Positions 1 through 64,000 of a DNA stretch of 64,000 nucleotides are shown piece by piece. A program made the position numbers and the translations under genes. Source of the stretch: Vicinamibacterales bacterium (GTDB lineage: Bacteria > Acidobacteriota > Vicinamibacteria > Vicinamibacterales > UBA8438); NCBI GenBank assembly GCA_965222905.1, contig OZ244976.1, positions 7,301,261 through 7,365,260 of the forward strand, given 5' to 3'. How positions within the stretch are numbered: the first letter of the stretch is position 1; every line of letters begins with the position of its first letter. The notes under the pieces are model-generated. The model searched no databases and had not been told where the DNA came from. It worked only from the letters and a program-made list of their open reading frames with translations.

Positions 1-516
1 CTCGAGACCGCGGAGAAGGCGCGCGAGATGTACGCGCTCTACGCGGCCGTGGCCGGCGGCCTCGAGGTGGACCCGGAGCGGTCGCTGGCCGAGGTGGACG
101 CCGACTACGCCACCATGACGGAGGTGGCCGACACCCTGCTCCGCCACGCCGACATCCCCTTCCGCGAGGGCCACCACTACGCGTCCGAGCTGACCGAGTA
201 CGGCCGCGCCAGCGGCAAGCGCCCCAAGGAGCTGACCGCCGAGGAGCTGCTGCACGTCTACGAGGAGACCTACGGCGAGCCGCTGCCGGTCAGCGTCGAC
301 CGGATTCGCGAGGCGCTCGACCCGGAGCAGATGGTGGCCGGACGGCGCGGGCTCGGCGGCCCGCAGCCGGCGGAGACGCGGCGCATGCTGCGGGAGGGCC
401 GGGAGCGGATGAATGCCAGCCGCGGCTGGCTCGCAACGGCGCGCGACGCGCTTCTGGATGCCGAGTCGGCGCTCGAGGCCTCGTTCACCGCGCTGGCGGC
501 CGGCGCCGGGAAATAG
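1..516 (+). CDS. argH: Argininosuccinate lyase family protein, C-terminal part (5' end outside window)
   Basis: Frame open from base 1; 'YATMTEVADTL...IPFREGHH' matches the ASL C-terminal 'ATxxADxL...vPFRxAH' motif and ends with 'GGPQP'. Confidence 0.7.
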   Translation, partial: LETAEKAREMYALYAAVAGGLEVDPERSLAEVDADYATMTEVADTLLRHADIPFREGHHYASELTEYGRASGKRPKELTAEELLHVYEETYGEPLPVSVDRIREALDPEQMVAGRRGLGGPQPAETRRMLREGRERMNASRGWLATARDALLDAESALEASFTALAAGAGK

Positions 517-830
517 TCACCGGACTTCGAGGCACGATCGGATTCGAGAGGTCACGGCTTGACGAAACGAGAACCTGACCGACCTGTCGACGAGTCATGC
601 CCCACTCGCCACAACGAAGCGGAGTATCCGCAGCCGGAGTTGAAGGGGACCGTCACGGTGACCGGTGACATCATCCGGCCGGCGGTGCCGGAAGACCACT
701 GGGAGAGTCTACGACAGCCCCACCACACGCACCGATGAATACACAAGTCGGTCGGACAGAACCGTCCGTGGTGTATCGTGACGTCTCTCGACCCACCGGC
801 GGTGTTCGTCACCCGGAGGAGGTTTCCCAG

Positions 831-3515
<2,685 letters not shown>

Positions 3516-3535
3516 GAGCTTGACGTCGACGGGCC

Positions 3536-3552
3536 GTAAAACATGGTTTTAC
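3536..3552. promoter_or_regulatory. Palindromic operator GTAAAAC-atg-GTTTTAC upstream of the AbrB-Doc operon
   Basis: Perfect 7-bp inverted repeat 3 nt before the antitoxin ATG; TTGACG -35-like hexamer at 3520-3525. Confidence 0.6.
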
Positions 3553-3555
3553 AAC

Positions 3556-3783
3556 ATGACGAAGACGATTACCCGGATCGGCAACTCGCAGGGCATCATC
3601 TTCGACGCGGCCCTGATGGACCTGGCTCGCCTCAAGGTGGGAGACCAGGTAACGGTCAGTCTCCACGAGGGAGGCTCCCTCGTGTTGACGCCGGTACGCC
3701 CGGTAGTCGGCCCGGAGAAGGCCGCGGCGACGTCCAGGCGGCTGATCGAGAAGAACGCGGAGCTGTTTCGTCGCCTGTCTTGA
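3556..3783 (+). CDS. AbrB/MazE-fold antitoxin
   Basis: 'MTKTITRIGNSQGIIF...LKVGDQV' swapped-hairpin signature; TTGA overlap with the toxin. Confidence 0.85.
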   Translation: MTKTITRIGNSQGIIFDAALMDLARLKVGDQVTVSLHEGGSLVLTPVRPVVGPEKAAATSRRLIEKNAELFRRLS

Positions 3784-4184
3784 AGCCGCCGCTGCTCCAC
3801 CCGACCGTGTCGGCGGTGAAGGCGATCCACGCGGAGGTCCTGGCCGTCCATGGCGGGGCGGCCGGAATCCGGAGCGAGGGGTTGCTGGAGTCCGCGGTGG
3901 CCGCACCGCAGGCTACGATGATGGGTGAGCCGCTGCTCGCGGACCCCGTGGAAATCGCGGCGGCGTACCTCTTCGATCTGTGCCGGAATCACGCGTTCGT
4001 GGACGGCAACAAGCGCGTGGCGCTCGCCACCTGTCTGGTCTTTCTCAGTGAGAACGATCTATTGCCGAACGAGCATCTGGACGTGGACGCCTGGGAGGCG
4101 CTTACGCTGGATGTAGCCGCCAGTCGCCTGGACAGATCCCAGACCACGGCGCGCGTGCGACAAATCCTCACCAGCTCGACCTGA
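3780..4184 (+). CDS. doc: Fic/Doc family toxin (death-on-curing)
   Basis: HAFVDGNKR Fic motif; 'GIRSEGLLESAVAAP' Doc N-terminal motif; TTG start overlaps the antitoxin stop. Confidence 0.88.
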   Translation: MKPPLLHPTVSAVKAIHAEVLAVHGGAAGIRSEGLLESAVAAPQATMMGEPLLADPVEIAAAYLFDLCRNHAFVDGNKRVALATCLVFLSENDLLPNEHLDVDAWEALTLDVAASRLDRSQTTARVRQILTSST

Positions 4185-4224
4185 ACGGCGTTTCGCGGTA
4201 GTCCGCGCACGGCACTCGGGCGGG

Positions 4225-6045
4225 CTACTGCCGCGGCGCATCGGGTCCGGGTGCGAACCGTGCCCGCAGATAGTCGGCGAACGCTGCGTCGAACGCGGCC
4301 GGCGTCAGCCCGAGGACATCCTGGTAGGGACCCGCAGCCCGCTCACCGGCCGTTCCGAACGCGCGCATGAAAGCGGTGACCGCTTCCCGACCCCATTCGG
4401 CTTCGACGAAGTCGAACGCGGCGTGCCCGAGGGCGTACACCACGCGCGGGTTCTCGAAGCCGGCGCGGCCCTCGACGGTGGACATCGCCGGGACAGCGCC
4501 CGATTCCACGAGTCCCCGGAGCACGTCCTCGTCCGCTTCCGACCACGTCCCCATCCCGTAGTCCGCGAGGCCTTCGTCGACCCAGAGGGGCACGCCGACG
4601 CCGGGATCGGCACGCGGGACCGCCTCGAAGGCGAAGACGTGAGTCAGTTCGTGGGCGATGCGATCCACGAGGCCGTCTCCCCACTCCTCGACGAGCACCA
4701 CGATCCGGTTCGCGGTCGGCTCGGAGAACGAGCTGATCCCGGTCAGGTTCGCTCCCGGCGCGACGTCCTGCCGCTCGAACTCCTCGCGTGTGCCGAAGAC
4801 GATCAACGGCACCTTGAACGACAGTTCTTCGGCGAGGCGTTCGCTTACCCACCGGTGCGCCCGCTCGGCCGCCGCCTCGAGGCGATCGATGTCGTCCGCC
4901 AGCGCCGCCCCGTAACGAATCTCGAAGTGCTCCGTCTCCGACTCACGCCAGTCGGCCGCAGCCGCCGGACCGGCCGCCTGGGCGCCCTGCGCCGGACCTG
5001 TACCGGCAGCCCGGACAGCGTCGCCTGCACTACCGCGCGGCCACACCGCGGCGCCGGATCCGGCGCAGAGCGCCAGCGCCACTGCCCATGCCGCGACCCG
5101 TCTGCCGACGCGCGGCCGGGCGTCGGACGGCCGGTCCAGGATCCGCCGCACGCGCCCGCTGAGCGGACCGTCGGCCGCGCCGAGGACCGGCGCCGCCTCG
5201 CCTCCGCGCCACTCCTCCAGGGCGGCCAGGGCCGACGCATAGCCGACGCGGTCGCCGCTCACCAGGAGCGCGACGTCGTCGCAGCAATGCTCCCGTTCCG
5301 CCCGAATCCGGCCCGACACCCACCAGACGGCCGGCTGGAAGAAGAGGAGGGTCTCCCCGAACGATTGCAACAGGTTGACGAGGTAGTCATGCCGGCGGAC
5401 GTGGGCCAGCTCGTGCGCGAGGATGGCCTCGACCTGAGCCGGCGTCAGATTGGCGAGGGCGGCGACGGGCAGGAGGATGATCGGCCGCATCCAGCCGACG
5501 ACGGTCGGCGTGCCGACGAGGCGCGACTCCACGACCCGCACCGCGTCCACGAGGCCGAGGCGTGACGCCAGCCGCGCCGCCGCCGCCTGCCAGCGCGAGG
5601 CCGGAGCCGCAAGTCCGGCCTCGTGGAGCCGGTGCACCCGCCACAGTCCGCCGCCCGTCCGCACCAGCAGCAGGGAGACCCCGGCGAGCCACACGGCCAC
5701 GACCCCCTGCAGCGCCGCGGCGAGGCGCGCATGGAGGGCGGCGCCCAGCGAGTCGCGGGCGACGAGCGCATGGCCTCCCGGCGAGCGATTGCCCAGCTCG
5801 CGGGCCGCCACCCGGTCCGCGGGCCGGAGCGGCTCGACCGTACGCGCCGCCTGCCACAGGATCGCCGCGGTCACCACGGGAGCGGCGAGCAGCGTCACCA
5901 GACCACCGGAGGCGACCGCGTAGCGTGCATTCGCCGACCGGCGCCGGCAGAGCCACAGGACGCCCGCGATGGCCAAGCCGAGGAGGGCTCCCAGCCAGAC
6001 GAAGTGCAGCAGCGTCCAACCGGTGATCTCGATCCAGTCTCTCAT
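4225..6045 (-). CDS. BlaR1-like M56 peptidase with C-terminal peptidase MA-like (gluzincin) domain
   Basis: 'GWTLLHFVW', 'HELAHVRRHD...EREHCCDD' (M56); second 'HELTH...WVDEGLA' motif after a TM segment; SD GGGAGG. Confidence 0.85.
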   Translation of the reverse strand: MRDWIEITGWTLLHFVWLGALLGLAIAGVLWLCRRRSANARYAVASGGLVTLLAAPVVTAAILWQAARTVEPLRPADRVAARELGNRSPGGHALVARDSLGAALHARLAAALQGVVAVWLAGVSLLLVRTGGGLWRVHRLHEAGLAAPASRWQAAAARLASRLGLVDAVRVVESRLVGTPTVVGWMRPIILLPVAALANLTPAQVEAILAHELAHVRRHDYLVNLLQSFGETLLFFQPAVWWVSGRIRAEREHCCDDVALLVSGDRVGYASALAALEEWRGGEAAPVLGAADGPLSGRVRRILDRPSDARPRVGRRVAAWAVALALCAGSGAAVWPRGSAGDAVRAAGTGPAQGAQAAGPAAAADWRESETEHFEIRYGAALADDIDRLEAAAERAHRWVSERLAEELSFKVPLIVFGTREEFERQDVAPGANLTGISSFSEPTANRIVVLVEEWGDGLVDRIAHELTHVFAFEAVPRADPGVGVPLWVDEGLADYGMGTWSEADEDVLRGLVESGAVPAMSTVEGRAGFENPRVVYALGHAAFDFVEAEWGREAVTAFMRAFGTAGERAAGPYQDVLGLTPAAFDAAFADYLRARFAPGPDAPRQ

Positions 6046-6106
6046 GGCGCTCCCTCCCGTTCCCCTCGCGCTCGAACTCGAATCCTCTTGCCGCTTCCGA
6101 TCGAAA

Positions 6107-6481
6107 TCACGCGGTCGTATCGTGCTCCGCCAGCCACCGGCGGATTTCGGCGAGCTCCTCGGGCGACGCCTTCTTCGCGGCCAGCGCCTGCACCACCAGT
6201 CTCGCCGCCGACCCGCCGAAGGCGCGGTCGGCCAGATCCCGCACGAGCTGCCGCTGGGTCGCGCGCTCGGACCGCGCCGCGCGGTAGACATGCGTGCGCG
6301 AGGACTCGTCCCGACGCACCAGGCCCTTGTCGATCATGATCTGCAGCAGCTTCAACACGGTCGTGTAGGCGCTCTCACGCCCCATCTCTTCCGCGACGTC
6401 GCGGACCGTGCTCGGCCCCTGCGCCCACAGGACGCGCAGGATGGCGAGCTCGGCGTCGGTCGGTCGTCGGCGGGCGGTCAT
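6107..6481 (-). CDS. BlaI/MecI/CopY family transcriptional repressor
   Basis: 'PTDAELAILRVLW...STVRDV...YTTVLKLLQIMIDKGLV...FGGSAARLV'. Confidence 0.92.
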   Translation of the reverse strand: MTARRRPTDAELAILRVLWAQGPSTVRDVAEEMGRESAYTTVLKLLQIMIDKGLVRRDESSRTHVYRAARSERATQRQLVRDLADRAFGGSAARLVVQALAAKKASPEELAEIRRWLAEHDTTA

Positions 6482-6489
6482 GACCAATC

Positions 6490-6557
6490 TACGAAATAGT
6501 TCGTAGATTCCACAATACGAAATAGTTCGTAGACTTGTCAATACGAAGATCGTCGTA
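6490..6557 (-). promoter_or_regulatory. Sigma70-type promoter (TTGACA 6541-6536, TATTGT 6517-6512) overlapped by three TACGA-N6-TCGTA operators
   Basis: Boxes start at 6490, 6516 and 6542 (exact 26-bp period); the first two are identical. Confidence 0.8.
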
Positions 6558-6668
6558 CGTTGGAGCCGGCCACGCTCCGGCGTGAGGCAGCGTGACGCGT
6601 TCAGGCTGGGCGGTTCGGTGACGGCACGCGGCGCCACGCGACCGCGACCGGCCGAGCGCGGCGGAGGC

Positions 6669-7781
6669 TCACTTGCCGGTCGACTGCAAGGCCTGTCTGG
6701 CGATCCGCTCGAGCCGCGGTTGAATGGACGACATCACGGCCGCGAACACCACCAGTGCCCAGCCCACGGCCAGGATTACCTGGACACCCACGAGCAGCCA
6801 CGCGGCGGCCGAGACGGGGGCGATGCCGGGATAGTTCTGGGCCAGCGCCCGGAAGAACGCGAAAGCGACCCACTCGCCGATGCCGGCGTTCTCGGCGCCC
6901 GCGAACGCGCCGGGACGGAAGCGGGCCAGCATGCCGCCGAAGCCGGCGAACACGACGATGATCGCCAGATACCCGATCGCGAAGCCGCCGATCGGGATCC
7001 ACATGACGCGCAGGTATTCGGCGAGCTGCCGGTAGACCTGTAGGCGCGGCTGCGCCCACGCCGCGGCGGCGCGGGCGGCCAGGAACGCGCCGATCGGAAC
7101 GGCGACCATCGCCGCCGGTACCGTCACCGCCGCGTGCAGGAGCGCTTCGGTGCGCAGCAGGCCGCCGCGAAGCCCTTCGTGCATGACGCCGTCGACTGCG
7201 TATGCCAGGACCGCGAGCGACCCGAACGCCAGCAGCAAGGGTGGCCGCGCAAAGTCCCACCCTGCCCTTCCGGCGGCGAAGGCGCCGGCGATGAGCGCGG
7301 TCGGCGGCGTCACCAGGAAGCACGACAGAAGACCGCCGACGCCCAGCGCGGGCAGCAGGCCGGCGCCGATCAGGGTGGACATCGCCAGCGTCTCGACGAC
7401 CGCGTCCCGGTATCCCCGCAGACGGGACGTCCCGAGCCCGTCGACCAGCCCGACGGCGAGCGCCACGAGCGGCGGCACGATCCACATGACGCCGTTCCCC
7501 GGAACGAGACCGGCAAGCAGGGCCGCGGCCATCCCGGCGACCGCACCGACCAGGATTCCCGCGGAACGCCCGACACGCTCGCGCATGCGCAGGCTGAGCC
7601 CGACACCGACCGCAAGACCGCAACCGGCTGCCAACAGCACGTCGTTGTGCACGCCGGTGACCGCGTACGCGAACGGGACGACGACGACGACAAGGGGGGC
7701 GGCGACCTGCAACGAGCGCCACGCCGCGCGGAGCAGCTTGCCGGCGGACGCGCCGCCGCGCTGCCGTGCTATTTGCAACAT
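6669..7781 (-). CDS. Multi-pass membrane protein with C-terminal ion-channel pore-like (Ion_trans_2-like) domain
   Basis: Many hydrophobic helices; 'FAFFRALAQNYPGIAPVS' aligns with the 'FSFVTLTTLGYGDITPVS' pore signature; paralog of 8571-9713. Confidence 0.6.
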   Translation of the reverse strand: MLQIARQRGGASAGKLLRAAWRSLQVAAPLVVVVVPFAYAVTGVHNDVLLAAGCGLAVGVGLSLRMRERVGRSAGILVGAVAGMAAALLAGLVPGNGVMWIVPPLVALAVGLVDGLGTSRLRGYRDAVVETLAMSTLIGAGLLPALGVGGLLSCFLVTPPTALIAGAFAAGRAGWDFARPPLLLAFGSLAVLAYAVDGVMHEGLRGGLLRTEALLHAAVTVPAAMVAVPIGAFLAARAAAAWAQPRLQVYRQLAEYLRVMWIPIGGFAIGYLAIIVVFAGFGGMLARFRPGAFAGAENAGIGEWVAFAFFRALAQNYPGIAPVSAAAWLLVGVQVILAVGWALVVFAAVMSSIQPRLERIARQALQSTGK

Positions 7782-7903
7782 GCAGTCGGCGGATGGTAGC
7801 ACGGAGGTTCGGATGGACGCCCGGACCGGCGTCGAGCATGATCATGACAATCCCCGTCCTCCTCGACCCGCTGCCGGCATTCGGCAACGGCCGGAATACC
7901 GAG

Positions 7904-8392
7904 ATGATCACCATCCGACACGCCAACGCCGCGGACCTCCCGTTCATCGCCGGGGTCATGAACCACTACATCGCGACCTCGACCTGCACCTTCCATCTCG
8001 CGCCGCGCACGCCGGAGGAATACGGCGGGTGGTTCAGAGACCGGACCGACGCCCATCCGGTGACCGTGGCGGAGCTCGATGCCGACACGGCAGGATTCGC
8101 ATACCTGTCGCCGTGGCGGCCGCGCGAGGCGTACCGTCGTTCGGTCGAGGGCTCGGTCTACGTCCACCCGGGGCGGCATCGCCGGGGCGTCGGGCGGGCG
8201 CTCCTGACGGACCTGATCGCGCGGGCGCGGGCGCTCGGTCACCGCACCCTGATCGGCGGGACCTGCACCGAAGCCGAGGCCAGCCTCGCCCTGCAGCGCG
8301 CGCTCGGCTTCCGGACGGTCGGCGTGCTGAAGAAGGTCGGCTACAAGTTCGGGCGCTGGCTCGACGTCGAGCATACCCAGTTGATGCTGTGA
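7904..8392 (+). CDS. GNAT N-acetyltransferase, phosphinothricin/methionine sulfoximine (YncA/Pat) type
   Basis: 'EGSVYVHPGRHRRGVGRALL', 'VGYKFGRWLDV'. Confidence 0.88.
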   Translation: MITIRHANAADLPFIAGVMNHYIATSTCTFHLAPRTPEEYGGWFRDRTDAHPVTVAELDADTAGFAYLSPWRPREAYRRSVEGSVYVHPGRHRRGVGRALLTDLIARARALGHRTLIGGTCTEAEASLALQRALGFRTVGVLKKVGYKFGRWLDVEHTQLML

Positions 8393-8570
8393 GGCGAGAC
8401 CCGCGAAGCCGTGAGGTCGGGAAAGCCCACGGGAGACTGCGAGCAGGCGGTGCGCTACGACTCAAATGGGCAATACGACAACGACCGCCCACTCCGATCG
8501 GCATCGCCGGGGGGCGTATCCGAAGGCGACGACGACAGCCGTGCGTCCCGTCGAGTCCGCGGCAGCGGCT

Positions 8571-9713
8571 TCAGTCACCCTGCCGCTCCGCATCGCGCCG
8601 CGCGATCCGTTCGAGCTGCGGCTGGATGAACGCCATGACGGCCGCGAACACCACGAGCGCCCAGCCGATGGAAGGAATCAACTGTGCGCCCACCAGCGCC
8701 TGCGCGCCGGCCGAGACCGGAACGATGCCCGAGTAGTCACGTCCCACGCCGGTGAAGAACGCGAACGACACCCAGGTCATGATGCCGGCATCCTCGCCGA
8801 CCCCGGTGAAGGCGCCGGGGCTGAAATGCGCCAGCATGCCGTAGAACCCGGCGAAGAGGACGATGATGACCATGTAGCCGATCGCGAAGCCGCCGATGGG
8901 GACCCACATCACGCGCAGGTAGGCGGCGAGCTGGCCGTAGATCAGCAGGCGCGGGTCGAGCCAGAGGGCGGCGGCGCGCGCAACGAGGAATACGGCAAGC
9001 GGCACGGCGATGGTGGACTCCGCTATGGACCACGCGGCAGGTCCGATGCCGGCCGCTTCCCCGGCGTCCACCAGCAGGAGGCTGAGCGACACCGTCATGA
9101 CGAGAGCCGTGAGAATCAGCAACGCCGGGGGCCGGGCGAAGCGTTTCCCGTCTGCAGTCCGGGTGAAGAACCCGGCGATCAGGGCCATCGCCGGCACGAA
9201 GCACCAGGGCATGAAGAACAACACCCCGGTGTCCGGGACGAAGGCGAGCCCCGTCAGCATCAGGCTCACGATGGACGCTTCTCGAACGGCGTCGCGATAA
9301 CCCTGCAGGCGGGGTTCCCCGAAACCGTCGATCATGGCCATCGCCAGGGCCATGGCGGGTGGCAGGGTGTTGAACGGCCCCTGGAAAGTCGGGGGCAGGC
9401 TGACGAGAATCTGCACCGTGGCCAGTCCGACGACGGACCCGATCAGCAACCCGAGCCACGCCCGTTCCGGACGGTGAGTGCGAAGCGCCAAGCCGATGCC
9501 GACGACGAGACCGTAGCCCGCCCCCCTCACCACCTGGATGTAGTCGCCGGAGGCCGCGTAGCCGAACGGCACGACGACGAAGATCACGCCGGCGGCGATC
9601 AGCACGCATCGCCAAGCCATGCGAGCTGCGGCAACCGCACGGTCGGGGAACGCAATGCGTCGAGACGTGCCCGACCGATCCGGATGGATCGTGCGCTCCG
9701 CGCCGTCTTCCAT
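8571..9713 (-). CDS. Membrane protein with pore-like C-terminal domain, paralog of 6669-7781
   Basis: Shares 'YLRVMW.PIGGFAIGY...GWALVVFAAVM..IQP.LERIAR'; filter position reads 'VGRDYSG'. Confidence 0.6.
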   Translation of the reverse strand: MEDGAERTIHPDRSGTSRRIAFPDRAVAAARMAWRCVLIAAGVIFVVVPFGYAASGDYIQVVRGAGYGLVVGIGLALRTHRPERAWLGLLIGSVVGLATVQILVSLPPTFQGPFNTLPPAMALAMAMIDGFGEPRLQGYRDAVREASIVSLMLTGLAFVPDTGVLFFMPWCFVPAMALIAGFFTRTADGKRFARPPALLILTALVMTVSLSLLLVDAGEAAGIGPAAWSIAESTIAVPLAVFLVARAAALWLDPRLLIYGQLAAYLRVMWVPIGGFAIGYMVIIVLFAGFYGMLAHFSPGAFTGVGEDAGIMTWVSFAFFTGVGRDYSGIVPVSAGAQALVGAQLIPSIGWALVVFAAVMAFIQPQLERIARRDAERQGD

Positions 9714-9719
9714 CGGGGC

Positions 9720-11183
9720 CTACCGCGGAGGCTCGGGAGCCGTCGGCGACGTGGCGCCGAGGTCGAGCAGCAGCGCCTCCATGTCCGGCCAGCGCCGCCC
9801 GAGATTGGCGTAGAAGATGCCCTGGGCGATGGTCAGGGGCGTCCAGCGCCGCTCGTTGACCGGGTTGAGGGCGGCGCCGTGCTCCAGCAGGTAGAGGACC
9901 AGCTCCGACGAGCCGCGCATCACGGCGCCGTGGAGCGCCGCGTCGCCGTTGTCGTCGACGGTGGTGACGGAATCGCCGAGCTCGACCATCAGCTTCACCG
10001 CCTCGAGCGCCTCCCCGGCGCTGCCGGGGCTCTCGCTCGACGACCAGATGCCGACGCCGGCCGCCACGAGCAACGCGGTGGTGCCGTCCTCGTTCGCGAG
10101 CAGCGGGTCCGCGCCCAGCTCCAGCAGCAGGCGCATCATCTCCACGTCGACCGCCTTGGTGGCGAGCAGGAACGGCGTGGCGCCGTTGCGGTTGAGCATG
10201 TTGCGGTAGCCGTCGCGCGGCTCCGCCGTCTGGCGGGCGTCGACGTCGGCGCCGTGGGCGACGAACGCGCGGGCCAGCTCCAGGTCGGTCACCGTCCCGG
10301 TCGGGAACGCGGCCGGGTTGTTGTAGTGCCGGTTCGGACGGCGGGTCCAGACGAGCTGGTGCAGCGGCGTCCAGCCCGGCTCGGCCGCAGCCGGATCGGC
10401 GCCGTGTCCCAGAAGCTGCAGCGCCACGTCGTAGTGCGCGTTGATGACCGCCAGGTGCAGCGGGCTGGTGCCGTCCGGCAGCGTGAGGTCGATGTCGGCC
10501 CCGGCCCCGACCAGCGCCTCGACGGTGTCGGCATGGCCGGCGCGCACGGCGAACGCGAGTGGCGTGAACCCCCCGTCGGAACGGGCGTCGACGTCCGCAC
10601 CGGCCGCCACCAGGGGTGTGACGACCTCGGCGTGCCCCTCGGCCGACGCCCACATCAAGGCCGTCTGGCCGCGCCATCCCTCTCGCGCATCGACCCCGGC
10701 GCCGGCGCCGTGCCGCAGCAGCGCGGTCACGCTGTCGACGACGCCGGTCCGGGAAGCGACCATCAGCGGGGTCTCGCCCTGCGGCGAGGCGCGATTCGGA
10801 TCCGCCCCGCCACCCAACAGCGTCTCCACCACCGCCGCATGCCCGCGCGCGGAGGCCAGGGCGAGCGGCGTCACCCCGTGGCGTGTCGCGGCATCGACTT
10901 CCCCGCCGGCACGCAGCAGCCGTCCGACCGCCGCCGAATCCCCGTCGTGCGCCGCCCGGTGCAGCGCAGTTGCGTCATCGGCCCGTTGCGCCGAGGCGAT
11001 CGAGGCGAATCCGATACCCGCCGCGAGCGCGACAAGTGCAACCGCGCCCCACCTCGGTAGCCGGCGGCAAGCTCCGCGCAGCATGCCCACTCCCGAGCGG
11101 GGCTTTGGCCACGGGCTGCCAGCCATCAGGGAAACCGCGCCGATGTGCATCATGCCAATCCAGCCACACACCCGGCTACACAT
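9720..11183 (-). CDS. Secreted ankyrin-repeat protein (start uncertain, may be downstream)
   Basis: About 10 repeats of the 'G.TPL..A...G....V..LL..GAD' type. Confidence 0.88.
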   Translation of the reverse strand: MCSRVCGWIGMMHIGAVSLMAGSPWPKPRSGVGMLRGACRRLPRWGAVALVALAAGIGFASIASAQRADDATALHRAAHDGDSAAVGRLLRAGGEVDAATRHGVTPLALASARGHAAVVETLLGGGADPNRASPQGETPLMVASRTGVVDSVTALLRHGAGAGVDAREGWRGQTALMWASAEGHAEVVTPLVAAGADVDARSDGGFTPLAFAVRAGHADTVEALVGAGADIDLTLPDGTSPLHLAVINAHYDVALQLLGHGADPAAAEPGWTPLHQLVWTRRPNRHYNNPAAFPTGTVTDLELARAFVAHGADVDARQTAEPRDGYRNMLNRNGATPFLLATKAVDVEMMRLLLELGADPLLANEDGTTALLVAAGVGIWSSSESPGSAGEALEAVKLMVELGDSVTTVDDNGDAALHGAVMRGSSELVLYLLEHGAALNPVNERRWTPLTIAQGIFYANLGRRWPDMEALLLDLGATSPTAPEPPR

Positions 11184-12531
11184 TGGCCAGCCGAGCCAGC
11201 TCCTTAAGCCGCCCCGTGCTGTCGCCGAGCCCGTCGTCGAGCCGGATCCCCGCCTTGTCGAGCTGGCTGGCGAGCAGGTTCGTCATCGGCGTGTCCCGCG
11301 GATACTGCAGGTGCCGCCCGCCCTTCAGGTGTCCGCCGCCGCCGCCGACCAGCATCAGCGGCAGGTCGTAGTGCAGGTGCTTGTTGCTGTCGCTGAGCGA
11401 CGCCCCGTAGAGCAGCAGCGAGTTGTCCAGCAGCGACCCGTCGCCATCCGGCGTCGACGCCAGCGTCTCCAGGAAATCCCGGAAGAGCGTGACGTGATAC
11501 GTGTTGATCTTCGCGAGCTGGGCCAGCTTCAGCGGGTCGTAGCGGTGGTGCGAGATCCCGTGGTGCGACTCCGGAATGCCGATCTCCGGATAGGCGCGGC
11601 CGTTCAGCTCGCGGCCCAGCATGAAGGTGAAGACCCGGGTGATGTCCGCCTGCCAGGCGAGCGCGGTCAGGTCGAACATGAGGCCGACGTGCTCGGGATA
11701 GGACTCCGGAATGCCGACCGGCCGGGCGAGGTCCGGCAGCGCGGTATCGCTCTGCTCGGAGAGCTGGATACGCCGCTCGATGGCGCGCACCGCGTCGAGG
11801 TACTGCGTCACCCGCGCCCTGTCGCCCGCACCGACCTCCCGCCGCAGCCGCGCGAGATCGTCCGAGATGGCGTCGAGGATGCTGCGGTCCTTGCGGAACT
11901 GCGCCCGCCGCTCGGCCGTCGAGCCGCCCTCCCCGAAGAGGCGCTCGAACACCACGCGGGGGTTGTTCTCCATCGGCAGCGGCGTCGTCGGGTCGCGCCA
12001 CGCGATGGTGTTCATGTAGATGCAGCTATAGCCGTTCTCGCAGTTGCCCACCAGGAAGTCGCGGTCGATGGCCAGCTCCAGCGAAGGCAGCGGCGTCGTC
12101 CGCCCGAGCTGCGCGGCGGCGATCTGGTCGGCGGTCATCCCCGCCCGCACGTCGGCCCCCTCGGTCTCCTTCGGGTGGATGCCGTTCAGCCAGGTCGCCG
12201 TCGCCCGCGTGTGCTCGCCGTTGCCGTCGCCGAGCGCCTCGGCCTGCCCCTGGGCGAGCCCGCTGAGCACCACCATCCGGTCGCGGTACTCGCCGAGCGG
12301 GCCGAGCGTGGGCGACAGCTCCAACGCAGTCTTCGCCGCCGGCGTCCACGACTCCATCGCCATGCCGTTGGGCAGGTAGACCCACCCGAGGCGGCGCACC
12401 GGCTCAGCCGCGCGGAGGGCGCCGATCCCGGACAGCGCGGGGGTCATCGCATCCAGCATCGGGAGCGCCAGCGCCGCGCCGGCGCCGCGGAGGAACGTGC
12501 GCCGCGGCAGCGTCTTCCTGGTGATGATCAT
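11176..12531 (-). CDS. DUF1552 family protein (Tat-like RRTFL leader)
   Basis: 'RRTFLRGAGAALALPMLDAM', 'PMENNPRVVFERLFG', 'TPDGDGSLLDNS'; ATGA overlap with the upstream gene. Confidence 0.88.
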   Translation of the reverse strand: MIITRKTLPRRTFLRGAGAALALPMLDAMTPALSGIGALRAAEPVRRLGWVYLPNGMAMESWTPAAKTALELSPTLGPLGEYRDRMVVLSGLAQGQAEALGDGNGEHTRATATWLNGIHPKETEGADVRAGMTADQIAAAQLGRTTPLPSLELAIDRDFLVGNCENGYSCIYMNTIAWRDPTTPLPMENNPRVVFERLFGEGGSTAERRAQFRKDRSILDAISDDLARLRREVGAGDRARVTQYLDAVRAIERRIQLSEQSDTALPDLARPVGIPESYPEHVGLMFDLTALAWQADITRVFTFMLGRELNGRAYPEIGIPESHHGISHHRYDPLKLAQLAKINTYHVTLFRDFLETLASTPDGDGSLLDNSLLLYGASLSDSNKHLHYDLPLMLVGGGGGHLKGGRHLQYPRDTPMTNLLASQLDKAGIRLDDGLGDSTGRLKELARLANV

Positions 12532-15020
12532 GATTCCGCTCTCCTCATCCTGAACGGCATGCTCTTGACGATCCCGACGACGAGCGACGAGAACCGGTAG
12601 TCGTTCTCCGCGCCCTCCCGCGTGATGGCGCGGATCGCCGGTGCGTCGTAGTGCTCCAGGCCGCGCCCGAGCGCGTAGGTCATCAGCTTCTCGGTCAGCG
12701 TGCCGACGAACCGCTCCGGCCTGCTCACCAGCGCCTCGCGCAGCCCCGCCGCGCCGTCGAAGCGGGTGCCGTCGGGCAGCTCGCCGGAGGCGTCGATCGG
12801 CGTGTTCGCGGCGGTGCGGGTACGGAAGCGGCCGACCGCGTCGAACTGCTCCAGCGCGAATCCCGGCGGGTCCATCAGCCGGTGGCAGCTCGCGCAGACC
12901 GGGTTCGCGCGGTGGCGCTCGGTCGCCTCGCGCATCGAGAGCGCTTCCCCGCCGGCGGTCGTCTCCTCCAGCGCCGGCACGTCGGGCGGCGGCAGCGCGG
13001 GCGGCGTCCCGAGCAGGTTCTCCAGCACCCACTTGCCCCGCAACACCGGCGACGTCCGGTTCGGATACGAGGTGACCGCGAGGATGCTGGCGTGGCCCAG
13101 CAGGCCTCGCCGCGCCTCGTTCGCCACCGGCACCCGCCGGAAGTGGCTGCCGTAGATGCTCGGCATGCCGTAGTGGCGCGCCAGCCGCTCGTTGACGAAG
13201 GTGTAGTCGGCGGTCAGCAGATCCAGCACGTTGCGGTCTTCGCGGACGACGCTATCGACGAACAGCTCGGTCTCGCGCCGCATCGCCTGCCGCAGACCCT
13301 CGCCCACGTTGGGAAAGCGGTCCTCGTCGGGGACGACCGCCGGAACGTTCCGCAGGTAGAGCCACTGGCTGGCGAAGCTCGTGACCAGCGCCCGCGCGCG
13401 CTCGTCGGCCAGCATCCGGCGCGTCTGCTGCTCGAGTACCGCGGGATCGCGCAGCCGGCGGGCCGCGGCGAGATCGAGCAGCTCGTCATCGGGGATGCTG
13501 CTCCACAGGAAGAACGAGAGCCGCGACGCGAGCTCCAGGTCGCTGAGCGCGTAGCTGGTCCCGGGCGCCACGCCCACCGGGTCCCGCTCGACCCGCAGCA
13601 CGAACTCCGGACTCGCGAGGAGCCAGCGCAGCGCCATCTCGACACCCGCGTCGAAGCCGGCCTCCCGGCGTCCTTCGTCGAAGAACCGAAGCAGAACGTC
13701 CAGGTCGGCGCCGGTAACCGGTCGGCGGTACGCGCGGCGCGCCAAGCTCGCGAGAATCCGGCCCGCGCATTCCGTCTGCTCGGCGTCCGTCGCGCCGGCC
13801 GGCCGGCAGACGAAGATGCGCCGGCGGCTCGGCGGCTCCTCCACGGGCGGCCCGCCGCTCGCGGCGAACGGCCCGGTGACGGTGACGCTGCCGAGGTACG
13901 GCTGCACTCGCGTATCGCCGCCCGTGATGCTCGTGTACGGCCGCAGGTACGGCTGCCGCAAGGTCTCCGGGTAGGCCTCGGTGCGACGCACGAACGTCAC
14001 GCCCAGCTCGTGCGGTCCGGCCTTGACCGGCAGGCGGAGCTCCCAGTCGTCGTCGATGGTCCGCTGCCGGTCGCGCCAGGCGCGGTACTCGTCGCTGTCG
14101 CGCGGGGCGGCGGCGGGCGGCGAGCCGCCGACGGTGAACGTGCGGACCAGCGCGCCGTCCAGGCTCATCTCCAGCGTGTGCGGCACCTCGAAGACGGCCA
14201 GGTTGTCGCCCGCATTGCGGGCCAGGCGAACGCGGAGGAGGTAGTCGGCGTCCTCCGGGAACACGTGGCGAAACACGCCGCCGCCGCGGGTGCCGAAGGG
14301 CATCCCCGCCACCCAGTCGTCCTGCGGCAGGTCGCTGGCGAGACGGAAGACCTCGGCGGTGGCCGATGGCGCGGGCCGCCCGACCGCCACGCGGCTGATC
14401 TTGCGCGCCGCGGCGAGATAGCGCTCCAGCAACGTCGGCGAGACGCCGAGCACCCCGGCGATGTTGTCGAACCCGTAGCTGGCCCCGTCGGCCGGCAGCA
14501 GCTCCGCGACGTCGATCTCCAGGTCGAGGAGATCGCGCACGGCGTGGTGGTACTCGGTCCGGTTGAGCCGGTGGAACGCCTCGGTGCGCCCCGGGTTCGG
14601 GTCGGCCGCCGCCGCCCGGTCGAGTTCCCCCTCCAGCCAGCCGATGAACCGATCGTAGGTCGCCGCATCCGGCCGCGGGCGCGGCAGCGGCGGCATCGCG
14701 CCGGCGCGCAGCTTGCGGACCACGGTCTCCCACACGTCCGGCGCGTCGGCGATCCGGTTCACATCATGGGTGTCCAGTGTGAGGTCGGCGGTGCGCAGCC
14801 GTTCGTTGTGGCAGGCGACGCAGTAGCGGTCGAGAAGCGCACGCTGCCAGCCGGCCGTATCCTGGGTTTGCAGGACAGGCGCAGCAGCCGGCGGCGCGGA
14901 CTCTCCCGCCTGTACGGGAACGGCCGCGACGGCCACAAGCGCCAGCACGCAACCCGTCAGCAAGGCGAAACAGCGGCGCGCGGGGACTCGCGTTCGTAGG
15001 ACTGGCATGACCCGGTGCAA
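12528..15020 (-). CDS. DUF1592/DUF1588 family cytochrome c-domain protein
   Basis: CxxCH twice (CVACH, CASCH); 'RLNRTEY', 'ELASRLSFFLWSSIPD', 'RTSPVLRGKW'. Confidence 0.88.
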   Translation of the reverse strand: MHRVMPVLRTRVPARRCFALLTGCVLALVAVAAVPVQAGESAPPAAAPVLQTQDTAGWQRALLDRYCVACHNERLRTADLTLDTHDVNRIADAPDVWETVVRKLRAGAMPPLPRPRPDAATYDRFIGWLEGELDRAAAADPNPGRTEAFHRLNRTEYHHAVRDLLDLEIDVAELLPADGASYGFDNIAGVLGVSPTLLERYLAAARKISRVAVGRPAPSATAEVFRLASDLPQDDWVAGMPFGTRGGGVFRHVFPEDADYLLRVRLARNAGDNLAVFEVPHTLEMSLDGALVRTFTVGGSPPAAAPRDSDEYRAWRDRQRTIDDDWELRLPVKAGPHELGVTFVRRTEAYPETLRQPYLRPYTSITGGDTRVQPYLGSVTVTGPFAASGGPPVEEPPSRRRIFVCRPAGATDAEQTECAGRILASLARRAYRRPVTGADLDVLLRFFDEGRREAGFDAGVEMALRWLLASPEFVLRVERDPVGVAPGTSYALSDLELASRLSFFLWSSIPDDELLDLAAARRLRDPAVLEQQTRRMLADERARALVTSFASQWLYLRNVPAVVPDEDRFPNVGEGLRQAMRRETELFVDSVVREDRNVLDLLTADYTFVNERLARHYGMPSIYGSHFRRVPVANEARRGLLGHASILAVTSYPNRTSPVLRGKWVLENLLGTPPALPPPDVPALEETTAGGEALSMREATERHRANPVCASCHRLMDPPGFALEQFDAVGRFRTRTAANTPIDASGELPDGTRFDGAAGLREALVSRPERFVGTLTEKLMTYALGRGLEHYDAPAIRAITREGAENDYRFSSLVVGIVKSMPFRMRRAES

Positions 15021-15073
15021 CGACCGTAGTATCCGGGGAACGTCCGAAGGGTGTCAATCGGCCGCCGCGAGCC

Positions 15074-15325
15074 TCACCCGCAACAGTCCGGCAAGACCAC
15101 GCTCGCCCGCCCCGCCTTTCCCCGCTACGACTACGCCACCCTGGAGGATCGCCGACGGAGAGAAGCTGACGCCGCTGGAGGTCAAGTCGGGGCAGTCCGT
15201 CCCCAGCGACTTCTTCGCCGGCCTGCGGTTCTGGCGAGAGCTCGCCGGGGATGCGGCGGCACCCGCGGCACTCGTCTACGGCGGCGACCGCTCGTTCCGG
15301 CGCGAGGACGTCACCGTCTACCGCT
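15074..15325 (+). pseudogene. Remnant of AAA+ ATPase/DUF4143 protein with internal deletion
   Basis: Walker A 'PQQSGKTTL...YATLED' joined out of frame near 15150 to the C-terminal 'PLEVKSG' (PD-(D/E)xK-like) segment. Confidence 0.65.
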
Positions 15326-15436
15326 TACCGCTGGTCGGACCTCTAGCCCCGAGATGCTCCCGGCATAAATGCAATGATCTGCCCTGGTATCATTGTTTGA
15401 CGGATTGATCATTGCCACCGGAAGGGGATCCGAGGG

Positions 15437-15703
15437 ATGAAGGAAATCACCACCACGCTCACGCAACGGAGTCAGGTCACCGTCCCCGCCGAGGTACGGC
15501 GCCTGCTCGGCCTGAAGCCGAGAGACAAGGTGACCTTCAGCATCGCCAAGGGGGAGGTGCGCCTCCAACCCGTTGCCTTCAGCCTGGAATCCGCCTACCG
15601 GTCGGTAGAGCCCTCCGGGAAATCCGAGGACTTCGACGAGCTCTCACGTGTCGCCCGCGACGCCAAGGCCGAGCGTACCCGGCGGAGGATGAGTGAAACG
15701 TGA
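15437..15703 (+). CDS. AbrB/SpoVT-type antitoxin
   Basis: 'TTLTQRSQVTVPAEVRRLLGLKPRDKV'. Confidence 0.85.
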   Translation: MKEITTTLTQRSQVTVPAEVRRLLGLKPRDKVTFSIAKGEVRLQPVAFSLESAYRSVEPSGKSEDFDELSRVARDAKAERTRRRMSET

Positions 15704-16113
15704 GATTCCTCGACACGAACGTCATCCTCCGCTACCTGACCGGGGATGACGAGGCCAAGGCGGAGGCGTGCTACGAGCTTTTCCAGCGGGTTCACCGGGG
15801 AGAGGAGGAGCTGGCGACGTGCGAGGCCATCGTCGCCGAGGTGGTCTATGTACTGTCGTCTCCCCGCCTGCCCTATCGGCTGAACCCCGCGCAGATTCGG
15901 GCCCGGCTGCTGCCCATGCTTACGCTGCGTGGTCTGAAGCTCCCCCTCAAGCGCGTCTGTCTCCGGGGGCTGGACGTCTACGCGTCATCCCCGGCCCTGG
16001 ACTTCGAGGACGCGCTGGCCGTCGCCCATATGGAACAACTGGGAATCAGCCGGATCGTCAGCTACGACCGGGACTTCGACCGCGTGGCCGGCCTTCGTCG
16101 CCTCGAGCCGTAA
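15700..16113 (+). CDS. vapC: PIN-domain VapC-type toxin
   Basis: 'FLDTNVILRY', 'DFEDA', 'SYDRDFD'; GTGA overlap. Confidence 0.88.
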   Translation: MRFLDTNVILRYLTGDDEAKAEACYELFQRVHRGEEELATCEAIVAEVVYVLSSPRLPYRLNPAQIRARLLPMLTLRGLKLPLKRVCLRGLDVYASSPALDFEDALAVAHMEQLGISRIVSYDRDFDRVAGLRRLEP

Positions 16114-16169
16114 CGACGGGGGCCGTGCGGCCTCCGTGCAACCGTCCACAGGTGTTGTGGGCTCGGCCG

Positions 16170-16547
16170 TCAGCGGGCGGGCAACAGGTCCACGCCCGCC
16201 GTGATCGCCCGGTGCCACGACGGGTGGTCACGCCGCAACCGGTGGAGCTCCTCCACCGTGTAGGGAAAGAGATCCAGCCCTACGGGAAAACCCAACGGCA
16301 GGTAGTCGGCGGCCCGCTCCCGGAACGGCTTGTCGGTGCTCGCGAGCACGAGGCAGACGTCGACGTCGCTTCCCGGAGCCGGAATTCCGTTGACGCGAGA
16401 TCCGAACCAGACCATGCGCCGCACCTCCGACCGTTGCACGCCAATCCGTTCCGCCCAGGCACGCACGGCCCGCTCAACCGCCGCCTGGTTGTTCGACTTG
16501 ACGACGAGCGAAGCCGATGAGTCGTTCGGCGCAGGCGATGGCGTCAT
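16170..16547 (-). CDS. Minimal nucleotidyltransferase (MNT); start uncertain
   Basis: 'WFGSRVNG....GSDVD' motif. Confidence 0.8.
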   Translation of the reverse strand: MTPSPAPNDSSASLVVKSNNQAAVERAVRAWAERIGVQRSEVRRMVWFGSRVNGIPAPGSDVDVCLVLASTDKPFRERAADYLPLGFPVGLDLFPYTVEELHRLRRDHPSWHRAITAGVDLLPAR

Positions 16548-16875
16548 CCGAGTCCTTCCGGGTATAGAAATCCGCCGGCGCTCCCGCGTCGAGGCCGTTC
16601 GGGTACCGCGTCGGAATGTAGTGCTTGTCGAGCGTCTTGGCGCAGACGACGAGCTCCTCCGCGGCATCCCCCGCGACGACGCCCAGGAGCGCTGTCACCG
16701 TGTGGCCCCAAGCGTCCGCCCCGCGACTCATGAGGACCGCCTTGAGCGCCTTCTCCGCCGCCTGCTGAGCGGCGAAGCACGCCCAGTCGTGCGCCGCGCC
16801 TTCCCGCGCATGCCGGGCCAGCCGCATGTCCGCGTCCGCCTGGCGGAGCCAGTCGAAGTGCCTCGAGGCCACCAC
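16474..16875 (-). CDS. HEPN domain protein
   Basis: 'WACFAAQQAAEKALKA', 'GH', 'YIPTRYP'. Confidence 0.88.
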   Translation of the reverse strand: MVASRHFDWLRQADADMRLARHAREGAAHDWACFAAQQAAEKALKAVLMSRGADAWGHTVTALLGVVAGDAAEELVVCAKTLDKHYIPTRYPNGLDAGAPADFYTRKDSDDAIACAERLIGFARRQVEQPGGG

Positions 16876-16904
16876 GCCATTCTAGCGACAGGGCCTGTCG
16901 GGGC

Positions 16905-19900
16905 CTATCTCTCCGGCCGCCGCCACCGCACCGGCGGCGCAGGTTCCGGCTTCAGGGTGACCTTCTCCGTTTCCAGCAGCCGCAGCGCCTCGCGGACGGC
17001 CGCCTCCAGTTGCGGGTCGCCGCCCGCGATCACCGGGGCCGGGTCGTTGCGGACCTCGATGTCCGGCGCAACGCCCTCGCCCTCCACGGCCCACTCGCCG
17101 TTGACGTCGAAGAAGCCGCCGCGGGGCGCGACGAAGAAGCCGCCGTCGATCAGCGGCGGCGTGTCCCACGAGCCGACCAGCCCACCCCACGTCCTGGTGC
17201 CGACGAGCGGGCCGATGCCCCTGAACCGAAACAGGTACGGCAGCAGGTCTCCCCCCGAGCCGGCACTCTCGTTCACGATCATCACCTTCGGTCCGAAGAG
17301 TCCGGCCATCGGCTGGGTCCAGGGCCGGCGGCCGGCCCCGGGCGAATTGAAGTAGCCGGTGAGCTCGCGATCCAGCATGTCGACGATGTAGTCGGCGGCC
17401 GAGCCGCCGCCGTTGTTCCGCTCGTCGATGACCGCGCCCTCGCGGTCCTTCTGCGCGTAGTACATGCGGTTGAAGAACTCGTAGCCGTTGCGGGCCGTGT
17501 TCGGAAGCCAGACGTAGGCCAGCCGCCCTCCGCTCAGCGCGTCCACGCGCGCCCGGTTCGCCGCGACCCAGGCCCACATGCGCTGGAAGGACTCGTTCGC
17601 GATCGGCTCGACGACGATGTCCCGCGCCTCGTCCGCGGACGGCGACGACGACACGGTCAGCGAGATGGTTCGCCCCGCCGTGCCCTCGAGCAGGCGGTAC
17701 GGATTCGTGGGCGGCCGGAGCTCGACGCCGTCGATGGCCAGCAGGTAGTCGCCTTCCGCAACCGCCAGCCCCGGCATCGAGAGCGGGCCGGCCGTGTCCG
17801 GCCACCACGCGTCGCCCGCGTAGAGGCGCGCGATGCGATAGAGCCCGTCGGCCTCCTCCAGGTCCGCGCCGAGCAGGCCCGTGCGCGGATTGTCCAGATC
17901 GGGAAAGTCCCCGCCGAACACGTAGGAATGGCCGACCGCGATCTCTCCCGAAAGCATGTCCAGCAGGTGGTTGAAGTCCGCGCGGTGGCGCACGTCGGGG
18001 AGCCACGCCGAGTACCACGCCCACACGTCGTCCCAGGGCGCGCCGTGCTGGTTGTCCACGTACAGGAAGTCGCGCATGAAGCGCCAGCCGTCGCGGAGCA
18101 TCTGCGCGTACTCGGCCCGCGGCTCGACGCGCGCGCGCATACCGCCCAACTCGAGCCGTCCGTCGCCGTTCCCCGGCGGCTGCTCCGTGCCGACGACGTG
18201 CCAGTTGGAGCCGGACCGGTAGAGCAAGTGCTTCCGGTCGTGCGAGGCGGCGATATCCGTTCCCGGGGACACGCGCGGCCCCCCGGCGCGAACCTGCGTC
18301 AGGAAGTCCTCCGCCTCGCGCTCCTCGACGTTGTACTTCAGCAGCGTCGCATCGCCCTCGTCTCCGCCGACCCGGGTCACGAAGACCGAGCCGCGCGGGC
18401 CGGGAACCAGCCCCCGGTAGTCCTTCGCCGGCAGCCCCGGCGCACTCACGATGCGCCGATCGATCCCCTCGAAGTCGATCTCCACGTCCGCGGGCGCCTC
18501 GCCGTCCCGCGCGTCCTCGTCCTCGCCCCCTTCCGCCTCGTCCGACTCCCCTTCCGCCTCGCCCTCCTCGTCGCTGCGGGGAAGGAAAGGCGAAGGCTCT
18601 CCGGTCGGCAGCAGCGCCAGGTACAGCGTCCGGGTCACCGGACGGTCGTAGGACGTCATGTCGAGCCAGCCGGTGTTGAGAGCGTAGTCGGTCGACGCCA
18701 GGAAGTAGAGGTACCTGCCCGACTCGTCCCACACGGGGGCGATCGCGTCCACCGTGCCGTCGGTGAGCTGGTGCGTCTCCCGCGCTTCGGTGTCGTGGAT
18801 GAAGATGGCGCGCAACTGGTTGTCGAGCCGGCGCGCGTACGCGATCCACCTCGAATCGGGAGACCAGACCGGGTTCAGCGAGCGTTGCGGGTGGGCGTAG
18901 CGGTCGGTGTCGACGTGCTCCACGCCGCCGGACTCGACGTCGAGCACGAGCACGCGGTAGTGCGTGTCGGTGAACGCCAGCTTCGTGCCGTCGGGCGACC
19001 ACTCGGGCCGAAAGTAGAACGACGGATCGGGGATGTCGATGCGGCGCGGGCTCGACCCGTCCTGCCCGGCGATGACCAGGCCGTACTCGCCGCCGGCGTC
19101 GCTGAACCAGGCGATGCGCGAGCCGTCGGGCGACCACGCCGGATGCCGGTCCGCCACCCCCGGGCTGCGGGTCAGGTTGCGCCACGAACCCTCTTTCGCG
19201 GGGACGCTGAACAGCTCTCCGCGCCACTCGAAGAGCGCGCGCTTCCCCGTCGGCGACAGGTCGATGTTCTGGAACCGCGTCGGCGGGACCTCCTCCCAGC
19301 GCGGACGCGACCAGTTCATGTCGCCGGCGACCCGAACCTCCAGCTTCCGGGTGCGGCCCGACGCCGGGTCGAGCTCGTGCAGGTACCCCGCCTGCTCGTA
19401 GACCACGACGCCGGCGCCCGCGCCCAGAGATTTCACATCGAAGTCCGCGTGGCGGGTGAGCTGCCGCTCCGCTCCCGTGCGCGGATCGAACGACCAGACG
19501 TTGCCGGCCCAGTCGCGTTCCGAGAGGTAGTAGACGACGCCATCCATCCAGACCGGGTCCATGTGACGCTCGCCCTCCCAGGGCGCCGTCGCGCGCTCCC
19601 AGATGGATGTGGACACCACGCTGATCGGTTGCGCCTGGCCGCCCCGGTAGTTGCGCCACTCCGGGTCGTAGTACACGGTCTCCTGGTACGCGATGTGGCC
19701 GCCGTCCGCGGACACCCCGCCCAGATACGCCTGCGGCAGCGCGAGCGGCGCCGGCAACCCGCCTGTACGCGGAACGGTGTAGAACTTCGAGATCCTCGTC
19801 GGCATCGCCTCACGGCTGGACTGGAAGAGGATCGCTCCCGCCGGGGTCCAGCCCTGGACGACGTCCGGGGCCGGGTGCCAGGTGAGCCGTTCCGGCTGCC

Positions 19901-20222
19901 CGCCCGCCGCAGGCATCAGATAGACGTCGGTGTTCCCGCCGTACTGGGCCGAGAAGGCGATCCACCGTCCGTCGGCGCTGAACGCCGGATCGGTCTCGGC
20001 CCCCTCCGAGCTGGTGAGCCGAATGGCGTTGCCGCCGCCGCGCCCCGCGAGCCACAGGTCGTTGGCGTGGACGAAGACGATGTGCGACGCGCTGACGTCG
20101 GGTTGCCGCAGAAAGCGGGTGCCCTGGGCCTGCACCGCTGAAGGTGTCGCAGCGGCCACTATGCCCAGGGTAGCGACGAGCGCCGCCAGGCGCCCGCGAA
20201 GCGTGGTGCAGCAGTGGAACAT
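16905..20222 (-). CDS. Tricorn protease (S41 family)
   Basis: PD40 beta-propeller repeats, PDZ-like region, 'IDERNNGGG', 'AGSGGD', 'GTRTWGG'. Confidence 0.93.
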   Translation of the reverse strand: MFHCCTTLRGRLAALVATLGIVAAATPSAVQAQGTRFLRQPDVSASHIVFVHANDLWLAGRGGGNAIRLTSSEGAETDPAFSADGRWIAFSAQYGGNTDVYLMPAAGGQPERLTWHPAPDVVQGWTPAGAILFQSSREAMPTRISKFYTVPRTGGLPAPLALPQAYLGGVSADGGHIAYQETVYYDPEWRNYRGGQAQPISVVSTSIWERATAPWEGERHMDPVWMDGVVYYLSERDWAGNVWSFDPRTGAERQLTRHADFDVKSLGAGAGVVVYEQAGYLHELDPASGRTRKLEVRVAGDMNWSRPRWEEVPPTRFQNIDLSPTGKRALFEWRGELFSVPAKEGSWRNLTRSPGVADRHPAWSPDGSRIAWFSDAGGEYGLVIAGQDGSSPRRIDIPDPSFYFRPEWSPDGTKLAFTDTHYRVLVLDVESGGVEHVDTDRYAHPQRSLNPVWSPDSRWIAYARRLDNQLRAIFIHDTEARETHQLTDGTVDAIAPVWDESGRYLYFLASTDYALNTGWLDMTSYDRPVTRTLYLALLPTGEPSPFLPRSDEEGEAEGESDEAEGGEDEDARDGEAPADVEIDFEGIDRRIVSAPGLPAKDYRGLVPGPRGSVFVTRVGGDEGDATLLKYNVEEREAEDFLTQVRAGGPRVSPGTDIAASHDRKHLLYRSGSNWHVVGTEQPPGNGDGRLELGGMRARVEPRAEYAQMLRDGWRFMRDFLYVDNQHGAPWDDVWAWYSAWLPDVRHRADFNHLLDMLSGEIAVGHSYVFGGDFPDLDNPRTGLLGADLEEADGLYRIARLYAGDAWWPDTAGPLSMPGLAVAEGDYLLAIDGVELRPPTNPYRLLEGTAGRTISLTVSSSPSADEARDIVVEPIANESFQRMWAWVAANRARVDALSGGRLAYVWLPNTARNGYEFFNRMYYAQKDREGAVIDERNNGGGSAADYIVDMLDRELTGYFNSPGAGRRPWTQPMAGLFGPKVMIVNESAGSGGDLLPYLFRFRGIGPLVGTRTWGGLVGSWDTPPLIDGGFFVAPRGGFFDVNGEWAVEGEGVAPDIEVRNDPAPVIAGGDPQLEAAVREALRLLETEKVTLKPEPAPPVRWRRPER

Positions 20223-20431
20223 GGGTCGACTCCGTCTCTGTCGCGGGACCGTCGATGAACCGCGGCGTATAGGTCCGTGGGCGCCTGGCCGCTCGCCCAT
20301 CTGTTCATACGACCACGGTCGCCGCGGGGTTGCAACGTGAACGCCAGGGGACGGCGGCGCGCTGAACGCCCCCGCGGCCGCGGCTCGTCTGCTAGCATGG
20401 CGCCCTTACGTCATACAAGGGGAGGGACACC

Positions 20432-21346
20432 ATGAAACGCAGCATCATTCTGGCCGTCGTGCTCGGCGCCGGCATCCTGTCGCTCGGGATCGTCGCCGCG
20501 CAGGACGCGATGGTCATCGAGGTCGAGCAGCTCGAGGACAACCTCTACGTCCTGCGGGGACAGGGGGGCGGCGGCAACACGGCGGTCTTCGTCACGAGCG
20601 GCGGCGTGGTCGTCGTCGACTCCAAGAACCCCGGCTGGGGCCAGTCCATCCTGGACGCGATCGGCGAGCTCACCAGCAACCCGGTGACGACACTCATCAA
20701 CACCCACAGCCACCACGACCACGTGAGCGGCAACGTCGCGTTCCCCGCCAACGTCGACATCGTCACCCACGAGGTCACCGCGGCGAACATGGCGGTGATG
20801 CGGGCCTACAGCGGCCGCACGGAGCCGCCGGCCAACGTCTTCGCGGATTCGATGGGCCGCGGGCTGCCGACGCAGACCTTCTCGGAACGCATGTCGCTCG
20901 GGACCGACGACGACCAGGTCGACCTGTACCACTTCGGCCGCGGGCACACCGGCGGCGACACCTGGATCGTCTTCCGGGCGCACGAGACGCTGCATTCCGG
21001 CGACATCTTCCCGGGCAAGAACCTGCCCTTCCTCGACGCCAACAACGGCGGCAGCGGCGTCGACATCGCGGACAGCCTGCAGAAGGCGCACGACAACATC
21101 GAGGGCGTCGACACCATCATCACCGGGCACAGCACCGAGATGACGTGGGCGGACCTGCACGAGTACGCGGCGTTCAACCGCGACTTCCTGGCCGCGGTGC
21201 GGGCCGGGCACGGCGCGGGCCAGAGCGTGGACGAGATCGCGAACGGCTGGACCATGCCGGACGGCTACGAGGGGTACCGGGCCCCGGCGCCGGCCGGACT
21301 GCGGAACAGCATCCAGGTGATCGTCGACGAGCTCGAAGGGAACTGA
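20432..21346 (+). CDS. Secreted MBL-fold metallo-hydrolase (cyclase-like)
   Basis: THSHHDH, GHTGGD, SGD and TGH motifs; signal peptide; SD GGAGG. Confidence 0.88.
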   Translation: MKRSIILAVVLGAGILSLGIVAAQDAMVIEVEQLEDNLYVLRGQGGGGNTAVFVTSGGVVVVDSKNPGWGQSILDAIGELTSNPVTTLINTHSHHDHVSGNVAFPANVDIVTHEVTAANMAVMRAYSGRTEPPANVFADSMGRGLPTQTFSERMSLGTDDDQVDLYHFGRGHTGGDTWIVFRAHETLHSGDIFPGKNLPFLDANNGGSGVDIADSLQKAHDNIEGVDTIITGHSTEMTWADLHEYAAFNRDFLAAVRAGHGAGQSVDEIANGWTMPDGYEGYRAPAPAGLRNSIQVIVDELEGN

Positions 21347-21463
21347 ATCCGGGCGAGCATGGCAAGCGGGGCTGTCCGGCGCGCGCCGGGCAACCCCGCG
21401 CCGTCCACCTCGTCATCGGGGGCCATCCGGATCCAGGGCCGCTTCCGCGGGCGGCAGTCGTTC

Positions 21464-22171
21464 CTACTCCTCTCCTGCCAGCGCGTCCAGGAACTCCCGC
21501 ACGCGGCGCGCATTGACCCCGAGGTCGCCGACCCCGACGCGCGACAGCGAGCGCACGTCGACCCGGCTGCCGCTCGCGCCGGCCGCCGCGATACGGACCA
21601 CTACATCGTCCTCGAACCCGAACCAGACGGAACGATCCGTCGCCTCGATCCGGAAGGTGTCCGGATCGGTCGCCACCAGCTCCCAGTCCATCCGGCGCAC
21701 CACCGCCAGCGCCTGGCGGAATGTGTCGGCCGGCGGGACCGGCAGCATCGCCGGCCCGAGATCGGGATAGGCGGTCCGCTGCCGCTCGGCGAGAGTCGGG
21801 CCTTCGTAGTCGGTGCGCCCCGGCGTATTGAGCGCAACCGCCGCGACGAACGCCGGCGGATCCTCGGTGTCGGTCGTGACGTCGTGGATCGGTGGCGCGC
21901 CCCGCCCCGAGACCAGCGTCGTCATCGGGACGACGCCGACCGCGACCGCCGCAACCAGAGCCGCCCACGTTGTCCGATCCCTCGGCCCCGTTCCGCGCGC
22001 CATCCGCGCGCCGAGAACTCCCGCGCTGACGGCGATCAGCAGCACGCCGCCGGCCAGCAACAGAAACGCCAATCCGAGCGGCGCGACGCCGATGCGGTAT
22101 CCGAGCGGGGCGGCGAGAACGGCGACGGTGCCCGCCGCCGCACCCCAGGTCGCCCAGCGCGCCACCCTCAC
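21464..22171 (-). CDS. DUF1499 domain membrane protein
   Basis: 'PPIHDVTTD', 'FGFEDDVVVR', 'VDVRSLSRVGVGDLGVNARR'. Confidence 0.85.
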   Translation of the reverse strand: MRVARWATWGAAAGTVAVLAAPLGYRIGVAPLGLAFLLLAGGVLLIAVSAGVLGARMARGTGPRDRTTWAALVAAVAVGVVPMTTLVSGRGAPPIHDVTTDTEDPPAFVAAVALNTPGRTDYEGPTLAERQRTAYPDLGPAMLPVPPADTFRQALAVVRRMDWELVATDPDTFRIEATDRSVWFGFEDDVVVRIAAAGASGSRVDVRSLSRVGVGDLGVNARRVREFLDALAGEE

Positions 22172-23298
22172 TGCGTCGACGCCATGCCGGTGAACGTGAA
22201 CTTCTGCGCGCGGCGGCCGCGCTGCGCCTCGGCCGTGTACAGGTTGCCGTCGCTGTCGCTGGCCAGATGGTGGAGCGCCTGGAACTCGCCCGGCGCCGCG
22301 CCGATGTCGCCGAACGTGTCCAGCACCTCCAGCGTCGCCCGGTCGATCACGTGGATGTGCGAGTTGCCCTGGTCCGCCGAGTACATGAACCGCTGCTCCG
22401 CGTCGGGCGAGAACGCCAGCCCGGCCACCGTCGACGAGCTCTCGTCGCCGCGGTTGACGAAGCCCTGCGTCCGGTAGGCGCCGTCGAGGTCGAAGACCTG
22501 CACTCGGCTGTTGCCCCGGTCAGCCACGTACACGAGGCCGTCGCTCGAGACCTCGATGCCGTGCACGATGCCGAACTGCGGCGGCCCCCCGCGACCGTCC
22601 GGTTCCCCGCTCGCCTCCGACGGAGCGACCGGCGTGTTGGCGAAGGCGCCCCACATCCGCTTGTACTCGCCCGTGTCGGCGTCGAACACGATCACGCGCC
22701 GGTTGCCGTAGCCGTCGGCGACGAAGACCTCGTTGGTCGCGGCGTGCACGAACGACTCCGCCGGCCGCATCGGGTTCACCGTGTCGTCGTTGCCGCTGCT
22801 GCGCGCGCGCCCGCCGATCTGCAGCAGCAACTCGCCCTCCGGCGTGAACTTCAGCAGCATGTCGTCCGATTCCGGCTGCGCGCTGTTGCCGCCGATCCAG
22901 ACGTTGCCGTCCGAGGCCACGTGGATCCCGTGCTCGTTCGCGGGCCAGTCGTGGCCGTCGGCCGGACCGCCCCAGGCGCGGACGAACGTCCCGTCCTGCT
23001 CGAACGCCAGCACCGGCGGCGCAGCGGTCCCCTGGTCCTCGCCCACCGTGCGGGGCCGGTGCAGCACCCAGATCGTGTCGTCCGGGCCCACGGTCACCGA
23101 CGACGTCTGTCCCAGCACCCAGTCGTTGGGGATGCTCGGCCACGACGCATCGACCTCGAACTGGGGCACGCCGCCGTCCTGCTCGGCCGCGAATCCCTTC
23201 GGCTCATTCCCGAAGCCCGAGAGTCCGATGCCGAACGCGATGGCGAGCGCGACGACGAACGTTACAACCGGCAACCTGGCGATGGTTTTGTGGCGCAT
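22168..23298 (-). CDS. Secreted NHL-repeat beta-propeller (peptidyl-alpha-hydroxyglycine lyase-like)
   Basis: 'VADGYGNRRV', 'VYVADRGNSRVQVF' repeats. Confidence 0.8.
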   Translation of the reverse strand: MRHKTIARLPVVTFVVALAIAFGIGLSGFGNEPKGFAAEQDGGVPQFEVDASWPSIPNDWVLGQTSSVTVGPDDTIWVLHRPRTVGEDQGTAAPPVLAFEQDGTFVRAWGGPADGHDWPANEHGIHVASDGNVWIGGNSAQPESDDMLLKFTPEGELLLQIGGRARSSGNDDTVNPMRPAESFVHAATNEVFVADGYGNRRVIVFDADTGEYKRMWGAFANTPVAPSEASGEPDGRGGPPQFGIVHGIEVSSDGLVYVADRGNSRVQVFDLDGAYRTQGFVNRGDESSSTVAGLAFSPDAEQRFMYSADQGNSHIHVIDRATLEVLDTFGDIGAAPGEFQALHHLASDSDGNLYTAEAQRGRRAQKFTFTGMASTQ

Positions 23299-23810
23299 GT
23301 CTTCTCCTTCATCTTGAGCTATCCTACGGCAGGACGGTGGTACGAGTCCGCGTTCTACAAGGGGTGAGTCCCTCCGGCTTCACCAGCCCTCCGGGGCCCG
23401 GTGGACCGAGGCGCAAGCCCCCTTTCCTTTTCCTCACGTCGGGCTGACGATTGGGTGTGCTGCGCTGTGACCGGTACGTCCATTGCTTCAGCAAAGCGGT
23501 GCGGTGCACGCCGCGTCCCCCCGCGTTCCGGACCCCTACCGAACGGAGATGGCGCATTCCGGCAGCGTCAGCACGACTGGCCCTGCAAGAAACTGAATGA
23601 TACGCCGAGTCCCTCGGGTGCGCGGCGCCGGGGTCGAGCTCGAGCGGGGTCGGTTGCGCAGACGGTCTGTCGGTCCCCGAACGCGGGGGGCCATTCGTCG
23701 CCGGCAGTCGGTGCGCGGGGTGCGGACGACCGGATACCTGGATGGCCCGCAGGCCGAGAGGTTGCGCGGCCGGGCACGTCTCGGCCACCAGCGTTCGCAG
23801 ACGGCACGAC

Positions 23811-24344
23811 ACCGGATTCCGAGGGACTGGAGGTCGTGTTCCGGCAGTCGATCCAGAACAGCACGAACCCGGCGGAGTTCGAGGCGTATCTTCAGCAGTT
23901 CCCCAACGGGGTGTTCCGGGCGCTCGCGCAGGTCCGGTTGGCCGCGCTGCGGAGGTCGGCGCGGGGTGGGGCCCAGGCCGGACCGCGCATCGGTGGAGAC
24001 GGGTCGCGGACTTCCGGAGCGCGGGTCCCCGTAGCGCCTGCCTCGGTCTCTGGGATGGCGGCGGCCACCGATGCCTGGACGACTATCGGCGGACGGACAC
24101 CGGACGCCTCCTGGACGGCAAGCTCACCGGCCACTGGGTCGCCCGGGGGTCGGATGGGACCGTCGCTGAAGGCCCCACCGTAGACGGTGAGTGGAACGGC
24201 CACTGGGTCCGGCGCAATCCGAACGGGACCGTCGCGGAAGGTCCCGCCGTGGGCGGGACGTGGCACGGTCGCTGGATCATCCGCGATGCGAGCGGGGACT
24301 TTCTTCGCGAGGAATGGTGGGAGGATGGGCGGCGGACGCGATGA
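23811..24344 (+). pseudogene. Fragmented protein: 'FEAYL..FP.G.F..LA' motif followed (frameshifted) by MORN-like repeats
   Basis: Motif common in caspase-associated proteins; 'GHWV.R...GTVAEGP.V.G' repeated in a different frame. Confidence 0.55.
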
Positions 24345-24792
24345 GAACGGCCAGCCGAATCCGTTCGTGCGTCACCGCAGCCGGCGGAGGACGAGACGCA
24401 TGAAGGCCGCGCGTTCTTCGATACCCGGCGGTCCGGGCGGCTGTGCTCCGCTCGAGCACGTGACGCCGCCAACTCGGGTCGCACCCCTTGAAAGGGACCA
24501 AGGTGGAGCCGACTACCTGCCCGGTCGAGAGGCCAACAGACTGGCCGGGAACCGCACGCGCCACGTCGCCGACACCCAGCAGGCCCTGGCCACCGAACAA
24601 TCGGCCTCGAAGCGCGACCCACCCCTCGCGCCGAGCCACTCTCAGGCTGTGTCTATTGGAAGGTCACCCGGCAGCCAGACACGCGATGCGGTGACGCTCA
24701 CATCGACGGCGACGGTTACAGCGATCTCTGGCCTGTGCGCGTGGGACGGGTCGAACAGCTGACGGATGGCTTGCGTATATTCAAGTAGGACC

Positions 24793-25293
24793 ATGCTCAA
24801 TTCAGCGCGAGACGTTTCCGACACTCCGCGGGCGCCGGGCTTCCTTCCCACGGTTTGGCGCGGCGTTCGGCGACGCTGCCCACATTGCGGGCGCGGACCG
24901 CTGTTCGTACGCTGGATTACGCCCCACCGGAGATGCACCGACTGCGGCCTGGTCTACCTCCGCGACCACGGAGACATTTGGTTCTTCTGGATCGTGATGG
25001 ACCGCATCCCGATCCTGCTCGGTATCGCGGCGATCTTCTTCGGTTTCCGCATCACGAGCTGGCTGAACGGCATCGGTTTCTTCCTTGCGATCGCCGGTCC
25101 GCTGGTCGCGACCATGCCGCAACGGCAGGGAGCGGCTATAGCGCTCAGCTACCTGTCGCGAGTTTACTTCCGCGACCCTTCCGACGAGTTGCCGGAGCCG
25201 GTCGACGATCCGCCGGATGGGTCTGCGCGCTGCGGTGGTGCCATAGAGAAGTACACTGATGCCATAGGAAAAGACACAAATGCCCTGTCGTGA
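24793..25293 (+). CDS. DUF983 family membrane protein
   Basis: 'RCPHCGRGPLF...RCTDCG' followed by two TM helices. Confidence 0.7.
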   Translation: MLNSARDVSDTPRAPGFLPTVWRGVRRRCPHCGRGPLFVRWITPHRRCTDCGLVYLRDHGDIWFFWIVMDRIPILLGIAAIFFGFRITSWLNGIGFFLAIAGPLVATMPQRQGAAIALSYLSRVYFRDPSDELPEPVDDPPDGSARCGGAIEKYTDAIGKDTNALS

Positions 25294-25585
25294 AGTGAAT
25301 ATGGAAAACAAATCGGCAGTATTGCCGCCAGAACCACTGAGAGCCTACGATGGCGCGTCCGTAGTTCAGTCATGGTCACGGCTGGCGCCCATCAGGTGGC
25401 GGACAGCTCGCGTTGACTCGGATGTCGGAAGTCCGCGCCGGACCGTTCCGACCGGCGCGGTTGCGACAGCTTGAGTTCGGCTGCGATTGGTGCGGATGTC
25501 AAGGGCCGCCGGCTGGGCGAATAGTTTCGACGCGGCGGCGGCGCCCAGTCGGCGGTGCTCGGCACCGCGTGACGGCGGCTCGGAC

Positions 25586-26437
25586 ATGAGTTTGACGATC
25601 CCGTCGCAAATGACCGCCGTTCAGCTCTTCGGCCACGGCGGACTCGACAAGCTGCACTACCGCGACGATGTTCCGACGCCGTCCGCGGACGCTGGCGAAG
25701 TGCTACTGAAGGTACTGAAGGTGGCGGCGGCCGGCGTCAACAACACCGACATCAACACGCGCATCGGGTGGTATTCGAAGCCGGCCGGCGGTGCGGCCGG
25801 TGGCCCGGACGGTCTGGGCGAGACCGGCGAGGCGGCGACCGGCTGGTCGGGCGTGCCGCTGGCGTTTCCTCGCATCCAGGGCGCCGATTGCTGCGGTCGG
25901 ATCGTGGCCGCGGGCGACGGCGTGGACCCGAACCGCATCGGCGAGCGTGCGATCGTCCGCCCGATGTTGCGCAGCCCGGTGGGCTACCGGCGGTTCGAGT
26001 GCTGGACCTTCGGTTCGGAGTGCGACGGCGCGTTCGCGCAGTACGCCAAGGCCCCCGCCTGCGAAACGCATGCGGTGAACTGCGATTGGTCCGATGTGGA
26101 GCTGGCTTCGGTCCCCTCTGCGTACTCCACGGCCGAAAACCTGCTGCAGCGGGCCTCGGTAGGCGCCGAACGCGTGCTCGTGACCGGGGCTTCGGGCGGC
26201 GTCGGGTCGGCCGCGGTCCAACTGGCGAAACGCCGCGGCGCCTGCGTCATCGCCGTCGCCGCCCAAGCGAAAGCCGTTGCGGTGCGCGCCCTCGGGGCGG
26301 AGGAGGTGGTGGACCGCGACGCCGACCTGGTGGCCGCGGTCGGCCGAGACGGCGTCGACGTCGTCATCGACGTCGTTGCCGGCGCATCCTGGCCCCGGCT
26401 CCTCGAGGTGCTCCGGCGTCGACCGGCGGTCGAGTGA
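25586..26437 (+). pseudogene. MDR-family alcohol dehydrogenase/quinone reductase, C-terminally truncated
   Basis: 'AAGVNNTDINTRIGWY', 'FPRIQGAD', 'VLVTGASGGVGSAA'; ends abruptly at the uvrA-like fragment; in-frame 9-bp duplication at 25704-25721. Confidence 0.8.
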
Positions 26438-26639
26438 GCTGCGGCAGCCGGCGCCGGGCGTACGTGCTGAACGTCTCGACGTGCTGGCGCTGCGCCTCGG
26501 TGCAGATCGTGTCGAAGACGAGCGACGACTTGCCGCTGCCGCTCACGCCGGTGAAGGCGACCAGCCGGTGCTTCGGAACGTCGACGTCGATGCCCTTGAG
26601 GTTGTGCGTGAGGGCACCTCGGATCTCGATGGAGGTCAT
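26418..26639 (-). pseudogene. N-terminal fragment of a UvrA/DrrC-like ABC ATPase
   Basis: '[19 protein letters not shown]...[20 protein letters not shown]...ETFSTYAR'; only about 74 codons remain. Confidence 0.8.
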
Positions 26640-27194
26640 CGAGCATCTTCTTCCCTCACCGGCGCACTGGTCCAGCCACGTCAGTCGCCGTTCGGCGGCG
26701 CTGACGACGCGCATGCCAGTCCGGGGGCGGCGGAACGGGTCGCCGGTTATCGGGCTCGAGGCCGCTGAAACTGTTCAGGCAGAAACGAGCGTTGTGCCTG
26801 ACAGGATGATCGTTCCGGTCTCCGACGCCCGACTTGTCTTCCGCCCCTGTTGGTCGCCGGCAAGATACTGCCGCTCAGGTCGATCTGGCGCCCGGTCAAG
26901 GGCGACGAAATGGCTCACGGGGGGCTCAGGCCGAGTCCTTACAGTGTATTTCTGCACGAATCGTGTAGGTACCCTGACTCGAACCGCTGGACCTCGATGA
27001 CCGAGCCCGGGCAGCCACGCGGCCGGACGCTGTCGGCAATCCGCGGGACGCACAGACAGGGGCGCTGCGCCGGGATGTCGCCGATGAACGGCCGGTACGG
27101 GTCGGCGCTGGATCGGCACACGCCGCGGCCGACACTGCCTTGCTCGTACACCACCATGGCGAAACGGCTGCGGCGCCAAGCGTGGTGTCGCTCG

Positions 27195-27680
27195 TCACCC
27201 GTATGGATTCCACGCCGGAGCGCCGGCCCGGAGCGCCGCCTCCAGCCGGCGCTGGATGTTCTCGGGCGTCAGGCTCGACGCACCGCCCTCCCGGTACATT
27301 CGCGGGGTGATGTGCTCGACCCCCTCGAAGCGCCATCGGCCGTCGGCCCCGTCCTCGCGGGTCAGTTCGACGGCCAGCGCAGCCAGGTCGACGCGCAGCG
27401 CCGGCCGACACGAGGCCATCTGGACCCAGCTCTCGTAGCGGTAGCGGAACTCCACGCGCGGGCCGTGGACCAGCAGCAGCCGGGTGGCCGCCGTGCGAGT
27501 GTGCACCGCCATCGGATGCCACTCGCCGGCGGACGGTCCCCGCACGACGGCCAGGTCCAGCTCCGGCTGCTCTTCGATCGTGATCCGGCCGGCGTCGAAG
27601 AGACGCTCCGTGTTCGTGAGCGCCGCGTCCTCCGGGCCCCACAGCGATCGGTACTCATCGACATCGGCGAGCAGCCACTT
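27195..27680 (-). pseudogene. C-terminal fragment of a DUF6687-like protein
   Basis: 'LDLAVV...HPMAVH...YRYESWVQ...RVDL' recalled motif; no convincing N-terminus. Confidence 0.45.
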
Positions 27681-27779
27681 CGGTCGCGCTGGTGAACCGC
27701 ACCGCGCCCTGGATGCGGCCGGCGGCAACGTGGCGCGCGGTCGTGATGAACGGCGTTCGGCTGGGGTGAGCCGTGGAAG

Positions 27780-28046
27780 TCAGGTGCCGAGCATGCGCAG
27801 GATGGCGACAGCGGCACCGATGACGGCGGCGAGGATCACACCGGTCTGCGCGAGCATAGCGGCGGCGAACCGCCATGTCAGGCGGGCCTCCAGCTCGGCG
27901 AGCCCGGCCTTGAACTGGTCGGGCGTCACGTGGTCTCCGTGGTCGGCTGCCTCTCGGACGGCGGCCGTGATGGCGTCGGCGAGCTTCGAGTCGGCACCGG
28001 CGTCGGTCAAGGTGCGGGCGATAGCATGGGTGTCGAGAGTGGCCAT
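27780..28046 (-). CDS. Small coiled-coil membrane-anchored protein (DUF1640/CCDC90-like)
   Basis: 'LDTHAIARTLTDAG...ADAI', 'LEARLTW' plus C-terminal TM helix. Confidence 0.65.
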   Translation of the reverse strand: MATLDTHAIARTLTDAGADSKLADAITAAVREAADHGDHVTPDQFKAGLAELEARLTWRFAAAMLAQTGVILAAVIGAAVAILRMLGT

Positions 28047-28290
28047 ACGTCGGAAAATCTTCTCCTTCCAGTCTACCCTCCCCCGGCGAACGCCGGCTCA
28101 TAACCGGGAGGCCGGCAGCGTCAACGACGTCGAGCAGCGGACACCGGAGCGCCGTGGCCGGTTCCGGCCAGAGCGGTAGCAGTGGCGTCGTGTGCGTGGC
28201 GTAGCGGTCGACCACGAGCGCCGGCAACGCCGCTTCCCGGTCCGACGGCCGGATCACCGCGAGCAGTCGTCGGTCCCCCCTCACGCCGGA

Positions 28291-29838
28291 CTACCTACGC
28301 CGCCCGAAGTTCATGATGCCGTAGAGGCTGACGCGATGGTCGGCCCCGGCTCCGGGGCGGCCGGAGCGCTCACCCATGAATTCGATCTGCACGGGGCTGT
28401 CGAGTTCGCCCCCGAACAGGCCCAGCATCCCCAGGTTGGCGCCTACCTGCAGGTGCCGCCCGCTGCCCATCTGCCCGTAGCCGCCGAAGGGCGTCAGCAA
28501 CCGTCCACCCGGCAGCGGCAGCCCGTAGCCGACACGCGCGTCGACCCCGGCGTCGTCGCGGCGCGGCCCCTGGGTGCAGCCCTGGAACTGGTCCTGCCAC
28601 AGCGACTCGGCGCCGTAGCCGGGCGCGCCCCAGCGCGGCCGCAGCGACGCCGTCAGACCCGGCTCGTACTGGCCGCCGCCGACGGTGGCCATGACGCTGA
28701 CGCCCCGCTCCTCGTAGCCGGTCGCCGTATGCAGGGCCAGCATCCGGCCTTGCGCCTCGATGCGCACCCGGCCGCCGGTCAGGCGCAACCCGCCGGCCAT
28801 CTCCAATCCCACCCCGGTCTGACCGGCCCCGCCGTCGTGCCGCGTGCTCAGCGCCCCGAACGGCGCCAGGCGCACGCCGCCCGGACCGCCCCGCGGCAGG
28901 GTCACCTCGACGCCGGTCCGCACGCGCCGCACGCCTGCTTCGAGCGCGTCGACCGTCTGCTCGCCGTCGCCGGTCCGCAGCCGCGCCCACGACGCCTCGC
29001 CGCGCAGGGCCACCTCCAGCCCGCCGGACAGCGTCGCCAGCCGGCGCCGTCCTTCGACCAGGTCCAGCCCCAGGCTCAGCGGGCTCTCGCCCCGCGTGCC
29101 GGTCAGCTCCCGCACGTTCTCCGCCGTGCCCCGGCCCAGCCCCGCCAGCGCCCACACCGCCGTCTCCCGGCCGCCCCAGCGCACATACGGATGCAGCACC
29201 GTCAGCTCGGTGCCCAGCCGGCCGCTGGACAAGCCCATCTGCCAGTTGCCCGTCCCGCCGCTGCGCGCCACCGCCACACCTGCCAGCCACCGCTCGCTCA
29301 GCCGCGTGTCGACACCCAGATAACCCGTCCGCAGGCCACCGTCGTAGCTCGACGTCTCGGCCGGCGCACCGCGGAACGACTGCAGGTCGCCCTGTCCCCA
29401 CACGGTCCACCGGGCGCCGCCCCCGCCGCCCGACGGCGTCTCCTGCCCCCCGAACGACAGCAGCACGTCGGTCCCCTGCAGCAGCCGGTCCCGGCCGCCG
29501 CCGGGGCCACCGAATCCGCCGCCCATCAGGCCCGCCGCCCCGGGCCGCTGCAGCCGCGGGTCCGCCGAGGTGCCCACCAGGTCGGTGGCCGAGCGCCGCT
29601 GCTGCAGCGTCGCCGCCCGGAAGAGCATCTCGTGCGACGGCTCCAGGCCGCCGGCCCCCATCCGGTCCCACGCGTCGAGCGACAGGTACTGGCCCGCCAC
29701 CATCAGCCGCGTCAACCCCCCGCCGCCCGTCTCCAGACGGCGGCCGATGGCCAGCCGCGCGCTCGACAGGTGTCCGCGGCCCAGCGCGGCCAGCGTGTCG
29801 GTCAGCACACCGCGCACCAGCCGGTCGGCCACCGTCAC
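28291..29838 (-). pseudogene. Autotransporter-like outer-membrane beta-barrel, 5'-truncated
   Basis: 'WTVWGQGD...YDGGLRTGYLGVD', 'RHDGG...TGVGLE.AGG', amphipathic strands, near-terminal F; no signal peptide or passenger. Confidence 0.7.
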
Positions 29839-29839
29839 C

Positions 29840-31905
29840 GCGACCCACGTGCGGACTCTGACCGGGCTGCACGAGACGAGCTCGCTGCGCCTGGGCCTGG
29901 GACTTCTGGAAGGCCGGAGACGGGTGGCGACGATGGGTCGCGGGCTGGAGATCGGGATACGCGGTGAAGCGTCCTGGGCTCTTCTCGCTACCGGTGGCGG
30001 CAGCGAGACTGTCGACGATCTTCAAGCCGGGGTGCGGCGCCTGCGGGGCGGCGTCGAGTTGACGCGTGCACTGTCGGGGCCGCGCGGGCTGACGTTCACC
30101 CCGTTCGGTGCGGTCAGCACGCGTCGCGACGGCGGTGCGGGCCAGACCGGCGTCGGGTTGGAGGTAGCCGGCGGGATGCGGGTGCGCAGCGGCCGCCTGC
30201 AGGTGGAGGCCCAGGGCCGCCGGCTGGTGTTGCATTCGGCGACGGACTATGAGGAGCAGGGTGTGAGCGTGGCGGCGAGCCTGGGCGCCGGGCCGTACGA
30301 ACCCGGCCTCACGCTGTCGGTACGGCCGACCTGGGGCGCTCCCGGCATGGGAGCGGAGACGCTGTGGCGGGACCAGATTTACACCTACATGCCGGGCGCC
30401 GGCTACGACGCGAGCGCGATCGATGCCCGGCTCGGCTACGGAATGCGGCTGCCTGGGGGCGGCCTGCTGACTCCGTTCGGAGCGTACGGGCAGCGGTACG
30501 GCAGTGGCCGGCGACTCCAGGTGGGCGCACTGGTGGGTTCGATGGGACGGATGCGCGGTGCTCTCGATGCTCCGATCCAGCTCGAGGTGTCGGGAGAGCG
30601 CTACGACCGCCCGGACGGTAACTCCGACCATCGTGTCGGCATGTTCGGCGTTGTCAACCTGGGTGGCAACGCCCCGAGTCACGGAACGACGACCGGCATG
30701 GAGGCCACCACGATACCGGCGGCCGTCACCGAGGTCGCCGGCGGCGACGTGGCATCGACGGAGGTTTCAACATCGGTGAACGGGTACGTGAAGGCTGCTC
30801 CGGTCGCGGCGGGGCGTGGCTCGTCCGTCGCGCCGGCCGCTACGCCGCAGCCGCCGGATAGCGGCTTCGAGTCGAGTCCGTCGGTGGTTGCCAGTGCTGC
30901 CCGGCGCGATGCGGTCGAGGTGCCGCCCACGTCGAGTCGGGGGCAGCGATCTGCACCAGTGTCGGAGACCCGCAACGTGAGCGGAAGGCCCGCCGGTTCC
31001 CAGTCGAATCGACCGCCGATGTTCTCGGCGCTCGACTACGCGTTCGAAGTGCCGGCTCGGCGGGACGGACACGCGATGGCCGTGCCGCTCGGCGTAGTGC
31101 TGGCGCAGGACCCCGACCGCGGTCCAGTTACCTACTCCCTGACGGCTGGTGACTGGACGCGCTTCACGGTGGACCCGTCCAGCGGAGCCATCACCTACTT
31201 GGGCCCGGACCTGCCGGGAACGCGGCGGTACACACTGCAGGTGACGGCGCGCAACACGGCTCGGCGGACGGCGACCACGACGGTGATAGTTTAGTTACCG
31301 TGGCATCGGCACCGGACGTGCAGGATAGCGCGGCGACTCGCGCCACCGCCGCGGCGCCGCGAACGGCGGTTACGCTTGTGGGCACAGAAGCGTCGCGTAC
31401 TGAGGGGGCTCGTGCAGTCACCGTGTCGTCGCAACGTGCCGGGGCTCGTGCGGCCACCGCCCCACCACGCACCCCTACCGTCCCTGCAGCGGCGGCTGCG
31501 CAGCCCACTGCAGCACTTCCCGCTTCCGTCGCGCGATCCATTGCGGCGGCTCGCGCGGCCGCCAAAGCACGCTCGGTTTCCGCTCCTCGGCCGGCGCCCT
31601 CTGCACGGCGCAGCGCGACAGCCCGCGCGATTACCGCCCGGCGACGCACCGCGTCGGCCGATTCGACACGAACGTACATGGGAATGCCGGTGCTGATCGA
31701 CGTGCTGGCGAACGACCCGGCCCGTTCCGGGCTGCAGATCGTCTCAGTGACGCAGCCGGCGTACGGGACCACAGTGGTGATGAACGGCATGGTGCGGTAT
31801 GCGCCGGTACCCGGTCACCGGGGCCGAGACACGTTCACCTACTCGGTGGTGGGCGACGACGGACGGATGGCGCGAGCCACGGTGACGGTGATCACCGTCG
31901 GCTGA
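29840..31905 (+). pseudogene. Paralogous beta-barrel (5'-truncated) with C-terminal cadherin-like and Ig-like (Big_9) domains, frameshifted at 31287-31296
   Basis: Homologous to the 3' half of 28291-29838; 'NRPPMF...AQDPD...VTYSL' cadherin-like; 'IDVLAND...G.DTFTYSV' Ig-like; TAGTT duplication breaks the frame. Confidence 0.7.
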
Positions 31906-32057
31906 GAGGACTCCGGCAAGAGTGAGCGGGAGCATCCGGGCGAGCGAGCTGGTGCGCCGGGCTGACCTGCCTCAGGATGAAGTCGTTTCGCCCAGCCGGT
32001 CAGCAACCGGGTTCAGGCGGGCCACGACATCGCCCGGTGGCAGGAGCCCGTCACGCC

Positions 32058-32120
32058 GCGCCAACATCGACAGCCGACGGATGGTGCTGCGGGTCGCCAA
32101 CGGCAAAGGACAGAAGGACG
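32058..32120 (+). pseudogene. Tyrosine recombinase shard
   Basis: 'NIDSRRMVLRVANGKGQKD' patch typical of XerD-like integrases. Confidence 0.5.
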
Positions 32121-32651
32121 ATCGTCTCGAGGAGCGCCCGAACCGTGTCCCAGGGCAGCGCCCGGGGGAGCTTCTCGCCCCGATACACGCGGGGCGTGTC
32201 GATCTGCGTGTCGAGCCCGGTCGGGATCTCGCCGGCAGAGGCCAGGAACCGGAGAAAGGCTCGCAGGTGGGCCACCACATGCTGGAGGGATGCACGCGAC
32301 TGGCGGGGGGCGACGGCACGCACGAAGGCGTCGAGATCCTGGCGGCCAAGCGCGGCGAGTCGCGTCGGGTCCTCCTCGTAGCCGATGTGGGCCAGCAGTT
32401 CGCCCGCCGTGCGGCCATGGTGGGTGACGGTCGACGGCGCGAACCCCCGGACCTGCTCCAGGTAGGTCCTGTAGACGGCGACTCGTTGCTCGATGCGGGT
32501 CAACGCGGGCGGCGGACATAGCGACAACTCGGACTCGCAGTACCGCGTCAGCTGCCGCACCAGGACCGCGAGATTTGGATCCTCCTGTGAATCCGTGGGA
32601 GCACAGGCTCGCAACTGCGCTCTGGTCAGGACCGTAAGGGCTCGCACGCCG
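32121..32651 (-). pseudogene. Internal fragment of a RitA-like recombinase, diverged copy of about 59850-60370
   Basis: Near-identical translation 'DSQEDP.LAVLVRQL...QIDTPRVYRGEKLPRALPWDTVRALL'. Confidence 0.85.
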
Positions 32652-33270
32652 CGCTCGGGACACAGCCCGGCCCAGGCGGCGAGACGACTGCCGGCGCCGA
32701 ACACGCTCGGGTCGGGACCCATCTCACCCAGGATGGCGCAGGCCGAGGTGTGGTCGATGCCGGGGATGGTTTCCAACAGGCGGCACTGCGTCGTGTAGTC
32801 CGTAAGCGCGTTGTCGATGTGCCGGTCGAAGTCCTGCACGCGCCGGTCGAGGTCGTCGTGTCCGGTGATCAGGTCGGCGAGCAGGAGGCGATCGGTCTCG
32901 CACAGTGTCAGCCGCAGGGCATCACCGAGCAGCTCCAGGCGCGAGCGAACGTGCCTGCTGAGCGAGTTCAGGATCTCCGTGCGAGGCCGTCGGGCGACCA
33001 GGCCGTCGAGGATGCGCCGGCCGTTGAGGCCGAAGACGTCGCTGAGCACGCCCCCGATGCGGATGCCGCTGCGGTCGAGAACCTTCTGCACGCGGATGCG
33101 GGTCTAGCTGCGCTGCGCGACCAGCGTGCGCCGATGGCGGACCAGATTCCGCAGGTCGCAAAACGCCTCGTCGGGAACGAAACTCGGCTGTCCGAACCCG
33201 AACTGACACACCCGGACCAACCAGCGGCTGTCTTCGATGTCGGTCTTGCGGCCGCGCAGTTGCCGCACGT
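32652..33270 (-). pseudogene. IS110 family transposase fragment
   Basis: 'GRKTDIEDSRWL', 'LSDVFG.NGR.IL', 'LLETIPGI...LAAWAGLCP'; in-frame TAG near 33105. Confidence 0.8.
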
Positions 33271-33309
33271 CTCGGCGCCAAGGGGGTTGGCGAGGCCGGG
33301 ACCATCGGC

Positions 33310-34092
33310 TCGGGGACGACGGCGGCCGACGGGCGGGGGCGGAACAGCCCGTACACGGCGGCGCTGCTGGAGCACCTGGAGCAACCGCTGGAGATCGGGC
33401 TGCTGTTTCGAAGGGTGCGTGCGCAGGTCCTGGCGTCGACGAGCGGTCAGCAGCGGCCGCACGAGTACCACTCCCTGCTGGGCGAGCACTACCTGAGCGT
33501 GCCGCCGACGGCAGACTCCGTCACGGTGGTGGCAACGCCGGCGTCGGTGCCAGACGTTGTTCCTGTCGACGTCGAGCAGATGGATGCCGCTCAACTCAGG
33601 CTGCTGGCCGAACAGGGAGACGCGCCGGCGCAGTTCGAGCTCGGCTGGCGGCACGTGACGGGAGAGGGCGTGCGCGAGGATCAAGCCGAAGCCGGTCGCT
33701 GGTTCCGACGCGCCGCCGAACAGGGATACGCGGACGCGGAGGAGAGAGTCGCCTTCGGGTACCAGAACGGCCACTACGGGTTCCAATCGGACTACGGCGA
33801 GGCCGCTCGCTGGTACCGGCGCGCAATCGACCAGGGAAACGCCGACGCAATGAACAACTTCGGCTGGATGCACTCGCGGGCTGGGCTTCCAGCAGGACTA
33901 CGCCGAAGCGGTTCGCTGGTACCGACGCGCCGCCGAACAGGGAAACGCCTCCGGGCAATACAACCTCGGCAGCATGTACGAGCGTGGTCGCGGCGTGCGT
34001 CGCGATCGATGGGAAGCGGCCCGGTGGTACCGCATGGCGGCCGATCAGGGCCATGAGGGCGCACAGAAGGGCGCTCGATCGCCTTCGGTGAA
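33310..34092 (+). pseudogene. Caspase-family (C14) C-terminal fragment with SEL1-like repeats, frameshifted
   Basis: 'GGNSPYTAALLEHL...LFRRVRAQV...QRP'; 'LAEQGDAPAQFELG', 'AARWYRRA.DQG'. Confidence 0.75.
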
Positions 34093-34339
34093 CTCGGCAA
34101 TGCTGGGCACGAGAGGATGATGCGGGACGTGCGACTTGGCAGGGCCGGAGGGCCGCAGCATGGCAGCCTGAGCGTGGCGTCGGATCAGATAAGCGTGCCT
34201 TTCTGAAGCGCGAGAACGACCATCTGAAACAGCAGTTGGCGACCGAGCGCCGGGCCGGGCGCCGGCAAGCGTCCCGTTCGCCAAGGACCGGCCGCAGGGT
34301 CGCGGTGGTCGTCCCGGACGGCGGCCCGGTGCGCGCTAC

Positions 34340-34694
34340 GGCCGGCTTCAAGGCGGCCCATCCGGCCATCGCCATCGAGCTCGAGACCAACCATCGCGGC
34401 GTCGACCCCGACAGCCGCGACTTCGACGCCTGGTTCGCCTACACCGGCGAGACCGCGGCGCTCCACGGAATCGGAGCCGTCGTCGGGCGCCCGATGCTGA
34501 TCGCGCGGGAGCTGGAGCGCAGAACCCTGGTCCCCGTGTTCGACCGCCAGATCGAGGCGCCCGAACGCTGCTGCCTCATCACCACGGCTGCAGCCCGCCA
34601 GCGGCCCGAGGTCCAGGCGTTTCGCGAATGGGTGCTGCGCGAGGCCGAGATCGCTGGCCGCCCCGCTGCGGCCCTCGTCGGGCGTCAGCCGTGA
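34340..34694 (+). pseudogene. LysR (GcvA-like) substrate-binding domain fragment
   Basis: 'FKAAHPAIAIEL...FD', 'G.GAVVG..MLIARELERRTLV', 'VQAFREWVL'; no HTH. Confidence 0.6.
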
Positions 34695-34737
34695 CCCGGC
34701 GCCGAGACGACCGGGCCGCACCCGCTTCGTCCGCTCG

Positions 34738-35793
34738 TCAGCGCCGCGCGGTCCCACGGGCGTCGCCGAGCCAGGCATCGAGCTCGTCCGCGTAGGCGAA
34801 GATGGCCGGCAACCCGCCGGTATGGACGAAGACCACCCGGCTGCCCGCCGCGATGCGCCCCGCCCGTGCATGGGCGATCAGGCCGGCCATCGCCTTGCCC
34901 GTGTACACCGGGTCGAGCAGCAGCCCTTCGAGCCGCGCCGCCATCGCGATCGCCTCGCCGACCGCGTCGTTGAGCCGGCCGTAGCCGGGCGGGTGCACCT
35001 CGTCGCACAGATCGATGTCTTCTGCATCGAACACGTCCGAGCACCCGATCATCATCCCGAGCTCGGCCGTGCGCCGCAAGACCCGGACCTGCTGTTGCAG
35101 CGCGTCGCGCCGCACGCAGATGCCGTGCACCCGCATCCTCTCGCCCAGCACCCGCAGACCCGCGAGCGTGCCGGCATGGGTGAGACCGCTGCCCGAGGCG
35201 CAGACCGCCGCGTCGAACCCGACGCCGCGCGCCGCGGCCTGCTCCAGCATCTCGCGCGCCGCCAGAACGTAGCCGAGGCCGCCGAGAGGCGGGTGGTCGA
35301 TGCCGAGGTGAATCACGTACGGCCTGCAACCCGCCCCCGAAAGCGATCGCGCGAGCTCGTCCAGCGCCGCATCCGCCGCCGTCTCGTCTTCTCCCTCCGG
35401 AAACGAGTGCACCGTTGCCCCCAGCAACCGTTGGAGCAGCACGTTGCCCGAGCGGCGGTAGAGATCGTCGGCCTGCGGCACGCGTTCCTCGAGTTGAACG
35501 TGGATGTCCATCCCGAGCTTTCGTGCGCCCGCGGCAGCGAGGCGGGCGAAGTTCGACTGCACGGCCCCGGTGATGAGCACGGTGTCGGCGCCTCGCGCCT
35601 GCGCCTCGCCGAGGTAGAACTCGAGCTGGCGTACCTTGTTGCCGCCCGAGGCGAGACCCGTGCAGTCGTCGCGCTTGATCCACAGCTCGATCCCAAGGGC
35701 CGCACCGAGGTTCGGCGCCGGGTCGAGCGGCGTCGGCGCGTGACCGAGCCGGACTCTCGGGAACCGGTCGACGGCGGCAAGGGGGCTGGACAT
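34738..35793 (-). CDS. D-cysteine desulfhydrase / ACC deaminase family PLP enzyme
   Basis: 'IKRDDCTGLASGGNKVRQLEF', 'QSNFAR', 'LLDPVYTGKAM', 'FVHTGG'. Confidence 0.92.
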   Translation of the reverse strand: MSSPLAAVDRFPRVRLGHAPTPLDPAPNLGAALGIELWIKRDDCTGLASGGNKVRQLEFYLGEAQARGADTVLITGAVQSNFARLAAAGARKLGMDIHVQLEERVPQADDLYRRSGNVLLQRLLGATVHSFPEGEDETAADAALDELARSLSGAGCRPYVIHLGIDHPPLGGLGYVLAAREMLEQAAARGVGFDAAVCASGSGLTHAGTLAGLRVLGERMRVHGICVRRDALQQQVRVLRRTAELGMMIGCSDVFDAEDIDLCDEVHPPGYGRLNDAVGEAIAMAARLEGLLLDPVYTGKAMAGLIAHARAGRIAAGSRVVFVHTGGLPAIFAYADELDAWLGDARGTARR

Positions 35794-35856
35794 GACGGAG
35801 GCGGACTCGGCCGGGCTCGGACGTGGAGCACGATCAGACGCGCGTAATCCCATCCA

Positions 35857-37018
35857 GTAGAGTCGACGACTGGCGCGGTGGCGGTAGGCGGATGGGGGTA
35901 GCTGTTTCCGGCGGCTTTCGCAATGCCGGTGCCTCACTCCCCGCCGTGGCTCCGTTTCCAGTCGCCGCTCATCGAACCGGACGGGCGGTTTTCCCGCATC
36001 CGGCTCTCGGACGAGATCATGCCTTCGCCCACGGAAAGCTCGTCGTACGCGGTCCAAGGTGCGTTAGCCCGTAGTCGATCCACAGCCGCTCGTCCGGGAA
36101 GCGCACGGATTTCCCGGACCGTACCTTGTGCTTGCGACAGAGCCACTGGCGCAGCCGCCGGGTGGCGTGCTGGTCGATTGCTGCGTAGGCCGGGCTGACC
36201 TGACCCAAGGTGAAGTAGTTCGCCCAGCCGGTCAGCAACCGGTTGATGCGACCCACCACGACCTCGGGTTCCAGAAGCCCGTAACGCGACGCGGTCAGCT
36301 CACTCACGCGACGGCAGATGCTCTGGACGCTCGCCGGGCTCGGGCGGGTGCCGATGTAGGCGCGGCCCGTATCCCGACGGTAGTTGCGTCCAATCCGGTA
36401 GCCGAGGAACGTCATCGACTCCTCCGGCACCCGGCAGCAGCGGGTCTTCTCGGCGTTGATGGGCAACTTCAGACGCTTCAGCAGGCCTTCGACCGCCGAC
36501 CGCATTGCTGCCGCCGGCGCCTTGCCGAGCACCGCGAAGTCGTCCGCGTAGTTGACGATTTCCGCCTCGAAGCGCCGGGCATAGCCCAACACCTTCCAAC
36601 CCAGAATGAAGCGACGCATGTAGATGTTGCTGAACAGCGGCGAAATCGGTGACCCTTGCGGGGTCCCTTTCCGCTCACGACGCGCCCGGTTCGTGAGGCG
36701 GCGTCCGCCGTGACCGTCGTCATCTTCTACCGCCATCTCCAGCCATGCCTTGACCCACCCCAACAGCCGCCCGTCGCTCACGCGCCGGGCGATGGACCGC
36801 AGCAGGTCGGCGTGCGGGATTTGGCCGAAGTAGTCTGACAAGTCGGCGTCAACCACCTCCTCGTGGCCCGTATTCAGCAGCCGGTGCACGCGCTTGACCG
36901 CGCCGTGCGCGTGTCGGCCCGGCCGATAGGCGTACTGCTCCGGTTGCAGGTCGGCTTCGAAGATAGGCGACAACACCAGCATCGCCGCCGTCTGCGCCAC
37001 CCGGTCCCGGAGGCACGG
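35857..37018 (-). mobile_element. Group II intron A, 3' half (RT C-terminal part, DV, DVI, 3' end ...ACTCTAC)
   Basis: DV 'GAGCCGGATGCGGGAAAACCGCCCGTCCGGTTC' just downstream of the RT stop; long DVI ending in AC at 35857. Confidence 0.9.
36017..37018 (-). pseudogene. ltrA: Group II intron RT/maturase, 5'-truncated at the GxP motif (class F/G-like by recall)
   Basis: 'LRDRVAQ', 'YAYRPGR', 'DADLSDYF..IPH', 'GTPQGSPISPLFSNIY', YADD, thumb 'GWANYF'. Confidence 0.9.
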
Positions 37019-37076
37019 GACGCCGGCTTCATAATGCACCTCCTGCAGCACGGCTTCGGGATTCTCGTGCGACCGT

Positions 37077-39119
37077 TCAAATTCTCGAGGAGTTTCGGAC
37101 CCAGGCGCGCAATGTCTCCTTTTTGTCGTCGTCGAAGGCGATCCAGTACGGCGAGCCGTGGTTAGGTCGTCGAGCCGTGACTACGCCGCGGTCGATCCAG
37201 TAGTAGACCACATTGCGGCTGACGCCGAGTTCGTCGGCGACCTGACGGACGCTGCGCTCGCCGGGGCGCTTGAAGTCGGGAGCCGGAATCCGGTGCTTGT
37301 GGCGGATCCAACGGACCATCGAGACGTTGAATGCCCCGCCTTTGGCGCTCCGGCGACCCTCCCGGTTCAGCGCTGCTGCGACCTGCTCGTCGGAGCGCTC
37401 GCGAGCCAGCTCGCGCACCCGGTCGACGACCTCGTCGGGATACCGGAGGCGATCGGCAATGTTGGCGGGCAGCGTAACCTCGAGGTCTTCGCAGGCCCCA
37501 CCCTGCCACCGGACATGCAAGATGGCGGTCTTGCGTTCGCCGAACCGCTCGACGGTGATGTCCTTGATCACGAGCCGGAGGATGCGCTTCTTGTCCTTCG
37601 CCTTGGTCGTGGGCGCGTTCCACAGGCGGGGGAAGTCGTGGGCGAGCGCCGCCACCCGGGCGCGCTGCTCCGGCGTGACCACGAGCGCTTCCTTGCTCTG
37701 AAAGTCAGCAAACTGCGTCCTGACCTCTTCGAGCCGCACCAGGGCGTCGTTCCAGCGCTGCTCGAGCGTCGCGGCCACGAGGCGATTCGACGGATCGACC
37801 TCCTCGTAGCGGCGCTGGGCCAACTGCGCTTCGTACTCGGCTCGTTCCAGGCGCATGCGCCATTGGCCGGACATCGCCTTGTCCCGGTGTTCGAGCTGCC
37901 GTAGCGCTTCCTCGGCGACCTCGAGCTCGGCAGGTTCGAGCACCGCCAGCATCCGCTCCGAGACCGCGGTGTCCAGCAGGTCGCAACGCAGGCTCATGCA
38001 GCTGGTGGTCGCCACTCCTTCGCGCCGCCGCGCGTTGCATTCGTAGGTCGGGTAGATGCCGCCGTTGCCCTTGTAGCGGACGGTCAGTCGGCGACCGCAG
38101 CGCCCGCACAGCAGCAGGCCTTGGAGCAGTGCGAGTCCTTCCCGCGCGGCGCCGCTCAAGAGCATGTGCTCGGCATTGGTACGGTTGTTCTCGAGCAGCT
38201 GCTGGTTCCGCTCGTACTCCGGCCAGGAGACATAGCCGTCGTGGTGATTCTGGATCCGCACGAGCCAGGCGTCCAGCGGGACGCAGCGCGTGCGCATGCG
38301 GACGTCGCCTTCGGGGGAAACCTCCTTCGTGCTCTGGTGACGCCCGAAGACATACGCCCCGGCATACGTGGGGTTCTTGAGAATGTCGAGCACGCGGTTG
38401 TGGTTCAGCCGACCCCAGATGAGTCTGCCGTCCCACGCCCCGCCGTAGGCGCGCTTCGGGAACCGCAGTTGCTGTCGGCCGAAGTGGTGCACGACCGCGT
38501 AGGCGCTGCCCGTCTGGCGGAAGACCTCGAAGACCAGCCGGACAGCGCCCTGGACCTCCTGGTCCGGATCGAGCACGATGCGCCCCTCGTCGGCGTAGCA
38601 CAGGCCGATCGGCAACGGGAAGCGGAGCTCACCCTTCTGGGCCTTGTGGAGCTTGCCGCCCTGGAGGCGCGCGCGAATGACGTGCAGCTCGGCCTGGGCG
38701 ATGGTGGCCTTGAGGCCCAACAGCAGCGCGTCGTTGAAGTCCGCCGGGTCGTAGCAGCCGTCCTCGTCGATGACCAGCGTCCGGGTCAGCGCGCAGATCT
38801 CGATCAACCGATGCCATTCCAGGTTCGAGCGGGCCAACCGTGAGGCTTCCAGGGCAAAGATCGCGCCGACGCGGCCCAGCGACACATCGGCGACCAGCGT
38901 CTTGAAGTCCTCGCGGTTGGTCGTCTGCGCCCCCGACTGCCCGAGGTCCTGGTCGAGGATCCGGATTCGCTCCGGCGCCCACATCATCTCGACGGCCCGG
39001 TTCCGCAGGTCGTACTGCCGCTCGGTACTCTCCTGGTGATGGCGCACCTGCCCCATCGTCGACTGCCGGATATAGATGTAGGCCGGCTTCTGCAGGTGGT
39101 GGCTCTGTACTTTCGACAT
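37077..39119 (-). CDS. Large serine recombinase (resolvase + recombinase + Zn ribbon + coiled coil + C-terminal HTH)
   Basis: 'YIYIRQST' catalytic Ser, 'DLGQSG', 'EASRLARS', 'ILKNPTYAG', 'LLQGLLLCGRCG'. Confidence 0.93.
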   Translation of the reverse strand: MSKVQSHHLQKPAYIYIRQSTMGQVRHHQESTERQYDLRNRAVEMMWAPERIRILDQDLGQSGAQTTNREDFKTLVADVSLGRVGAIFALEASRLARSNLEWHRLIEICALTRTLVIDEDGCYDPADFNDALLLGLKATIAQAELHVIRARLQGGKLHKAQKGELRFPLPIGLCYADEGRIVLDPDQEVQGAVRLVFEVFRQTGSAYAVVHHFGRQQLRFPKRAYGGAWDGRLIWGRLNHNRVLDILKNPTYAGAYVFGRHQSTKEVSPEGDVRMRTRCVPLDAWLVRIQNHHDGYVSWPEYERNQQLLENNRTNAEHMLLSGAAREGLALLQGLLLCGRCGRRLTVRYKGNGGIYPTYECNARRREGVATTSCMSLRCDLLDTAVSERMLAVLEPAELEVAEEALRQLEHRDKAMSGQWRMRLERAEYEAQLAQRRYEEVDPSNRLVAATLEQRWNDALVRLEEVRTQFADFQSKEALVVTPEQRARVAALAHDFPRLWNAPTTKAKDKKRILRLVIKDITVERFGERKTAILHVRWQGGACEDLEVTLPANIADRLRYPDEVVDRVRELARERSDEQVAAALNREGRRSAKGGAFNVSMVRWIRHKHRIPAPDFKRPGERSVRQVADELGVSRNVVYYWIDRGVVTARRPNHGSPYWIAFDDDKKETLRAWVRNSSRI

Positions 39120-39282
39120 CGTCAGCACCACCCTCGATCAGTTCCTGACGGGTGTGGGACGGAAGCGCGTGCCCGCTCGTCGCAGCGGCCGCGCGCTCGG
39201 AAGCGATCCAGCACTGCAGCATGTTCGCGGTCAACAGGCCGGCGGTCTGGACATCGACGGGCACGGCGGCCGCCATCTGCAT

Positions 39283-39627
39283 TCAGTCGATCGGCTCCCG
39301 ACGTCGCAGCAGCTCGAGGTTGATCGCGGCGATCTCGTCGAGGAGCTGTCGCGTCCGGCGGTAGTTGGCGACGAACTGCTCGACCTGGCTGCGATGCTCC
39401 TGCGGCACGTAGACCATGACCGGTCGCGCCTTCGGCATGCTGACCGACAGGTACAGCTTCGGACCGTGGCCGATACCGCGCGCGCACTTGCACCCTGGTC
39501 GTCCGCAGCGCTTGAAGCGTTCGATGAGCGAGCCGCGCAGGATGGCCTTCAGGGACGGGAGCTGCCGCAGCAGCATTGTCCGGCGCCTCCGTAACGTACT
39601 CGCCAAGCGTGTTTTCAGACCAGTCAT
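39283..39627 (-). CDS. DUF6788-like protein
   Basis: 'LRGSL....RCGRPGCKC..G.GHGP..YLS...YVP'. Confidence 0.75.
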   Translation of the reverse strand: MTGLKTRLASTLRRRRTMLLRQLPSLKAILRGSLIERFKRCGRPGCKCARGIGHGPKLYLSVSMPKARPVMVYVPQEHRSQVEQFVANYRRTRQLLDEIAAINLELLRRREPID

Positions 39628-39657
39628 ACAACTGGTCTGATACTACACCTCTCGACC

Positions 39658-39976
39658 TCATTTGGGAAGCCCTCGGTCGTCGGCCTGCTCCAAGGCCGCC
39701 AACAGCTCGGTCAGCGCGATGAGCTTCACGAAATCGAGGACATGAGCGCCGCTCGCAAGATCCGCCGCCGCGGCCGGAACCTCTCGATCCGTCCACTCGC
39801 GGGGCACGCAGAACGTACCTCCGGAGGTGCCCTGCAGAATGAGCGTGTCGATGCCGGAGACGCGGCGCGTCTTCAGGATCGGAAACCGCCGACCCCGGAG
39901 TGGATGAAACGGGTGGGTGATCTCAGTCCACCCCGACGGCTCGTTGGGGCGATGTGCAGTTCGCGATGACCGTGGG
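39658..39976 (-). CDS. DUF5372 (Y4bD/Y4pK-like) protein with no start codon ahead of the conserved motif inside the integrated element
   Basis: 'ITHPFHPLRGRRF', 'VPREWTD'; frame is open up to the att junction. Confidence 0.7.
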
Positions 39977-40765
39977 AATGCCCAAGCGGCGCTCGCTTCC
40001 GTCCTTCTTCGGTATCCCAACCGACCGGACCGGAGGCGGGAAGTACGTGCCCGACGACATCCGATTCCAAATCTTGTAGAGATTGTTCTTCAGGTCCTGC
40101 TCGAACATCTCGACAGACTCAGCATCGACGCCAGCTGCTCCGTGGTTCGCCTTGACCCGAGTGTAGGCCTCCCAAACCACCCACTTGGAAATATTGAACG
40201 GCTTCGCGTGGCTCGACGGCTCCTCCCGCGCGCGCGGTTGACCGTCGGGACACGCAGGATGACGCGACCCCTTTGCTCCATCGAGTTTCCCCGACTTCAT
40301 CGCTCGTACGGGTCGCTCCGCCCCTGTGCCTCGCATCGGGCTTCTCATCCTTGGGGGTCGGCCCCTTGGATTTCTCCCTTCACATCGAGGCGACAGGTTC
40401 CCACGTTCCACACAAGGGCCTGGTGCAGGGTCACGCCACCTTTATGCCGGGTGCCGCCCAGCCAAGCTGCAGGCTCCCGCTGGACTTGTCCCGGGTTAAC
40501 GACTCGCCCCGGTTTCGACACCGTCCCTACGCTTTCGACACGTTGCCGGTGGTTCATACACTTCGTCTCCCTGTACCCTACCTGACGCGGTCAAGCCGCG
40601 CCGTTTCCGTGACGCTTACCACCTCGGCTCTTGACCGAAGCAGCGCACGGCGGTTTGAAGCCTCCCCCTGCCGGGCGGCTCCGAGGGGCCTGCCCTCATC
40701 CCTCATGCAGCATGGCTGCAGCTAGGTGGCCATCTCGGCCTCCTTTCCGCGCCTTCGTGGCGCAC
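39975..40765 (-). mobile_element. Group II intron B (class D, RmInt1-like), 5' half
   Basis: 5' GTGCG at 40765; RT N-terminus 'KPFNISK..VWEAY..VKAN.GAAGVD...NLYKIWNRMSSGTYFPPPVR' at 40216-39975; expected start codon reads TCG after GGAGG. Confidence 0.88.
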
Positions 40766-41525
40766 AATCATCGGCGTAACGCACGATGATAGTGTCCCCC
40801 GTAGCCTTTCGGGCGCGCCACTTCTTCTGGAACCAGAGGTCGAGGACATAGTGCAGGTAAACGTTGGCGAGGATGGGTGAAACCACCGCGCCTTGCGGCG
40901 TTCCCTGCAGGTCGTCCTTCCACTCACCATCTTCCATGACGCCGGCGTTCAGCCACTTGGTAATCAGCCGGAGTACCCGTTTGTCCCCTATTCGGTCCTC
41001 GAGAAACCGCAACAGGTGGTCTCGTGAGAGCCGGTCGAAGAACGCCCGGATGTCCGCATCGATTATCCAGTTGACCTTATGCCGTGCAATCCCGAAAGCC
41101 AGGGCGTCAAGCGCATCGTGCGCCCCGCGCCCCGGTCGGAACCCGTAGCTGAACCCGAGAAACTCCGGCTCGTAAATCGGCGTCAGGATTACATCCACTA
41201 CCGCCTTCTGGACGATCTTGTCCTCCAGGGCAGCAATGCCGAGCGGTCGTGTCCCGCCGTCCGGTTTGGGTATTTCAACCCGCCGCGACGGCAGCGCCCG
41301 ATACGCTCCCGTGTGTACGCGTCCGTGCAGGTCGAGCAACCGCTCTTCCAGTCCGTCCTCGTACTCCTTCCACACCAGACCATCCACGCCAGCCGATGCG
41401 GTCTTCTGTAAATCGTAGAAGGCGCACCGCAGCGCGGCCGTCGTGATGTGGTGCAAGAGCGCAGTCAGTTTCTCCTGCGGCTTTCTCGTTGCAGCTTGCC
41501 GTATCCGCTCGACCGCCTGTGACAC
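40766..41525 (-). pseudogene. ltrA: Group II intron RT (class E-like), cut immediately after YADD
   Basis: 'TALLHHI', 'RPLGIAALEDKIVQ', 'GTPQGAVVSPILANVYLHYVLDLWF', 'IVRYADD'. Confidence 0.9.
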
Positions 41526-41643
41526 GCTCTCCCGACCCTGCGTCCGGTACGTGCTTTGGTCTTGCGAATTCCCCTTGGTTGAGGCCCTTCCCTCCAGCAG
41601 CTCCGCAGGTGCTGTCGCTCCCTTGTTCGCCGCTTTCATCGGT

Positions 41644-42483
41644 GTCGGGTCGGAGGAGGCGCGCCCCGCGGGCGCTGGCCTCCGTCCGCCGCTCAAACGG
41701 TACGTGCGGTTTTCCCGCATACCGCTTTCACGAAGACGTCTTCGCGTGATGAGGACCGATGGAGGAATCAAAGAGTGGACCCTCCTCCGGCCCGTCGGGT
41801 TCAGCCAGTCGGCAAGTCTCCTCGGTCGCTGATGTTGGGGTCTTTCACTCATGGAACTGTCCACCTCAGCGCCCTTGCTCATCTCACCGTCCTGTCTGGT
41901 CCCGACCGTCTTCGCCGGCCGCCTTCCCCAACCCACTCGGTTGCCGCCCCCTGACGGTCACGCGGCTTTCACCGCGCTTCAGGTACTATTCGGCCGTCCG
42001 ACTCCTCGACGAGCATCCCTTCCCACTTCGCTCTCGCTTATAGGGTCAGTTGCCGCGGCGCCACCCGCGGACCCGCCGAGGTCTCCCAGGGTCACGCACT
42101 GGTCTTCCATACCGTGCCGCCCGCAAACACCTTGGTGCGGTGGGTGGATGAGATCGCCTTCGCCTCTGTAGTGCAGGCTCGACCTTGCCCCACCTTTGGC
42201 CGACCGGTTCGTCATGGGGTCGCCCCCTCGACTACGGCCCGGTACTGCTCCGCAAACCCTTCGGACCCCACCTCACGGTGGGCGCCCTGTCCTCCGCAGT
42301 TCCGTCGTGGCGGCTCCAGGTCCACCTTGGCTGTGTCCAGCTTTCGCCTGCGTGCCCGTCTAGGTATCTCCATACCTGCCACCTGCGGCCGGCGAGGCAT
42401 TACCCCCGCCTTTGGATACGGCCCCCCTCATCCGGGGGCCGGAGGGACTTCAACCCTCCTGACCAGTGCGCTGCCTGGCGCAC
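41644..42483 (-). ncRNA. ORF-less group II intron D, copy 1 (840 nt)
   Basis: GTGCG start; DV 'AAGCGGTATGCGGGAAAACCGCACGTACCGTTT'; end ...GACCCGAC; removal restores host DIII 'GAGGCAGTAGT|ACCGATG'. Confidence 0.9.
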
Positions 42484-42877
42484 ACTACTGCCTCATCCGA
42501 CTTCTTCATTCCGTGCACCATCGGATACGGAATCCTCCTTCCCTCTGCGGCCCCGGTCCGACTGCCGGGGCAGAATGAAGACCTCCCAGGTCCCAACGAA
42601 GGACGTACGGACGTGCCTGGGTTCTTTGACACCGTGGAGCCCTCCATCACCTCACCTGTCCCGGCGATGTCGGTGTGGCCTTCGACCGCGTTGATAGTCT
42701 CGGCGCTCCAGACCTGCATGTTTTCGATGCTCAATAGCCCTGCCCGTCCGCGCCCCTGTCAACGCTTCACCTGCCGCCTCACAGCGACCGGTGCATGACT
42801 CGGGGTGAAGGTGGTCGGTTACTCCTTCCTTCCGCCGGACTTTCACCGGCCATCCTCCGCCAGTTTGCCTGGCGCAC

Positions 42878-43897
42878 CAACGCTTTCTGCGCAGCACGCT
42901 TCTCCGGCGGCGTCTCGCCCGTCTTCTTGTCCTGCCAGCAGCGACGGCCGCGCTCCGGCTCCGATACGTGACTCCGAACCCCTACCTCGCCGAGCCCCAC
43001 CAACGTCTCGTCGCTGTGATAGCCCTTGTCGGCCACCACCTCTTCGACCCCCGCGCCCTCCGGCTGCACCGCTTCAACCTGTTCGGCCGCCATGATCAGC
43101 GTCTCCGGCAGCGTGGCCGTATCACCGTCCGATGCATCCTGCACCGTCACCGAGACGATGGCGCCCGTGTCCATGTCGACCCCGTGCTCGGCCTTGTGAG
43201 CCAAGTGCGTCCGACCGTCCTTCATCTTCGCGATCTTCGCGTCAGGATCCTGCGGCGATTTCCACTCCTTGTTCGACGTCTTCTTGTTCTTCCGAGACCG
43301 GTCGAACCGAGCCAGCTCCGCCCGCGTCGGCGTCTCCACACCCGACGCTTCCGCCAACCGCCGAATGAACGCCTCGTAGGATTCGCCCGTGTCCCGACGC
43401 TCGATGCTCCGCATCGCCGCGTTCGCTTCCAGCGTCGTCGCATCGATGCCGACCGTCTTCCCGACGACCAGACCCGCTTCAGACAGGCGCTCCAGAACCC
43501 ACGTGAAGACCGCCTCGTGCGTCTCCACGTCGATCAACCGGCGCGTCCGCGACAACGTCGAGTGATCCGGCGCCGACTCGGTCAACTCCAGGTCCAGGAA
43601 CGACCGCAGGCTCAGTGAATCGGCCACCCGCCACGCAATCCCCCGCTCCGAAGACAGGCCCTCGAAGTAGCCGATCAACAGCATCCGGAAATACCGCCCA
43701 GGACGCAGACTCGGCCGGCCCATCCGCGCCGCGTAGAAGGCCGAGCACAACCCTTCCACGAACGCGTCGAACCCGCAGTCCTCCAGGACCCGATTCAGGC
43801 GCTCGAAGAAGGGATGACCGTCGCTCGTCGGAAGGTCCGCCGTTTCCACCCACATCGGCGCCGCCTGTCGCGCCGCCGGTCTCTTGCCCATCGCCAT
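42878..43897 (-). pseudogene. IS1182/IS5-like DDE transposase (DUF772 N-terminus), interrupted by intron C; IS end near 43965
   Basis: 'GRPSL.P..YFRMLLIGYFEG..SER', 'PDHSTLSR', 'IDAT', 'VADKGY'. Confidence 0.85.
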
Positions 43898-44400
43898 GCC
43901 GTTCAGTGTACGAAACTCGACCGCGCCGGGGCCAGGCCGGATCCGCGACTTTCGCCACAGGCTGCTATTGCAGCTCGCCGGATACGGCGTAGCTGCCCTT
44001 CTGGAGTACGACACCCAGCACGTGTTTCTGCGCCGGCACTATCTCGCGAGCGGCGAGGAAGACAGACTCTTGCTTCGTCTCAAGGACACGGCAAGCGTCC
44101 TCTTGCTCTCCGCCGGTGGATCCGACGACTGTCCGGCGGCGATGCGCCGCGACCGGGAAGACACTGTCGCATGTGTTTTTATAACCCGATCTGTGACCAC
44201 GCCGCGTTGGAACCGGCTCGGCACACTGCGATCCGCCTCGCGTGACTACACTACCAACCCACTGGTGTCCCAAGAAAGTCGTCTTGGGTCTGTGTAACTC
44301 ATTGTTTAATAACAAGATACACCGATTTCGAGCAGTCATCGACTTGAATTGTTCCCCGCTCTCAGGAGATGCTCACCGCCGTTCTTCGAGGTGGTGAGAC

Positions 44401-45654
44401 ATGTACTCAGGCAAGCTGGTCTTCGCGCAGGTGATGGATCACCTGCCGATGCACACCTTCCGTCAGGCCGTTCGGCGATACGGCGGCGACCGCTACGTCA
44501 AGTCCTTCCCCTGCCACAGCCAGTTTCTGTGCATGGCGTTCGCACAACTGACTTACCGGGAGAGCTTGCGCGACATCGAGGTCTGCATGCGGGCCCAGCG
44601 GCGCAAGCTCTATCACTTGGGCATTCGCAACACGGTGTCGCGCAACACGCTGGCCAACGCGAACAAGCAGCGCGACTGGCGAATCTACGCCGAGGTCGCG
44701 CAGGAGTTGATTCGCATTGCACGGCCGATGTACGCCGACGAGGACCTGGGACTGGATCTCGACAACACGGTGTTTGCCCTGGACGCTTCGACCATCGATC
44801 TGTGTCTGTCCGTGTTTCCGTGGGCCCCGTTCCGGTCCACGAAAGCCGCGGTCAAGCTCCACACGCTGCTCGACCTGCGCGGCCCGATTCCGACGTTCCT
44901 GCATGTGTCCGACGGCAAAATGGCAGATGTTCACGCGCTCGACCGCTTCATCCCCGAGCCTGGGGCCTTCTATGTGATGGATCGTGCCTATCTCGACTTC
45001 GAGCGCCTGCACGCCCTGGCGGCATTCGGCGCGTTCTTCGTCATCCGCGCAAAGTCCAACACGCGATACCACCGTCGGTACTCTCAGCCGGTCGACAAGA
45101 CGACCGGTCTTCGTTGTGATCAGACCATCGTGCTCACGGGCGCAGATTCCACGTCTCGGTATCCCCAGCCTCTCCGCCGCGTGAAGTATTGGGACGAGTC
45201 AACGGGCAAAACGTTCAATTTCCTGACCAACAACTTCGCGATCCCTGCGCTCACGGTCGCCGAGTTGTACCGGCACCGCTGGCAAGTGGAGCTGTTTTTC
45301 AAGTGGATCAAGCAGCACTTGCGGATCAAGTCGTTCTTTGGGACCTCGGAGAACGCCGTCAAGAGCCAACTCTGGATTGCGGTGTCGGTGTACGTGCTCG
45401 TGGCCATCCTCAAAAAACGGCTGGATCTTCCGGTAAGTCTCTACACAATTCTACAGACACTGAGTTTGACAGCGTTCGAGAAAACCCCGCTTTTACGGCT
45501 ATTCTCTGAGACCGATTACACTTCTCATAGTGACGACGCCCGTAACTTGTTGAATCTAGTGCGCCGTGACAAGGCGCTATTCCTCAGCGGGTGCGAATCC
45601 CGCCCGGCAACTGTCGCTCCAGCCGGTAGCAGTCGGAGCGGACGATGGAGGTAA
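44401..45654 (+). CDS. IS4 family transposase (native end NLLNL|LD* split by intron E at 45558)
   Basis: 'FAQLTYRESLRDIE', 'LDAST', 'MDRAY', 'YRHRWQVELFFKWIKQHL' (YREK). Confidence 0.92.
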   Translation: MYSGKLVFAQVMDHLPMHTFRQAVRRYGGDRYVKSFPCHSQFLCMAFAQLTYRESLRDIEVCMRAQRRKLYHLGIRNTVSRNTLANANKQRDWRIYAEVAQELIRIARPMYADEDLGLDLDNTVFALDASTIDLCLSVFPWAPFRSTKAAVKLHTLLDLRGPIPTFLHVSDGKMADVHALDRFIPEPGAFYVMDRAYLDFERLHALAAFGAFFVIRAKSNTRYHRRYSQPVDKTTGLRCDQTIVLTGADSTSRYPQPLRRVKYWDESTGKTFNFLTNNFAIPALTVAELYRHRWQVELFFKWIKQHLRIKSFFGTSENAVKSQLWIAVSVYVLVAILKKRLDLPVSLYTILQTLSLTAFEKTPLLRLFSETDYTSHSDDARNLLNLVRRDKALFLSGCESRPATVAPAGSSRSGRWR

Positions 45655-47264
45655 CGACATCGGCTGAAGCACTCCGACGACAAAGGGCCGCCCTGGGCGG
45701 TTCAGCGACCACGCGGGCTACAACGCGAGTAAACGCCGAGCAGGCCTCGAAACGGGTAACGCGGAAGCCGACCCGCCTGGATTACGGGGAAGGCTGCCAG
45801 CGGTCGGGAAGCGAGCGACGCGAGCACCGACCGGTTCCGCCGGGGTAATGGCGGCAGCACGCGTGGACGAGGGGAATGGACGCAACACGGGAAGCCCTGC
45901 CGGCGGCGTGGCACGCGCCAACCGACGACCCGTGAGGGCAAGGTCGGGCCGGCCAGGGTGGCGGAGAAGCCCGTACTGTGCGCCAGGCAGCGCACTGGTC
46001 AGGAGGGTTGAAGTCCCTCCGGCCCCCGGATGAGGGGGGCCGTATCCAAAGGCGGGGGTAATGCCTCGCCGGCCGCAGGTGGCAGGTATGGAGATACCTA
46101 GACGGGCACGCAGGCGAAAGCTGGACACAGCCAAGGTGGACCTGGAGCCGCCACGACGGAACTGCGGAGGACAGGGCGCCCACCGTGAGGTGGGGTCCGA
46201 AGGGTTTGCGGAGCAGTACCGGGCCGTAGTCGAGGGGGCGACCCCATGACGAACCGGTCGGCCAAAGGTGGGGCAAGGTCGAGCCTGCACTACAGAGGCG
46301 AAGGCGATCTCATCCACCCACCGCACCAAGGTGTTTGCGGGCGGCACGGTATGGAAGACCAGTGCGTGACCCTGGGAGACCTCGGCGGGTCCGCGGGTGG
46401 CGCCGCGGCAACTGACCCTATAAGCGAGAGCGAAGTGGGAAGGGATGCTCGTCGAGGAGTCGGACGGCCGAATAGTACCTGAAGCGCGGTGAAAGCCGCG
46501 TGACCGTCAGGGGGCGGCAACCGAGTGGGTTGGGGAAGGCGGCCGGCGAAGACGGTCGGGACCGGACAGGACGGTGAGATGAGCAAGGGCGCTGAGGTGG
46601 ACAGTTCCATGAGTGAAAGACCCCAACATCAGCGACCGAGGAGACTTGCCGACTGGCTGAACCCGACGGGCCGGAGGAGGGTCCACTCTTTGATTCCTCC
46701 ATCGGTCCTCATCACGCGAAGACGTCTTCGTGAAAGCGGTATGCGGGAAAACCGCACGTACCGTTTGAGCGGCGGACGGAGGCCAGCGCCCGCGGGGCGC
46801 GCCTCCTCCGACCCGACACCGTTGAAGCTGGGCAATGCCGGCCGAGGGAAGGGGCTTCAGGTGGAAGGGATGGCGAAAGGGAACAGGCTCCGGGAGTGGC
46901 CGAACGGCCTATCACCCCGATGAATGAGCAGGAATGCCAGACGTCATCACATGCATAAGCGAAGGGGACGACCCGCGCGGTCGCCGTCGTCAGGGCGTCA
47001 ACAGGTCTGACGACGCACCGGCCGGCCAACGCCAGGGTGTGAGCCGGGTGCCACGGCTTGCAAGACCCGCCCGCTGGTCGCAACTGGAAAGCCCGTGTGC
47101 GAGCCGCATGATTCCACTGGAGAGCCCGGTGCCGGAAATCGGCACGCCGGGTTCGGAGAGCGGGGGGAGGAAACGTGCCCATGGGACTCGGACTGCGGCC
47201 CGGTGCGAAAGCGCCGGCAGAGCCACCGACTCCCTACTGGTTACGCGCCTCCCCTCGACTCTAC
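45559..47264 (+). ncRNA. ORF-less group II intron E (866 nt without the nested intron)
   Basis: GTGCG start; EBS1 TGGATT (45778-45783) pairs with exon AATCTA; DV at about 47121-47156; end ...ACTCTAC; removal restores the transposase stop. Confidence 0.88.
45978..46817 (+). ncRNA. ORF-less group II intron D, copy 2 (840 nt)
   Basis: Near-identical inverted copy of 41644-42483; removal restores DIII 'GAAGCCCGTACT|ACCGTTG...GGGCTTC'. Confidence 0.9.
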
Positions 47265-48766
47265 TTGGACTAATTCCTGGGACACTAGTGCTACCAACCT
47301 GGAGCTGTCTTGTCTGCACGCCGATGCGACGGAAAGATCCGGACAGACGATACATCGCGCCAAAGGCGGCGGTCACAATGGTGCGCGGAGTTCGGTGCGG
47401 AGACCGCTGTCTTGGCTGATCACTCCGTCGGCCGGTCGTGACCGCCGACGCTTGTCCGCTGGTGGAGCAAGGCGCTCCAGACGGCGCGCCGCTCCCTCTC
47501 GTCGAACGGAACTCCATATCGCCACGGCTCGCTCTGCGGCCCGCGACCGGGCGGCGCACACCCTTCCCAATTTCGTGTGGGACGGAGGGAATGCGAACGG
47601 GCGGATCCATCCTTACCCGCTAGGGCCCGGACTATTCATGGCGACCGTGACTTGGCCCCTGGGAGGCGGCACCGGAACCGGACTCGGTCACGGACAACGG
47701 GCAATGAGCAGTGGGCGGCCGCTGGAACGTCTCAACCGCGTGTGGCAGGGTGGTTGAGCGCCGAATGGACGTGATGACGGGTGCCGCCGGGGAGGACAGC
47801 GCACACTTCCCCCGTTGCGGGCGGTTGGCAGCCTCCGTCGGTCAGCGATGCGGCGCTCGCCGAGCGGCTATCCGGCGCGCGCCCCGAGCGCGAACGCGAT
47901 ATGCCGCCACGCCGCCAGGTCTGGTGTCGCGCGCGGCAGGCGCAGGACGATGCGATGCACCGAGCACACCACCTGGACGCCGAGCTTCAGCAGCCGGTCG
48001 CGCAGCCAGGGCACCTGCGCGCGGGCGCACGCGGTGTCGGCGGCGCGCAGCCGCAACTCCTGCATCAGCACGTAGGCCGCCGCCGTCAGCAGGACGCGCA
48101 ACTGATTCGCCGAAAACGTCTGGCAACTCGTGCGGTCGATCTGTAGGGCCTTCAGTTCCTTGATCCGGTTCTCGGCGTCCCCGCGGGCGCAGTAGACCTT
48201 CTCGTAGAGGAAACGCGGCGTCTGCCGCATGTTGGTCACGACGAAGCGCGGATTGTCCCGCGGCTCGCGGTCTCGGTGGCGGACGACTTCGGCCTTGGTC
48301 ACCACGCGGCGCGCGTGGTTCCACGTGCCGGCCTGGTACTCGTTGGTCTCGGTGTAGACGTGCTCGGTCTGTTCGTTGCGCCACGTCCGCGCCCGCGCCA
48401 CCAGCATGGCCGGCTCCGGCGTACCGCTCCAACACCGCGTTCTTCGCCATCGCGACCACGTAATCGAGCCGCGGCTGCGCCTCCAGGAAGTCGAAGACCG
48501 CCGGGCTGGCAAAGCCCCCGTCGAGCCGAACGAGAATGCGCGCCCGCGGAAACGCCCGGCGCAGCCGCGGCAGCAACCGCGACAACAGCCCGACCGTCCC
48601 CTCGGAGGCGACCGCCTTGCCGTGCCGCAACAGCGCCGCGCACAGATACTGCTCGGATTCGCGGTCGAAGGTCAGGAAGCCAAGCAGCGGCAGGTAGCAC
48701 CAGTTGTCGTAGTAGCCGTTGAAGAGCGTGTACTGCTGCGCCCCGTGCGTCGGGTCGTCCGTCGGG

Positions 48767-50343
48767 GGGCGCATTCCCGATTTCCCGGAGCAGTGTGTAG
48801 GCAAAGATGGACTGTGAGGCTGGGGGAGGTTGAGCCGGTCTTCGGACAGACGGGGAGGGTGGTACTGGACATTACGGCTCGGACTGCCCATGATGGTGCG
48901 TTGAAATGGACAAGACCATCGACACCCCGAGCCGCGAGATCGATCTTGGCAACATTCCCGTCCACCTGCGCACTGCCCTCCGGCGGGCGCTGGAGTTGGA
49001 GGCGCGTGCTCCAGCGCCCAGGTCGGCAGAGGAAGCGGAGCAGTGCGAAGAGCAGCTGCGGGCCATCGCGGACGAGTTCTTCGGCGCCCTCCTCACCCCC
49101 GTGCTGCAACGCGCGGTGCGCTCCGCCGCGGTTGGCGACGCGGCGAGCGCCCTCGTGCGCCACCTGCCCCGGCGGATGCGGAGCGACGGCCTGGAGACCG
49201 TCAACGTTCGCACCTCCCGGGGCACGACGGTGCCGGTCACGACGCCGTACTACCGCGAGAAACACGCCCGTCGGGCGAAGCGGAGGCCGGGACTCTACCC
49301 CGCCTTGGTGGTGCTGGGCATCTACGACCGGTGCACGCCGAAGCTGGCCTCCGATGCAAGCCGCGCGGTCGCCATGCTCAGCTCGCTGGCCGAAGCGCAG
49401 GCGCAGCTCCGCTCCGAGGGCATCGCCCTGGATATCAAGACCCTCCGCTCGACCGCCTATCGCTACGCTGCGCGGGCCCGAGCGGCCCAGCAGAGCGCGG
49501 CGTGCGGCCTGCTGGACCGCGTGACCGGCAAGCGGGTGGTCGTCTCCCTCGACGGGGGCCGCGTCCGTGTGAGGCGCAAGAAGCGTGGCCCCAAGACGAA
49601 GAAGGGGCGCAACCGATTCCATACCGACTGGAAGGAACCGAAGCTCCTCATCCTGTACGTCGTCGGCGACGACGGGCGACCGTCTCAGACGTGGGCCCCG
49701 ATCATCGACGGCACGCTCCGGGGACCGGAGGCGGTCTTCGCCCTGCTGTTGTCGTACGCGCGGCAGATCGGCCTCAACGCCGCTGACAAGGTGCTCTTCA
49801 TCGCCGACGGCGCGCCCTGGATCTGGCGACGCCTCCAGCGCCTCATCGCCGCGCTCGGGCTCTCGCCGACACAGGTGCTGGGGCTGATCGACTTCTATCA
49901 TGCCGCCAAGCAACTCTCCGACGCGGTCAAGCTGCGCCGCTGGAGCGCGACGCAACGCACCCGCTGGCTCAACCGCACGCGGGGGCTGCTCAAGCGAGCA
50001 CGCGTGGACGAGGTGATCACGGCCCTGCGGGAGCTGTGCCGCGGGCGCACGGCCGGCAAGATCCGCACGCACCTCAACTACTTCCTGAAGAACCGTCATC
50101 GTTTCGCCTACACCACAATGGTCGGGCTCGGGCTTCCGCGGGGCAGCGGCGCCGTCGAAAGCGCCATCCGTCGCGTCATCAATCTCCGCATCAAGGGCGC
50201 ATCCATCTATTGGCTACCGGAGAGCGTCGACGCGATTCTTCTCCTGCGGTCTTTCTATAAGTCCGGCAGATGGAACTGTTTGCAGCGGATGGCCATGACG
50301 CCGGTGGGTGTGAGCGCGTGACCGGGAAATCGGGAATGCGCCC
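48767..50343 (+). mobile_element. Mutator-type IS (ISKra4/ISLre2-like), complete
   Basis: Perfect 22-bp IR GGGCGCATTCCCGATTTCCCGG; 8-bp TSD CCGTCGGG (48759-48766, 50344-50351). Confidence 0.92.
48906..50321 (+). CDS. Mutator-type DDE transposase
   Basis: 'SLDGG', 'IADGAPWIW', 'IDFYHA', 'GSGAVESAIR'. Confidence 0.9.
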   Translation: MDKTIDTPSREIDLGNIPVHLRTALRRALELEARAPAPRSAEEAEQCEEQLRAIADEFFGALLTPVLQRAVRSAAVGDAASALVRHLPRRMRSDGLETVNVRTSRGTTVPVTTPYYREKHARRAKRRPGLYPALVVLGIYDRCTPKLASDASRAVAMLSSLAEAQAQLRSEGIALDIKTLRSTAYRYAARARAAQQSAACGLLDRVTGKRVVVSLDGGRVRVRRKKRGPKTKKGRNRFHTDWKEPKLLILYVVGDDGRPSQTWAPIIDGTLRGPEAVFALLLSYARQIGLNAADKVLFIADGAPWIWRRLQRLIAALGLSPTQVLGLIDFYHAAKQLSDAVKLRRWSATQRTRWLNRTRGLLKRARVDEVITALRELCRGRTAGKIRTHLNYFLKNRHRFAYTTMVGLGLPRGSGAVESAIRRVINLRIKGASIYWLPESVDAILLLRSFYKSGRWNCLQRMAMTPVGVSA

Positions 50344-50545
50344 CCGTCGGGTCCAGATCGATCGTGATGCACCGCGCCCGCCCGTCCAGACGGCGGCGAT
50401 GCCGCGCGATGACCCGCGTGGCCAACTCGTCGGCCATGCGGTAGAGCGCGCAGCCGTTGACTGCGTTCTCGAACCGCGACAGCGTCGGCTGCGACGCCAG
50501 GCGCTCGCCCGAAACCGGGTCTCTGTCGAGCAGCAGCTTGGGCTG

Positions 50546-50554
50546 TGCTACAAT
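50546..50554 (+). promoter_or_regulatory. Extended -10 element TGcTACAAT, probable original promoter of the 51918 operon
   Basis: About 40 bp upstream of the ISAzo13 insertion point; removing the IS places it about 70 bp before the SD/ATG. Confidence 0.4.
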
Positions 50555-50597
50555 GCTTCCCATGCGTATCGGGATCCAACCCGTGATTCTAAACTAA

Positions 50598-51890
50598 GGG
50601 CACTGCGCTAAACTAGTTTGCTACCTGTGGGTTTTCTGGTCATACTGGAGGCATGAAGCGAGACATCGAGCTGGAAGCGACCCTTGTCGCGAAGTATGCG
50701 GCGGTCGGTCCCGTGTTGGACGAGCGCAGTCGCCGCCGGTGGGCGGCGGCCGAGTCGCTCGCCATCGGCTACGGCGGCGACGCGGTGGTTTCGTCGGCTA
50801 CCGGTGTGGCTCGGGAGACGATTCGCAAGGGGCGCCGGGAGATTGCCCGCGACGAGGCGCCGACGGACCGCATTCGACGCCCTGGCGGCGGACGGCCCCG
50901 CATCCAGCAGGATCAACCCGGCATCCAGGCCGCGCTCCAAGCGCTGGTGGATCCGCTCACGCGCGGCGACCCGACCTCGCCGCTGCGCTGGACGTGCAAG
51001 AGTCGCGCGAAGCTGGCGGCGGCGCTGACCGAGCAGGGGTGGCGGGTGAGTTCGACCACTGTGGGCCGGCTGCTGCACCGCCTGGGCTACCGGCTGCAAT
51101 CGCCGCGCAAACGACAGGAAGGCGCCACGCATCCGGACCGCAACGCGCAGTTCGAGCACATCAACCGGACTGCCGACGAGCATCTGAGCGCCGGCCAGCC
51201 GGTGATTTCGGTCGACACGAAGAAGAAGGAGCTGGTCGGGAACTTCAAGAACGGCGGGCGGGAATGGCCGCCGAAGGGCACGCCGCCAGCGGTGCTGGTG
51301 CATGATTTCCCGACCGACGCCGAGGGCAAGGCGATTCCGTACGGCGTCTACGACATGGCGCGCAACGAAGCCTGGGTGAGCGTGGGCTGGGACCACGACA
51401 CACCGGCGTTCGCGGTGGCGTCGATTCGCCACTGGTGGGGCCAGATGGGCTGCGGCGCCTACCCTGAGGCCACGACCCTGTTCATCACGGCCGATGCGGG
51501 CGGGAGCAACGGGTATCGGTTGCGCGCCTGGAAGCATGAGCTTCAACAGTTGGCCGACGAGACCGGACTGACCATCGAGGTGAGTCATTTTCCACCCGGC
51601 ACCAGCAAGTGGAACAAGATCGAGCACCGGCTCTTCTGTCACATCACGGCGAACTGGCGCGGCACCCCGCTGACGACGTATGAGACCATCGTCGACCGCA
51701 TCGGGAACGTCCGGACGGCAACCGGGCTCCGGGTCCGGGCCGAACTCGACGCCGGGCAGTACCCCACGGGCGTTACGGTGACCAAGGAACAGATGGACGC
51801 ACTCGCGCTGGTCCGCGATGAGTTTCACGGGGAATGGAATTACAAACTGTTACCCCGACCAAGTTGAAGACTTTATATCGATCACTGTCC
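50598..51890 (+). mobile_element. ISAzo13 family element
   Basis: Imperfect ends GGGCACTG / CACTGTCC flanked by TAA on both sides (3-bp TSD). Confidence 0.75.
50653..51867 (+). CDS. ISAzo13 family transposase
   Basis: 'ISVDTKKKELVGNFKN', 'ADAGGSN', 'PPGTSKWNKIEHRLF', 'HGEWNY'. Confidence 0.93.
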   Translation: MKRDIELEATLVAKYAAVGPVLDERSRRRWAAAESLAIGYGGDAVVSSATGVARETIRKGRREIARDEAPTDRIRRPGGGRPRIQQDQPGIQAALQALVDPLTRGDPTSPLRWTCKSRAKLAAALTEQGWRVSSTTVGRLLHRLGYRLQSPRKRQEGATHPDRNAQFEHINRTADEHLSAGQPVISVDTKKKELVGNFKNGGREWPPKGTPPAVLVHDFPTDAEGKAIPYGVYDMARNEAWVSVGWDHDTPAFAVASIRHWWGQMGCGAYPEATTLFITADAGGSNGYRLRAWKHELQQLADETGLTIEVSHFPPGTSKWNKIEHRLFCHITANWRGTPLTTYETIVDRIGNVRTATGLRVRAELDAGQYPTGVTVTKEQMDALALVRDEFHGEWNYKLLPRPS

Positions 51891-51917
51891 TAAAGGCGGA
51901 CATACAGGAGGAGCCCT

Positions 51918-52607
51918 ATGAGATCTCGTTTTCCCGCGCTCGTTGCCGCAGTTGCGACAGCTGTGTTGTTGATCCTGGCCACCACGAGCTTTCTGGAGGC
52001 ACGAGGAAACCGGTGCTACCTTGGAGCACACTTCTACAACAAGGAGCGAAAAATAGGACGTGGTGCCTATATCAGGGAGGAATGCAGTACCATGCTCCCT
52101 GATATACATAGTGCTCCATTTGGAAACTGGGGCGTCAATTCAGCATGGGGAAGCAGGAAGGACGGGAATCAGTTTCGGGGGTGGGAGCCAAATAGGAGAT
52201 ATACACAGAGACATTGGAACTCCTGCACGCCGCAGTTTCCGCCACCTCATAACGACTACTACAACGCCGAAGGCGGCTGGTCTCAAGAATGGAACCCGAA
52301 ATCAACGGAGCATTACGCGTCGGGGTGGGTGCTGCGCGGAAGTAGAGGGTTGTCCTGCAGGTACATACATGACGGGAGTGTCTGGACTTCCAGGAACAAC
52401 TACATGAAGCTCTATGAGCTGGACCAGTACGATCGTGACGAAAAGGTTGCGACGCTTAGCTACGGGAACGTTCACGTGGAGATTTCGTGCAACGGCGCGT
52501 GGGATTGTAGTGGCGAGTCAGACTGGGCATCGCCAACATACGTCAATCCGCAACTCTCCAAGGTGTCGGCCAAGATCCAGATTCGCGTGAAATCGGAGAG
52601 GAAATAG
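51918..52607 (+). CDS. Secreted hypothetical protein, Trp/Tyr/Cys-rich
   Basis: AGGAGG SD; signal peptide; visibly lower GC than flanks. Confidence 0.75.
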   Translation: MRSRFPALVAAVATAVLLILATTSFLEARGNRCYLGAHFYNKERKIGRGAYIREECSTMLPDIHSAPFGNWGVNSAWGSRKDGNQFRGWEPNRRYTQRHWNSCTPQFPPPHNDYYNAEGGWSQEWNPKSTEHYASGWVLRGSRGLSCRYIHDGSVWTSRNNYMKLYELDQYDRDEKVATLSYGNVHVEISCNGAWDCSGESDWASPTYVNPQLSKVSAKIQIRVKSERK

Positions 52608-52609
52608 GC

Positions 52610-53493
52610 GTGATGAAGAGACTCATGAGCTGCGGCGCGTTAGTGTTGGCAATTCTGTTCTCTGGAACTGTGGTCCAGAATCAGCGCGCGTCGAAGGTGC
52701 AGGGCGTTGTGCTCGCAGCGCCCTCCGGCGGTCTGTCGTCAAGTCCCCAGCCATTGGCTAATGCCCGCGTGGAATACAAGGAAAGGGGTGGCGCCGACGT
52801 GCAAGTGACGACGACAGACGCCAAAGGGCACTTCGAATTCCCATCCGGCCGGCGGGGTGTCGTGACGGCAAGCACGTCCGGGCTTGCAGCCATCAGCGTG
52901 AGATGGCCGTCACGGGAAGGTGGCGCGCAACTGCGCATAGTGCTCCCGCCAGCGGCGGCGGTGCGCGGGACGCTGTTCGATCTGGTTACGAAGCAGGCGG
53001 TCATGGACGGAGCCGTGAGGCTGACGGTAGCTCATTCGGCGAATCTTGTTTCCGACGCGGCACTTGTGGAGAACGGGCGTTTCGAGTTCAAGGGTCTTCC
53101 GCCGGGCCCGGCCGTCCTCGTGGCAACCGCAGACGGCTTTGCGCCGCACTTCAGCACGCGGACCCTCGAGAAGGGTACGGTTCATGACGCCCGAATCGGG
53201 CTGCTGGATGGGTCGGTGCATGGCAGCGTGCTCGATGCCTCCGGTACGCCCGTGAGCGGCGCGGGCCTTTTGTGGCCTACAATTCTTCTTTCGTGGCTGG
53301 AGAAGTCCTCGTGAGTTTCGTTGGCGGTCGTGACCTGACGGGGAATGATGGGACATTTGCGGTCAACGGCATCGTGCCGGACACGGAGTTTCAGCTCTAT
53401 GCAGAAAGCGAAGACGGCCGCCGATCGGAAGTAGTTACGCTTACAGCCAGTCCGGGCCTGCCGCTTGAGGGGGTTGTCCTGCGCATGAGATAG
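52610..53493 (+). pseudogene. Carboxypeptidase regulatory-like (transthyretin-fold) repeat protein, frameshifted near 53270
   Basis: 'TTTDAKGHFEF', 'NGRFEFKGLPPG', 'TGNDGTFAVNGI' repeats across two frames. Confidence 0.7.
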
Positions 53494-53536
53494 AAGCTGA
53501 GTCATCGAGATGGCTATGGGAAGAGGAGGGTGATGA

Positions 53537-54127
53537 ATGCACTTGTGCCTCGTGCCCATCCTGCTGCTCGTAGTCGGCTTCACGATGGGGCCGGCGGCCG
53601 GACCGGCCGCGGCGCAGCAGCGTGACCGGATCGAGGTCCAGGTCGGCGGCGGATGGGTCTGGCATTACTTGGCACCCCGTCACCTCGGGAGCGTTGAAGT
53701 CGGCCTCGCGCTGTGGGTGAGTGACGGGTGGGGAATCGCGGTACGGCGCGTGGTCGCGCCCGGTGACAGCCTCGCTCGGCCGGCTGACCGTCCGAGCGAC
53801 AACCGCTGGGCCGGCGACGGAAACGTGCGGTACACCACCGTAACGGCGCGGTACCGCCGGCTCTTGCGCGGCGATCTTGAGCTCAACGTCGGGTTCGGAC
53901 TGCTAGCGCAGGGGGCGGTTGACCACTTGCTGACACCGCACGAGACTGGCCGGCTCCAGGATTTGCAGCGCATAACAGAAGCGTATCGCGGCGGAGGTGC
54001 GCTTGAACTGCTGGTGGGGCGCAAGGTGTTCGGCAGCGTCGGTGTCAAGGGTGGGTTTACGATGGCCAGGTACACCGATCTCTATGTGAACACGAACGTG
54101 GTCGGCCTAGTGGCGATCGGGTTTTAG
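53537..54127 (+). CDS. Small outer-membrane beta-barrel protein
   Basis: Signal peptide, amphipathic strands, terminal 'VAIGF'. Confidence 0.6.
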   Translation: MHLCLVPILLLVVGFTMGPAAGPAAAQQRDRIEVQVGGGWVWHYLAPRHLGSVEVGLALWVSDGWGIAVRRVVAPGDSLARPADRPSDNRWAGDGNVRYTTVTARYRRLLRGDLELNVGFGLLAQGAVDHLLTPHETGRLQDLQRITEAYRGGGALELLVGRKVFGSVGVKGGFTMARYTDLYVNTNVVGLVAIGF

Positions 54128-54204
54128 TGCTGCGCCACGTCATAATCTTCGGACACGCACATGGGTTTACGGCGCGCGGTGAGTCGCCCGGGGGAGTCTC
54201 ACCT

Positions 54205-54375
54205 GGACTCTACCTCGCCTTGGTGGTGCTGCCCATCTACGACCGGTGCACGCCGAAGCTGGCCTCCGATGCAAGCCGCGCGGTCGCCATGCTCAGCTCG
54301 CTGGCCGAAGCGCAGGCGCAGCTCCGCTCCGAGGGAATCGCCCTGGATATCAAGACCCTCCGCTCGCCCGCCTAT
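54205..54375 (+). repeat. 171-bp near-identical copy of 49290-49460 (transposase internal fragment)
   Basis: Direct sequence match 'GGACTCTACC...CGCCTAT'. Confidence 0.9.
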
Positions 54376-54825
54376 GGGTGCGGCTCTTTTTCATAGATTG
54401 CTATCTCGCTCATTCATAAGGGTTTATGTCCGAGGACACTCCCTCTTCAGTGCGTTTTGAGGGGTGACAGCGTCCGGCGAGCGCCCCATCCGCCTCTTTT
54501 CGGGCCGCCGCCCGACCCGACCACGACGCCGGCACGCGCCGGTCCCCCTCAGGCGCGCTCCCTTCTGGACATTCGCGGGGTGCGGCTCTTCATAGAGGAT
54601 TTTTCGCCCTATTCATGGGCTCTTTTGCCCGCGGATGCGTCTCCCCAGTGGCCATTTCGGGAGGGACATCAAGCAGGCCAGCGCCGTACCGGCGTCTTTT
54701 CGGCAGCCAGCCGAGCCTCGTCACGGCGCCGAACACCTTCGGTCTTCTCCCCGACAGGCGCGCTCCCTTCTGGACATTCGCGCGGCGTTCTGGTACGGTG
54801 CCGTGGGAAGGGAGGCAGACCTGCG

Positions 54826-55370
54826 ATGGCTGTGACGACAGGATTCCAGGGACGTACATTCGACGTGCCCCGAACCGGCGTCCCGTGCATCGATCCCCCG
54901 AGGCGAGCCCCGTGCGCAGCGGCCGATGCTGTCTTCGCGGATGCCAAAGCCTTCCTCTCGTCCAGCGAAGCCCGGCAGATGAGCGAGAGCGAACTCGAAC
55001 GGGAACTGCACCGGCGGGGCCAGGAGTTGGTGCGCAAGCTCCTGCAAGGACATCGCGACCAACGCAGCCCGAAAGAGGCTGCTGGTCCGGCCGAGGGCAA
55101 GGGCACCAGCGGTGTCGAGTGCTCGGAGCCGCGCGAGCACGAAAGCCACGCCGAAACGGCCTCCGGCACGATGCAGGTTGTGGGTCTGGGCTGCGCGCGG
55201 CGCGGTCACGACGGCTTGCATCGGCTCGATGCCGCGCTGAACCTGCTGCCGGAGCGCTACTGGGTCGAGATGCGCCGCCGCGTGACCATCGCGACCGCCT
55301 CGCGGGCACCACCGCGTACGCCCTGGAAGCCACCGTGGTACTCGACATCATCCACGTGGCAGCGGCGACG
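54826..55370 (+). pseudogene. Degenerate copy of the ISKra4 transposase 5' part
   Basis: 'KAFLSSSEARQMSESELERELHRRGQELVRKLLQGH' parallels the 55600 ORF, then deleted and frameshifted. Confidence 0.8.
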
Positions 55371-55599
55371 CGGCGTGCGGTGCTCGTCGCCGGCTCATCG
55401 AAGGGCCTGTCGGCATTTGGTCCGCGATCCGATGGGAGCCGACCGGCGCACGGTGACACTTGGCTCCACAGTTGCGGCGGTCCGCAGCCGCCGCGGGTAG
55501 CCGGAGCCTGGATGCGTACTGAGGAGGAACCTGGCCAGCGCGGTGCTGGCGCGCGGCCTGGACAAGCGGCGGTTACGGGGGTTACCGGAGCGTTGAGCC

Positions 55600-57210
55600 A
55601 TGCAAGTTGTTCTCCGCCGCACCGCTCCACCCGCCCCGGCGCCCTATGCGGCGGCGGAGGCTTCTTTCGCGGAGACCAAAGCCTACCTTTCTTCGCGCGA
55701 GGCCCTGCAGATGCGTGAGAGCGACCTCGAACGGGAGTTGAACCGGCGTGGTCAGGAGTTGATGCGCAAGCTCCTGCAAGGGCACCTCGACCAACGCAGC
55801 CCGGGGGAGGCGGCGGGTCCGGTCGAGGGGGCCGACGGCGTCGAGCGTTCGGAGCGGCGGCTGCACGACCGGCAGTTGGAGACGACCTTCGGGACGGTGG
55901 CGGTCGAGCGCCTGGGCTACGCGCGGCACGGTCACGACAGTCTGCATCCGCTCGATGCGTCGCTGAACCTGCCGGCTGAGCGTTACTCGCTCGAGGTGCG
56001 CCGCCGGGTGGCCGAAGCGGCCGCATCGCGGTCGTTCGACGAAGCGCTGTTCGAGCTGTCTCGCCATAGCGGGGCCCAGGTGCCCAAGCGTCAGGCGGAA
56101 CAGTTGGTCGCTCGCGCGGCCGAGGACTTCGACGCCTTCTACGCGGCGCGCCGAGCGGCGGCGGGCGAGCCGGTCGCTGACGAGTCGGTTGTGGTGCTCA
56201 CCTTCGACGGCAAGGGCGTGGTGCTGCATCACGAGGACCTGCGCGAGGCGACGCGCAAGGCGGCCGAGAGGCGCCGGCGGCAACGCGAGCAGCTCTCCCC
56301 GTTCAACCGCCTGCGGCCGGGCGAGAAGAAGCACGCCAAACGCATGGCGACGGTGGCCGCCGTCTACGCGGTCGCGCCGTTGGTGCGCAGCCCGGAGGAT
56401 TTCCTGCAGAGCCTGATGCCCCGACAGCCGGCGGCCAAGGCCAAGAATCGGGCCAAGACCGCGGCGGTGCGTCCTCGCCCGGTGGCCAAACGGGTCTGGG
56501 CGAGCCTCGAACACGATCCGGCCGAGGTGGTCGCCGAGGCGATGCTGGAAGCCGAGCGCCACGACCCGGAGCGCGTCAAGCGCTGGGTCGTGCTCGTCGA
56601 CGGCGCCGAGACGCAACTCGCCCTCGTCGAAGCGGGCGCCGCCGCCTACGGCGTCGACGTGACGGTGATACTCGACATCATTCACGTGGTCGAGTACGTC
56701 TGGAAGGCGGCGCACGTGTTCCATCGCGAGCGGAGCCCCGACGCGGCGCATTGGGCCTGGACGCGCGTGCAGAGCATTCTCGAGGGCAAGTCCAGCAAGG
56801 TGGCCGCGGCGATGCGGCGGGCGGCGACCGTCGCAGGCTTGTCGAGCGACACCCGCAAGCCGGTCGATACGTGCGCCGACTACCTGCAGAAGTACGCGCC
56901 GTATCTGCACTACGACCGCTACCTCGCGGCGGGCTATCCCATCGCCACCGGCGTGATCGAAGGGGCGTGCCGGTACCTGGTCCGCGACCGGATGGAGTTG
57001 ACCGGAGCCCGCTGGCGGCTGGTCGGCGCCGAGGCGGTCCTGAAGCTGCGGGCGCTACGGGCCAGCGGCGACTTCGATGCGTACTGGGACTTCCACGAAG
57101 CGCGCGAGTACGAGCGGAACCACGCCCAGCGCTACGCTGACGGGATAGCACCGCCGGTCAGCGAGCCGCCCCCATCGCCCTCCTCACCTCGCCTTCGCCG
57201 GGTCAAGTAG
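55600..57210 (+). CDS. ISKra4 family transposase
   Basis: 'LTFDGKGVV', 'LVDG', 'LDIIHVVEYVW', 'PIATGVIEGACR.LV.DRM'. Confidence 0.92.
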   Translation: MQVVLRRTAPPAPAPYAAAEASFAETKAYLSSREALQMRESDLERELNRRGQELMRKLLQGHLDQRSPGEAAGPVEGADGVERSERRLHDRQLETTFGTVAVERLGYARHGHDSLHPLDASLNLPAERYSLEVRRRVAEAAASRSFDEALFELSRHSGAQVPKRQAEQLVARAAEDFDAFYAARRAAAGEPVADESVVVLTFDGKGVVLHHEDLREATRKAAERRRRQREQLSPFNRLRPGEKKHAKRMATVAAVYAVAPLVRSPEDFLQSLMPRQPAAKAKNRAKTAAVRPRPVAKRVWASLEHDPAEVVAEAMLEAERHDPERVKRWVVLVDGAETQLALVEAGAAAYGVDVTVILDIIHVVEYVWKAAHVFHRERSPDAAHWAWTRVQSILEGKSSKVAAAMRRAATVAGLSSDTRKPVDTCADYLQKYAPYLHYDRYLAAGYPIATGVIEGACRYLVRDRMELTGARWRLVGAEAVLKLRALRASGDFDAYWDFHEAREYERNHAQRYADGIAPPVSEPPPSPSSPRLRRVK

Positions 57211-57278
57211 CTCTTGCCATGCCGCTCGCAGCCCCTCCTGGACCCCTCTGGACCGCCGACGCAAAAGAGCCGCACCCC

Positions 57279-57742
57279 TTCCCACTTCGCTCTCGCTTAT
57301 AGGGTCAGTTGCCGCGGCGCCACCCGCGGACCCGCCGAGGTCTCCCAGGGTCACGCACTGGTCTTCCATACCGTGCCGCCCGCAAACACCTTGGTGCGGT
57401 GGGTGGATGAGATCGCCTTCGCCTCCATAGTGCAGGCTCGACCTTGCCCCACCTTTGGCCGACCGGTTCGTCATGGGGTCGCCCCCTCGACTACGGCCCG
57501 GTACTGCTCCGCAAACCCTTCGGACCCCACCTCACGGTGGGCGCCCTGTCCTCCGCAGTTCCGTCGTGGCGGCTCCAGGTCCACCTTGGCTGTGTCCAGC
57601 TTTCGCCTGCGTGCCCGTTTAGGTATCTCCATACCTGCCACCTGCGGCCGGCGAGGCATTACCCCCGCCTTTGGATACGGCCCCCCTCATCCGGGGGCCG
57701 GAGGGACTTCAACCCTCCTGACCAGTGCGCTGCCTGGCGCAC
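57279..57742 (-). ncRNA. ORF-less intron D, copy 3 (5' part; nested in copy 4, truncated by ISKra4)
   Basis: GTGCG at 57742 directly after copy 4's own DIII '...GGCCGAATAGT'. Confidence 0.88.
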
Positions 57743-58241
57743 ACTATTCGGCCGTCCGACTCCTCGACGAGCATCCCTTCCCACTTCGCTCTCGCTTATA
57801 GGGTCAGTTGCCGCGGCGCCACCCGCGGACCCGCCGAGGTCTCCCAGGGTCACGCACTGGTCTTCCATACCGTGCCGCCCGCAAACACCTTGGTGCGGTG
57901 GGTGGATGAGATCGCCTTCGCCTCCATAGTGCAGGCTCGACCTTGCCCCACCTTTGGCCGACCGGTTCGTCATGGGGTCGCCCCCTCGACTACGGCCCGG
58001 TACTGCTCCGCAAACCCTTCGGACCCCACCTCACGGTGGGCGCCCTGTCCTCCGCAGTTCCGTCGTGGCGGCTCCAGGTCCACCTTGGCTGTGTCCAGCT
58101 TTCGCCTGCGTGCCCGTTTAGGTATCTCCATACCTGCCACCTGCGGCCGGCGAGGCATTACCCCCGCCTTTGGATACGGCCCCCCTCATCCGGGGGCCGG
58201 AGGGACTTCAACCCTCCTGACCAGTGCGCTGCCTGGCGCAC
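57743..58241 (-). ncRNA. ORF-less intron D, copy 4 (first 499 nt, up to its DIII target site)
   Basis: Matches 45978-46476; 5' exon ...GACCTCGTAGT. Confidence 0.88.
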
Positions 58242-58896
58242 ACTACGAGGTCTTCCTGACGACGGTGGCGGCGTGCTGCCCACGCCGCCGCCCCGCGCCG
58301 GCAGCACGCGGACCGACGCGCCCGCGCCGACGCGGCAGCACGGGCGGTAGCTCCTACCGAAAACCTGCGGTCCTCGGCAACGGCAGGAGCACATGCGTTG
58401 CACCTGTCGGGTCCGTCGCAGTCCCGACCGCCACGGCGCTCATCGTCACCGGCCGGACACCTCCACGGACGCCACAGCGGGCGCCGACGAGGTCGCTTCG
58501 TAGGTCAACGGATCCCCGTCCGGGCCTCGGAACGCTCCCCGATGTCGATTACGGCCGTCTCGTTCACAGGCAGGACCTGATCGGCCAACGGACCGGTCGC
58601 CACCGGAGAACGGTTGGAGACCCCCGGCACCGTGGTCGTCATCCGGGATCGCCCGCCCGTCACGTGTGACCAGTGCTCGATGACCTTGTCGCGGTACTCC
58701 GCGTGCAGGCGGAGCATGTCGGGGTGGGGCGTCTGCCCAGGTCCCAACAGGTACACGAAGCCTGCGTTGAAGTCCTTCTGCGCCTCCGCCTCGGGGGGTA
58801 CTCTCGGTCCCTCCGCCGCTACGACCTGCTCGATGCTGAGGGCGGCGCGGTCTGGCAAGGTTCGTGGCGGCGACGACCCGGTTCACGTCCAGCGGT
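58242..58896 (-). pseudogene. Fragment of a large surface/secreted protein with a cadherin/Ig-like repeat
   Basis: 'NRSPVATGPLADQVL', 'PDGDPLTYEATSS.PAVASV' in shifting frames. Confidence 0.5.
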
Positions 58897-58970
58897 TGTT
58901 GCCGATCGCGAGAAAACGCGCTTTCCTGCACAGGCATCGACCGGTCTCATTGACGAGGTGAGTCTCAGGG

Positions 58971-59261
58971 TCATTCCGCCGCGTCATCACGGTGCGGACG
59001 CTGGCGGTTGCGCTCCTGTTGACTGAGTTCGGCCTCACGTCGGCGATAGCTCCGGCCTTCGATGAGCAGGATCTCGACGTGGTGGGTCAGTCGGTCGATC
59101 AGTGCGACGGCGCACGAGGCGTTGGGAAAGACGGTGTCCCAGCGCTTGAATGGCAGGTTGGTGGTGATCAGCAGGGAGCGGTGCTCATAGCGGCGGCTGA
59201 CGAGCTGGAAGATCAGGTCGGCGGCGCGGGCATCGTAGGAGAGGTACCCGAGCTCATCGAT
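58971..59261 (-). pseudogene. istB: IS21 helper ATPase IstB, C-terminal fragment cut at Walker B; IS end TGTTGCCGA at 58897
   Basis: 'IDELGYL...RRYE..S..ITTNLPF..W...DRLTHH...G.SYR'. Confidence 0.88.
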
Positions 59262-59270
59262 TAATGTTGA

Positions 59271-59554
59271 GCTCCACATTAATCGATTTTTGGGGTATCC
59301 ATTTAACCGGAGTCAGGGGCGTAACGGGGCCACGGTTCGCCCGGCGAGGGTTGTTTCGGGTGCGTGAAGTCGTGGTCGCCCGTGAACCGATGCGCCACCG
59401 GGGCCTCATCGCCGCCGGACAGCCCCGCCAGCACCCCCGCGGGTGCGGTGGGCACCCGCCGAGCCTCGCGTGTCCTTCAGCGGCCGCCGGCGGCGAGCAC
59501 GGCGCCGGGCCACTCCGGTTACATGGATACCCCAGAAATCGATTAATGTTGAGC
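59271..59554. repeat. 284-bp segment bounded by 43-bp inverted repeats that include RIT end motifs
   Basis: 59271-59313 is the reverse complement of 59512-59554 with 3 mismatches. Confidence 0.8.
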
Positions 59555-59679
59555 GATCGGTAATGTGGAGTAGCCGCCTTTTGTTCCCGCGGCGCCGAGC
59601 GCATTCCCTCCAGGACTCCACATTACGTACGTAGCATCGGGACCGTGCCAATCCCGGCACCGCGTTCCTGGAGGTCCCG

Positions 59680-60972
59680 ATGTTGGTCGAGTTGTATCCG
59701 AGGGTGCACCGGCGGTACACGTCGTTGGCGATCATCGGTCCGATCTTGGACGGATACGGCACGTGGCTCTTGAGGCAGGGTTACTCAACCGAACGCGCCC
59801 GCGAGCATTTCCAGGCGGCGCCACGCCTCGTCCGCCGTCTACAGCAACAGGGCGTGTGGGCCCTGACGAGCCTGACGCGAGCGCGATTGCGGGCCTGTAG
59901 GCCCGCGGATTCACAGGAGGATCCCGATCTGGCGGTCCTGGTGCGGCAGCTGGCGCGGTATTGCGAGTCCGAGCTGGCGCTGTATCCGCCGCCCGCGTTG
60001 ACCCGGGTCGAGCAGCGAGTCGCCGCCTACTGGACCTATCTGCAGCAGGTCCGGGGGTTCGCGCCTTCGACCCTGACGCACCATGGCCGCACGGCCGGCG
60101 AGTTTCTGGCACACATCGACTACGAGACGCACCCGCTGCGGCTCGCCACGCTCGACCGCCGAGATCTCGACACCTTTCTGTGTGCCGTCGCCCCCCGCCA
60201 GTCGCGTGCGTCCCTTCAGCATGTGGTGGCCAACCTCCGAGCCTTCCTCCGGTTCCTGGCGTCTGCCGGCGAGGTCCCGACCGGGCTCGACACGCAGATC
60301 GACACGCCGCGGGTGTATCGCGGCGAGAAGCTCCCACGGGCGCTGCCCTGGGACACGGTGCGGGCGCTCCTCCAGTCGATTGACCGCTCGAGCCCGCTGG
60401 GGCGCCGCGACTACGCGATCTTTCTCCTCATGGCGACCTACGGCCTGCGCGCGTGCGAGGTCGTGACGCTCACCCTCGACGACGTGGAGTGGCGGGCGGA
60501 GCGGCTGCGCATCCCGCAACGCAAGACACGCGGCTCGCTCTGGCTGCCGCTCACCGACGAGGCCGGGACCGCGCTGCTCGACTAGCTCCGTCACGGACGC
60601 GCCGCCCTGAACCTGCGCCGACAGCGGGTCCCGTTCCAGGGGCCGCCGCCGCGCAGCTATCGGGAGCTGTTTCTCCGCTGCCGCACGCCGGCGGGCGTCC
60701 TCAAACCGACGGCCGTCACCGAGGCCTTCCAGGCCTGGTCGAAGCGAAGCGGACTCGCCATTCCGTTCCAGGGAGCCCATTGCGTGCGGCACTCGTATGC
60801 GGTGCATCTCTTGCGGTCGGGCCTGTCGCTCAAGACGATCGGGGACCTCCTGGGCCATCGCACCCTGGAAAGCACGTGCGTGTACCTCCGCTTGGCGGTT
60901 GACGACCTCCGCGACGTCGCGCTGCCTCTGCCGGCCGCGGTTGACCGCACTGCGCCGGGGGTGGCGTCATGA
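59680..60972 (+). pseudogene. RitA-like tyrosine recombinase with premature TAG at 60583-60585
   Basis: 'RDYAIF...YGLRACEV', frame continues to 'HCVRHSYA...LLGH'. Confidence 0.88.
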
Positions 60973-61730
60973 CGGCGTTCCGCTCCGTCCTGGCCGCCAC
61001 CATCCGGAGCTACCTGACGCTCAAGCGAGCACTGGGCCGGCAGTACTCCAACGAAGAACACGTGCTGGCGCACCTGGATCGGTTCCTCGCCGCCCGGCGC
61101 GTCGATCTCGTCGCCGAGACGTTCGCCGCCTGGTGTCTCACCCTGCAGCACTTGGCCTCGGTCACGCGTCGAGGTCGCATGCGGGTCGTGCGAAACCTGT
61201 GCCTGTATCGCCGCCGCGGCGAGCCCGGCTGCTTCGTCCCGGACGAGCGGCTGTTTCCGCCGGTTCACCAGGCCATCCGGCCGCATATCTTCACCGACAG
61301 CCAGATAGTCCAGTTGCTGGCCGTCGCGGGCACTGCCCCGCACCTCCAATTCGCCACTCCGTCCCGAGAACATGCGCCTCGCGATCGTGCTGCTGTCCAC
61401 CACCGGACTGCGACGCGGTGAGCTGACGCGGCTGACCGTGGGAGACTACGACCCGCCGCAACGCACGCTGACGATCCGCCAGTCCAAGTTCTACAAGTCC
61501 CGCCTCGTCCCGGTATCGGCGGATGCCGCCCTCGAGGTCGAGCACCTGATCGCGGTTCGCAACCGGCGGCGATTTCCAGCCGGGGCGGACAGCCCGCTGC
61601 TCTGGCATCGCCATCCGAGCACTGGCGGCTACAGCGGCGGGGGCCTCGGCGGCGCCATGCGGGCACTCTTCCGGCGGGCCGGCATCCGGACCGCGACGGG
61701 GCATCTCCCACGCACGCATGATTTCCGTCA
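60969..61730 (+). pseudogene. RitB-like tyrosine recombinase, frameshifted near 61330 and cut at HDFRH
   Basis: 'YLTLKRALG', 'TGLRRGE', 'SKFYKSRLVP', 'RTHDFRH'. Confidence 0.85.
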
Positions 61731-61813
61731 TTATTCGGGGATCCGGATTATTCCGAGTCGATTGATCAAGATGGGCGGTGCTCGGGTTGGATGCCGCATT
61801 GGACTCGGAATAA

Positions 61814-62821
61814 TCACAGACTGTTCAGGAAGGCCAGGACCTCGTCGTCCGGGCGGAATCGGTCCGACGGGGAGTGAGTGGGGGTGGTCCTGGCCATCGC
61901 CTGTTCCTTCAGCTTGAGATCGGCGTGCAGATAGACGTAGGTCGTCTCGACGGACTCGTGACCGAGCCAGAGCGCGATCACGGCGCGGTCGACGCCGTTT
62001 TGCAGCAGGTCCATGGCGGCGGTATGACGCAGCACGTGTGGGGTGACGCGCTTCTTCTTCAGCGAGGGGCATGTCGCCCGTGCAACAGGCAGATGCTTCG
62101 CCAGCAGGTAGTCGAGCCCGTCGTGACTGAGGGAACCGCCGCGTTGATTCGGGAAAACGGGGGCGTCCGGTTCGCCGCGAAGCTCTTCGAGCCAGCTCCG
62201 CAGGGCTGCCGCCGCATCTTTGCGCAGCGGCGTACAGCGTTCCTTGCGGCCCTTGCCATGACAACGCAGATGGGCGCCCGGGCCAAGCTGGACATCCTTG
62301 CAGCGCAGACCGAGGAGTTCCGACGCCCGCAGTCCGGTTTGCACCGCCACGAGCAGCAGGGCGCGGTCCCGGCGTCCCGCCCGTGTCTGCAGGTCCGGGG
62401 CCCGCAGCAAGGCCTCGACTTCGTCCCGGTTGAGAAAGTCCACCGGCCGGCGGGTATGGCGTTTGTTCGGCATGGCCAGGACCCGCTGCGCCAAGGCCGC
62501 GTGTTGGGGCTCGTGCGAAGCGACGTAGCCGAAGAAGGAACGGATCGCGGCCAGTCGGGTGTTGCGCGTACGCGCGTCGTTGCCGCGCTGGTTCTCGAGA
62601 TGACTCAGGAAGGCGCCGAGGAAGTCTGTGTTCAGGTCGCCGAGTTCCAGTTCCGTTGGGGCCTTCTTCAACACCTTGCGGGCATGGCGGACCAGCAGTC
62701 GGAACGTGTCCCGGTAGCTGGCGATGGTGTGCGGGCTGGCTTGGAGCTGCTGCATGAGGCGGTCGGTGAAGAAGGCCGCCAGGAGTCGGGGGAAGTCGGC
62801 GTGGAAGTCGGCGGTCGTCAT
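61814..62821 (-). CDS. RitC-like tyrosine recombinase of RIT element 2 (intact)
   Basis: 'SPHTIASYRDTFRLL', 'TGLRASE', 'GKGRKER', 'PHVLRHT.AM.LL', 'LWLGHES.ETT..Y'. Confidence 0.92.
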   Translation of the reverse strand: MTTADFHADFPRLLAAFFTDRLMQQLQASPHTIASYRDTFRLLVRHARKVLKKAPTELELGDLNTDFLGAFLSHLENQRGNDARTRNTRLAAIRSFFGYVASHEPQHAALAQRVLAMPNKRHTRRPVDFLNRDEVEALLRAPDLQTRAGRRDRALLLVAVQTGLRASELLGLRCKDVQLGPGAHLRCHGKGRKERCTPLRKDAAAALRSWLEELRGEPDAPVFPNQRGGSLSHDGLDYLLAKHLPVARATCPSLKKKRVTPHVLRHTAAMDLLQNGVDRAVIALWLGHESVETTYVYLHADLKLKEQAMARTTPTHSPSDRFRPDDEVLAFLNSL

Positions 62822-63586
62822 GACGGCGGCCTCCTTGCGACGCGGTCGAGCCGCCGGGCGGCGAGTTGCATCAGCTCGGGGGTGACCGTGAGGTACCAGT
62901 AGGTGTCGCTCACGTGCGCATGGCCGAGGTAGGTCGCCAGACGGGGCAGACGGCCCTCGACGTCGATGCCGCCGCGGTACCAGCGGAGCAGCGTCCCGAC
63001 AGCAAATCGATGGCGCAGGTCATGCAGACGGGGACCGCGGGAATCGGACGGGCCGCGCAGGCCGACTTGCCGGGACAGCTTGACGAAGGTCCAGCGCAGC
63101 GCCCACTCGGTGATCCGGGCGCCGTGTTCGGAGAGGAAGAAGCTCGGGCTGCGAGGATTGAGACAGAGGCGATCACGCTGCGCCGCGTAGTTGCCCAGCG
63201 CCCGCCGTGTCGACTCGTGAACGGGAACGTATCTCGACTTCCCGAACTTGCTGCTCCGTACGGTCAGAACGCCGTGTGCGAGGTCGACGTCGTCGCGGTT
63301 CAGGCATAGCGGTTCGGAGCTGCGCATCCCGGTGACCGCCAACAGCGCCAGGAGCGTGGTGTAGGTAAAGGGTCTGAGTCCGGTAGTCCCGGACAGTCCC
63401 TGGGCCGCACCCAGCAGGTCGGCGACCTCCGCATCGCTGTAGAGATAGGGCCGCGAGCGGCGGTACCGATAGGAGAGCAGGCCCGGCGGCGGCACCTCGT
63501 GGCGAGAGTCCACGGCATTCGCAAAGCGGGCGAAGCGGCGTACCATCCCAAGGCGGTTCGCCCACTGGGCGGGTTGCACGTCACGC
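62818..63586 (-). pseudogene. RitB-like recombinase of RIT element 2, 5'-truncated by IS21
   Basis: 'TGMRSSE', 'KFGKSR', 'RLHDLRHRFA', 'LATYLGH...TYWYL'. Confidence 0.85.
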
Positions 63587-63658
63587 TGTTGGCGAGCTCG
63601 AGGAAGTGATCATTTCTGAAGTTCCGTCGACTGGCTGTGGACGACCCTGCTGATCGCG

Positions 63659-64000
63659 TCATTCGGTGTCTTCGTCGCGAGCCGGACGCTGGCGGTTGCG
63701 CTCCTGCTGGCTGAGTTCAGCCTCCCGGCGACGAAAGCTGCTCCCTTCGATGCGAAGGATCTCGACGTGGTGGGTCAGCCGGTCGATCAGGGCGACGGCG
63801 CACGAGGCGTTGGGAAAGACGGTGTCCCAGTTCTTGAAAGGCAGGTTGGTGGTGATCAGCAGGGAGCGGTGTTCGTAGCGGCGGCTGACGAGCTGGAAGA
63901 TCAGGTCCGCGGCACGGGCGTCGTAGGCGAGGTAGCCCAGTTCGTCGACGCACAATAGCGCGGGGCGCGTGTAGTGGCGCAGGCGGCGTTCGAGTGCGCG
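63659..64000 (-). CDS. istB: IS21 helper ATPase IstB (continues beyond the window); IS end TGTTGGCGA at 63587
   Basis: 'LLCVDELGYL...DRLTHH'; close paralog of 58971-59261. Confidence 0.9.
   Translation of the reverse strand, partial: RALERRLRHYTRPALLCVDELGYLAYDARAADLIFQLVSRRYEHRSLLITTNLPFKNWDTVFPNASCAVALIDRLTHHVEILRIEGSSFRRREAELSQQERNRQRPARDEDTE

Follow-up and report, generated by a model that had tools for sequence, protein, structure and literature searches.

A 2,960-bp DNA element carried by a Vicinamibacterales bacterium is very probably a parasite of a parasite, integrating at one exact spot in the reverse transcriptase (RT) gene of group II introns. It has three genes (DUF5372, DUF6788 and a large serine recombinase, LSR) and no cargo, and very likely represents a minimal mobile element in which the LSR is the sole enzyme. 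The element lies within a stretch of 64,000 nucleotides of contig OZ244976.1 (positions 7,301,261 to 7,365,260; hereafter the window, to which coordinates refer), where it splits the RT of a group II intron at the Pro codon of "LGIP". Full-text literature searches returned no description of it; the element is apparently undescribed in the searched literature and widespread. The features of the element and of its flanking introns, X on the left and W on the right, are listed here.

37017..39976 (-): whole element, 2,960 bp from core dinucleotide to core dinucleotide; three genomic copies match over 1-2960
39975..39976 (-): core CC of the left junction (attL), bases 1-2 of the RT Pro codon
39954..39974 (-): left 21-nt att arm, ending GCAC; conserved in 42 non-redundant elements
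39658..39975 (-): DUF5372 gene body (Y4bD/Y4pK family by NCBI name), from Pfam; open from the second core base
39640..39668 (-): promoter-like site TTCCCA, 17 nt, TAGTAT, within the DUF5372 ORF at its 3' end; first hexamer weak here
39615..39640 (-): palindrome/hairpin TCAGACCAG, 8 nt, CTGGTCTGA, where the transcript is predicted to start; shared by 41 of 42 elements
39283..39627 (-): DUF6788 gene, 114 aa (Pfam E 2e-28, codon periodicity, family alignment)
39132..39282 (-): spacer between DUF6788 and LSR, non-coding (no codon periodicity, partly poor family alignment)
37077..39131 (-): LSR, 684 aa (Pfam Resolvase, Recombinase and Zn_ribbon_recom), with an extra C-terminal helix-turn-helix
37030..37043 (-): right-end GGAGG and ATG; the ATG, 14 nt ahead of the core, comes into frame with DUF5372 on end joining
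37019..37039 (-): right 21-nt att arm, beginning GTGC; conserved in the alignment of elements
37017..37018 (-): core CC of the right junction (attR), from comparison of junctions across copies
40580..40697 (-): 5' ribozyme part of intron X (Rfam group-II-D1D4-2, 109 bits)
39977..40411 (-): N-terminal part of the intron X RT, ending ...RRLGI(P), from translation and identity with uninterrupted copies
36017..37016 (-): C-terminal part of the intron W RT/maturase, beginning CLRDRVAQ (Pfam RVT_1 and GIIM on ORF 36017-37051(-))
35857..36008 (-): intron W, domain V-VI (Rfam Intron_gpII, 40.1 bits; gathering score 40)

The sequence-only reading had described a compact 2.96-kb unit of these three genes with RT sequence on both sides, and this was borne out by Pfam, tblastn and identity with an intact RT. 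Both junction strings that it quoted are reproduced exactly in the window, and the joined ends do read 21 nt, CC and 21 nt. The 21-nt ends flanking CC are CACGGTCATCGCGAACTGCAC and GTGCATTATGAAGCCGGCGTC, and their GTGC...GCAC frame is maintained family-wide. Family members measure 2,924-3,002 bp from core to core, and form a separate sequence family with 57-99% identity within it. Judged from the aligned sequences, a crossover at CC would be the only placement compatible with all junctions.

The bacterium's own genome contains three copies of the element with base-exact boundaries and two uninterrupted targets (C2:4608586 and C2:4682944), whose sequence equals the left flank, CC and the right flank. 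Each of the three copies has CC at either end, and CC is also present in both empty sites. Copies 1 and 2 differ by a single base, and copy 3 is decayed. Along 2.5 kb, the left flank in the window is 99.96% identical to the corresponding left halves of two uninterrupted copies. No Pfam match was obtained for ORF 39923-40411(-), which was recognized as RT N-terminal sequence by tblastn and by its identity with an intact RT elsewhere in the genome. An intact intron copy has both the D1D4-2 and the Intron_gpII matches, and the target is a group II intron, in which a ribozyme that has D1-D4 and domain V encloses an RT carrying a maturase domain. The W flank pairs with a ...FRPLGI flank in loci L007-L011 and in uninterrupted contigs, and uninterrupted W and X sites were also found in contigs of public runs. 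The true site of X is RRLGIP-TVADRIAQ and that of W is FRPLGIP-CLRDRVAQ. The in-frame empty site that had earlier been rebuilt from the window, RRLGIP-CLRDRVAQ, turned out to be a chimera of the two introns. Flanks appear to have been swapped over 2.83 Mb between identical copies lying in inverted orientation. Because its flanks come from different introns, excision of the window copy would not restore a working RT, and this copy may be stranded.

The preference for group II intron RTs extends far beyond this genome. The survey identified 498 related loci in species-representative genomes; 7,925 proteins scored at E <= 1e-20 among 8,000 candidates, and related loci also occur in 169 plasmid records. 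Among the best 80 of the 498 loci, which were examined and span many phyla, tblastn detected group II RT on both sides of 48, on one side of 19 and on neither side of 13, of which 11 (counted by eye) are contigs offering no more than 188 nt of flank. Directly at the junction, 64 of the 68 N-side flanks that could be read carry the RT motif, as do 57 of the 61 readable ones on the C side; 51 of 56 have it on both sides. The random control gave both motifs at only 3 of 20,000 positions. Motif misses L020, L060 and L080 are RT on inspection; L017 is an exception, lying in a recD2-like helicase gene with core GT. The targets comprise 49 distinct attB among 51 loci, in introns of at least four Rfam classes (D1D4-2, -3, -4 and -7). 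This tabulation of flanks around LSR homologues and their neighbours, the check proposed with the sequence-only reading, supports the earlier suggestion that attB is an RT motif common to many intron classes. Element ends and targets share GACGGT-like bases beside the core, and relatives of the element were found in transposase genes.

Among the loci, 23 have CC as the core dinucleotide and 53 have GG; read in RT sense, it is always CC. Most of the 80 loci have equal cores at both ends (unequal in L066, L070, L080 and L081). Lineages with CC lie in RT sense and those with GG in antisense, and the LSR tree implies no fewer than six changes of orientation. On this comparative evidence, insertion orientation follows the core dinucleotide alone.

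Element anatomy, together with known features of the LSR enzyme family, points to a simple integration cycle. The excised form would be a 2.96-kb circle with a 44-bp quasi-palindromic attP (GTGC, 17 nt, core, 17 nt, GCAC). For integration, the LSR would bring attP together with an attB formed by the R-x-L-G-I/V-P / x-x-x-D-R-x-x-Q codons, where group II intron RTs are most conserved, and strands would be exchanged at the CC of the proline codon. Integration would split the intron RT/maturase gene, and precise excision would restore it. LSRs acting alone recombine attP with attB and do not recombine attL with attR (PMC2475636, PMC1904298). The contigs of four public runs contained no circle junction and no joint that "goes back", an observation that, made on contigs and not raw reads, carries no weight either way.

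The LSR has a catalytic domain (PF00239, E 3.7e-18, residues 17-168) in which R22, Q23 and S24 are invariant among 24 sequences, followed by a Recombinase domain (PF07508) at 193-316 and a zinc ribbon (PF13408) at 335-394. Its closest solved relative is SPbeta YokA (E 4.5e-16; profile match over residues 58-531). Pfam lists both DUF5372 and DUF6788 as of unknown function, and neither has a sequence or fold match to solved proteins. In DUF6788 a knuckle of the form Cys-x4-Cys-x-Cys...His is invariant in the alignment, and the predicted model has a pLDDT of 89. A promoter scan of the window at the tool threshold found none. The promoter-like site at the end of the DUF5372 ORF, which scores 8/12 in the window copy, reaches at least 8/12 at the equivalent position in 40 of 41 elements. 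In the window copy the DUF6788 ATG is inside the loop of the hairpin, and in L046 the hairpin pairing is preserved via changes on both arms. The putative internal promoter would drive DUF6788 and the LSR in the integrated and free states alike, and DUF6788, co-made with the LSR, would be the better candidate for an excision factor.

The arrangement of DUF5372 is of a different kind, with attP sitting within the 5' end of the gene. The Pfam DUF5372 match (E 1e-18) falls on ORF 39658-40020(-), and the gene body in the window has no in-frame ATG, GTG or TTG of its own ahead of the Pfam domain. Coding periodicity, seen as third-codon-position variation, begins at about element position 31. The 5' part of the gene (ribosome-binding site, ATG and four full codons) is located past the LSR stop at the other end of the element, with a GGAGG-like site 5-8 nt upstream of the ATG, and codons 5-6 straddle the core. 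Since the ribosome-binding site and ATG are at the opposite element end, the full DUF5372 frame exists only in the excised circle. In 63 of 63 elements the frame from the right-end ATG runs in register and open through the joined ends into DUF5372; these do not represent 63 independent events, because arm lengths are fixed and the frame may be inherited. Stops in the junction stretch occur in 0 of 42 elements in this frame, in 39 of 42 in frame +1 and in 27 of 42 in frame +2. The same split layout is found in five of five distant elements at about 42% LSR identity.

DUF5372 is predicted by structural modeling to bind the LSR, with an ipSAE of 0.68 against 0.00 for the best of three controls; among solved complexes 58 of 80 attain this mark, among mismatched pairs 2 of 110, a calibration that is approximate owing to the use of custom alignments. 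The runs share at least 88% of contacts, and the partner pLDDT is at least 67. No sequence relative of DUF5372 was found in the PDB. On DUF5372 the predicted interface comprises the invariant HPFHP motif and the C-terminal helix; on the LSR it comprises residues 341-346, 397-416 and 483-548, on or just after the zinc-ribbon domain. With about even chances, DUF5372 reports the excised state, binding the LSR near the zinc-ribbon/coiled-coil and biasing it toward re-integration.

The modeled interface could also fit the opposite role, that of an ordinary directionality (excision) factor, for known excision factors bind this same region of the LSR. We regard this alternative as fairly unlikely. 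Such a factor would be made from the integrated element, through read-through from outside or from an internal TTG, and the right-end ATG would be incidental or would raise the amount of factor once the element is excised. In 34 of 42 elements the DUF5372 domain is preceded, inside the element, by a TTG or GTG in frame, and therefore a shorter DUF5372 could be made from the integrated form. However, the window subfamily, with a few others, has no such start, and the GGAGG and ATG are conserved even at 42% LSR identity. Outside read-through would find no constant signal, because the upstream flank is RT sense or antisense depending on lineage, and a circle-only factor blocking attP x attB would hinder re-integration.

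The status of the element as an independent parasite can likewise be questioned. If it were a domesticated on/off switch of the intron, of the kind found interrupting sporulation or heterocyst genes, and excised to restore the RT when the intron moves, excision at the core would indeed restore the RT frame exactly, and LSR elements interrupting developmental genes are known (PMC5499854, PMC5025042). Yet the 49 RT targets in at least four intron classes and many phyla, the occurrence of both orientations, the intact introns of the same kind lacking the element in the same genome and the relatives residing in transposase genes make this very improbable; the pattern fits an independent mobile element. 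It is somewhat less improbable, yet still quite unlikely, that the copies are mainly passengers, with intron and element retrohoming together using an RT supplied in trans, or duplicating, and with the LSR rarely active. L027 and L028 do share intron and element (5,681 bp at 99.9%), as do L012/L013, L007/L009 and L060/L066, but entry of the element into two identical intron copies gives the same pattern. Moreover, L044/L055 and L072/L077, each pair in one genome, share the element only (2,932 and 2,962 bp) and so represent independent insertions, and 49 distinct targets require repeated independent integration. Finally, the window flanks come from different introns, as a wrongly joined 3-kb repeat could yield, but the same junctions recur at 80 loci, in assemblies made independently (complete chromosomes and plasmids among them), and in public-run contigs, so that assembly artefacts at repeats are an extremely improbable source of them.

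The mobile parasite of introns favored here combines traits of several known systems. Insertion-sequence circle junction promoters and the circle-specific integrase promoter of ICEclc confine expression to the time after the ends have joined; those systems assemble or reposition a promoter, whereas the present element assembles a reading frame. In IS607 the transposase is a small protein whose DNA-binding domain is N-terminal and whose target specificity is low; the element resembles IS607 in being small and moved by a serine recombinase, and differs in its 684-aa enzyme with PF07508 and PF13408. The LSR architecture is that of phiC31, Bxb1 and SPbeta SprA/YokA (factor SprB/YotN), of which YokA is the nearest solved relative. 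Phage integrases likewise have a 2-bp core, short quasi-palindromic att sites, a gene restored on excision and a small partner (predicted here), and in phiC31 polarity is set by the core dinucleotide. In contrast to those systems, no phage is involved here and 2.96 kb accommodates three genes; the target, a mobile-element motif, occurs in many variants and copies instead of being one host locus; and there are two unrelated small partners, with attP inside the 5' end of one partner gene. The clostridial Tn4451/Tn4453 (TnpX) and Tn5397 (TndX) are likewise not phages, and an LSR moves them by way of a circular form; an identical dinucleotide flanks them on each side, and their targets look like the joint. 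They carry resistance or conjugation cargo and have loosely defined insertion sites. The element shares with them its non-phage, LSR-moved nature, its repeated dinucleotide flanks and a target resembling the joint, but it has no cargo, one RT codon position as target and two accessory genes. Transposons of this type are treated among C. difficile elements in PMC3158075. In mycobacteriophage BPs and its relatives, attP lies in a regulatory gene, so integration alters the product (PMC4557955); a tyrosine integrase there removes the 3' end of a repressor gene, whereas here a serine recombinase removes the 5' end of DUF5372.

Tentatively, and with more doubt than confidence, elements with DUF5372 and an LSR may form a large superfamily of dedicated hyperparasites, in which the attB of each lineage is the most conserved catalytic-region motif of some mobile-element enzyme and DUF5372 is a new type of directionality factor. 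In the window lineage this motif would be the LGIP / xxxDR stretch of group II intron RTs; in rhizobial, Caballeronia and Rhodococcus lineages on plasmids it would be a K-G-x-V-E-R or D-N-A-x-x-E stretch where the DDE core of IS21, ISNCY-type and IS3-like transposases ends. If true, the targets would never be essential to the host, would always be multi-copy and would be moving between hosts, and a DUF5372 gene broken by integration and mended by excision would let the element sense its own topological state.

The element is a clean example of a DNA element parasitising a retroelement. Because each insertion breaks an RT/maturase gene, it may limit intron spread, perhaps reversibly. The family also provides a natural experiment on LSR rules, with one enzyme family that accepts 49 natural attB and has undergone at least six polarity flips through core change alone, and this variation in target and polarity is relevant to serine-integrase engineering. 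An accessory gene whose 5' end extends across attP would be a simple sensor of the integrated versus the free state, and a new regulatory layout.

The 2,960-bp element at 37017-39976 on the minus strand encodes a DUF5372 protein, a DUF6788 protein and a large serine recombinase (LSR), and lies within reverse transcriptase (RT) sequence. On its upstream side RT sequence is read up to ...RRLGIP, and on its downstream side the RT picks up at CLRDRVAQ... and runs on through RVT_1 and the maturase domain. The genes interrupted by the element are intron-encoded, because Rfam places a group II ribozyme D1-D4 part and a domain V-VI just beyond the flanks.

Features of the element and its flanks in the window
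within 37017-39976, minus strand: DUF5372 protein (Pfam E 1e-18)
within 37017-39976, minus strand: DUF6788 protein (Pfam E 2e-28)
within 37017-39976, minus strand: LSR of 684 aa, with Resolvase, Recombinase and zinc-ribbon domains and a C-terminal helix-turn-helix
40580-40697: group II D1-D4 ribozyme part, just past the left flank (Rfam)
35857-36008: domain V-VI, just past the right flank (Rfam)

Insertion of an intron into the element was rejected, since it is the RT ORF that is broken and RTs are also found intact. Several mobile elements are nested in the window. Intron X, whose RT half lies left of the element, is itself nested in a second group II intron (Rfam D1D4-6 at 42620-42843; the pair spans window 40580-42843 on the minus strand and is also seen at the related locus L087), and the RT ORF of the outer intron (40722-41936) stops short just past YADD. 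The genome has this nested pair in three places (99.96% identity over 2.5 kb). A further group II D1D4-4 ribozyme part lies at 45585-45728 on the plus strand, and a transposase-like ORF of 411 aa at 42779-44014 on the minus strand.

The element is present three times in its own genome (9.35 Mb, two contigs), and each match spans base 1 to base 2960. Copy 1, in the window, and copy 2 (G000:C2:4507308-4510267) differ by one base, located in the loop of a palindrome, and copy 3 (G000:C2:7390292-7393884; L003/L089) has decayed: it has a 1-nt indel at about position 2088 of the element, and inserted in it is a 628-bp repeat of which the genome has nine near-full-length copies. Copy 1 is flanked by the 5' half of X on the left and the 3' half of a different group II intron, W, on the right; at copy 2 the arrangement is the other way round, with W (Rfam D1D4-4) contributing its 5' half and X its 3' half. 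The genome has two further sites that match the 2.5 kb left of copy 1 at 99.96% identity, and at both the left half of X is followed by CC and then by the right-hand sequence of copy 2 (99.77%). These two sites are uninterrupted copies of X, reading ...RRLGIP-TVADRIAQ.... On sequence grounds W is one intron: at five loci in related Vicinamibacterales assemblies the element sits between ...FRPLGI and CLRDRVAQ, and these flanks are joined directly in contigs of four public sequencing runs (loose ends at 37018). The exact boundaries proposed in the sequence-only reading thus belong to a real element whose site is also found empty, and we infer from its sequence that it is mobile. The empty site rebuilt in that reading, however, is a chimera of X and W and not a true site, because the two flanks of copy 1 come from different introns.

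Copies 1 and 2 are inverted and 2.83 Mb apart, with reciprocally swapped flanks (X-left/W-right vs. W-left/X-right). Either the chromosome was inverted by way of the element or the assembly was misjoined; for an inversion, homologous recombination within the 2.96-kb repeat is the simplest route. Assembly artefact as the origin of the element junctions was also weighed, and was dropped, since independent assemblies, complete chromosomes and plasmids among them, show these junctions at 80 loci, as do contigs of public runs.

A profile search for the LSR in one-genome-per-species contigs returned 498 loci, and the best 80 of these were kept for examination. They show 57-99% identity and come from Acidobacteriota, Burkholderiaceae, Planctomycetota, Myxococcota, Spirochaetota, Nitrospirota, Bacteroidota and other hosts. 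Many are contigs of 2.9-3.0 kb, i.e., the element alone, as expected for a repeat in short-read assemblies. When the flanks of these best 80 of 498 loci were searched by tblastn with two queries, the uninterrupted X RT and the W fragment, 48 loci had RT sequence on both sides and 19 on one side only; the other 13 had none, and 11 of them have at most 188 nt of flank. The element ends were located via their GTGC...GCAC frame, and the flanks were translated in the RT sense. Directly before the core, the two base pairs at the predicted crossover, [LIVMF][GSA][IVLA] is present in 64 of 68 readable loci; xxx[DC][RK] follows it in 57 of 61, and the two motifs occur together in 51 of 56. Among 20,000 random positions in the same loci, the N motif was met 281 times, the C motif 156 times and both three times. 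The targeted introns belong to Rfam classes D1D4-2, -3, -4 and -7, and 49 distinct attB (target) sequences are found among 51 loci with both flanks. The flank survey therefore supports the earlier proposal of a site-specific LSR element whose attB is an RT motif shared by many intron classes.

Three of the loci that miss the motif are RT on inspection: L020 has Arg changed to Ser, L060 has the core GC, and L080 is one base out of register. L081 has C-terminal RT parts on both sides and is rearranged, and one flank of L070 is non-RT. The true exception is L017:1365-4320, which sits within a gene for a recD2-like helicase; both of its cores are GT, and the site resembles the usual right half-site. 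Copies within a genome that share only the element represent independent insertions. Elsewhere, intron and element are duplicated as one unit (L027/L028, 5,681 bp at 99.9%; L012/L013; L060/L066); a loaded intron may still be mobile through RT provided in trans, or the element may have entered identical introns on two occasions.

The element is inserted in the RT sense at 23 loci and antisense at 53. Read in the element sense, the core is CC in the former group and GG in the latter; in both groups, reading along the RT gives the CC of the proline codon without exception. The arms beside the core are near-mirror images (...ACCGTC, core, GACGGT...), therefore polarity is fixed by the core alone. 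In a maximum-likelihood tree of 78 recombinases the two orientations are interleaved with at least six changes, and L053 and L045 have almost identical proteins in opposite orientations. Palindromic GC or unequal cores were observed in L060, L066, L080 and L081, which may be polarity-switch intermediates or products of recombination between copies.

Among 42 aligned non-redundant element copies, third-position variation marks DUF5372 (from about position 31), DUF6788 and the recombinase as the three coding frames. An ORF of 173-179 aa that overlaps DUF6788 in another frame is open in most loci; it was rejected as a gene since its wobble phase is the most conserved one, and its conserved start, SDQLYTWSD, is a palindrome read as protein. 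Between DUF5372 and DUF6788 lies a promoter-like motif (a TTGACA-like hexamer, 17 nt and a TAnnAT hexamer), to which a family-level script gives a score of 8 or more out of 12 in 40 of 41 elements; a promoter scan of the window copy at the tool's threshold returned none, the first hexamer being weak there. The palindrome directly follows this motif in 41 of 42 elements (window 39615-39640, minus strand) and coincides with the predicted start of the transcript. In L046 its pairing is kept through changes on both arms (GACCA/TGGTC to GTACA/TGTAC), which favours a hairpin over a protein-only operator. Contigs from RNA libraries (public runs X15 and X16, labelled as sponge metagenome) cover the LSR and DUF6788 in part, with a depth of 3-7, which is not proof of transcription; the contigs of these runs, matching the window 36400-40600 region, also contain uninterrupted X and W sites.

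The reading frame of DUF5372 stays open as far as the left end of the element, and in the window subfamily it holds no ATG, GTG or TTG before the Pfam domain. At the right end, 45 nt past the recombinase stop, GGAGG and an ATG are found at 37043-37030, the ATG lying 14 nt before the core. When the ends are joined in silico, this ATG falls in frame with DUF5372 with no stop in all 63 elements having both ends, giving products of 105-119 aa; the frame relation is largely inherited, because arm lengths are fixed. Across the 89-nt junction stretch, stops occur in the DUF5372 frame in 0 of 42 elements, against 39 and 27 of 42 in the other two frames. An in-frame TTG or GTG, a possible start of a shorter DUF5372, is present in 34 of 42. 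The split-gene design recurs in all five distant elements considered, with recombinase identity of about 42% (Sinorhizobium, Streptomyces, Rhodococcus and Caballeronia plasmids), their junctions having been placed solely by requiring a restored target motif.

The DUF5372 model (pLDDT 78.5) is a small SH3/KOW-like barrel with a C-terminal helix, and its sole PDB match in a fold search is the small beta-barrel of ribosomal protein eS4 (E 7.5e-3). The high-confidence DUF6788 model (pLDDT 89.4) consists of one helix, a sheet of three strands that carries an invariant Cys/His knuckle, and another, long helix, and it finds nothing better than E 0.6 in the PDB. Neither search gives a function. Complex prediction of the recombinase with DUF5372, run three times, reached ipSAE 0.68, and none of its three controls exceeded 0.00. 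Among complexes with solved structures 58 of 80 attain that mark, and among mismatched pairs 2 of 110, counts that hold only roughly here given the custom alignments used. The runs share at least 88% of contacts, with partner pLDDT of at least 67. The predicted contacts involve the invariant HPFHP motif and C-terminal helix of DUF5372, and recombinase residues 341-346, 397-416 and 483-548, located at the zinc-ribbon domain and beyond it. Because no solved structure is related to DUF5372 in sequence, the prediction does not simply reproduce a known homologous complex; the solved structure of the SPbeta integrase includes its factor. The prediction supports binding of DUF5372 to the recombinase.

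We propose that the recombinase and DUF6788 would be transcribed from the internal predicted promoter whether the element is integrated or free, and that only in the circle would the same transcript cross attP, the joined element ends, into a complete DUF5372 gene. LSRs alone integrate and do not excise, as stated in PMC2475636 and PMC1904298, thus the integrated element would need an excision factor, and of the candidates only DUF6788 would be expressed in that state. DUF5372 would be made only after excision and, as a predicted LSR partner, would turn the recombinase back to integration. We give this assignment, with DUF6788 as excision factor and DUF5372 as re-integration switch, about an even chance of being right. 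That DUF5372 is a conventional excision factor seems unlikely, and the remaining probability falls to other roles, e.g., repression at the palindrome. Logan contigs of public runs contain no going-back joint and two small unrelated skips, and weigh neither way on the circle.

The element is of the kind moved by LSRs; what sets it apart is that its targets form a new class, its gene set is minimal and one accessory gene is split. Full-text literature searches on DUF5372/DUF6788, y4bD/y4bA, serine recombinase with group II intron, attB with intron, and hyperparasite returned no description; "not described" is provisional, because the searches covered openly accessible papers. The main text of an LSR survey (PMC10083194) does not contain "reverse transcriptase," and its supplements may list target genes.

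Recombinase matches on plasmids comprise 169 records: seven at 60-80% identity, an eighth from Microvirga at 57.9% with a comparable score, and 161 mostly near 42%. Members of the family are present in Paraburkholderia phymatum STM815 and in Cupriavidus strains. The public annotation of Paraburkholderia phymatum lists a Y4bD/Y4pK family protein, a DUF6788 family protein and a recombinase family protein, and RT fragments adjoin. Among six distant plasmid records, picked by rank and taxon and not at random, two (Streptomyces, Nostoc) lie in group II RTs at the same motif and four in DDE transposase genes: two IS21 istA (where the rve domain ends at the junction), one IS3-like rve_2 and one ISNCY-type of pNGR234a. 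These four transposases are split at ...K|G-x-V-E-R or ...D|N-A-x-x-E, and the pNGR234a copy is the y4b gene set. In loci L090, L094, L095 and L096, DUF5372 and an LSR are accompanied by a helix-turn-helix gene replacing DUF6788, and IS21, IS3-like or ISNCY-type transposases are interrupted at the conserved motif that ends the catalytic core. Small as it is, this six-record sample suggests a specialisation of the wider DUF5372-LSR group: its targets would be conserved motifs in the enzymes of other mobile elements.

Follow-up and report, generated by a model that had tools for sequence, protein, structure and literature searches.

A reading frame without a start codon at one end of a mobile element, and an outward-pointing ribosome-binding site and start codon at its other end, raise the question of whether the two belong to one gene that is whole only when the element is excised as a circle. 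The locus lies in a 64,000-nucleotide stretch of Vicinamibacterales bacterium DNA (contig OZ244976.1), referred to here in its full length as the window. The original prediction, made from the sequence alone, held that the joined attachment site of the circle (attP) assembles a Shine-Dalgarno (SD) sequence and an ATG in frame with a DUF5372-like reading frame, that the protein is made only from the circle, and that it could be a directionality or regulatory factor.

A serine recombinase element in reverse transcriptase genes

Positions 37019-39976 of the window (minus strand) hold a 2.96-kb element with genes for a DUF5372 protein, a DUF6788 protein, and a 684-residue large serine recombinase (LSR). 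We propose that it is an insertion-sequence-like element mobilized by the LSR, its mobility being inferred. Its target is a group II intron reverse transcriptase (RT) gene, which is broken at the LGIP codons. The features of the insertion are as follows.

40580-40697: group II intron domains D1-D4
39977..40411, minus strand: 5' part of the RT gene (the target), ending ...RLGI-P, paired with the uninterrupted copies L005 and L006
39975..39976, minus strand: CC core of the left junction (attL), from three copies and two empty sites
39658..39975, minus strand: body of the DUF5372 gene, startless before THPFHP (PF17342, E=1e-18)
39283..39627, minus strand: DUF6788 gene, 114 residues with a Cys-rich motif, the variable middle gene (PF20586, E=2e-28)
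37077..39131, minus strand: LSR gene, 684 residues, the last gene, with its stop 44 nt before the junction ATG
37017..37018, minus strand: CC core of the right junction (attR), from three copies and two empty sites
36017..37016, minus strand: 3' part of the RT gene (RVT_1 PF00078, E=1.1e-26; GIIM PF08388, E=2.5e-15)
35857-36008: Intron_gpII match

The recombinase meets the definition of an LSR by its domain order, in which the resolvase catalytic domain (PF00239, E=3.7e-18) is followed by the recombinase domain (PF07508, E=3.5e-15) and the zinc ribbon (Zn_ribbon_recom PF13408, E=3.8e-12); an HTH_17-like stretch lies at the C terminus. Its relatives share 55-99% identity with it. A total of 484 genomic loci were confirmed. 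DUF5372 and the LSR are present in all clades examined and form an invariant pair, and the middle genes vary. DUF6788 had no tblastn match in four relatives (L023, L024, L031, and L050), whose cassettes are shorter by about 250 nt, and is not annotated in a Streptomyces relative (L189); it therefore stands outside the invariant pair. NCBIfam has no model for DUF5372 or DUF6788. A literature search found no paper naming DUF5372, DUF6788, or y4bD/y4pK, and, judged from the titles and abstracts listed, none dealt with LSR elements inside RT genes (supplementary att-site tables were outside its scope).

The window genome carries three near-identical copies of the element and two uninterrupted target sites, the RT copies L005 and L006; a related genome carries at least four full cassettes and one remnant. 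Cultured carriers include Paraburkholderia phymatum STM815, with a copy on pBPHY02, and Cupriavidus. Comparison of the three insertions with the two empty sites left the dinucleotide CC as the sole exchange point. Empty-site contigs in public runs part from the window exactly after 37018, and the empty-site forms were seen among Logan contigs as loose ends at 37018 and 39968. The original prediction had cited the frame match as support for a CC crossover; the copies and empty sites now fix that crossover independently of the frame, and the proposed boundary at 37019 is one base off, which is immaterial. Of 57 related loci, 52 have identical core dinucleotides at their two ends and 5 do not; in metagenomes, the cores are identical in 41/41 loci that hold both ends. 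The core also sets orientation: CC-core copies are in the sense direction of the RT gene and GG-core copies are antisense to it; of 106 distinct GG-core flanks, 100 resemble RT when reverse complemented. The flank pattern was loose, and its hits with any other core, mostly chance matches, were left out.

A distal start codon in frame across attP

At the right end of the element, and across the joint with its left end, the following features can be read.

37039..37043, minus strand: Shine-Dalgarno-like GGAGG, pointing outward, with an SD match in relatives
37038-37033, minus strand: 6-nt spacer between GGAGG and ATG
37030..37032, minus strand: ATG at which the joined DUF5372 gene would start, 14 nt from the crossover
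37019..37045, minus strand: right (P) arm of attP, comprising a distal GTGCA (37039-37035), the start codon, and a crossover-proximal arm; conserved across 50 distinct junctions
39940..39974, minus strand: left (P') arm of attP, equal to codons 6 to about 17 of the junction reading frame and including ACTGCAC (39960-39954)

The GGAGG, the spacer, and the outward ATG all lie on the minus strand where they had been placed. As had also been claimed, no ATG, GTG, or TTG precedes THPFHP in the DUF5372 frame inside the window element. The only listed start for that frame is a TTG at 40020, in host DNA and in a frame other than that of the interrupted RT gene. A DUF5372-RT frame fusion was rejected as a candidate because the two are read in different frames and the RT frame meets a stop 17 codons inside the element. 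Joining the ends at the CC core places the distal ATG in frame with DUF5372 over 14 + 2 + 56 nt, or 24 codons, and the reconstructed junction (L001) reproduces the predicted junction peptide exactly. The att site is thus inside a gene of the element, with the crossover at codon 5/6 of the junction reading frame, and it is DUF5372 that is split upon integration; the LSR gene stays whole.

The prediction was to be judged by whether the distal SD and ATG, and the frame across attP, are conserved in homologs. They are, both among dozens of divergent elements and in clades that are only distantly related. In 57 loci from several phyla, the same layout recurs, with the start codon followed by 14 nt, the core, and 56 nt up to xHPFHP. 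The junction frame contains a stop in 0 of 49 distinct junctions, and the other two frames contain one in 41/49 and 37/49; with two conserved positions excluded, the numbers of stop trinucleotides by phase are 0, 15, and 20. In a second junction set, stops occur by frame in 0, 24, and 18 of 24 junctions. The start codon is ATG in 46/49 distinct junctions, GTG in 1/49, and ACG in 2/49. An SD duplex energy of -6 or lower was reached at 46 of the 49 junction starts, versus 1 of 40 internal TTG codons and 51 of 290 control windows. Two false right-end matches in interrupted copies (L039 and L072) were dropped from the junction, conservation, and SD counts, and L008 was dropped from the SD and internal-start counts. 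The junction could not be evaluated in L197 (LSR cut by an ISL3 element), L191 (without an identifiable downstream LSR), L018 at its second LSR (where a DUF5372-like motif could not be found), or L003 (right end past an inserted repeat). The distal SD and ATG in frame with DUF5372 are confirmed as real and family-wide, and the conservation of frame, start codon, and SD is in excess of chance.

This conservation has to be weighed against the possibility that the SD-like block and ATG are maintained solely as a recombinase binding site, the P arm, with DUF5372 translated in both states from an internal or noncanonical start and the in-frame layout without function. The site is one that an LSR would be expected to recognize: attP is about 45-50 bp long, with imperfect inverted symmetry and distal and proximal motifs in both arms, GTGCA on the right and TGCAC on the left being mirror symmetric at 17.5-21.5 nt from the core and the proximal arms partly palindromic. 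The ATG sits between GTGCA and the crossover-proximal arm, in DNA that the recombinase must recognize. In the left arm, conservation extends to all three codon positions, a pattern that indicates constraint on the DNA, and junction nucleotides 9-35 are conserved at every codon position. The first ~12 codons past the crossover are likewise conserved at the DNA level, as an attP arm, and the junction alignment revealed no clear amino-acid-level conservation in the ~18 N-terminal residues; part of the conservation therefore reflects the att site.

Binding alone does not account for the rest. The ATG has no counterpart at its mirror positions in the other arm and exceeds those positions in information content. 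The purine block of the SD shifts relative to GTGCA and still remains within SD range, as would be expected of an SD and not of a fixed protein-binding motif. The junction frame is stop free in both junction sets (49 and 24 distinct junctions), with stops at variable positions in the other frames, and where spacing changes, inside the att arms or outside them, it does so only in multiples of 3. The right end also supplies the start in a sister family whose att geometry is different, the distance between the start and its TC core being 8 or 11 nt.

The evidence on internal starts is divided. An in-frame internal ATG, GTG, or TTG is present in 44 of 63 distinct left ends, and PGAP calls an internal GTG for the DUF5372 gene of Paraburkholderia phymatum; in two related elements (L032 and L061), ACG replaces the junction ATG and the DUF5372 frame is still intact. 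Against this, 19 of the 63 left ends, the window's included, have no internal start, the common TTG position is occupied by a non-start codon in 23/63, and 39 of 40 internal TTGs lack an SD. Among integrated left junctions, 18/93 are without any in-frame start, and the best SD reaches -6 in 14/75. In members that do have an internal start, gating may be leaky or unnecessary. We regard a pure binding-site explanation as improbable.

Equally, the outward SD and ATG might serve the integrated state by restarting translation into the flanking host gene, either rescuing the 3' part of the RT or making a fusion peptide. The ATG does face outward, and in the window it opens a 68-codon frame into host DNA (ORF 36874-37080). 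That frame is not the RT frame, though, the GG-core elements lie antisense to RT so that there is no common host product, and other clades are inserted in IS21 or IS66 genes; no host-directed open frame downstream of the ATG was seen to be conserved across insertion sites. This explanation has almost nothing left to recommend it.

Direct evidence of the circle is lacking. The forms seen are integrated copies and empty sites. The exact 24-nt right-end stretch of the window had no match in metagenome contigs. A 23-nt right-end stretch common to relatives had 99 metagenome matches, none of which continues into a left end; 94 continue into host RT sequence and 5 end at the contig end. No circle joint was found in two RNA-library runs and two other runs, for which only contigs were searched, so that the result is uninformative on the absence of circles. 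In the RNA libraries, contigs cover the LSR and DUF6788 genes only in part and at low, patchy depth; they could derive from DNA and are likewise uninformative on expression. A promoter and terminator scan of 36900-40200, which saw the separate ends and not the joined sequence, returned 0 sites and no sigma-70-like promoter. That DUF5372 is made only from the circle is hence supported by inference from sequence, without circle-junction or expression data. Translation from the junction, also an inference, we consider likely.

Predicted contact with the recombinase and direction of control

The window DUF5372 protein matches PF17342 with 67.6 bits against a cut-off of 25, and the DUF5372 profile recovers 1368 cluster representatives at E<=0.001. 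An AF2 model (mean pLDDT, 81.5) has an SH3/KOW-like barrel, a C-terminal helix, and a disordered N-terminal stretch. Fold searches with this model gave only weak SH3/KOW-like matches, the best in the PDB being ribosomal protein eS4 (E about 2e-3), and a BFVD search gave nothing below 1e-3; the profile found nothing below E 0.65 among PDB sequences.

A model of the DUF5372-LSR complex reached an ipSAE of 0.67 in three runs, and the best of three controls reached 0.00. This mark is attained by 58 of 80 solved complexes and by 2 of 110 mismatched pairs. The runs shared no fewer than 74% of contacts, and the partner pLDDT was at least 68; the score is the model's own confidence, and the alignments were self-made. 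The predicted contacts join LSR residues 341-347, 397-413, and 483-548 to DUF5372 residues 22-26 and 68-99, which places DUF5372 on the zinc ribbon (DBD2) and the base of the coiled coil. They include the DUF5372 C-terminal helix (residues 77-99) and HPFHP loop, and LSR residues 517-521 and 541-545. This placement comes from a model only, with no binding measurement. The same site, contacted through a C-terminal helix, is used by the recombination directionality factor (RDF) of SPbeta integrase (PMC11722253). On the strength of the model and in the absence of binding data, we think it somewhat more probable than otherwise that DUF5372 binds the LSR. A directionality or regulatory role for the protein, as first suggested, is accordingly supported by its predicted location on the LSR, where RDFs bind, and the direction of control remains open.

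DUF5372 resembles the known RDFs (SprB of SPbeta, gp3 of phiC31) in being a small protein of the same element as its LSR, a criterion that it meets in all clades examined, and in its predicted position on DBD2 and the coiled-coil base via the C-terminal helix. It differs from them in that it shows no relation, by sequence or by fold, to a solved structure and in that its synthesis appears to depend on the excised state, the reverse of what would be required of a canonical excision factor. An excision-promoting RDF made only after excision would be paradoxical, and we therefore leave the direction of control open.

One way to accommodate a canonical RDF is that the gating is real and DUF5372 promotes attL x attR excision and blocks integration in a feed-forward burst. 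Rare leaky synthesis would lead to a first excision, RDF made from that circle would drive the excision of other copies, and re-integration would follow only once the RDF drops below the level of the recombinase. The predicted contact site is that of the SPbeta RDF, the multi-copy state of these elements makes action in trans possible, and many members have a weak internal start. However, if most of the RDF were made after excision, it would inhibit the step that the circle has to take next, and the window clade has no in-frame start inside the integrated element. In addition, TnpX is a precedent for an LSR that needs no accessory protein in either direction (work cited in PMC3158075). We judge this alternative unlikely, though less so than a pure binding site.

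The reading that we favor, and hold as a whole to be fairly probable, is that attP lies inside the 5' end of DUF5372 and that the protein is a directionality factor gated by recombination state, made from the circle, and favoring integration. DUF5372 would be the first gene of the element. Integration at CC would leave the right end, downstream of the LSR, with the SD, the ATG, and four and a half initial codons, and the left end with the remainder of the gene. Excision to a circle would rejoin the halves, giving the gene order LSR, DUF5372, middle gene(s), and full-length DUF5372 would be initiated efficiently from the attP form only. The protein would then bind the zinc ribbon and coiled-coil base of the LSR, where known directionality factors act, and bias it toward re-integration, upon which the gene would be split anew and the factor would decay. 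Taken by itself, the pro-integration direction is a tentative inference, for which our confidence falls short of even.

Known systems and distant relatives

Genes split by integration are known from the SSV-type suicidal tyrosine integrases (SSV1, pTN3, pT26-2), in which the att site lies in a gene of the element that is whole only in the circle; according to a review, such self-disrupting recombinases are exclusively archaeal (PMC8371274). The window element shares with them an att site inside its own gene, split by integration. It does not meet the SSV-type criterion that the split gene be a tyrosine integrase: SSV splits the tyrosine recombinase itself, whereas the window element leaves its serine recombinase intact and splits a small accessory gene, of which no more than the SD, the start codon, and about 5 codons are cut off. 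The SSV-type elements are archaeal viruses and plasmids, whereas the hosts here are bacterial. A literature search found no paper on a gene or start codon assembled by a circle joint.

Circles of IS911 and IS30 have junction promoters. The circle of IS621 (IS110 family) reconstitutes one too, which raises expression and drives insertion (PMC13626964). In both IS621 and the window element, joining the ends gives rise to an expression signal that the integrated form lacks; in IS621 this signal favors re-insertion, and in the window element it would do so. The difference is one of level: IS621 assembles a promoter and thus acts on transcription, whereas here a translation start would be joined in frame to a coding body.

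The circle joint of Tn4451 forms a promoter for tnpX. Tn4451 and Tn4453 are LSR-moved transposons with a circular form and a 2-bp crossover, like the element described here, and TnpX alone suffices for their transposition (PMC3158075). They carry cargo and use many targets, whereas the window element is a minimal, cargo-free 3-kb unit with strict targeting to conserved codons of mobile-element genes and a split accessory gene.

Genome engineering relies heavily on large serine integrases, for which the control of direction is still the chief practical difficulty. If our reading holds, the element would provide a compact natural module with a new directionality partner and a ready-made sensor of recombination state. 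It would extend split-by-integration genes from archaeal tyrosine integrases to bacteria and serine recombinases, supply a translational counterpart to the junction promoters of insertion sequence circles, give a testable function to two families of unknown function, and expose widespread elements that parasitize group II introns and insertion sequences.

Distant clades occupy other targets, namely, IS21 istA, an IS66 tnpB-like gene, and a second RT motif, with TT, CG, and TC cores. Their boundaries were inferred from core equality and interrupted host genes, without empty sites. The spacings are 53, 56, or 59 nt on one side and 8 or 11 nt on the other, all differences being multiples of 3, and the frame is kept in 10 of 10 evaluable distant relatives. 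At least six of these relatives have an LSR stop codon that overlaps the junction start, which suggests translational coupling across the joint. The genes may then form a circular operon, with coupling across attP between the stop of the LSR gene and the start of DUF5372, and integration would break this operon inside codon 5/6; the element would thereby sense whether it is in or out. The targets seen among carriers are the RT motifs LGIP and ..KFFD.., IS21 istA, the IS66 tnpB-like gene, and probably an IS3 transposase. It is possible, at a little under even chances in our estimate, that DUF5372 proteins are a new class of serine-integrase directionality factors hard-wired to recombination state in such a circular operon and that their carriers make up a large, undescribed superfamily of LSR hyper-parasites.

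RefSeq names the homologs "Y4bD/Y4pK family" or "DUF5372 family" proteins. Annotation pipelines assign them varied N termini, which we attribute to the start of the gene being situated at the other end of the element.

A nested cassette and its crossover site

The element occupies window 37019-39976 (-) as a compact three-gene cassette and splits the reverse-transcriptase (RT) gene of a group II intron. The 5' RT half ends ...RLGIP, and RVT_1 and GIIM lie in the 3' half.

Features of the window element
40580-40697, minus strand: intron RNA domains D1-D4, on one side of the cassette
39976-39975, minus strand: CC core, left junction
39975-39658, minus strand: DUF5372 frame (PF17342, E=1e-18)
39627-39283, minus strand: DUF6788 gene (PF20586, E=2e-28)
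39131-37077, minus strand: large serine recombinase (LSR) gene; its 684-aa product has the domains Resolvase, Recombinase and Zn_ribbon_recom, plus a weak HTH_17/excisionase-like match at the C-terminus
37043-37039, minus strand: GGAGG, SD-like, right end
37032-37030, minus strand: ATG after a 6-nt spacer, 14 nt before the crossover, pointing out of the element
37018-37017, minus strand: CC core, right junction
35857-36008, minus strand: intron RNA domain D5/6 match, on the other side of the cassette

The crossover was located by comparing three left junctions, three right junctions and two empty sites from the same genome (9.35 Mb, 2 contigs), which holds three near-identical cassette copies and uninterrupted copies of the target. 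All left junctions share host-side ...GGGCAT(T/A)CC followed by identical element sequence, and at every right junction a common element end gives way to host sequence. The downstream host sequence of the window copy departs from that of the other two directly after CC, so the exchange point can only be this dinucleotide. Rejoining the host flanks restores in-frame RT (GIP-C/T...). Empty-site contigs of public runs part from the window exactly after 37018, and, among the related loci compared below, four stand-alone contigs (2936-2948 bp) consist of the element alone, starting and ending at the predicted boundaries. The RNA-library runs X15 and X16, which contain 0.29 and 0.21 of the sampled words of the stretch, are labelled sponge metagenome; the DNA-like runs carry only coded labels, and we therefore claim no habitat.

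Mobile elements are nested across window 35857-42843 (-), with the LSR element within the RT gene of a group II intron. The cassette-bearing intron itself appears to lie inside the RT gene of another group II intron, whose D1-D4 are at 42620-42843 and whose RT frame (41936-40722) breaks off just past the YADD motif. The third copy in the genome (L003/L004, C2:7390442-7391069) is disrupted near the LSR gene end by a ~635-bp repeat, and its LSR is additionally in two tblastn pieces, split at residue 414. This repeat has 9 near-full genomic copies (97-100%) and seems to have arisen by deletion from a ~1.3-kb element, of which the genome has at least 30 copies. The C-terminal extension of the LSR (residues ~560-684, window 37077-37450) gives its HTH_17/excisionase-like match at E 2.9e-4, below the Pfam cut-off, and matches TIGR01764 'excise' at E 0.0027; it might be a built-in Xis-like DNA-binding domain relevant to directionality. 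The DUF6788-LSR spacer (~140-150 nt, window about 39130-39282, -), found also in relatives, holds a conserved block reading as a short peptide, ..DVQxAGxLLANMLExWL.., which begins at or near the DUF6788 stop; a fourth small gene and a regulatory region are both possible. In most relatives the LSR gene has an SD-like GAGGAGG of its own.

A start codon predicted to be assembled at the joined ends

The original prediction held that DUF5372 is an excision-gated gene, its SD and start codon lying at the far end of the element and coming into frame across the CC core. This arrangement is confirmed. Between the element boundary and THPFHP, the DUF5372 frame contains neither ATG nor GTG nor TTG, and the CC crossover puts the distal ATG in frame 14 + 2 + 56 nt, or 24 codons, before that motif. 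The junction peptide was reproduced from the window copy (L001), and all predicted coordinates stand except the right-junction core, now corrected to 37018-37017. The in-frame start across the reconstructed junction is real; its interpretation as excision gating has support from the sequences and from a structural model, though not yet from experiment.

A pattern scan of one genome per species returned 598 matches, 484 of which were confirmed by tblastn. The best 80 of these 484 loci, taken for comparison, come from Acidobacteriota, Burkholderiales, Planctomycetota, Myxococcota and other groups, and most carry the same cassette (LSR identity, 55-99%). The right end has a fixed order of purine-rich SD-like block, GTGCATT, start codon, 14 nt and core dinucleotide; the left end has the core dinucleotide and then 56 nt to xHPFHP. 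With two false right-end matches (L039 and L072) left out, both ends were available for 57 loci. Their cores (CC, GG, GC or GT) are equal at both ends in 52/57, and the five unequal pairs (L026, L047, L050, L064 and L067) count against the pattern. No stop interrupts the junction frame in any of 49 distinct 72-nt junctions; the other two frames contain stops in 41/49 and 37/49. Stop trinucleotides by phase number 0, 55 and 51, or 0, 15 and 20 without conserved positions 1 and 65. The junction start codon is ATG in 46, GTG in one (L069) and ACG in two (L032 and L061), and these ACG variants, which retain intact genes, also count against it. A second, partly dependent set comprised 99 metagenome loci with one common right-end 23-mer, 41 of them holding both ends. 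Here the core is equal in 41/41, and stops in frames 0, 1 and 2 occur in 0/24, 24/24 and 18/24 distinct junctions. A decayed Glomeribacter copy, with an in-frame stop and a truncated LSR, is a further exception.

In junction nucleotides 9-35, conservation extends to all three codon positions, and this part contains mirror-symmetric motifs (GTGCA in the right arm, TGCAC in the left), each 17.5-21.5 nt from the core; judged by its sequence, this stretch is the attP site. Classic third-position wobble is seen only from LGWAEI onward, indicating that the ~18 residues at the N-terminus lack conservation at the protein level; in the AF2 model, the left-end frame is disordered over its first ~10 residues. 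The ATG has no mirror in the other arm and is better conserved than its mirror positions. In our view, this N-terminal stretch is an initiation adapter superimposed on the att site. Another conserved block, at 37045-37062 (-), falls outside the symmetric attP region, 13-30 nt upstream of the junction ATG, with the LSR stop on one side and the SD on the other. Its consensus is A-T-T/C-C-C-n-A-A, followed by CTG about 15 nt before the ATG; it might serve as a promoter element, as a further protein contact or as an RNA feature.

SD strength was scored as pairing to what we take to be the generic anti-SD motif, with a threshold of -6 kcal/mol. This value or better was found upstream of 46/49 junction starts (median, -8.7), at 1/40 internal TTG codons (median, -2.2) and in 51/290 control windows inside the element. 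The position of the SD block relative to GTGCA moves by a few bases between clades, a shift more readily explained by ribosome binding than by contact with a protein at a fixed site.

Strict gating is challenged by in-frame internal starts, present in two thirds of left ends. No ATG, GTG or TTG lies in frame inside the element in 19/63 distinct left ends, the window included, and the common TTG position (L of LGW) reads TCG, TTA, TGG or TTC in 23/63. When 93 distinct integrated left junctions are followed back to the first stop, no in-frame start is met in 18; in 11 the only such start lies in host DNA, and in 64 the element itself contains one. Even with the most favourable SD counted, -6 is attained in just 14/75. 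Gene calls vary. PGAP calls an internal GTG as the start in P. phymatum, and some called proteins begin with M right at THPFHP, where L016, the one locus checked, has ATC (protein-locus correspondence inferred). N-termini called in protein libraries are highly variable, some beginning inside the domain and others carrying long host-derived extensions. Such disagreement between pipelines is in line with weak or absent internal starts.

Distant clades and their targets

The strongest test of the junction frame came from distant clades, namely, plasmid-borne DUF5372 relatives (32-40% identity) and second LSR elements within the compared loci. Their boundaries were inferred from equal cores, similar arms and the host gene that is interrupted, not from empty sites.

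Junctions in distant clades (start codon and its distance to the core; core; spacing)
L189, Streptomyces sp. NBC_00289: RT gene at GIP-T; GGAGG; ATG, 14 nt; CC; 56 nt; LSR stop overlaps ATG
L190, L192 and L194, Rhizobium/Sinorhizobium: cassette of DUF5372, HTH protein, hypothetical protein and LSR; GTG, 14 nt; TT; 56 nt; in L190 and L192, target IS21 istA and LSR stop overlaps GTG; in L194, target other than IS21 istA
L193 and L195, R. leguminosarum/Alloyangia: IS66 tnpB-like; ATG, 14 nt; TT; 56 nt; stop-start overlap
L196, Burkholderia savannae: GTG, 14 nt; TT; 59 nt
L086, second element: ATG, 14 nt; CG; 53 nt
L048 and L078, sister family: second RT motif ..KFFD-R..; ATG, 8 or 11 nt; TC

The junction is in frame in 10/10 evaluable cases (L197, L191 and the second LSR of L018 were not evaluable), and all spacing differences (53, 56, 59; 8, 11) are multiples of three. 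The original prediction had made conservation of the distal SD-ATG and of the frame across attP its own test, and this was passed across deep divergence. The sister-family LSR is 38-40% identical, and the first gene has HPFEG, a variant of the DUF5372 motif. Members in L048, L049 and L078 sit about 400 nt upstream of the main element (motif ..LEKF(F/L)D-R..) in the same RT genes, so one RT gene can carry two different LSR parasites.

The close family targets the LGIP codons of RT genes. Right flanks read as RT at the expected position in 100/106 distinct GG-core and 16/21 CC-core cases, and 94/94 informative metagenome right ends continue into host sequence, which reads as RT in the rows translated. 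Orientation relative to the RT gene is sense for CC-core elements and antisense for GG-core ones, as expected of a non-palindromic 2-bp core. The more distant DUF5372-LSR cassettes seem to be directed at conserved codons in the transposase genes of other IS families, and the whole superfamily seems specialised in insertion into other mobile elements.

Among these distant cassettes, L196 lies, like L190 and L192, in IS21 istA, and L193 and L195 lie in IS66 tnpB-like genes. In the window's own genome, a cassette (L008/L191, C2:6717000-) appears to sit at the C-terminus of an IS3-type transposase; no LSR was detectable downstream of this copy.

DUF5372 and its predicted role

DUF5372 and the LSR form the invariant pair, and the middle genes vary. 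DUF6788 had no tblastn match in L023, L024, L031 or L050 and is unannotated in L189; rhizobia have other middle genes in its place. The AF2 model of DUF5372 (mean pLDDT, 81.5) has an SH3/KOW-like barrel (residues 15-58) and a C-terminal helix (82-101), and fold and sequence searches with the protein returned no informative relative. An LSR-DUF5372 complex model scored ipSAE 0.67 in three runs (best of 3 controls, 0.00), with at least 74% of contacts agreeing and partner pLDDT of at least 68. The ipSAE mark was reached by 58/80 solved complexes and 2/110 mismatched pairs, a calibration that is only rough here (own alignments). Predicted contacts join LSR residues 341-347 (zinc ribbon start), 397-413 and 483-548 (outgoing and returning coiled-coil base) to the HPFHP loop (22-26) and C-terminal helix region (68-99) of DUF5372. 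That DUF5372 binds the LSR is reasonably probable; the model supports this and does not show it.

In the circle, transcription past the LSR gene would run across attP, and ribosomes would start at the distal SD/ATG, with re-initiation at the stop-start overlap possible in several clades. Full-length DUF5372 would then be produced along with the LSR. Integration would split the gene, leaving the window element without means to initiate DUF5372. We consider translation from the junction likely; this step and LSR binding are inferred from sequence and modelling, without usable expression data. Neither the 94 informative metagenome right ends nor the public-run contigs showed a circle joint, and a promoter scan of 36900-40200 found none.

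The main functional rival is that DUF5372 is a canonical excision RDF with feed-forward action. It has its predicted binding site in common with RDFs but not their expression logic. A circle that does not re-insert is lost, and for this reason we tentatively favour re-integration as the direction that DUF5372 promotes, as the foremost of the possibilities though far from secured. TnpX, going by a title cited in PMC3158075, offers a precedent for an LSR excising unaided. Closest in concept is the SSV-type 'suicidal' integrase, which carries its att site within its own gene; such recombinases are exclusively archaeal according to the accessible portion of a review (PMC8371274). Here, in contrast, the recombinase is a serine enzyme that stays whole, and the split gene encodes an accessory factor. 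Junction promoters of IS circles follow the same logic but act on transcription; that of IS621, as far as the available text describes it, raises expression from the circular form and drives insertion (PMC13626964). The junction start would, by analogy, be its translational counterpart.

DUF5372, DUF6788 and y4bD/y4pK are unmentioned in the open-access papers and bioRxiv searched (supplements excluded). RefSeq calls the DUF5372 family 'Y4bD/Y4pK', a name that presumably derives from the NGR234 symbiotic plasmid.

Follow-up and report, generated by a model that had tools for sequence, protein, structure and literature searches.

The DNA encoding domain III (DIII) of group II introns is the insertion site of another group II intron, an element of 840 nt called M here, which was found in the window, i.e., the whole stretch of 64,000 nucleotides that was analysed. 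M derives from an RT-encoding parent, P, and is site-specific; its target is located in DIII, EBS1 and EBS3 covary with this target and the lineage is widely distributed. It is very probable that the P/M lineage retrohomes into the DIII-encoding DNA of other group II introns and that M is a non-autonomous member of it.

Element M and its host introns

Blastn of the window with the 840-mer and repeat finding revealed two full copies of M and two 5' fragments. The preliminary description mentioned four near-identical copies; all four were found, but two are 5' fragments only, and the inner of these two begins at coordinate 57272 and not at 57279. The sense strand of M is the plus strand at 45978-46817 and the minus strand at the three other copies.

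40722-41643, minus strand: host intron C, continuation beyond M (remaining DIII, DIV and an RT frame truncated to RVT_1 positions 1-156 of 205)
41644-42483, minus strand: full M in DIII of intron C (100% match)
42484-42877, minus strand: host intron C, 5' part up to M (Rfam D1D4-6, 171 bits, 42620-42843)
45559-45977, plus strand: host intron E, 5' part (DI, DII and 5' strand of DIII), with GTGCG at 45559
45978-46817, plus strand: full M inside DIII of host intron E, starting with GTGCG (99.88% match)
46818-47265, plus strand: host intron E, 3' part (remaining DIII, then DIV, DV and DVI; RF00029, 43.3 bits, 47120-47235)
55800-57271, minus strand: insertion sequence (IS) truncating the nested M copy (more than 45 near-identical genomic copies)
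57272-57742, minus strand: inner M/P-type fragment (positions 1-471), 99.2% identical, located after position 499 of the outer fragment
57743-58241, minus strand: outer M/P-type 5' fragment (positions 1-499), 99.4% identical, in unique non-intron DNA

Judging from its sequence, M is a group II intron, of the self-splicing type, that has lost its own protein gene. Its alignment to Rfam RF00029 and its ends display the hallmarks of these introns (5' GTGCG at 45978, AGC triad, bulged A and 3' AC). The scores obtained on M are 39.4 bits for RF00029 (DV-DVI, 46732-46817; gathering cut-off 40) and 25.8 bits for D1D4-3 (RF02001, 46179-46365; gathering cut-off 32); RT-encoding relatives of the lineage reach 40.2-45.8 bits for RF00029, above the cut-off. 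The MFE fold shows six domains; in element positions, DII spans 399-482 and DIII 488-568, and the ORF begins at 602, within DIV. The main parts of M, given on the copy carried by intron E, are the following:

46289-46294, plus strand: EBS1 (ACUACA), loop of the Id3 hairpin 46284-46300
46334, plus strand: candidate EBS3 (U357), pairing with the first 3'-exon base (A)
46465-46545, plus strand: M's own DIII (basal helix CGGCCG/CGGCCG in the MFE fold; architecture as in the host DIIIs)
46579-46695, plus strand: RT frame remnant in DIV (first 39 codons of the parent IEP; deletion junction near 46689)
46732-46817, plus strand: domains V and VI (AGC triad, GAAA loop, bulged A 7 nt from the 3' end)

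The whole genome carries eight full copies of M, five at 100% and three at 99.88% identity (99.9-100% overall), besides the two 5' fragments; the two full copies of the window differ at one position out of 840. Host intron E is ORF-less and measures 867 nt without M; it matches D1D4-4 (77.9 bits, 45585-45728) and its family similarity extends to about 47265. Host intron C, whose 5' exon ends at 42878 according to the comparison with intron-less IS copies, is broken in the window, with a truncated, interrupted RT; a 3' exon was looked for but is absent from the 64 kb.

The two 5' fragments are nested, and the inner one appears, from its junction, to result from self-homing of the element into its own DIII, which places the self-target between 46476 and 46477. 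Both have the EBS1 loop ACTATGG, unlike full M; this type is that of the parent P. The inner fragment stops at position 471, where the inverted repeat of the IS takes over, from 57271 on; at another locus, the same IS shows a matching inverted repeat and a 9-bp target duplication. The 5' exon of the outer fragment ends with GACCTCGTAGT. This flank was considered as a possible decayed intron and rejected, as the sequence is unique and gives no Rfam match at E <= 1.

A conserved site in domain III

Nine of the ten M junctions of the genome are located in DIII, 5-6 nt inside the basal helix (six in family C, two in E and one in M). The flanks quoted initially are exact: GAGGCAGTAGT in C, GAAGCCCGTACT in E and CGGCCGAATAGT in M itself, each followed by ACC. 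The initial claim of a common site also extends to the other copies, which are not at unrelated sites; in the sister genome G009, 37 of 40 copies are in DIII (E 19, C 11, P/M 5 and a fourth family 2). In the same way, the assignment of the target to DIII holds, since the helical domain that contains it follows DII, precedes the ORF-bearing DIV and has a covarying basal helix. Among 31 host sites, 25 lie between the strands of a fully paired basal helix, for which 20 distinct sequences were counted, and compensatory changes are seen within host families. In the wider lineage, the D1-D4 Rfam match of the host ends 60-145 nt upstream of the inner intron in 17 of the 20 loci scanned.

The boundaries of the twintrons are precise: what sets an occupied host copy apart from an empty one is exactly the 840 nt. 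M occupies six of the ten C copies and two of the 11 E copies that have both flanks, and near-identical empty hosts exist. The inner copies are 99.9-100% identical, their hosts being 89-97% identical to each other.

Many potential sites are empty in this genome: 1719 GTAGTA cores and 12 CGGA-N7-GTAGTA sites, so that the presence of nine junctions out of ten at the DIII motif is not due to chance. The 12 perfect sites (CGGA-N7-GUAGU/A, the slash marking the insertion point) correspond to eight non-intron sequences, three E copies and one copy of the fourth family. As some occupied sites have an imperfect IBS1 (GGAGU, AUAGU, GUACU) while these perfect ones are empty, pairing alone is not sufficient for the choice of the site, and no clean relation was found between occupancy and IBS1 quality. 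The few non-intron insertions (one of ten here, three of 40 in G009) share IBS1 and the distal motif.

It should be stressed that groups of copies share identical flanks (three copies here, up to seven in G009). Such copies may have multiplied within composites or along with an IS, so that there were fewer independent insertions than there are copies. Besides, a more distant C-like intron, G000:C2 (~7.3955-7.3971 Mb), was first taken as occupied in DIII and then rejected: the element there is an IS, recognisable by its inverted repeats and a 9-bp duplication, a few nt upstream, and the DIII site itself (GTAGT/AGC) is empty.

Parent, target recognition and possible excision of M

The parent P was found in G009, a genome of the same genus. 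It combines a sequence resembling M (96% and 93% identity) with an RT/X protein of 445 aa (TIGR04416, 388 bits for a cut-off of 300). The alignment of M with P, where a 39-codon N-terminal remnant is fused to the 3' end of the ORF, identifies M as an ORF-deletion derivative of P, which has lost ~1.18 kb of the RT/maturase gene in one internal deletion. The fused RT remnant that had been noticed in DIV ('WLNPTG...HSLI') is indeed the N-terminus of the RT of P (39 residues, 92% identical by tblastn in all eight copies). The search for the full-length RT-encoding parent thus succeeded in G009 but not in this genome, where blastn, nhmmer and tblastn detected no P, whether full-length or diverged. 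The best tblastn matches of the full-length P protein in this genome are RTs of other introns (31-39% identical), i.e., no cognate RT was found, which weighs against a current mobility of M in this genome.

Introns of the M lineage with P-like RTs were identified at 79 loci from 37 assemblies belonging to several phyla, and the J2/3-DIII motif is present in 44 of 56 unique 5' flanks. As the RT-encoding P itself homes into DIII, this habit is that of a whole widespread lineage and not of the ORF-less copy alone. The proposal of a non-autonomous ribozyme aimed at a ribozyme motif common to several intron families is therefore supported, and the trait extends to the lineage of the RT-encoding parent.

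Among solved structures, the RT of P is closest to group IIC RTs (GsI-IIC 6ar1 and 7uim, 232 and 220 bits), whereas it scores 169 bits with TeI4h and 141 bits with LtrA. The P/M introns resemble group IIC by an RT without endonuclease domain, a short IBS1, an EBS3 and the absence of a detected EBS2, a likeness that does not establish their class. Group IIC introns are defined by a target just after a terminator or attC hairpin and by a reduced DI. Unlike them, P/M have a full-sized ribozyme (~655 nt without DIV).

Concerning target recognition, the preliminary description had correctly placed ACTAC (46289-46293) within the GCCT-GCACTACAG-AGGC loop, which pairs with GUAGU. The term EBS1-like was right: in the alignment to Rfam D1D4-3, this loop falls on the variable hairpin loop, and among relatives it changes together with the 5' exon. 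Its stem also covaries in G019 (GCCC/GGGC). Over 31 unique EBS1/IBS1 pairs, 5.0 of 6 positions are paired on average versus 4.41 +/- 0.10 after shuffling, and none of 2000 shuffles reaches the observed value. For example, a retargeted sublineage has EBS1 GAGAUG opposite CAUCUC (6/6 paired); poorly pairing relatives also exist, such as AUUAUG introns at GUACU sites. Position 46334 is a putative EBS3: out of ~440 alignment columns, it is the only one that tracks the 3'-exon base (U/A, A/T and C/G in 15 sequences), which points to this role.

No EBS2-IBS2 pairing was found, positions -7 to -12 varying among targets. Three candidates were discarded: the loop GGUCGGCC failed, CUCAUCC pairs instead with GGAUGAG in the 5' hairpin and resembles alpha-alpha', and UCCGAAGG stays conserved throughout the relatives, even in the retargeted sublineage, with no covariation with positions -17 to -12.

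According to the proposed mechanism, the retrohoming target would be the DNA for the 5' strand of the DIII internal loop, namely GUC-N-GA, the basal helix, then (C)RUAGU/ACCG-N-GAA. The 6-nt EBS1 loop (ACUACA in M, ACUAUG in P) would pair with the last 5-6 exon bases and the single EBS3 base, U357, with the first 3'-exon base (A). The distal GUC-N-GA at -18 to -13 (J2/3 of the host) is apparently recognised too, by some part of the RNP. As the motif is fixed by ribozyme function, one intron could enter several intron families and itself, and this constancy would provide a harmless and self-renewing supply of targets. The splicing of the host would then depend on the prior removal of M.

Metatranscriptome contigs from three runs of two studies carry an exact 45977-46818 join that skips the 840 nt (ends GT..AC), with depths of 102, 87 and 38 at the junction versus ~7-24 inside M. 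They carry alleles of the E copy of the window and not of the empty E paralogue, and the join was not seen in the one probable DNA run. These joins are a hint of splicing. As the contigs are of metagenomic origin, an allele devoid of M could exist in the DNA of the samples; they show M exactly removed from the E allele but carry no order of events. Since the RNA runs consist of contigs only, depth along the stretch was not used to rank expression.

Alternative readings, known systems and significance

The DIII positions could result from one or a few ancient insertions multiplied passively as composites with host introns or ISs, in the absence of repeated homing. The three C+M copies of this genome, whose flanks are 100% identical for 400 nt to either side and which lie within a multi-copy IS, and the blocks of three to seven G009 copies with identical 40-nt flanks are consistent with such copying. 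However, M is found here in at least six distinct host sublineages, with near-identical empty copies for at least three of them, which argues against passive copying as the sole cause. Its presence in four to five unrelated host families, in itself and at non-intron sites with IBS1 and the distal motif, the identity of the inner copies inside diverged hosts and the covariation of EBS1 with the site across 37 assemblies make this explanation very unlikely. An entry at the RNA level, by reverse splicing into the DIII loop of folded host-intron RNA that is then copied back to DNA, seems extremely improbable. It would fit a DIII preference greater than the short pairings predict, the perfect non-intron sites left empty and the nature of host introns, which are abundant and structured RNAs. 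Nevertheless, non-intron insertions with the linear motif alone exist and the retargeted sublineage obeys simple EBS1 and EBS3 rules; moreover, DNA retrohoming is the established route of bacterial group II introns (Mohr 2010, PMC2882425).

In this genome, M could by now be an immobile relic, stranded and perhaps unable to splice; every insertion would then simply knock out its host intron instead of forming a working twintron. The lack of a P-type RT in the genome, the restriction of the P-type EBS1 to two truncated fragments and the broken C host of the window (with its missing 3' exon) lend it some plausibility. This reading remains rather doubtful, as five copies are 100% identical and three 99.88%, which indicates a very recent spread, and as DV, DVI and the EBS elements are intact and RNA contigs lack M exactly at the E allele. 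P/M could also be an obligate hyperparasite of group II introns that reads the DIII catalytic-effector loop beyond linear pairing (e.g., the DNA/RNA context of J2/3-DIII) and makes splicing and mobility of the host conditional on its own excision. This is unlikely but, if true, would reveal a hierarchical control among selfish ribozymes able to silence whole intron families per genome.

DIII homing is a new target variant of the known intron-in-intron homing of Thermosynechococcus and Methanosarcina. A close case is that of TeI3 in TeI4 of Thermosynechococcus elongatus (Mohr, Ghanem and Lambowitz 2010, PMC2882425), where ORF-less deletion derivatives of an RT-encoding intron also enter one conserved site of other introns, with identical inner copies and diverged outer ones, and where a helper RT is supplied in trans. 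For M, the helper P-type RT is absent from this genome but present in G009, beside at least 40 M copies. The TeI3 site lies in DIV, where it separates the first two ATGs of the IEP gene, and belongs to one related family. By contrast, M enters DIII, a part of the ribozyme, in at least four to five families hitting different Rfam models (D1D4-6, -4 and -3), its RT-encoding parent targets the same site and its lineage spans several phyla.

The nested introns of Methanosarcina acetivorans and the introns that home into the RT motif RYADD (Dai and Zimmerly 2003, summarised by Zimmerly and Semper 2015, PMC4424553) similarly show repeated homing, multi-level nests and the use of intron sequence as a perpetual site. 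However, they target a protein-coding RT ORF, whereas M targets the DNA for an RNA structural motif. In the Euglena chloroplast twintrons (Copertino and Hallick, cited in PMC4424553) and in that of Trichodesmium (Pfreundt and Hess 2015; PMC4649490), the inner intron interrupts a ribozyme domain, as M does, and ordered splicing is therefore expected. These are single locus-specific cases (inner intron in DI for Trichodesmium), whereas the M lineage reuses a fixed structural target across families.

No published account of a DIII-homing lineage was found, although a prior mention in Simon et al. 2008 or Dai and Zimmerly 2003 is possible. Published pipelines collecting introns exclude or miss nested ones (PMC4028801 and PMC8919778), which may be why the lineage went unnoticed.

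The known targets of intron-homing introns are protein-coding or DIV sequences of close relatives; here the target is the DNA for a conserved piece of ribozyme, which allows one lineage to parasitise several intron families across phyla. As the host cannot freely mutate this site, the P/M introns lend themselves, as a system found in nature, to work on hyperparasitism, on ordered splicing and on a target recognition limited to EBS1 and EBS3. DIII homing also explains the multi-level nests of intron-rich genomes such as this one.

The intron and its RT-encoding parent

The 840-nt ORF-less element (M) of the preliminary description is real. It is represented in the window by two full copies, identical at all but 1 of their 840 positions, and by two fragments holding 5' sequence only:

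45978-46817, + strand: full copy of M (repeat finding, blastn)
41644-42483, - strand: full copy of M (repeat finding, blastn)
58241 to 57743, - strand: 5' fragment of M, element positions 1-499
57742 to 57272, - strand: 5' fragment of M, element positions 1-471, directly abutting the first fragment

Whole-genome blastn and nhmmer searches recovered eight full copies (five at 100% and three at 99.88% identity) and the two window fragments, and nothing more distant. The first fragment stops at position 499 and the second begins at the very next nucleotide, so the pair represents a self-insertion. The inner fragment ends at position 471, at the inverted repeat of an insertion sequence (IS; 55800-57271) of which the genome carries more than 45 near-identical copies.

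The first bases of M are GTGCG, and its 3' end reaches 39.4 bits against the Rfam DV-DVI model (gathering score 40), with the AGC triad, the GAAA loop and the bulged A aligned, and its positions 202-388 give a weak D1D4-3 match (25.8 bits, gathering score 32). The minimum-energy fold contains six domains, including DII (399-482), DIII (488-568), DIV (569-753), DV (757-790) and DVI (793-836). M lacks an RT gene; all that its DIV holds is a short frame. A full-length RT-encoding parent, intron P, is present in a genome of the same genus (G009) and consists of M-like sequence plus about 1.18 kb coding for a 445-aa RT/maturase. P and M share 96% identity over positions 1-499 and 93% over positions 500-712. 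The P protein matches TIGR04416 (388 bits, cutoff 300) and lacks an endonuclease domain, and its nearest solved structures are the IIC RTs 6ar1 and 7uim. The 'WLNPTG...HSLI' peptide was correctly recognized as an RT remnant: it belongs to the first 39 codons of this protein, which are kept in every copy of M at 92% identity. This remnant and the P/M alignment identify M as an ORF-deletion derivative. No P-type RT was found in the genome under study, where the best tblastn matches to the full-length P protein are RTs that belong to other introns and share 31-39% identity with it.

The domain III target and its recognition

The claim that M homes into DIII of other group II introns extends to the whole genome, as nine of the ten junctions lie at the same DIII site: six in family C (Rfam D1D4-6, 171 bits), two in the ORF-less family E (D1D4-4, 77.9 bits) and one in M itself, the tenth being in unique non-intron DNA. 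All intron sites have a common architecture, i.e., a J2/3-like (G)UC-G-GA, a basal helix, (C)RUAGU/ACCG-N-GAA (the slash marks the insertion point), inner helices, GGAGGGAAGG and the 3' strand of the basal helix. As the target domain follows DII and precedes the ORF-bearing DIV, it is DIII. Within it, M enters the internal loop on the 5' strand, at a point 5-6 nt inside the basal helix. This helix is fully paired around the site in 25 of the 31 host sites examined; its sequence takes 20 different forms, and compensatory changes occur within families, as in E (GAAGCCC/GGGCTTC versus GAGGTCC/GGACCTC). The observation and core interpretation of the preliminary description stand, and are extended; host splicing may depend on the removal of M, as proposed there.

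The assignment of the ACUAC loop as EBS1, which pairs with the exon site IBS1, is borne out by structural alignment and by covariation across relatives. The loop GCACUACAG of hairpin 46284-46300 aligns to the variable loop of the D1D4-3 model, and the hairpin stem covaries in a relative from another genus (G019). EBS1/IBS1 pairing averages 5.0 of 6 positions over 31 unique combinations, versus 4.41 +/- 0.10 with shuffled partners (0 of 2000 shuffles match the observed mean). Informative pairs include ACUGUG with CACAGU, ACUUUG with CAAAGU and, at a retargeted non-intron site, GAGAUG opposite CAUCUC. The EBS1 of P (ACUAUG) fits CAUAGU and that of M (ACUACA) fits GUAGU; both window fragments carry the P-type EBS1, the inner one being inserted at AUAGU. 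A single column of about 440 in the alignment (M position 357, window 46334) tracks the first base of the 3' exon (U/A, A/T, C/G) and is read as a candidate EBS3. A search for EBS2 found none.

Non-intron and retargeted sites, too, retain a distal GUC-N-GA at about -18 to -13, which suggests a further contact, possibly made by the RT. The genome contains 12 empty CGGA-N7-GTAGT/A sites, eight of them outside introns, yet M is found in C hosts whose IBS1 is mismatched. The preference for DIII is not accounted for by pairing alone.

Homing, nesting and splicing

Repeated homing has to be weighed against passive copying of occupied hosts. Hosts within a family are 89-97% identical, versus 99.9-100% for the inner M copies, and near-identical empty hosts are present (M is present in 6 of 10 copies of C and in 2 of the 11 copies of E that have both flanks). 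Three C+M copies have identical flanks and are carried in a multi-copy IS, so not every M copy is an independent event. The same-genus genome G009 has at least 40 full copies of M, as 40 of 110 candidates were scored; the sites of these 40 comprise 19 in E, 11 in C, five in P or M, two in a fourth family (D1D4-4, 118 bits) and three in non-intron DNA. Among the 40 candidates scored in each search, at least 17 copies of E run uninterrupted through the site and so are empty, against 19 E insertions identified by M flanks, and at least two C copies are empty, against 11 C insertions. G009 also contains self-nests such as M[1-499]-P[1-499]-M-P[500-...]. At loci L014 and L031, up to three copies are nested at position 499, in the order M 1-499, P 1-499 and full M, followed by the remainders. 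These arrays show recurrent self-homing.

This stretch is represented in public sequencing runs. An exact join of 45977 to 46818, which skips 840 nt with GT..AC ends, occurs in one contig in each of three metatranscriptome runs from two studies, at depths of 102, 87 and 38 versus about 7-24 inside M; no such contig was seen in one probable DNA run. Where this E copy and its 97%-identical empty paralogue differ, the joined contigs match the former. They hint at splicing of M in vivo, the alternative being an M-less DNA allele in the samples, and give no order of events.

Host E, 867 nt long and ORF-less, occurs at least 11 times in the genome, and its window copy (45559-47265) is located at the 3' end of a transposase gene from an IS (DUF4372 + DDE_Tnp_1; 44401-45654). 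Host C lies inside a different IS (DUF772 + DDE_Tnp_1, ORF 42779-44014), intron-free copies of which exist elsewhere, and its RT frame downstream of M ends at RVT_1 position 156 of 205. Beyond this frame, window 35857-40697 (- strand) is a further nest:

40580-40697, - strand: D1D4-2 match of another intron (109 bits)
37077-39131, - strand: large serine recombinase ORF (684 aa)
36017-37051, - strand: second RT/maturase
35857-36008, - strand: DV-DVI match

Outside the window, three loci (G000:C2 653770, 6657882 and 7465756) have C nested in E, always at the same place, about E position 160; at one of them M is also present in both C and E, forming a three-level nest. An element related to the IS that truncates the nested M (G000:C2 about 7395580-7396700; matching inverted repeat, about 76% identity over a single aligned 232-nt stretch) is inserted in a distant C-like intron, where a few nucleotides separate it from the DIII site downstream, and has a 9-bp target duplication (AAATCAGAC).

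A DIII-homing lineage and known nested introns

P itself has three kinds of host whose DIII it occupies: E, M and a fifth family (D1D4-3, 122 bits). The relative in G019 is a 79%-identical ORF-less intron in a host DIII, and a third genus (G029) has a P-like intron in a host DIII. Searching one genome per species with the P protein gave 79 loci in 37 assemblies (66-100% identity to it), assigned by record title to Vicinamibacterales, Terriglobia, other Acidobacteriota, Binatia, Planctomycetaceae, proteobacteria, Gemmatimonadaceae, Nostoc and Caballeronia. The J2/3-DIII motif, defined as a strict pattern, is present in 44 of 56 unique 5' flanks, from 32 of the 37 assemblies; among the other 12 flanks, several are visibly DIII-like though outside this pattern. 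At 17 of the 20 loci scanned, a host D1-D4 Rfam match ends 60-145 nt upstream of the first base of the inner intron (136 nt for family C in the window). The whole lineage, P included, homes to DIII, not M alone.

Two sets of loci show other combinations. In one Acidobacteriota assembly (L108-L113 and L123), a P-like RT of 71% identity accompanies EBS1 GAGAUG, and the site is CATCTC/T in repeated non-intron sequence, with GTCCGA still at -18 to -13; this sublineage is a natural retargeting away from DIII. In one Vicinamibacterales assembly (L056-L067), ten P copies with EBS1 AUUAUG occupy C-type DIII sites ending in GUACU, with an internal mismatch that reflects either mismatch tolerance or composite spread of copies.

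No earlier description of a DIII-homing intron lineage was found in the literature searched, which did not cover older key work on nested introns. The closest known case is that of Thermosynechococcus, where TeI4 introns carry ORF-less TeI3 introns in their DIV; the inserted copies are identical, their hosts have diverged, and a helper RT acts in trans (PMC2882425). Nests of Methanosarcina result from homing into other introns (review PMC4424553) and the inner intron of Trichodesmium is located in DI (PMC4649490). Compared with these systems, P and M differ in that their target is a conserved ribozyme motif in DIII, and their lineage as a whole reuses this target across several intron families and phyla.

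Follow-up and report, generated by a model that had tools for sequence, protein, structure and literature searches.

The apparent 499-bp tandem repeat of a Vicinamibacterales genome as the probable remnant of a small group II intron inserted in its own copy

In the 64,000-nucleotide stretch of a Vicinamibacterales genome analysed here (the window), Tandem Repeats Finder detects a single array at 57272-58245 (period 499, 2.0 copies, 99% matches), and the question raised by this locus is how such a repeat has been formed. The first 30 nt of the repeated unit (GTGCGCC...) are found four times in the window, at 42483 (-), 45978 (+), 57742 (-) and 58241 (-), against a chance expectation of none. 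A first-pass annotation had read the array as a self-insertion and had proposed that a two-base change in the EBS1 loop, from ACUACA to ACUAUG, relaxed self-avoidance and permits iterative self-nesting. That interpretation is partly supported by our study: the EBS1 change is real, and it is not needed for self-nesting. Judged from its sequence, the "tandem repeat" appears to be the broken remnant of a small group II intron inserted in its own copy, and the nest of the two copies is a dead relic. The reading that we favour, with a probability of about 0.7, is that an ORF-less intron of a family homing into C(A/G)TAGT|A inserted itself at its own motif and was later damaged by an insertion sequence, ACUAUG being an ordinary EBS1.

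The repeated element is exactly 840 nt long (GTGCG...CCGAC), as delimited by comparison of a filled site with an empty paralogous site, and its termini fit the group II ends GUGYG / AY. Genome-wide, eight full 840-nt copies and two partial ones (copies 3 and 4, which form the array) are present. Two of the full copies lie in the window:

41644-42483, minus strand: copy 1, full 840 nt, loop ACUACA, inside a host group II intron at GGCAGTAGT|ACCG.
45978-46817, plus strand: copy 2, full 840 nt, loop ACUACA, inside another host intron at CCCGTACT|ACCG.

The own AATAGT of copy 2 (46471-46476) is unoccupied. The eight full copies occupy six distinct contexts, as three of them have 100% identical flanks and represent one duplicated composite. 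Their 5' exons end in GTAGT, ATAGT, GGAGT, GTACT (twice) and TAGGT, and the 3' exons all start with ACCG. The copies of this mini-intron, referred to below as S, differ mutually at 0-1 nt, and the host flanks are 54-77% identical with the exception of the one triplicated composite. The site in the host of copy 1 follows the first few codons of a frame which opens with ATG codons and runs on into the reverse transcriptase (RT).

S is a group II intron ribozyme. The Rfam model RF00029 (domain V/VI) scores 39.4 bits on the last 86 nt of the element against a threshold of 40, and RF02001 gives a weak match on nt 202-388 (25.3 bits vs a threshold of 32), in which the variable bases fall in the loop of a conserved hairpin. 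The consensus fold of six ORF-less mini-introns has 216 pairs, 43 of them with compensatory changes on both sides, and includes a 34-nt DV-like hairpin; the domains of this fold were numbered tentatively. An ORF-bearing sister, lineage B, is 96% identical to S over nt 1-499 and carries ~1.18 kb of extra sequence between S nt 712 and 713. The product of a B-like copy (L055:3544-4950, minus strand) is a 468-aa protein in which RVT_1 (1.6e-40) and GIIM (6.6e-19) domains are present and an endonuclease domain is missing. As the extra segment of B encodes an RT, S is to be regarded as an ORF-deleted mini-intron. The frame of B is open in the sister genome G009. A tblastn search of the present genome with the B-like protein gave no cognate RT for S: the best RT hits were only 33-39% identical, the exceptions being a short, 55%-identical fragment and, within the S copies, remnants of 60 aa. 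Among candidate pairing elements, CUCAUCC (nt 334-340) matched X-type host sites at 7/7 positions, but it misfits the common GTCAGCAG-type exons and was rejected as EBS2.

The features of the array itself and of its immediate surroundings are as follows:

57743-58241, minus strand: copy 4 (outer), intron nt 1-499 with its own AATAGT at the end, these 499 nt being 99.4% identical to those of the eight full copies.
57278-57742, minus strand: copy 3 (inner), intron nt 1-465, its GTGCG start lying immediately after the AATAGT of copy 4.
57925-57930, minus strand: EBS1 of copy 4, ACUAUG (intron nt 312-317).
57426-57431, minus strand: EBS1 of copy 3, ACUAUG.
58242-58249, minus strand: 5' exon end of copy 4, CTCGTAGT, in unique, non-intron DNA.
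54376-57277, plus strand: 2.9-kb insertion sequence with the ends GGGTGCGGCTCT...AGAGCCGCACCC, which cuts copy 3.

In the full copies nt 494-499 read AATAGT and are followed by ACC, whereas in copy 4 the AATAGT is followed by GTGCGCC, that is, by nt 1 of copy 3. The junction AATAGT|GTGCG is exact, and the first-pass observation that copy 3 starts directly after nt 499 of copy 4 is thereby confirmed as a precise self-insertion at AATAGT|ACC. On the minus strand, copies 3 and 4 are identical over nt 1-467 and unrelated from nt 468 on. Copy 3 cannot be treated as an intact unit: its nt 466-467 are common to the end of the insertion sequence, and it thus stops at nt 465-467, against window position 57277. 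A whole-genome search for the 3' halves of copy 3 (nt 468-840) and copy 4 (nt 500-840) found none outside the eight full copies. The iterative nesting that had been proposed amounts in the window to two levels, both truncated. A twintron, with an inner intron between both outer halves and exact junctions, is not seen here, the 5' junction alone remaining; as the 3' junctions of the nest are lost, retrohoming cannot be shown from both sides at this locus.

The same array could also have arisen through tandem duplication (slippage or unequal crossing-over) or as an assembly artefact, without any intron mobility. Such an origin would agree with the presence of 5' parts only in the window and with the contigs of public sequencing runs, as no contig bridging 57742/57743 was found among the matches listed from X15, the run that holds the region best, or from X17; one X15 contig runs from the unique 5' flank into copy 4 as far as its nt 25. 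On the other hand, the junction lies exactly at intron nt 1 and after the target motif of the family, an identical junction is found in complete nests elsewhere, and contigs of two other runs span it (X18, 57428-57866, with 0 differences; X20, 57414-57924, with 4 differences, which match B-type states). The X18 and X20 contigs may be derived from related organisms. We consider duplication or artefact highly improbable.

The 5' flank of copy 4 is unique in the genome, and its matches to relatives are limited to a part of the upstream gene and a 65-nt GC-rich repeat. Rfam group II models, applied to this flank and to look-alike regions in search of a host intron around copy 4, gave no match, and copy 4 in this respect stands apart from the full copies of the window. 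The GC-rich element of ~65 nt lies at 58275-58346, just upstream of copy 4; it recurs in the genome with 95% identity at C2:4851875, is present in several genomes of the order and has no Rfam match. Further upstream, nested short inverted repeats at 59254-59600 (ATTAATGTTGAGC..., CCATTTAACCGGAG...) represent more stacked insertion sequences beside the locus.

The insertion sequence at the inner end of copy 3 has 32 other full-length copies in the genome with an identity of at least 98.4%, carries 12-bp inverted ends and two ORFs (347 and 536 aa), and is highly active in this genome. Pfam searches with the two ORFs gave nothing at E 0.01 or better. A 9-bp target-site duplication was found in nine of ten sampled copies, whereas the copy at 54376-57277 is without it and has unrelated flanks. 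From the missing duplication and the lack of any nt 468-840 remnant in the genome, we infer that the element was inserted into copy 3 and that a later rearrangement deleted the rest.

The position of the self-insertion within the intron was analysed on the consensus fold, where nt 499 lies at the foot of the 5' strand of an 82-nt stem-loop (nt 488-569). This stem-loop is the second domain after domain I and immediately precedes the ORF-holding stem. The earliest ATG in frame with the B-lineage ORF falls within it (nt 531), and one relative has an uninterrupted frame reaching from the site to the RT. The earlier assignment of the site to DIII agrees with counting of the domains in this fold, which gives III, though the stem-loop may instead be the start of domain IV. 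A reading of nt 468-515 as a vestigial ORF start was rejected, as a conserved in-frame stop sits in a conserved GAAA hairpin; the protein-like similarity of this segment may just mirror RNA structure.

The loop of copies 3 and 4 is GCACTATGG and that of the eight full copies is GCACTACAG, the two differing at nt 316-317 (TG vs CA in the loop GCACTAYRG). The reported change from ACUACA to ACUAUG is therefore real, and the remark that few other differences exist can be made exact, with only one more in 499 nt, at nt 124 (A vs G). The most frequent 5' exon end of the family, CAUAGU, is exactly complementary to ACUAUG, and the loop is on this ground EBS1. The pairing scheme that had been put forward also holds: between ACUAU and AUAGU the pairing is perfect, with ACUAC there is a C.A mismatch at -5, and ACUAUG fits the CGTAGT of copy 4 with one wobble.

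The direction of the change is a separate matter. Among the matches listed, the loops of relatives are ACTATG in 90 of 122, ACTACA in 28, and TT and CG in 2 each, and all 28 ACTACA loops are from one sister genome (G009), besides the genome of the window itself. ACUAUG is the ordinary, ancestral EBS1 of the family and ACUACA a derived form seen in the mini-intron lineage alone. The A at nt 124 of copies 3 and 4 is also present in a 97%-identical mini-intron of another MAG and in B-like copies, and TG is common to every outgroup. T118 and T145 of copies 3 and 4 are common only to the ACTACA copies of this genome, and the S copies of G009 share CA with those copies. Given the shared T118 and T145, parsimony gives about equal support to a local CA-to-TG change and to survival of the older allele, and retention and reversion need about similar numbers of events. 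The haplotype of copies 3 and 4 (T118, A124, T145) had 0 matches in public genome contigs and 0 in metagenome contigs. The 97%-identical 840-nt mini-intron of the other MAG (L023:1963-2802, L044 and L129) has kept ACUAUG, and its own motif reads AATAGC, changed at -1, which would weaken the pairing with its own EBS1.

These allele data bear on the causal part of the first-pass interpretation, according to which a two-base EBS1 change in this genome removed the -5 mismatch with AATAGT, abolished self-avoidance and caused the self-insertion. The full pairing of ACUAU with AUAGU, against the C.A mismatch of ACUAC, agrees with it, as do the genome-specific T118 and T145 which copies 3 and 4 carry like the ACUACA copies. 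In this genome none of the 8 ACUACA copies is invaded and the one testable ACUAUG copy is invaded (a single event); over two genomes, ACUAUG introns made two of the three AATAGT own-site invasions despite being the minority. The ancestral position of ACUAUG speaks against such a switch, and so does one ACTACA copy of this genome that sits at a host AATAGT, where the empty paralog also reads AATAGT.

Further evidence on this point is from the sister genome G009, in which nests of three levels are complete, the inner introns being flanked by both outer halves at two loci. At L112 the order is B[1-499]-S1[1-499]-S2[1-840]-S1[500-840]-B[500-...], with all junctions exact and with ACTACA in both S1 and S2. 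At L069 it is S[1-499]-B[1-499]-S[1-840]-B[500-840 with ORF]-S[500-840], with intact junctions. The position of S2 within S1 means that an ACUACA intron entered the AATAGT of another ACUACA intron, which is the very outcome, self-insertion of the ACUAC allele, that the first-pass annotation had named as counting against its own proposal. In G009, each of the four distinct B contexts holds an ACUACA S intron at AGTAGT, the own motif of B. At L112:1073-4494, the outer B has ~3.4 kb between nt 712 and its 3' end compared with ~1.18 kb expected, and its ORF region probably holds yet another insertion.

When alleles were compared with targets over the S/B clade, ATAGT was the target in 3/17 ACTACA contexts vs 5/11 ACTATG contexts (Fisher p = 0.20, not significant, and generous at that, since the events are related and not independent). 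Moreover, distant relatives most often combine ACUAUG with AATAGT as their own motif (18 of 32 readable), yet among the matches listed none of 64 distant-relative junctions is a self-nest or lies in a family member's own motif. We hold the two-base change as the cause of the self-insertion to be unlikely.

When public genomes were scanned for the EBS1 hairpin, two positions of the loop being left free, at least 115 stretches from many phyla were obtained. Among the matches listed, relatives are 71-87% identical to S over the longest alignments, mostly 75-82%, and most have an insert of ~1.2 kb. At 64 distinct relative junctions among these matches, the 5' exon ends in CATAGT (30) or CGTAGT (17), together 47 of the 64. 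Rfam found the D1-D4 model of another intron just upstream and on the same strand at 16 of 19 loci from many phyla, and each of the remaining three has under 300 nt of upstream sequence. Across phyla, the family occupies other group II introns, at the motif C(A/G)TAGT|A. After scripted joining of the exons, an RT frame is open through the site in 4 of 37 hosts, and the others look decayed or interrupted; a site at the beginning of the RT reading frame is thus supported in some of the hosts only. A literature search limited to main texts found no paper describing this C(A/G)TAGT|A-homing intron family.

In window 41985-42483 and in the host introns of L025, L104 and L119, the codons for the RT N-terminus (...SD..IVP.K..N) coincide in part with an RNA hairpin whose loop is UGAAAG. 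This hairpin is conserved without coding in the invading family, and the N-terminal "motif" of the host RT may partly reflect RNA constraint. At L100:4384-6974, one family member follows another head to tail, starting right after the last base of its neighbour (CCGAC) and not at the usual motif.

Own motifs and targets differ most clearly at position -6. Among the matches listed, the targets have C at -6 in 57 of 64 and never A. The own motif among 43 distinct segments of distant relatives in the same set of matches is AATAGT in 18, AGTAGT in 8, TGTAGT in 4, GATAGT and CATAGT in 1 each, and unparsed in 11, so that -6 is A in 26 of 32 readable motifs and C in 1. Self and prey might accordingly be told apart at -6, where the position-6 G of EBS1 would pair with the C of prey and meet an A in the own motif; ACUACA would have lost this check, and the nest of copies 3 and 4 would be a rare leak. 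The occupation of four distinct B copies of G009 by ACUACA introns at AGTAGT would be expected from this, but the B::S composites may have moved as single units, and the four events are perhaps not independent. In addition, A at -6 did not keep out two ACUAUG introns, namely copy 3 and the B inside S at L069. Discrimination at -6 with a leak at this locus is in our estimate unlikely, though it merits some weight. A broader proposal, drawn from the same motifs, seems possible though on the doubtful side: introns spread across phyla would parasitise introns at GUCGGA...C(A/G)UAGU|A, a site which every member would have to carry as well, the separation of self from prey would be made largely by the EBS1 position-6 G against the -6 base, and ACUACA would have dropped this check, which may explain the sibling and self nests in two sister genomes.

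Under the favoured reading, the locus may have been formed in three steps. One copy of the 840-nt intron (copy 4) would have been inserted at an ectopic CGTAGT, and an identical second copy (copy 3) would then have been inserted after its nt 499, at AATAGT|ACC, presumably by EBS1-guided reverse splicing followed by reverse transcription. Later the 2.9-kb insertion sequence would have entered copy 3, and a rearrangement there would have removed everything downstream. The pairing at -5 would shift the preference for a site and would not decide the ability to nest in self or sibling. The structure of the locus, its alleles, the nests at other loci and the insertion-sequence damage are directly seen, whereas how the intron moved, in which order the steps took place and where the reverse transcriptase came from are inferred.

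Intron-in-intron insertion is known from several systems. In Thermosynechococcus elongatus, the ORF-less TeI3 (family F3) is found in TeI4 introns, with identical copies at one site between start codons of TeI4 RT genes, and the ORF remnant of TeI3h contains TeI3i (Mohr, Ghanem and Lambowitz 2010, PMC2882425). In that system mobilisation in trans was demonstrated, and the families are told apart by their EBS sequences (PMC2882425). Like TeI3 as described there, S is a deletion derivative of an ORF-bearing sibling, and diverged hosts carry identical ORF-less mini-introns at a single conserved position, close to where the RT ORF begins. Unlike TeI3 in that description, the invaded copy is the same element with identical sequence, the family is spread over many phyla and nests in G009 reach three levels; also, the present genome is without a cognate RT, and the mobility of S here is deduced from sequence. 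In Methanosarcina, up to five introns have become nested through repeated homing into other introns (Zimmerly and Semper 2015, PMC4424553), and in M. acetivorans site-specific homing is described as balanced by deletions (Dai and Zimmerly 2003, as summarised in PMC4424553 and PMC2882425). As far as these summaries go, repeated site-specific homing of introns into introns is common to both cases, but the Methanosarcina nests are archaeal and involve other intron lineages and sites.

The hypermobile group II intron cox1i1149g2 of Phlegmariurus mitochondria is found in its own domain IV and at nine further sites (Zumkeller, Gerke and Knoop 2020, PMC7049729). From the account given there, self-insertion is alike in both elements; cox1i1149g2 is organellar, whereas S is bacterial and has its self site within the target motif of the whole family. 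The RYADD-homing introns B.th.I3, M.a.I5, UA.I3 and P.l.I2 form a cross-taxon lineage at one conserved site in the RT genes of other introns, with proteins lacking an endonuclease domain and a target conserved only at IBS1 and IBS2 (Tourasse and Kolsto 2008, PMC2504315). They resemble the present family, on the features reported, in being cross-taxon and site-specialised, and differ in the target, which is formed by the YADD codons there and by C(A/G)TAGT|A near the ORF start here. Nesting is not mentioned in PMC3552965. Self-insertion is thus already known for group II introns, and the mechanism at this locus is ordinary for the element class.

Being a dead and truncated relic, the nest of copies 3 and 4 matters little as a single locus. 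The value of the finding lies at the level of the system, which provides natural allele-by-target data on a retroelement that preys on its own kind while carrying its own target. The natural pair of EBS1 alleles and the four target variants are suited to mobility assays. Further, the nests show intron-in-intron homing building repeat stacks in genomes rich in insertion sequences.
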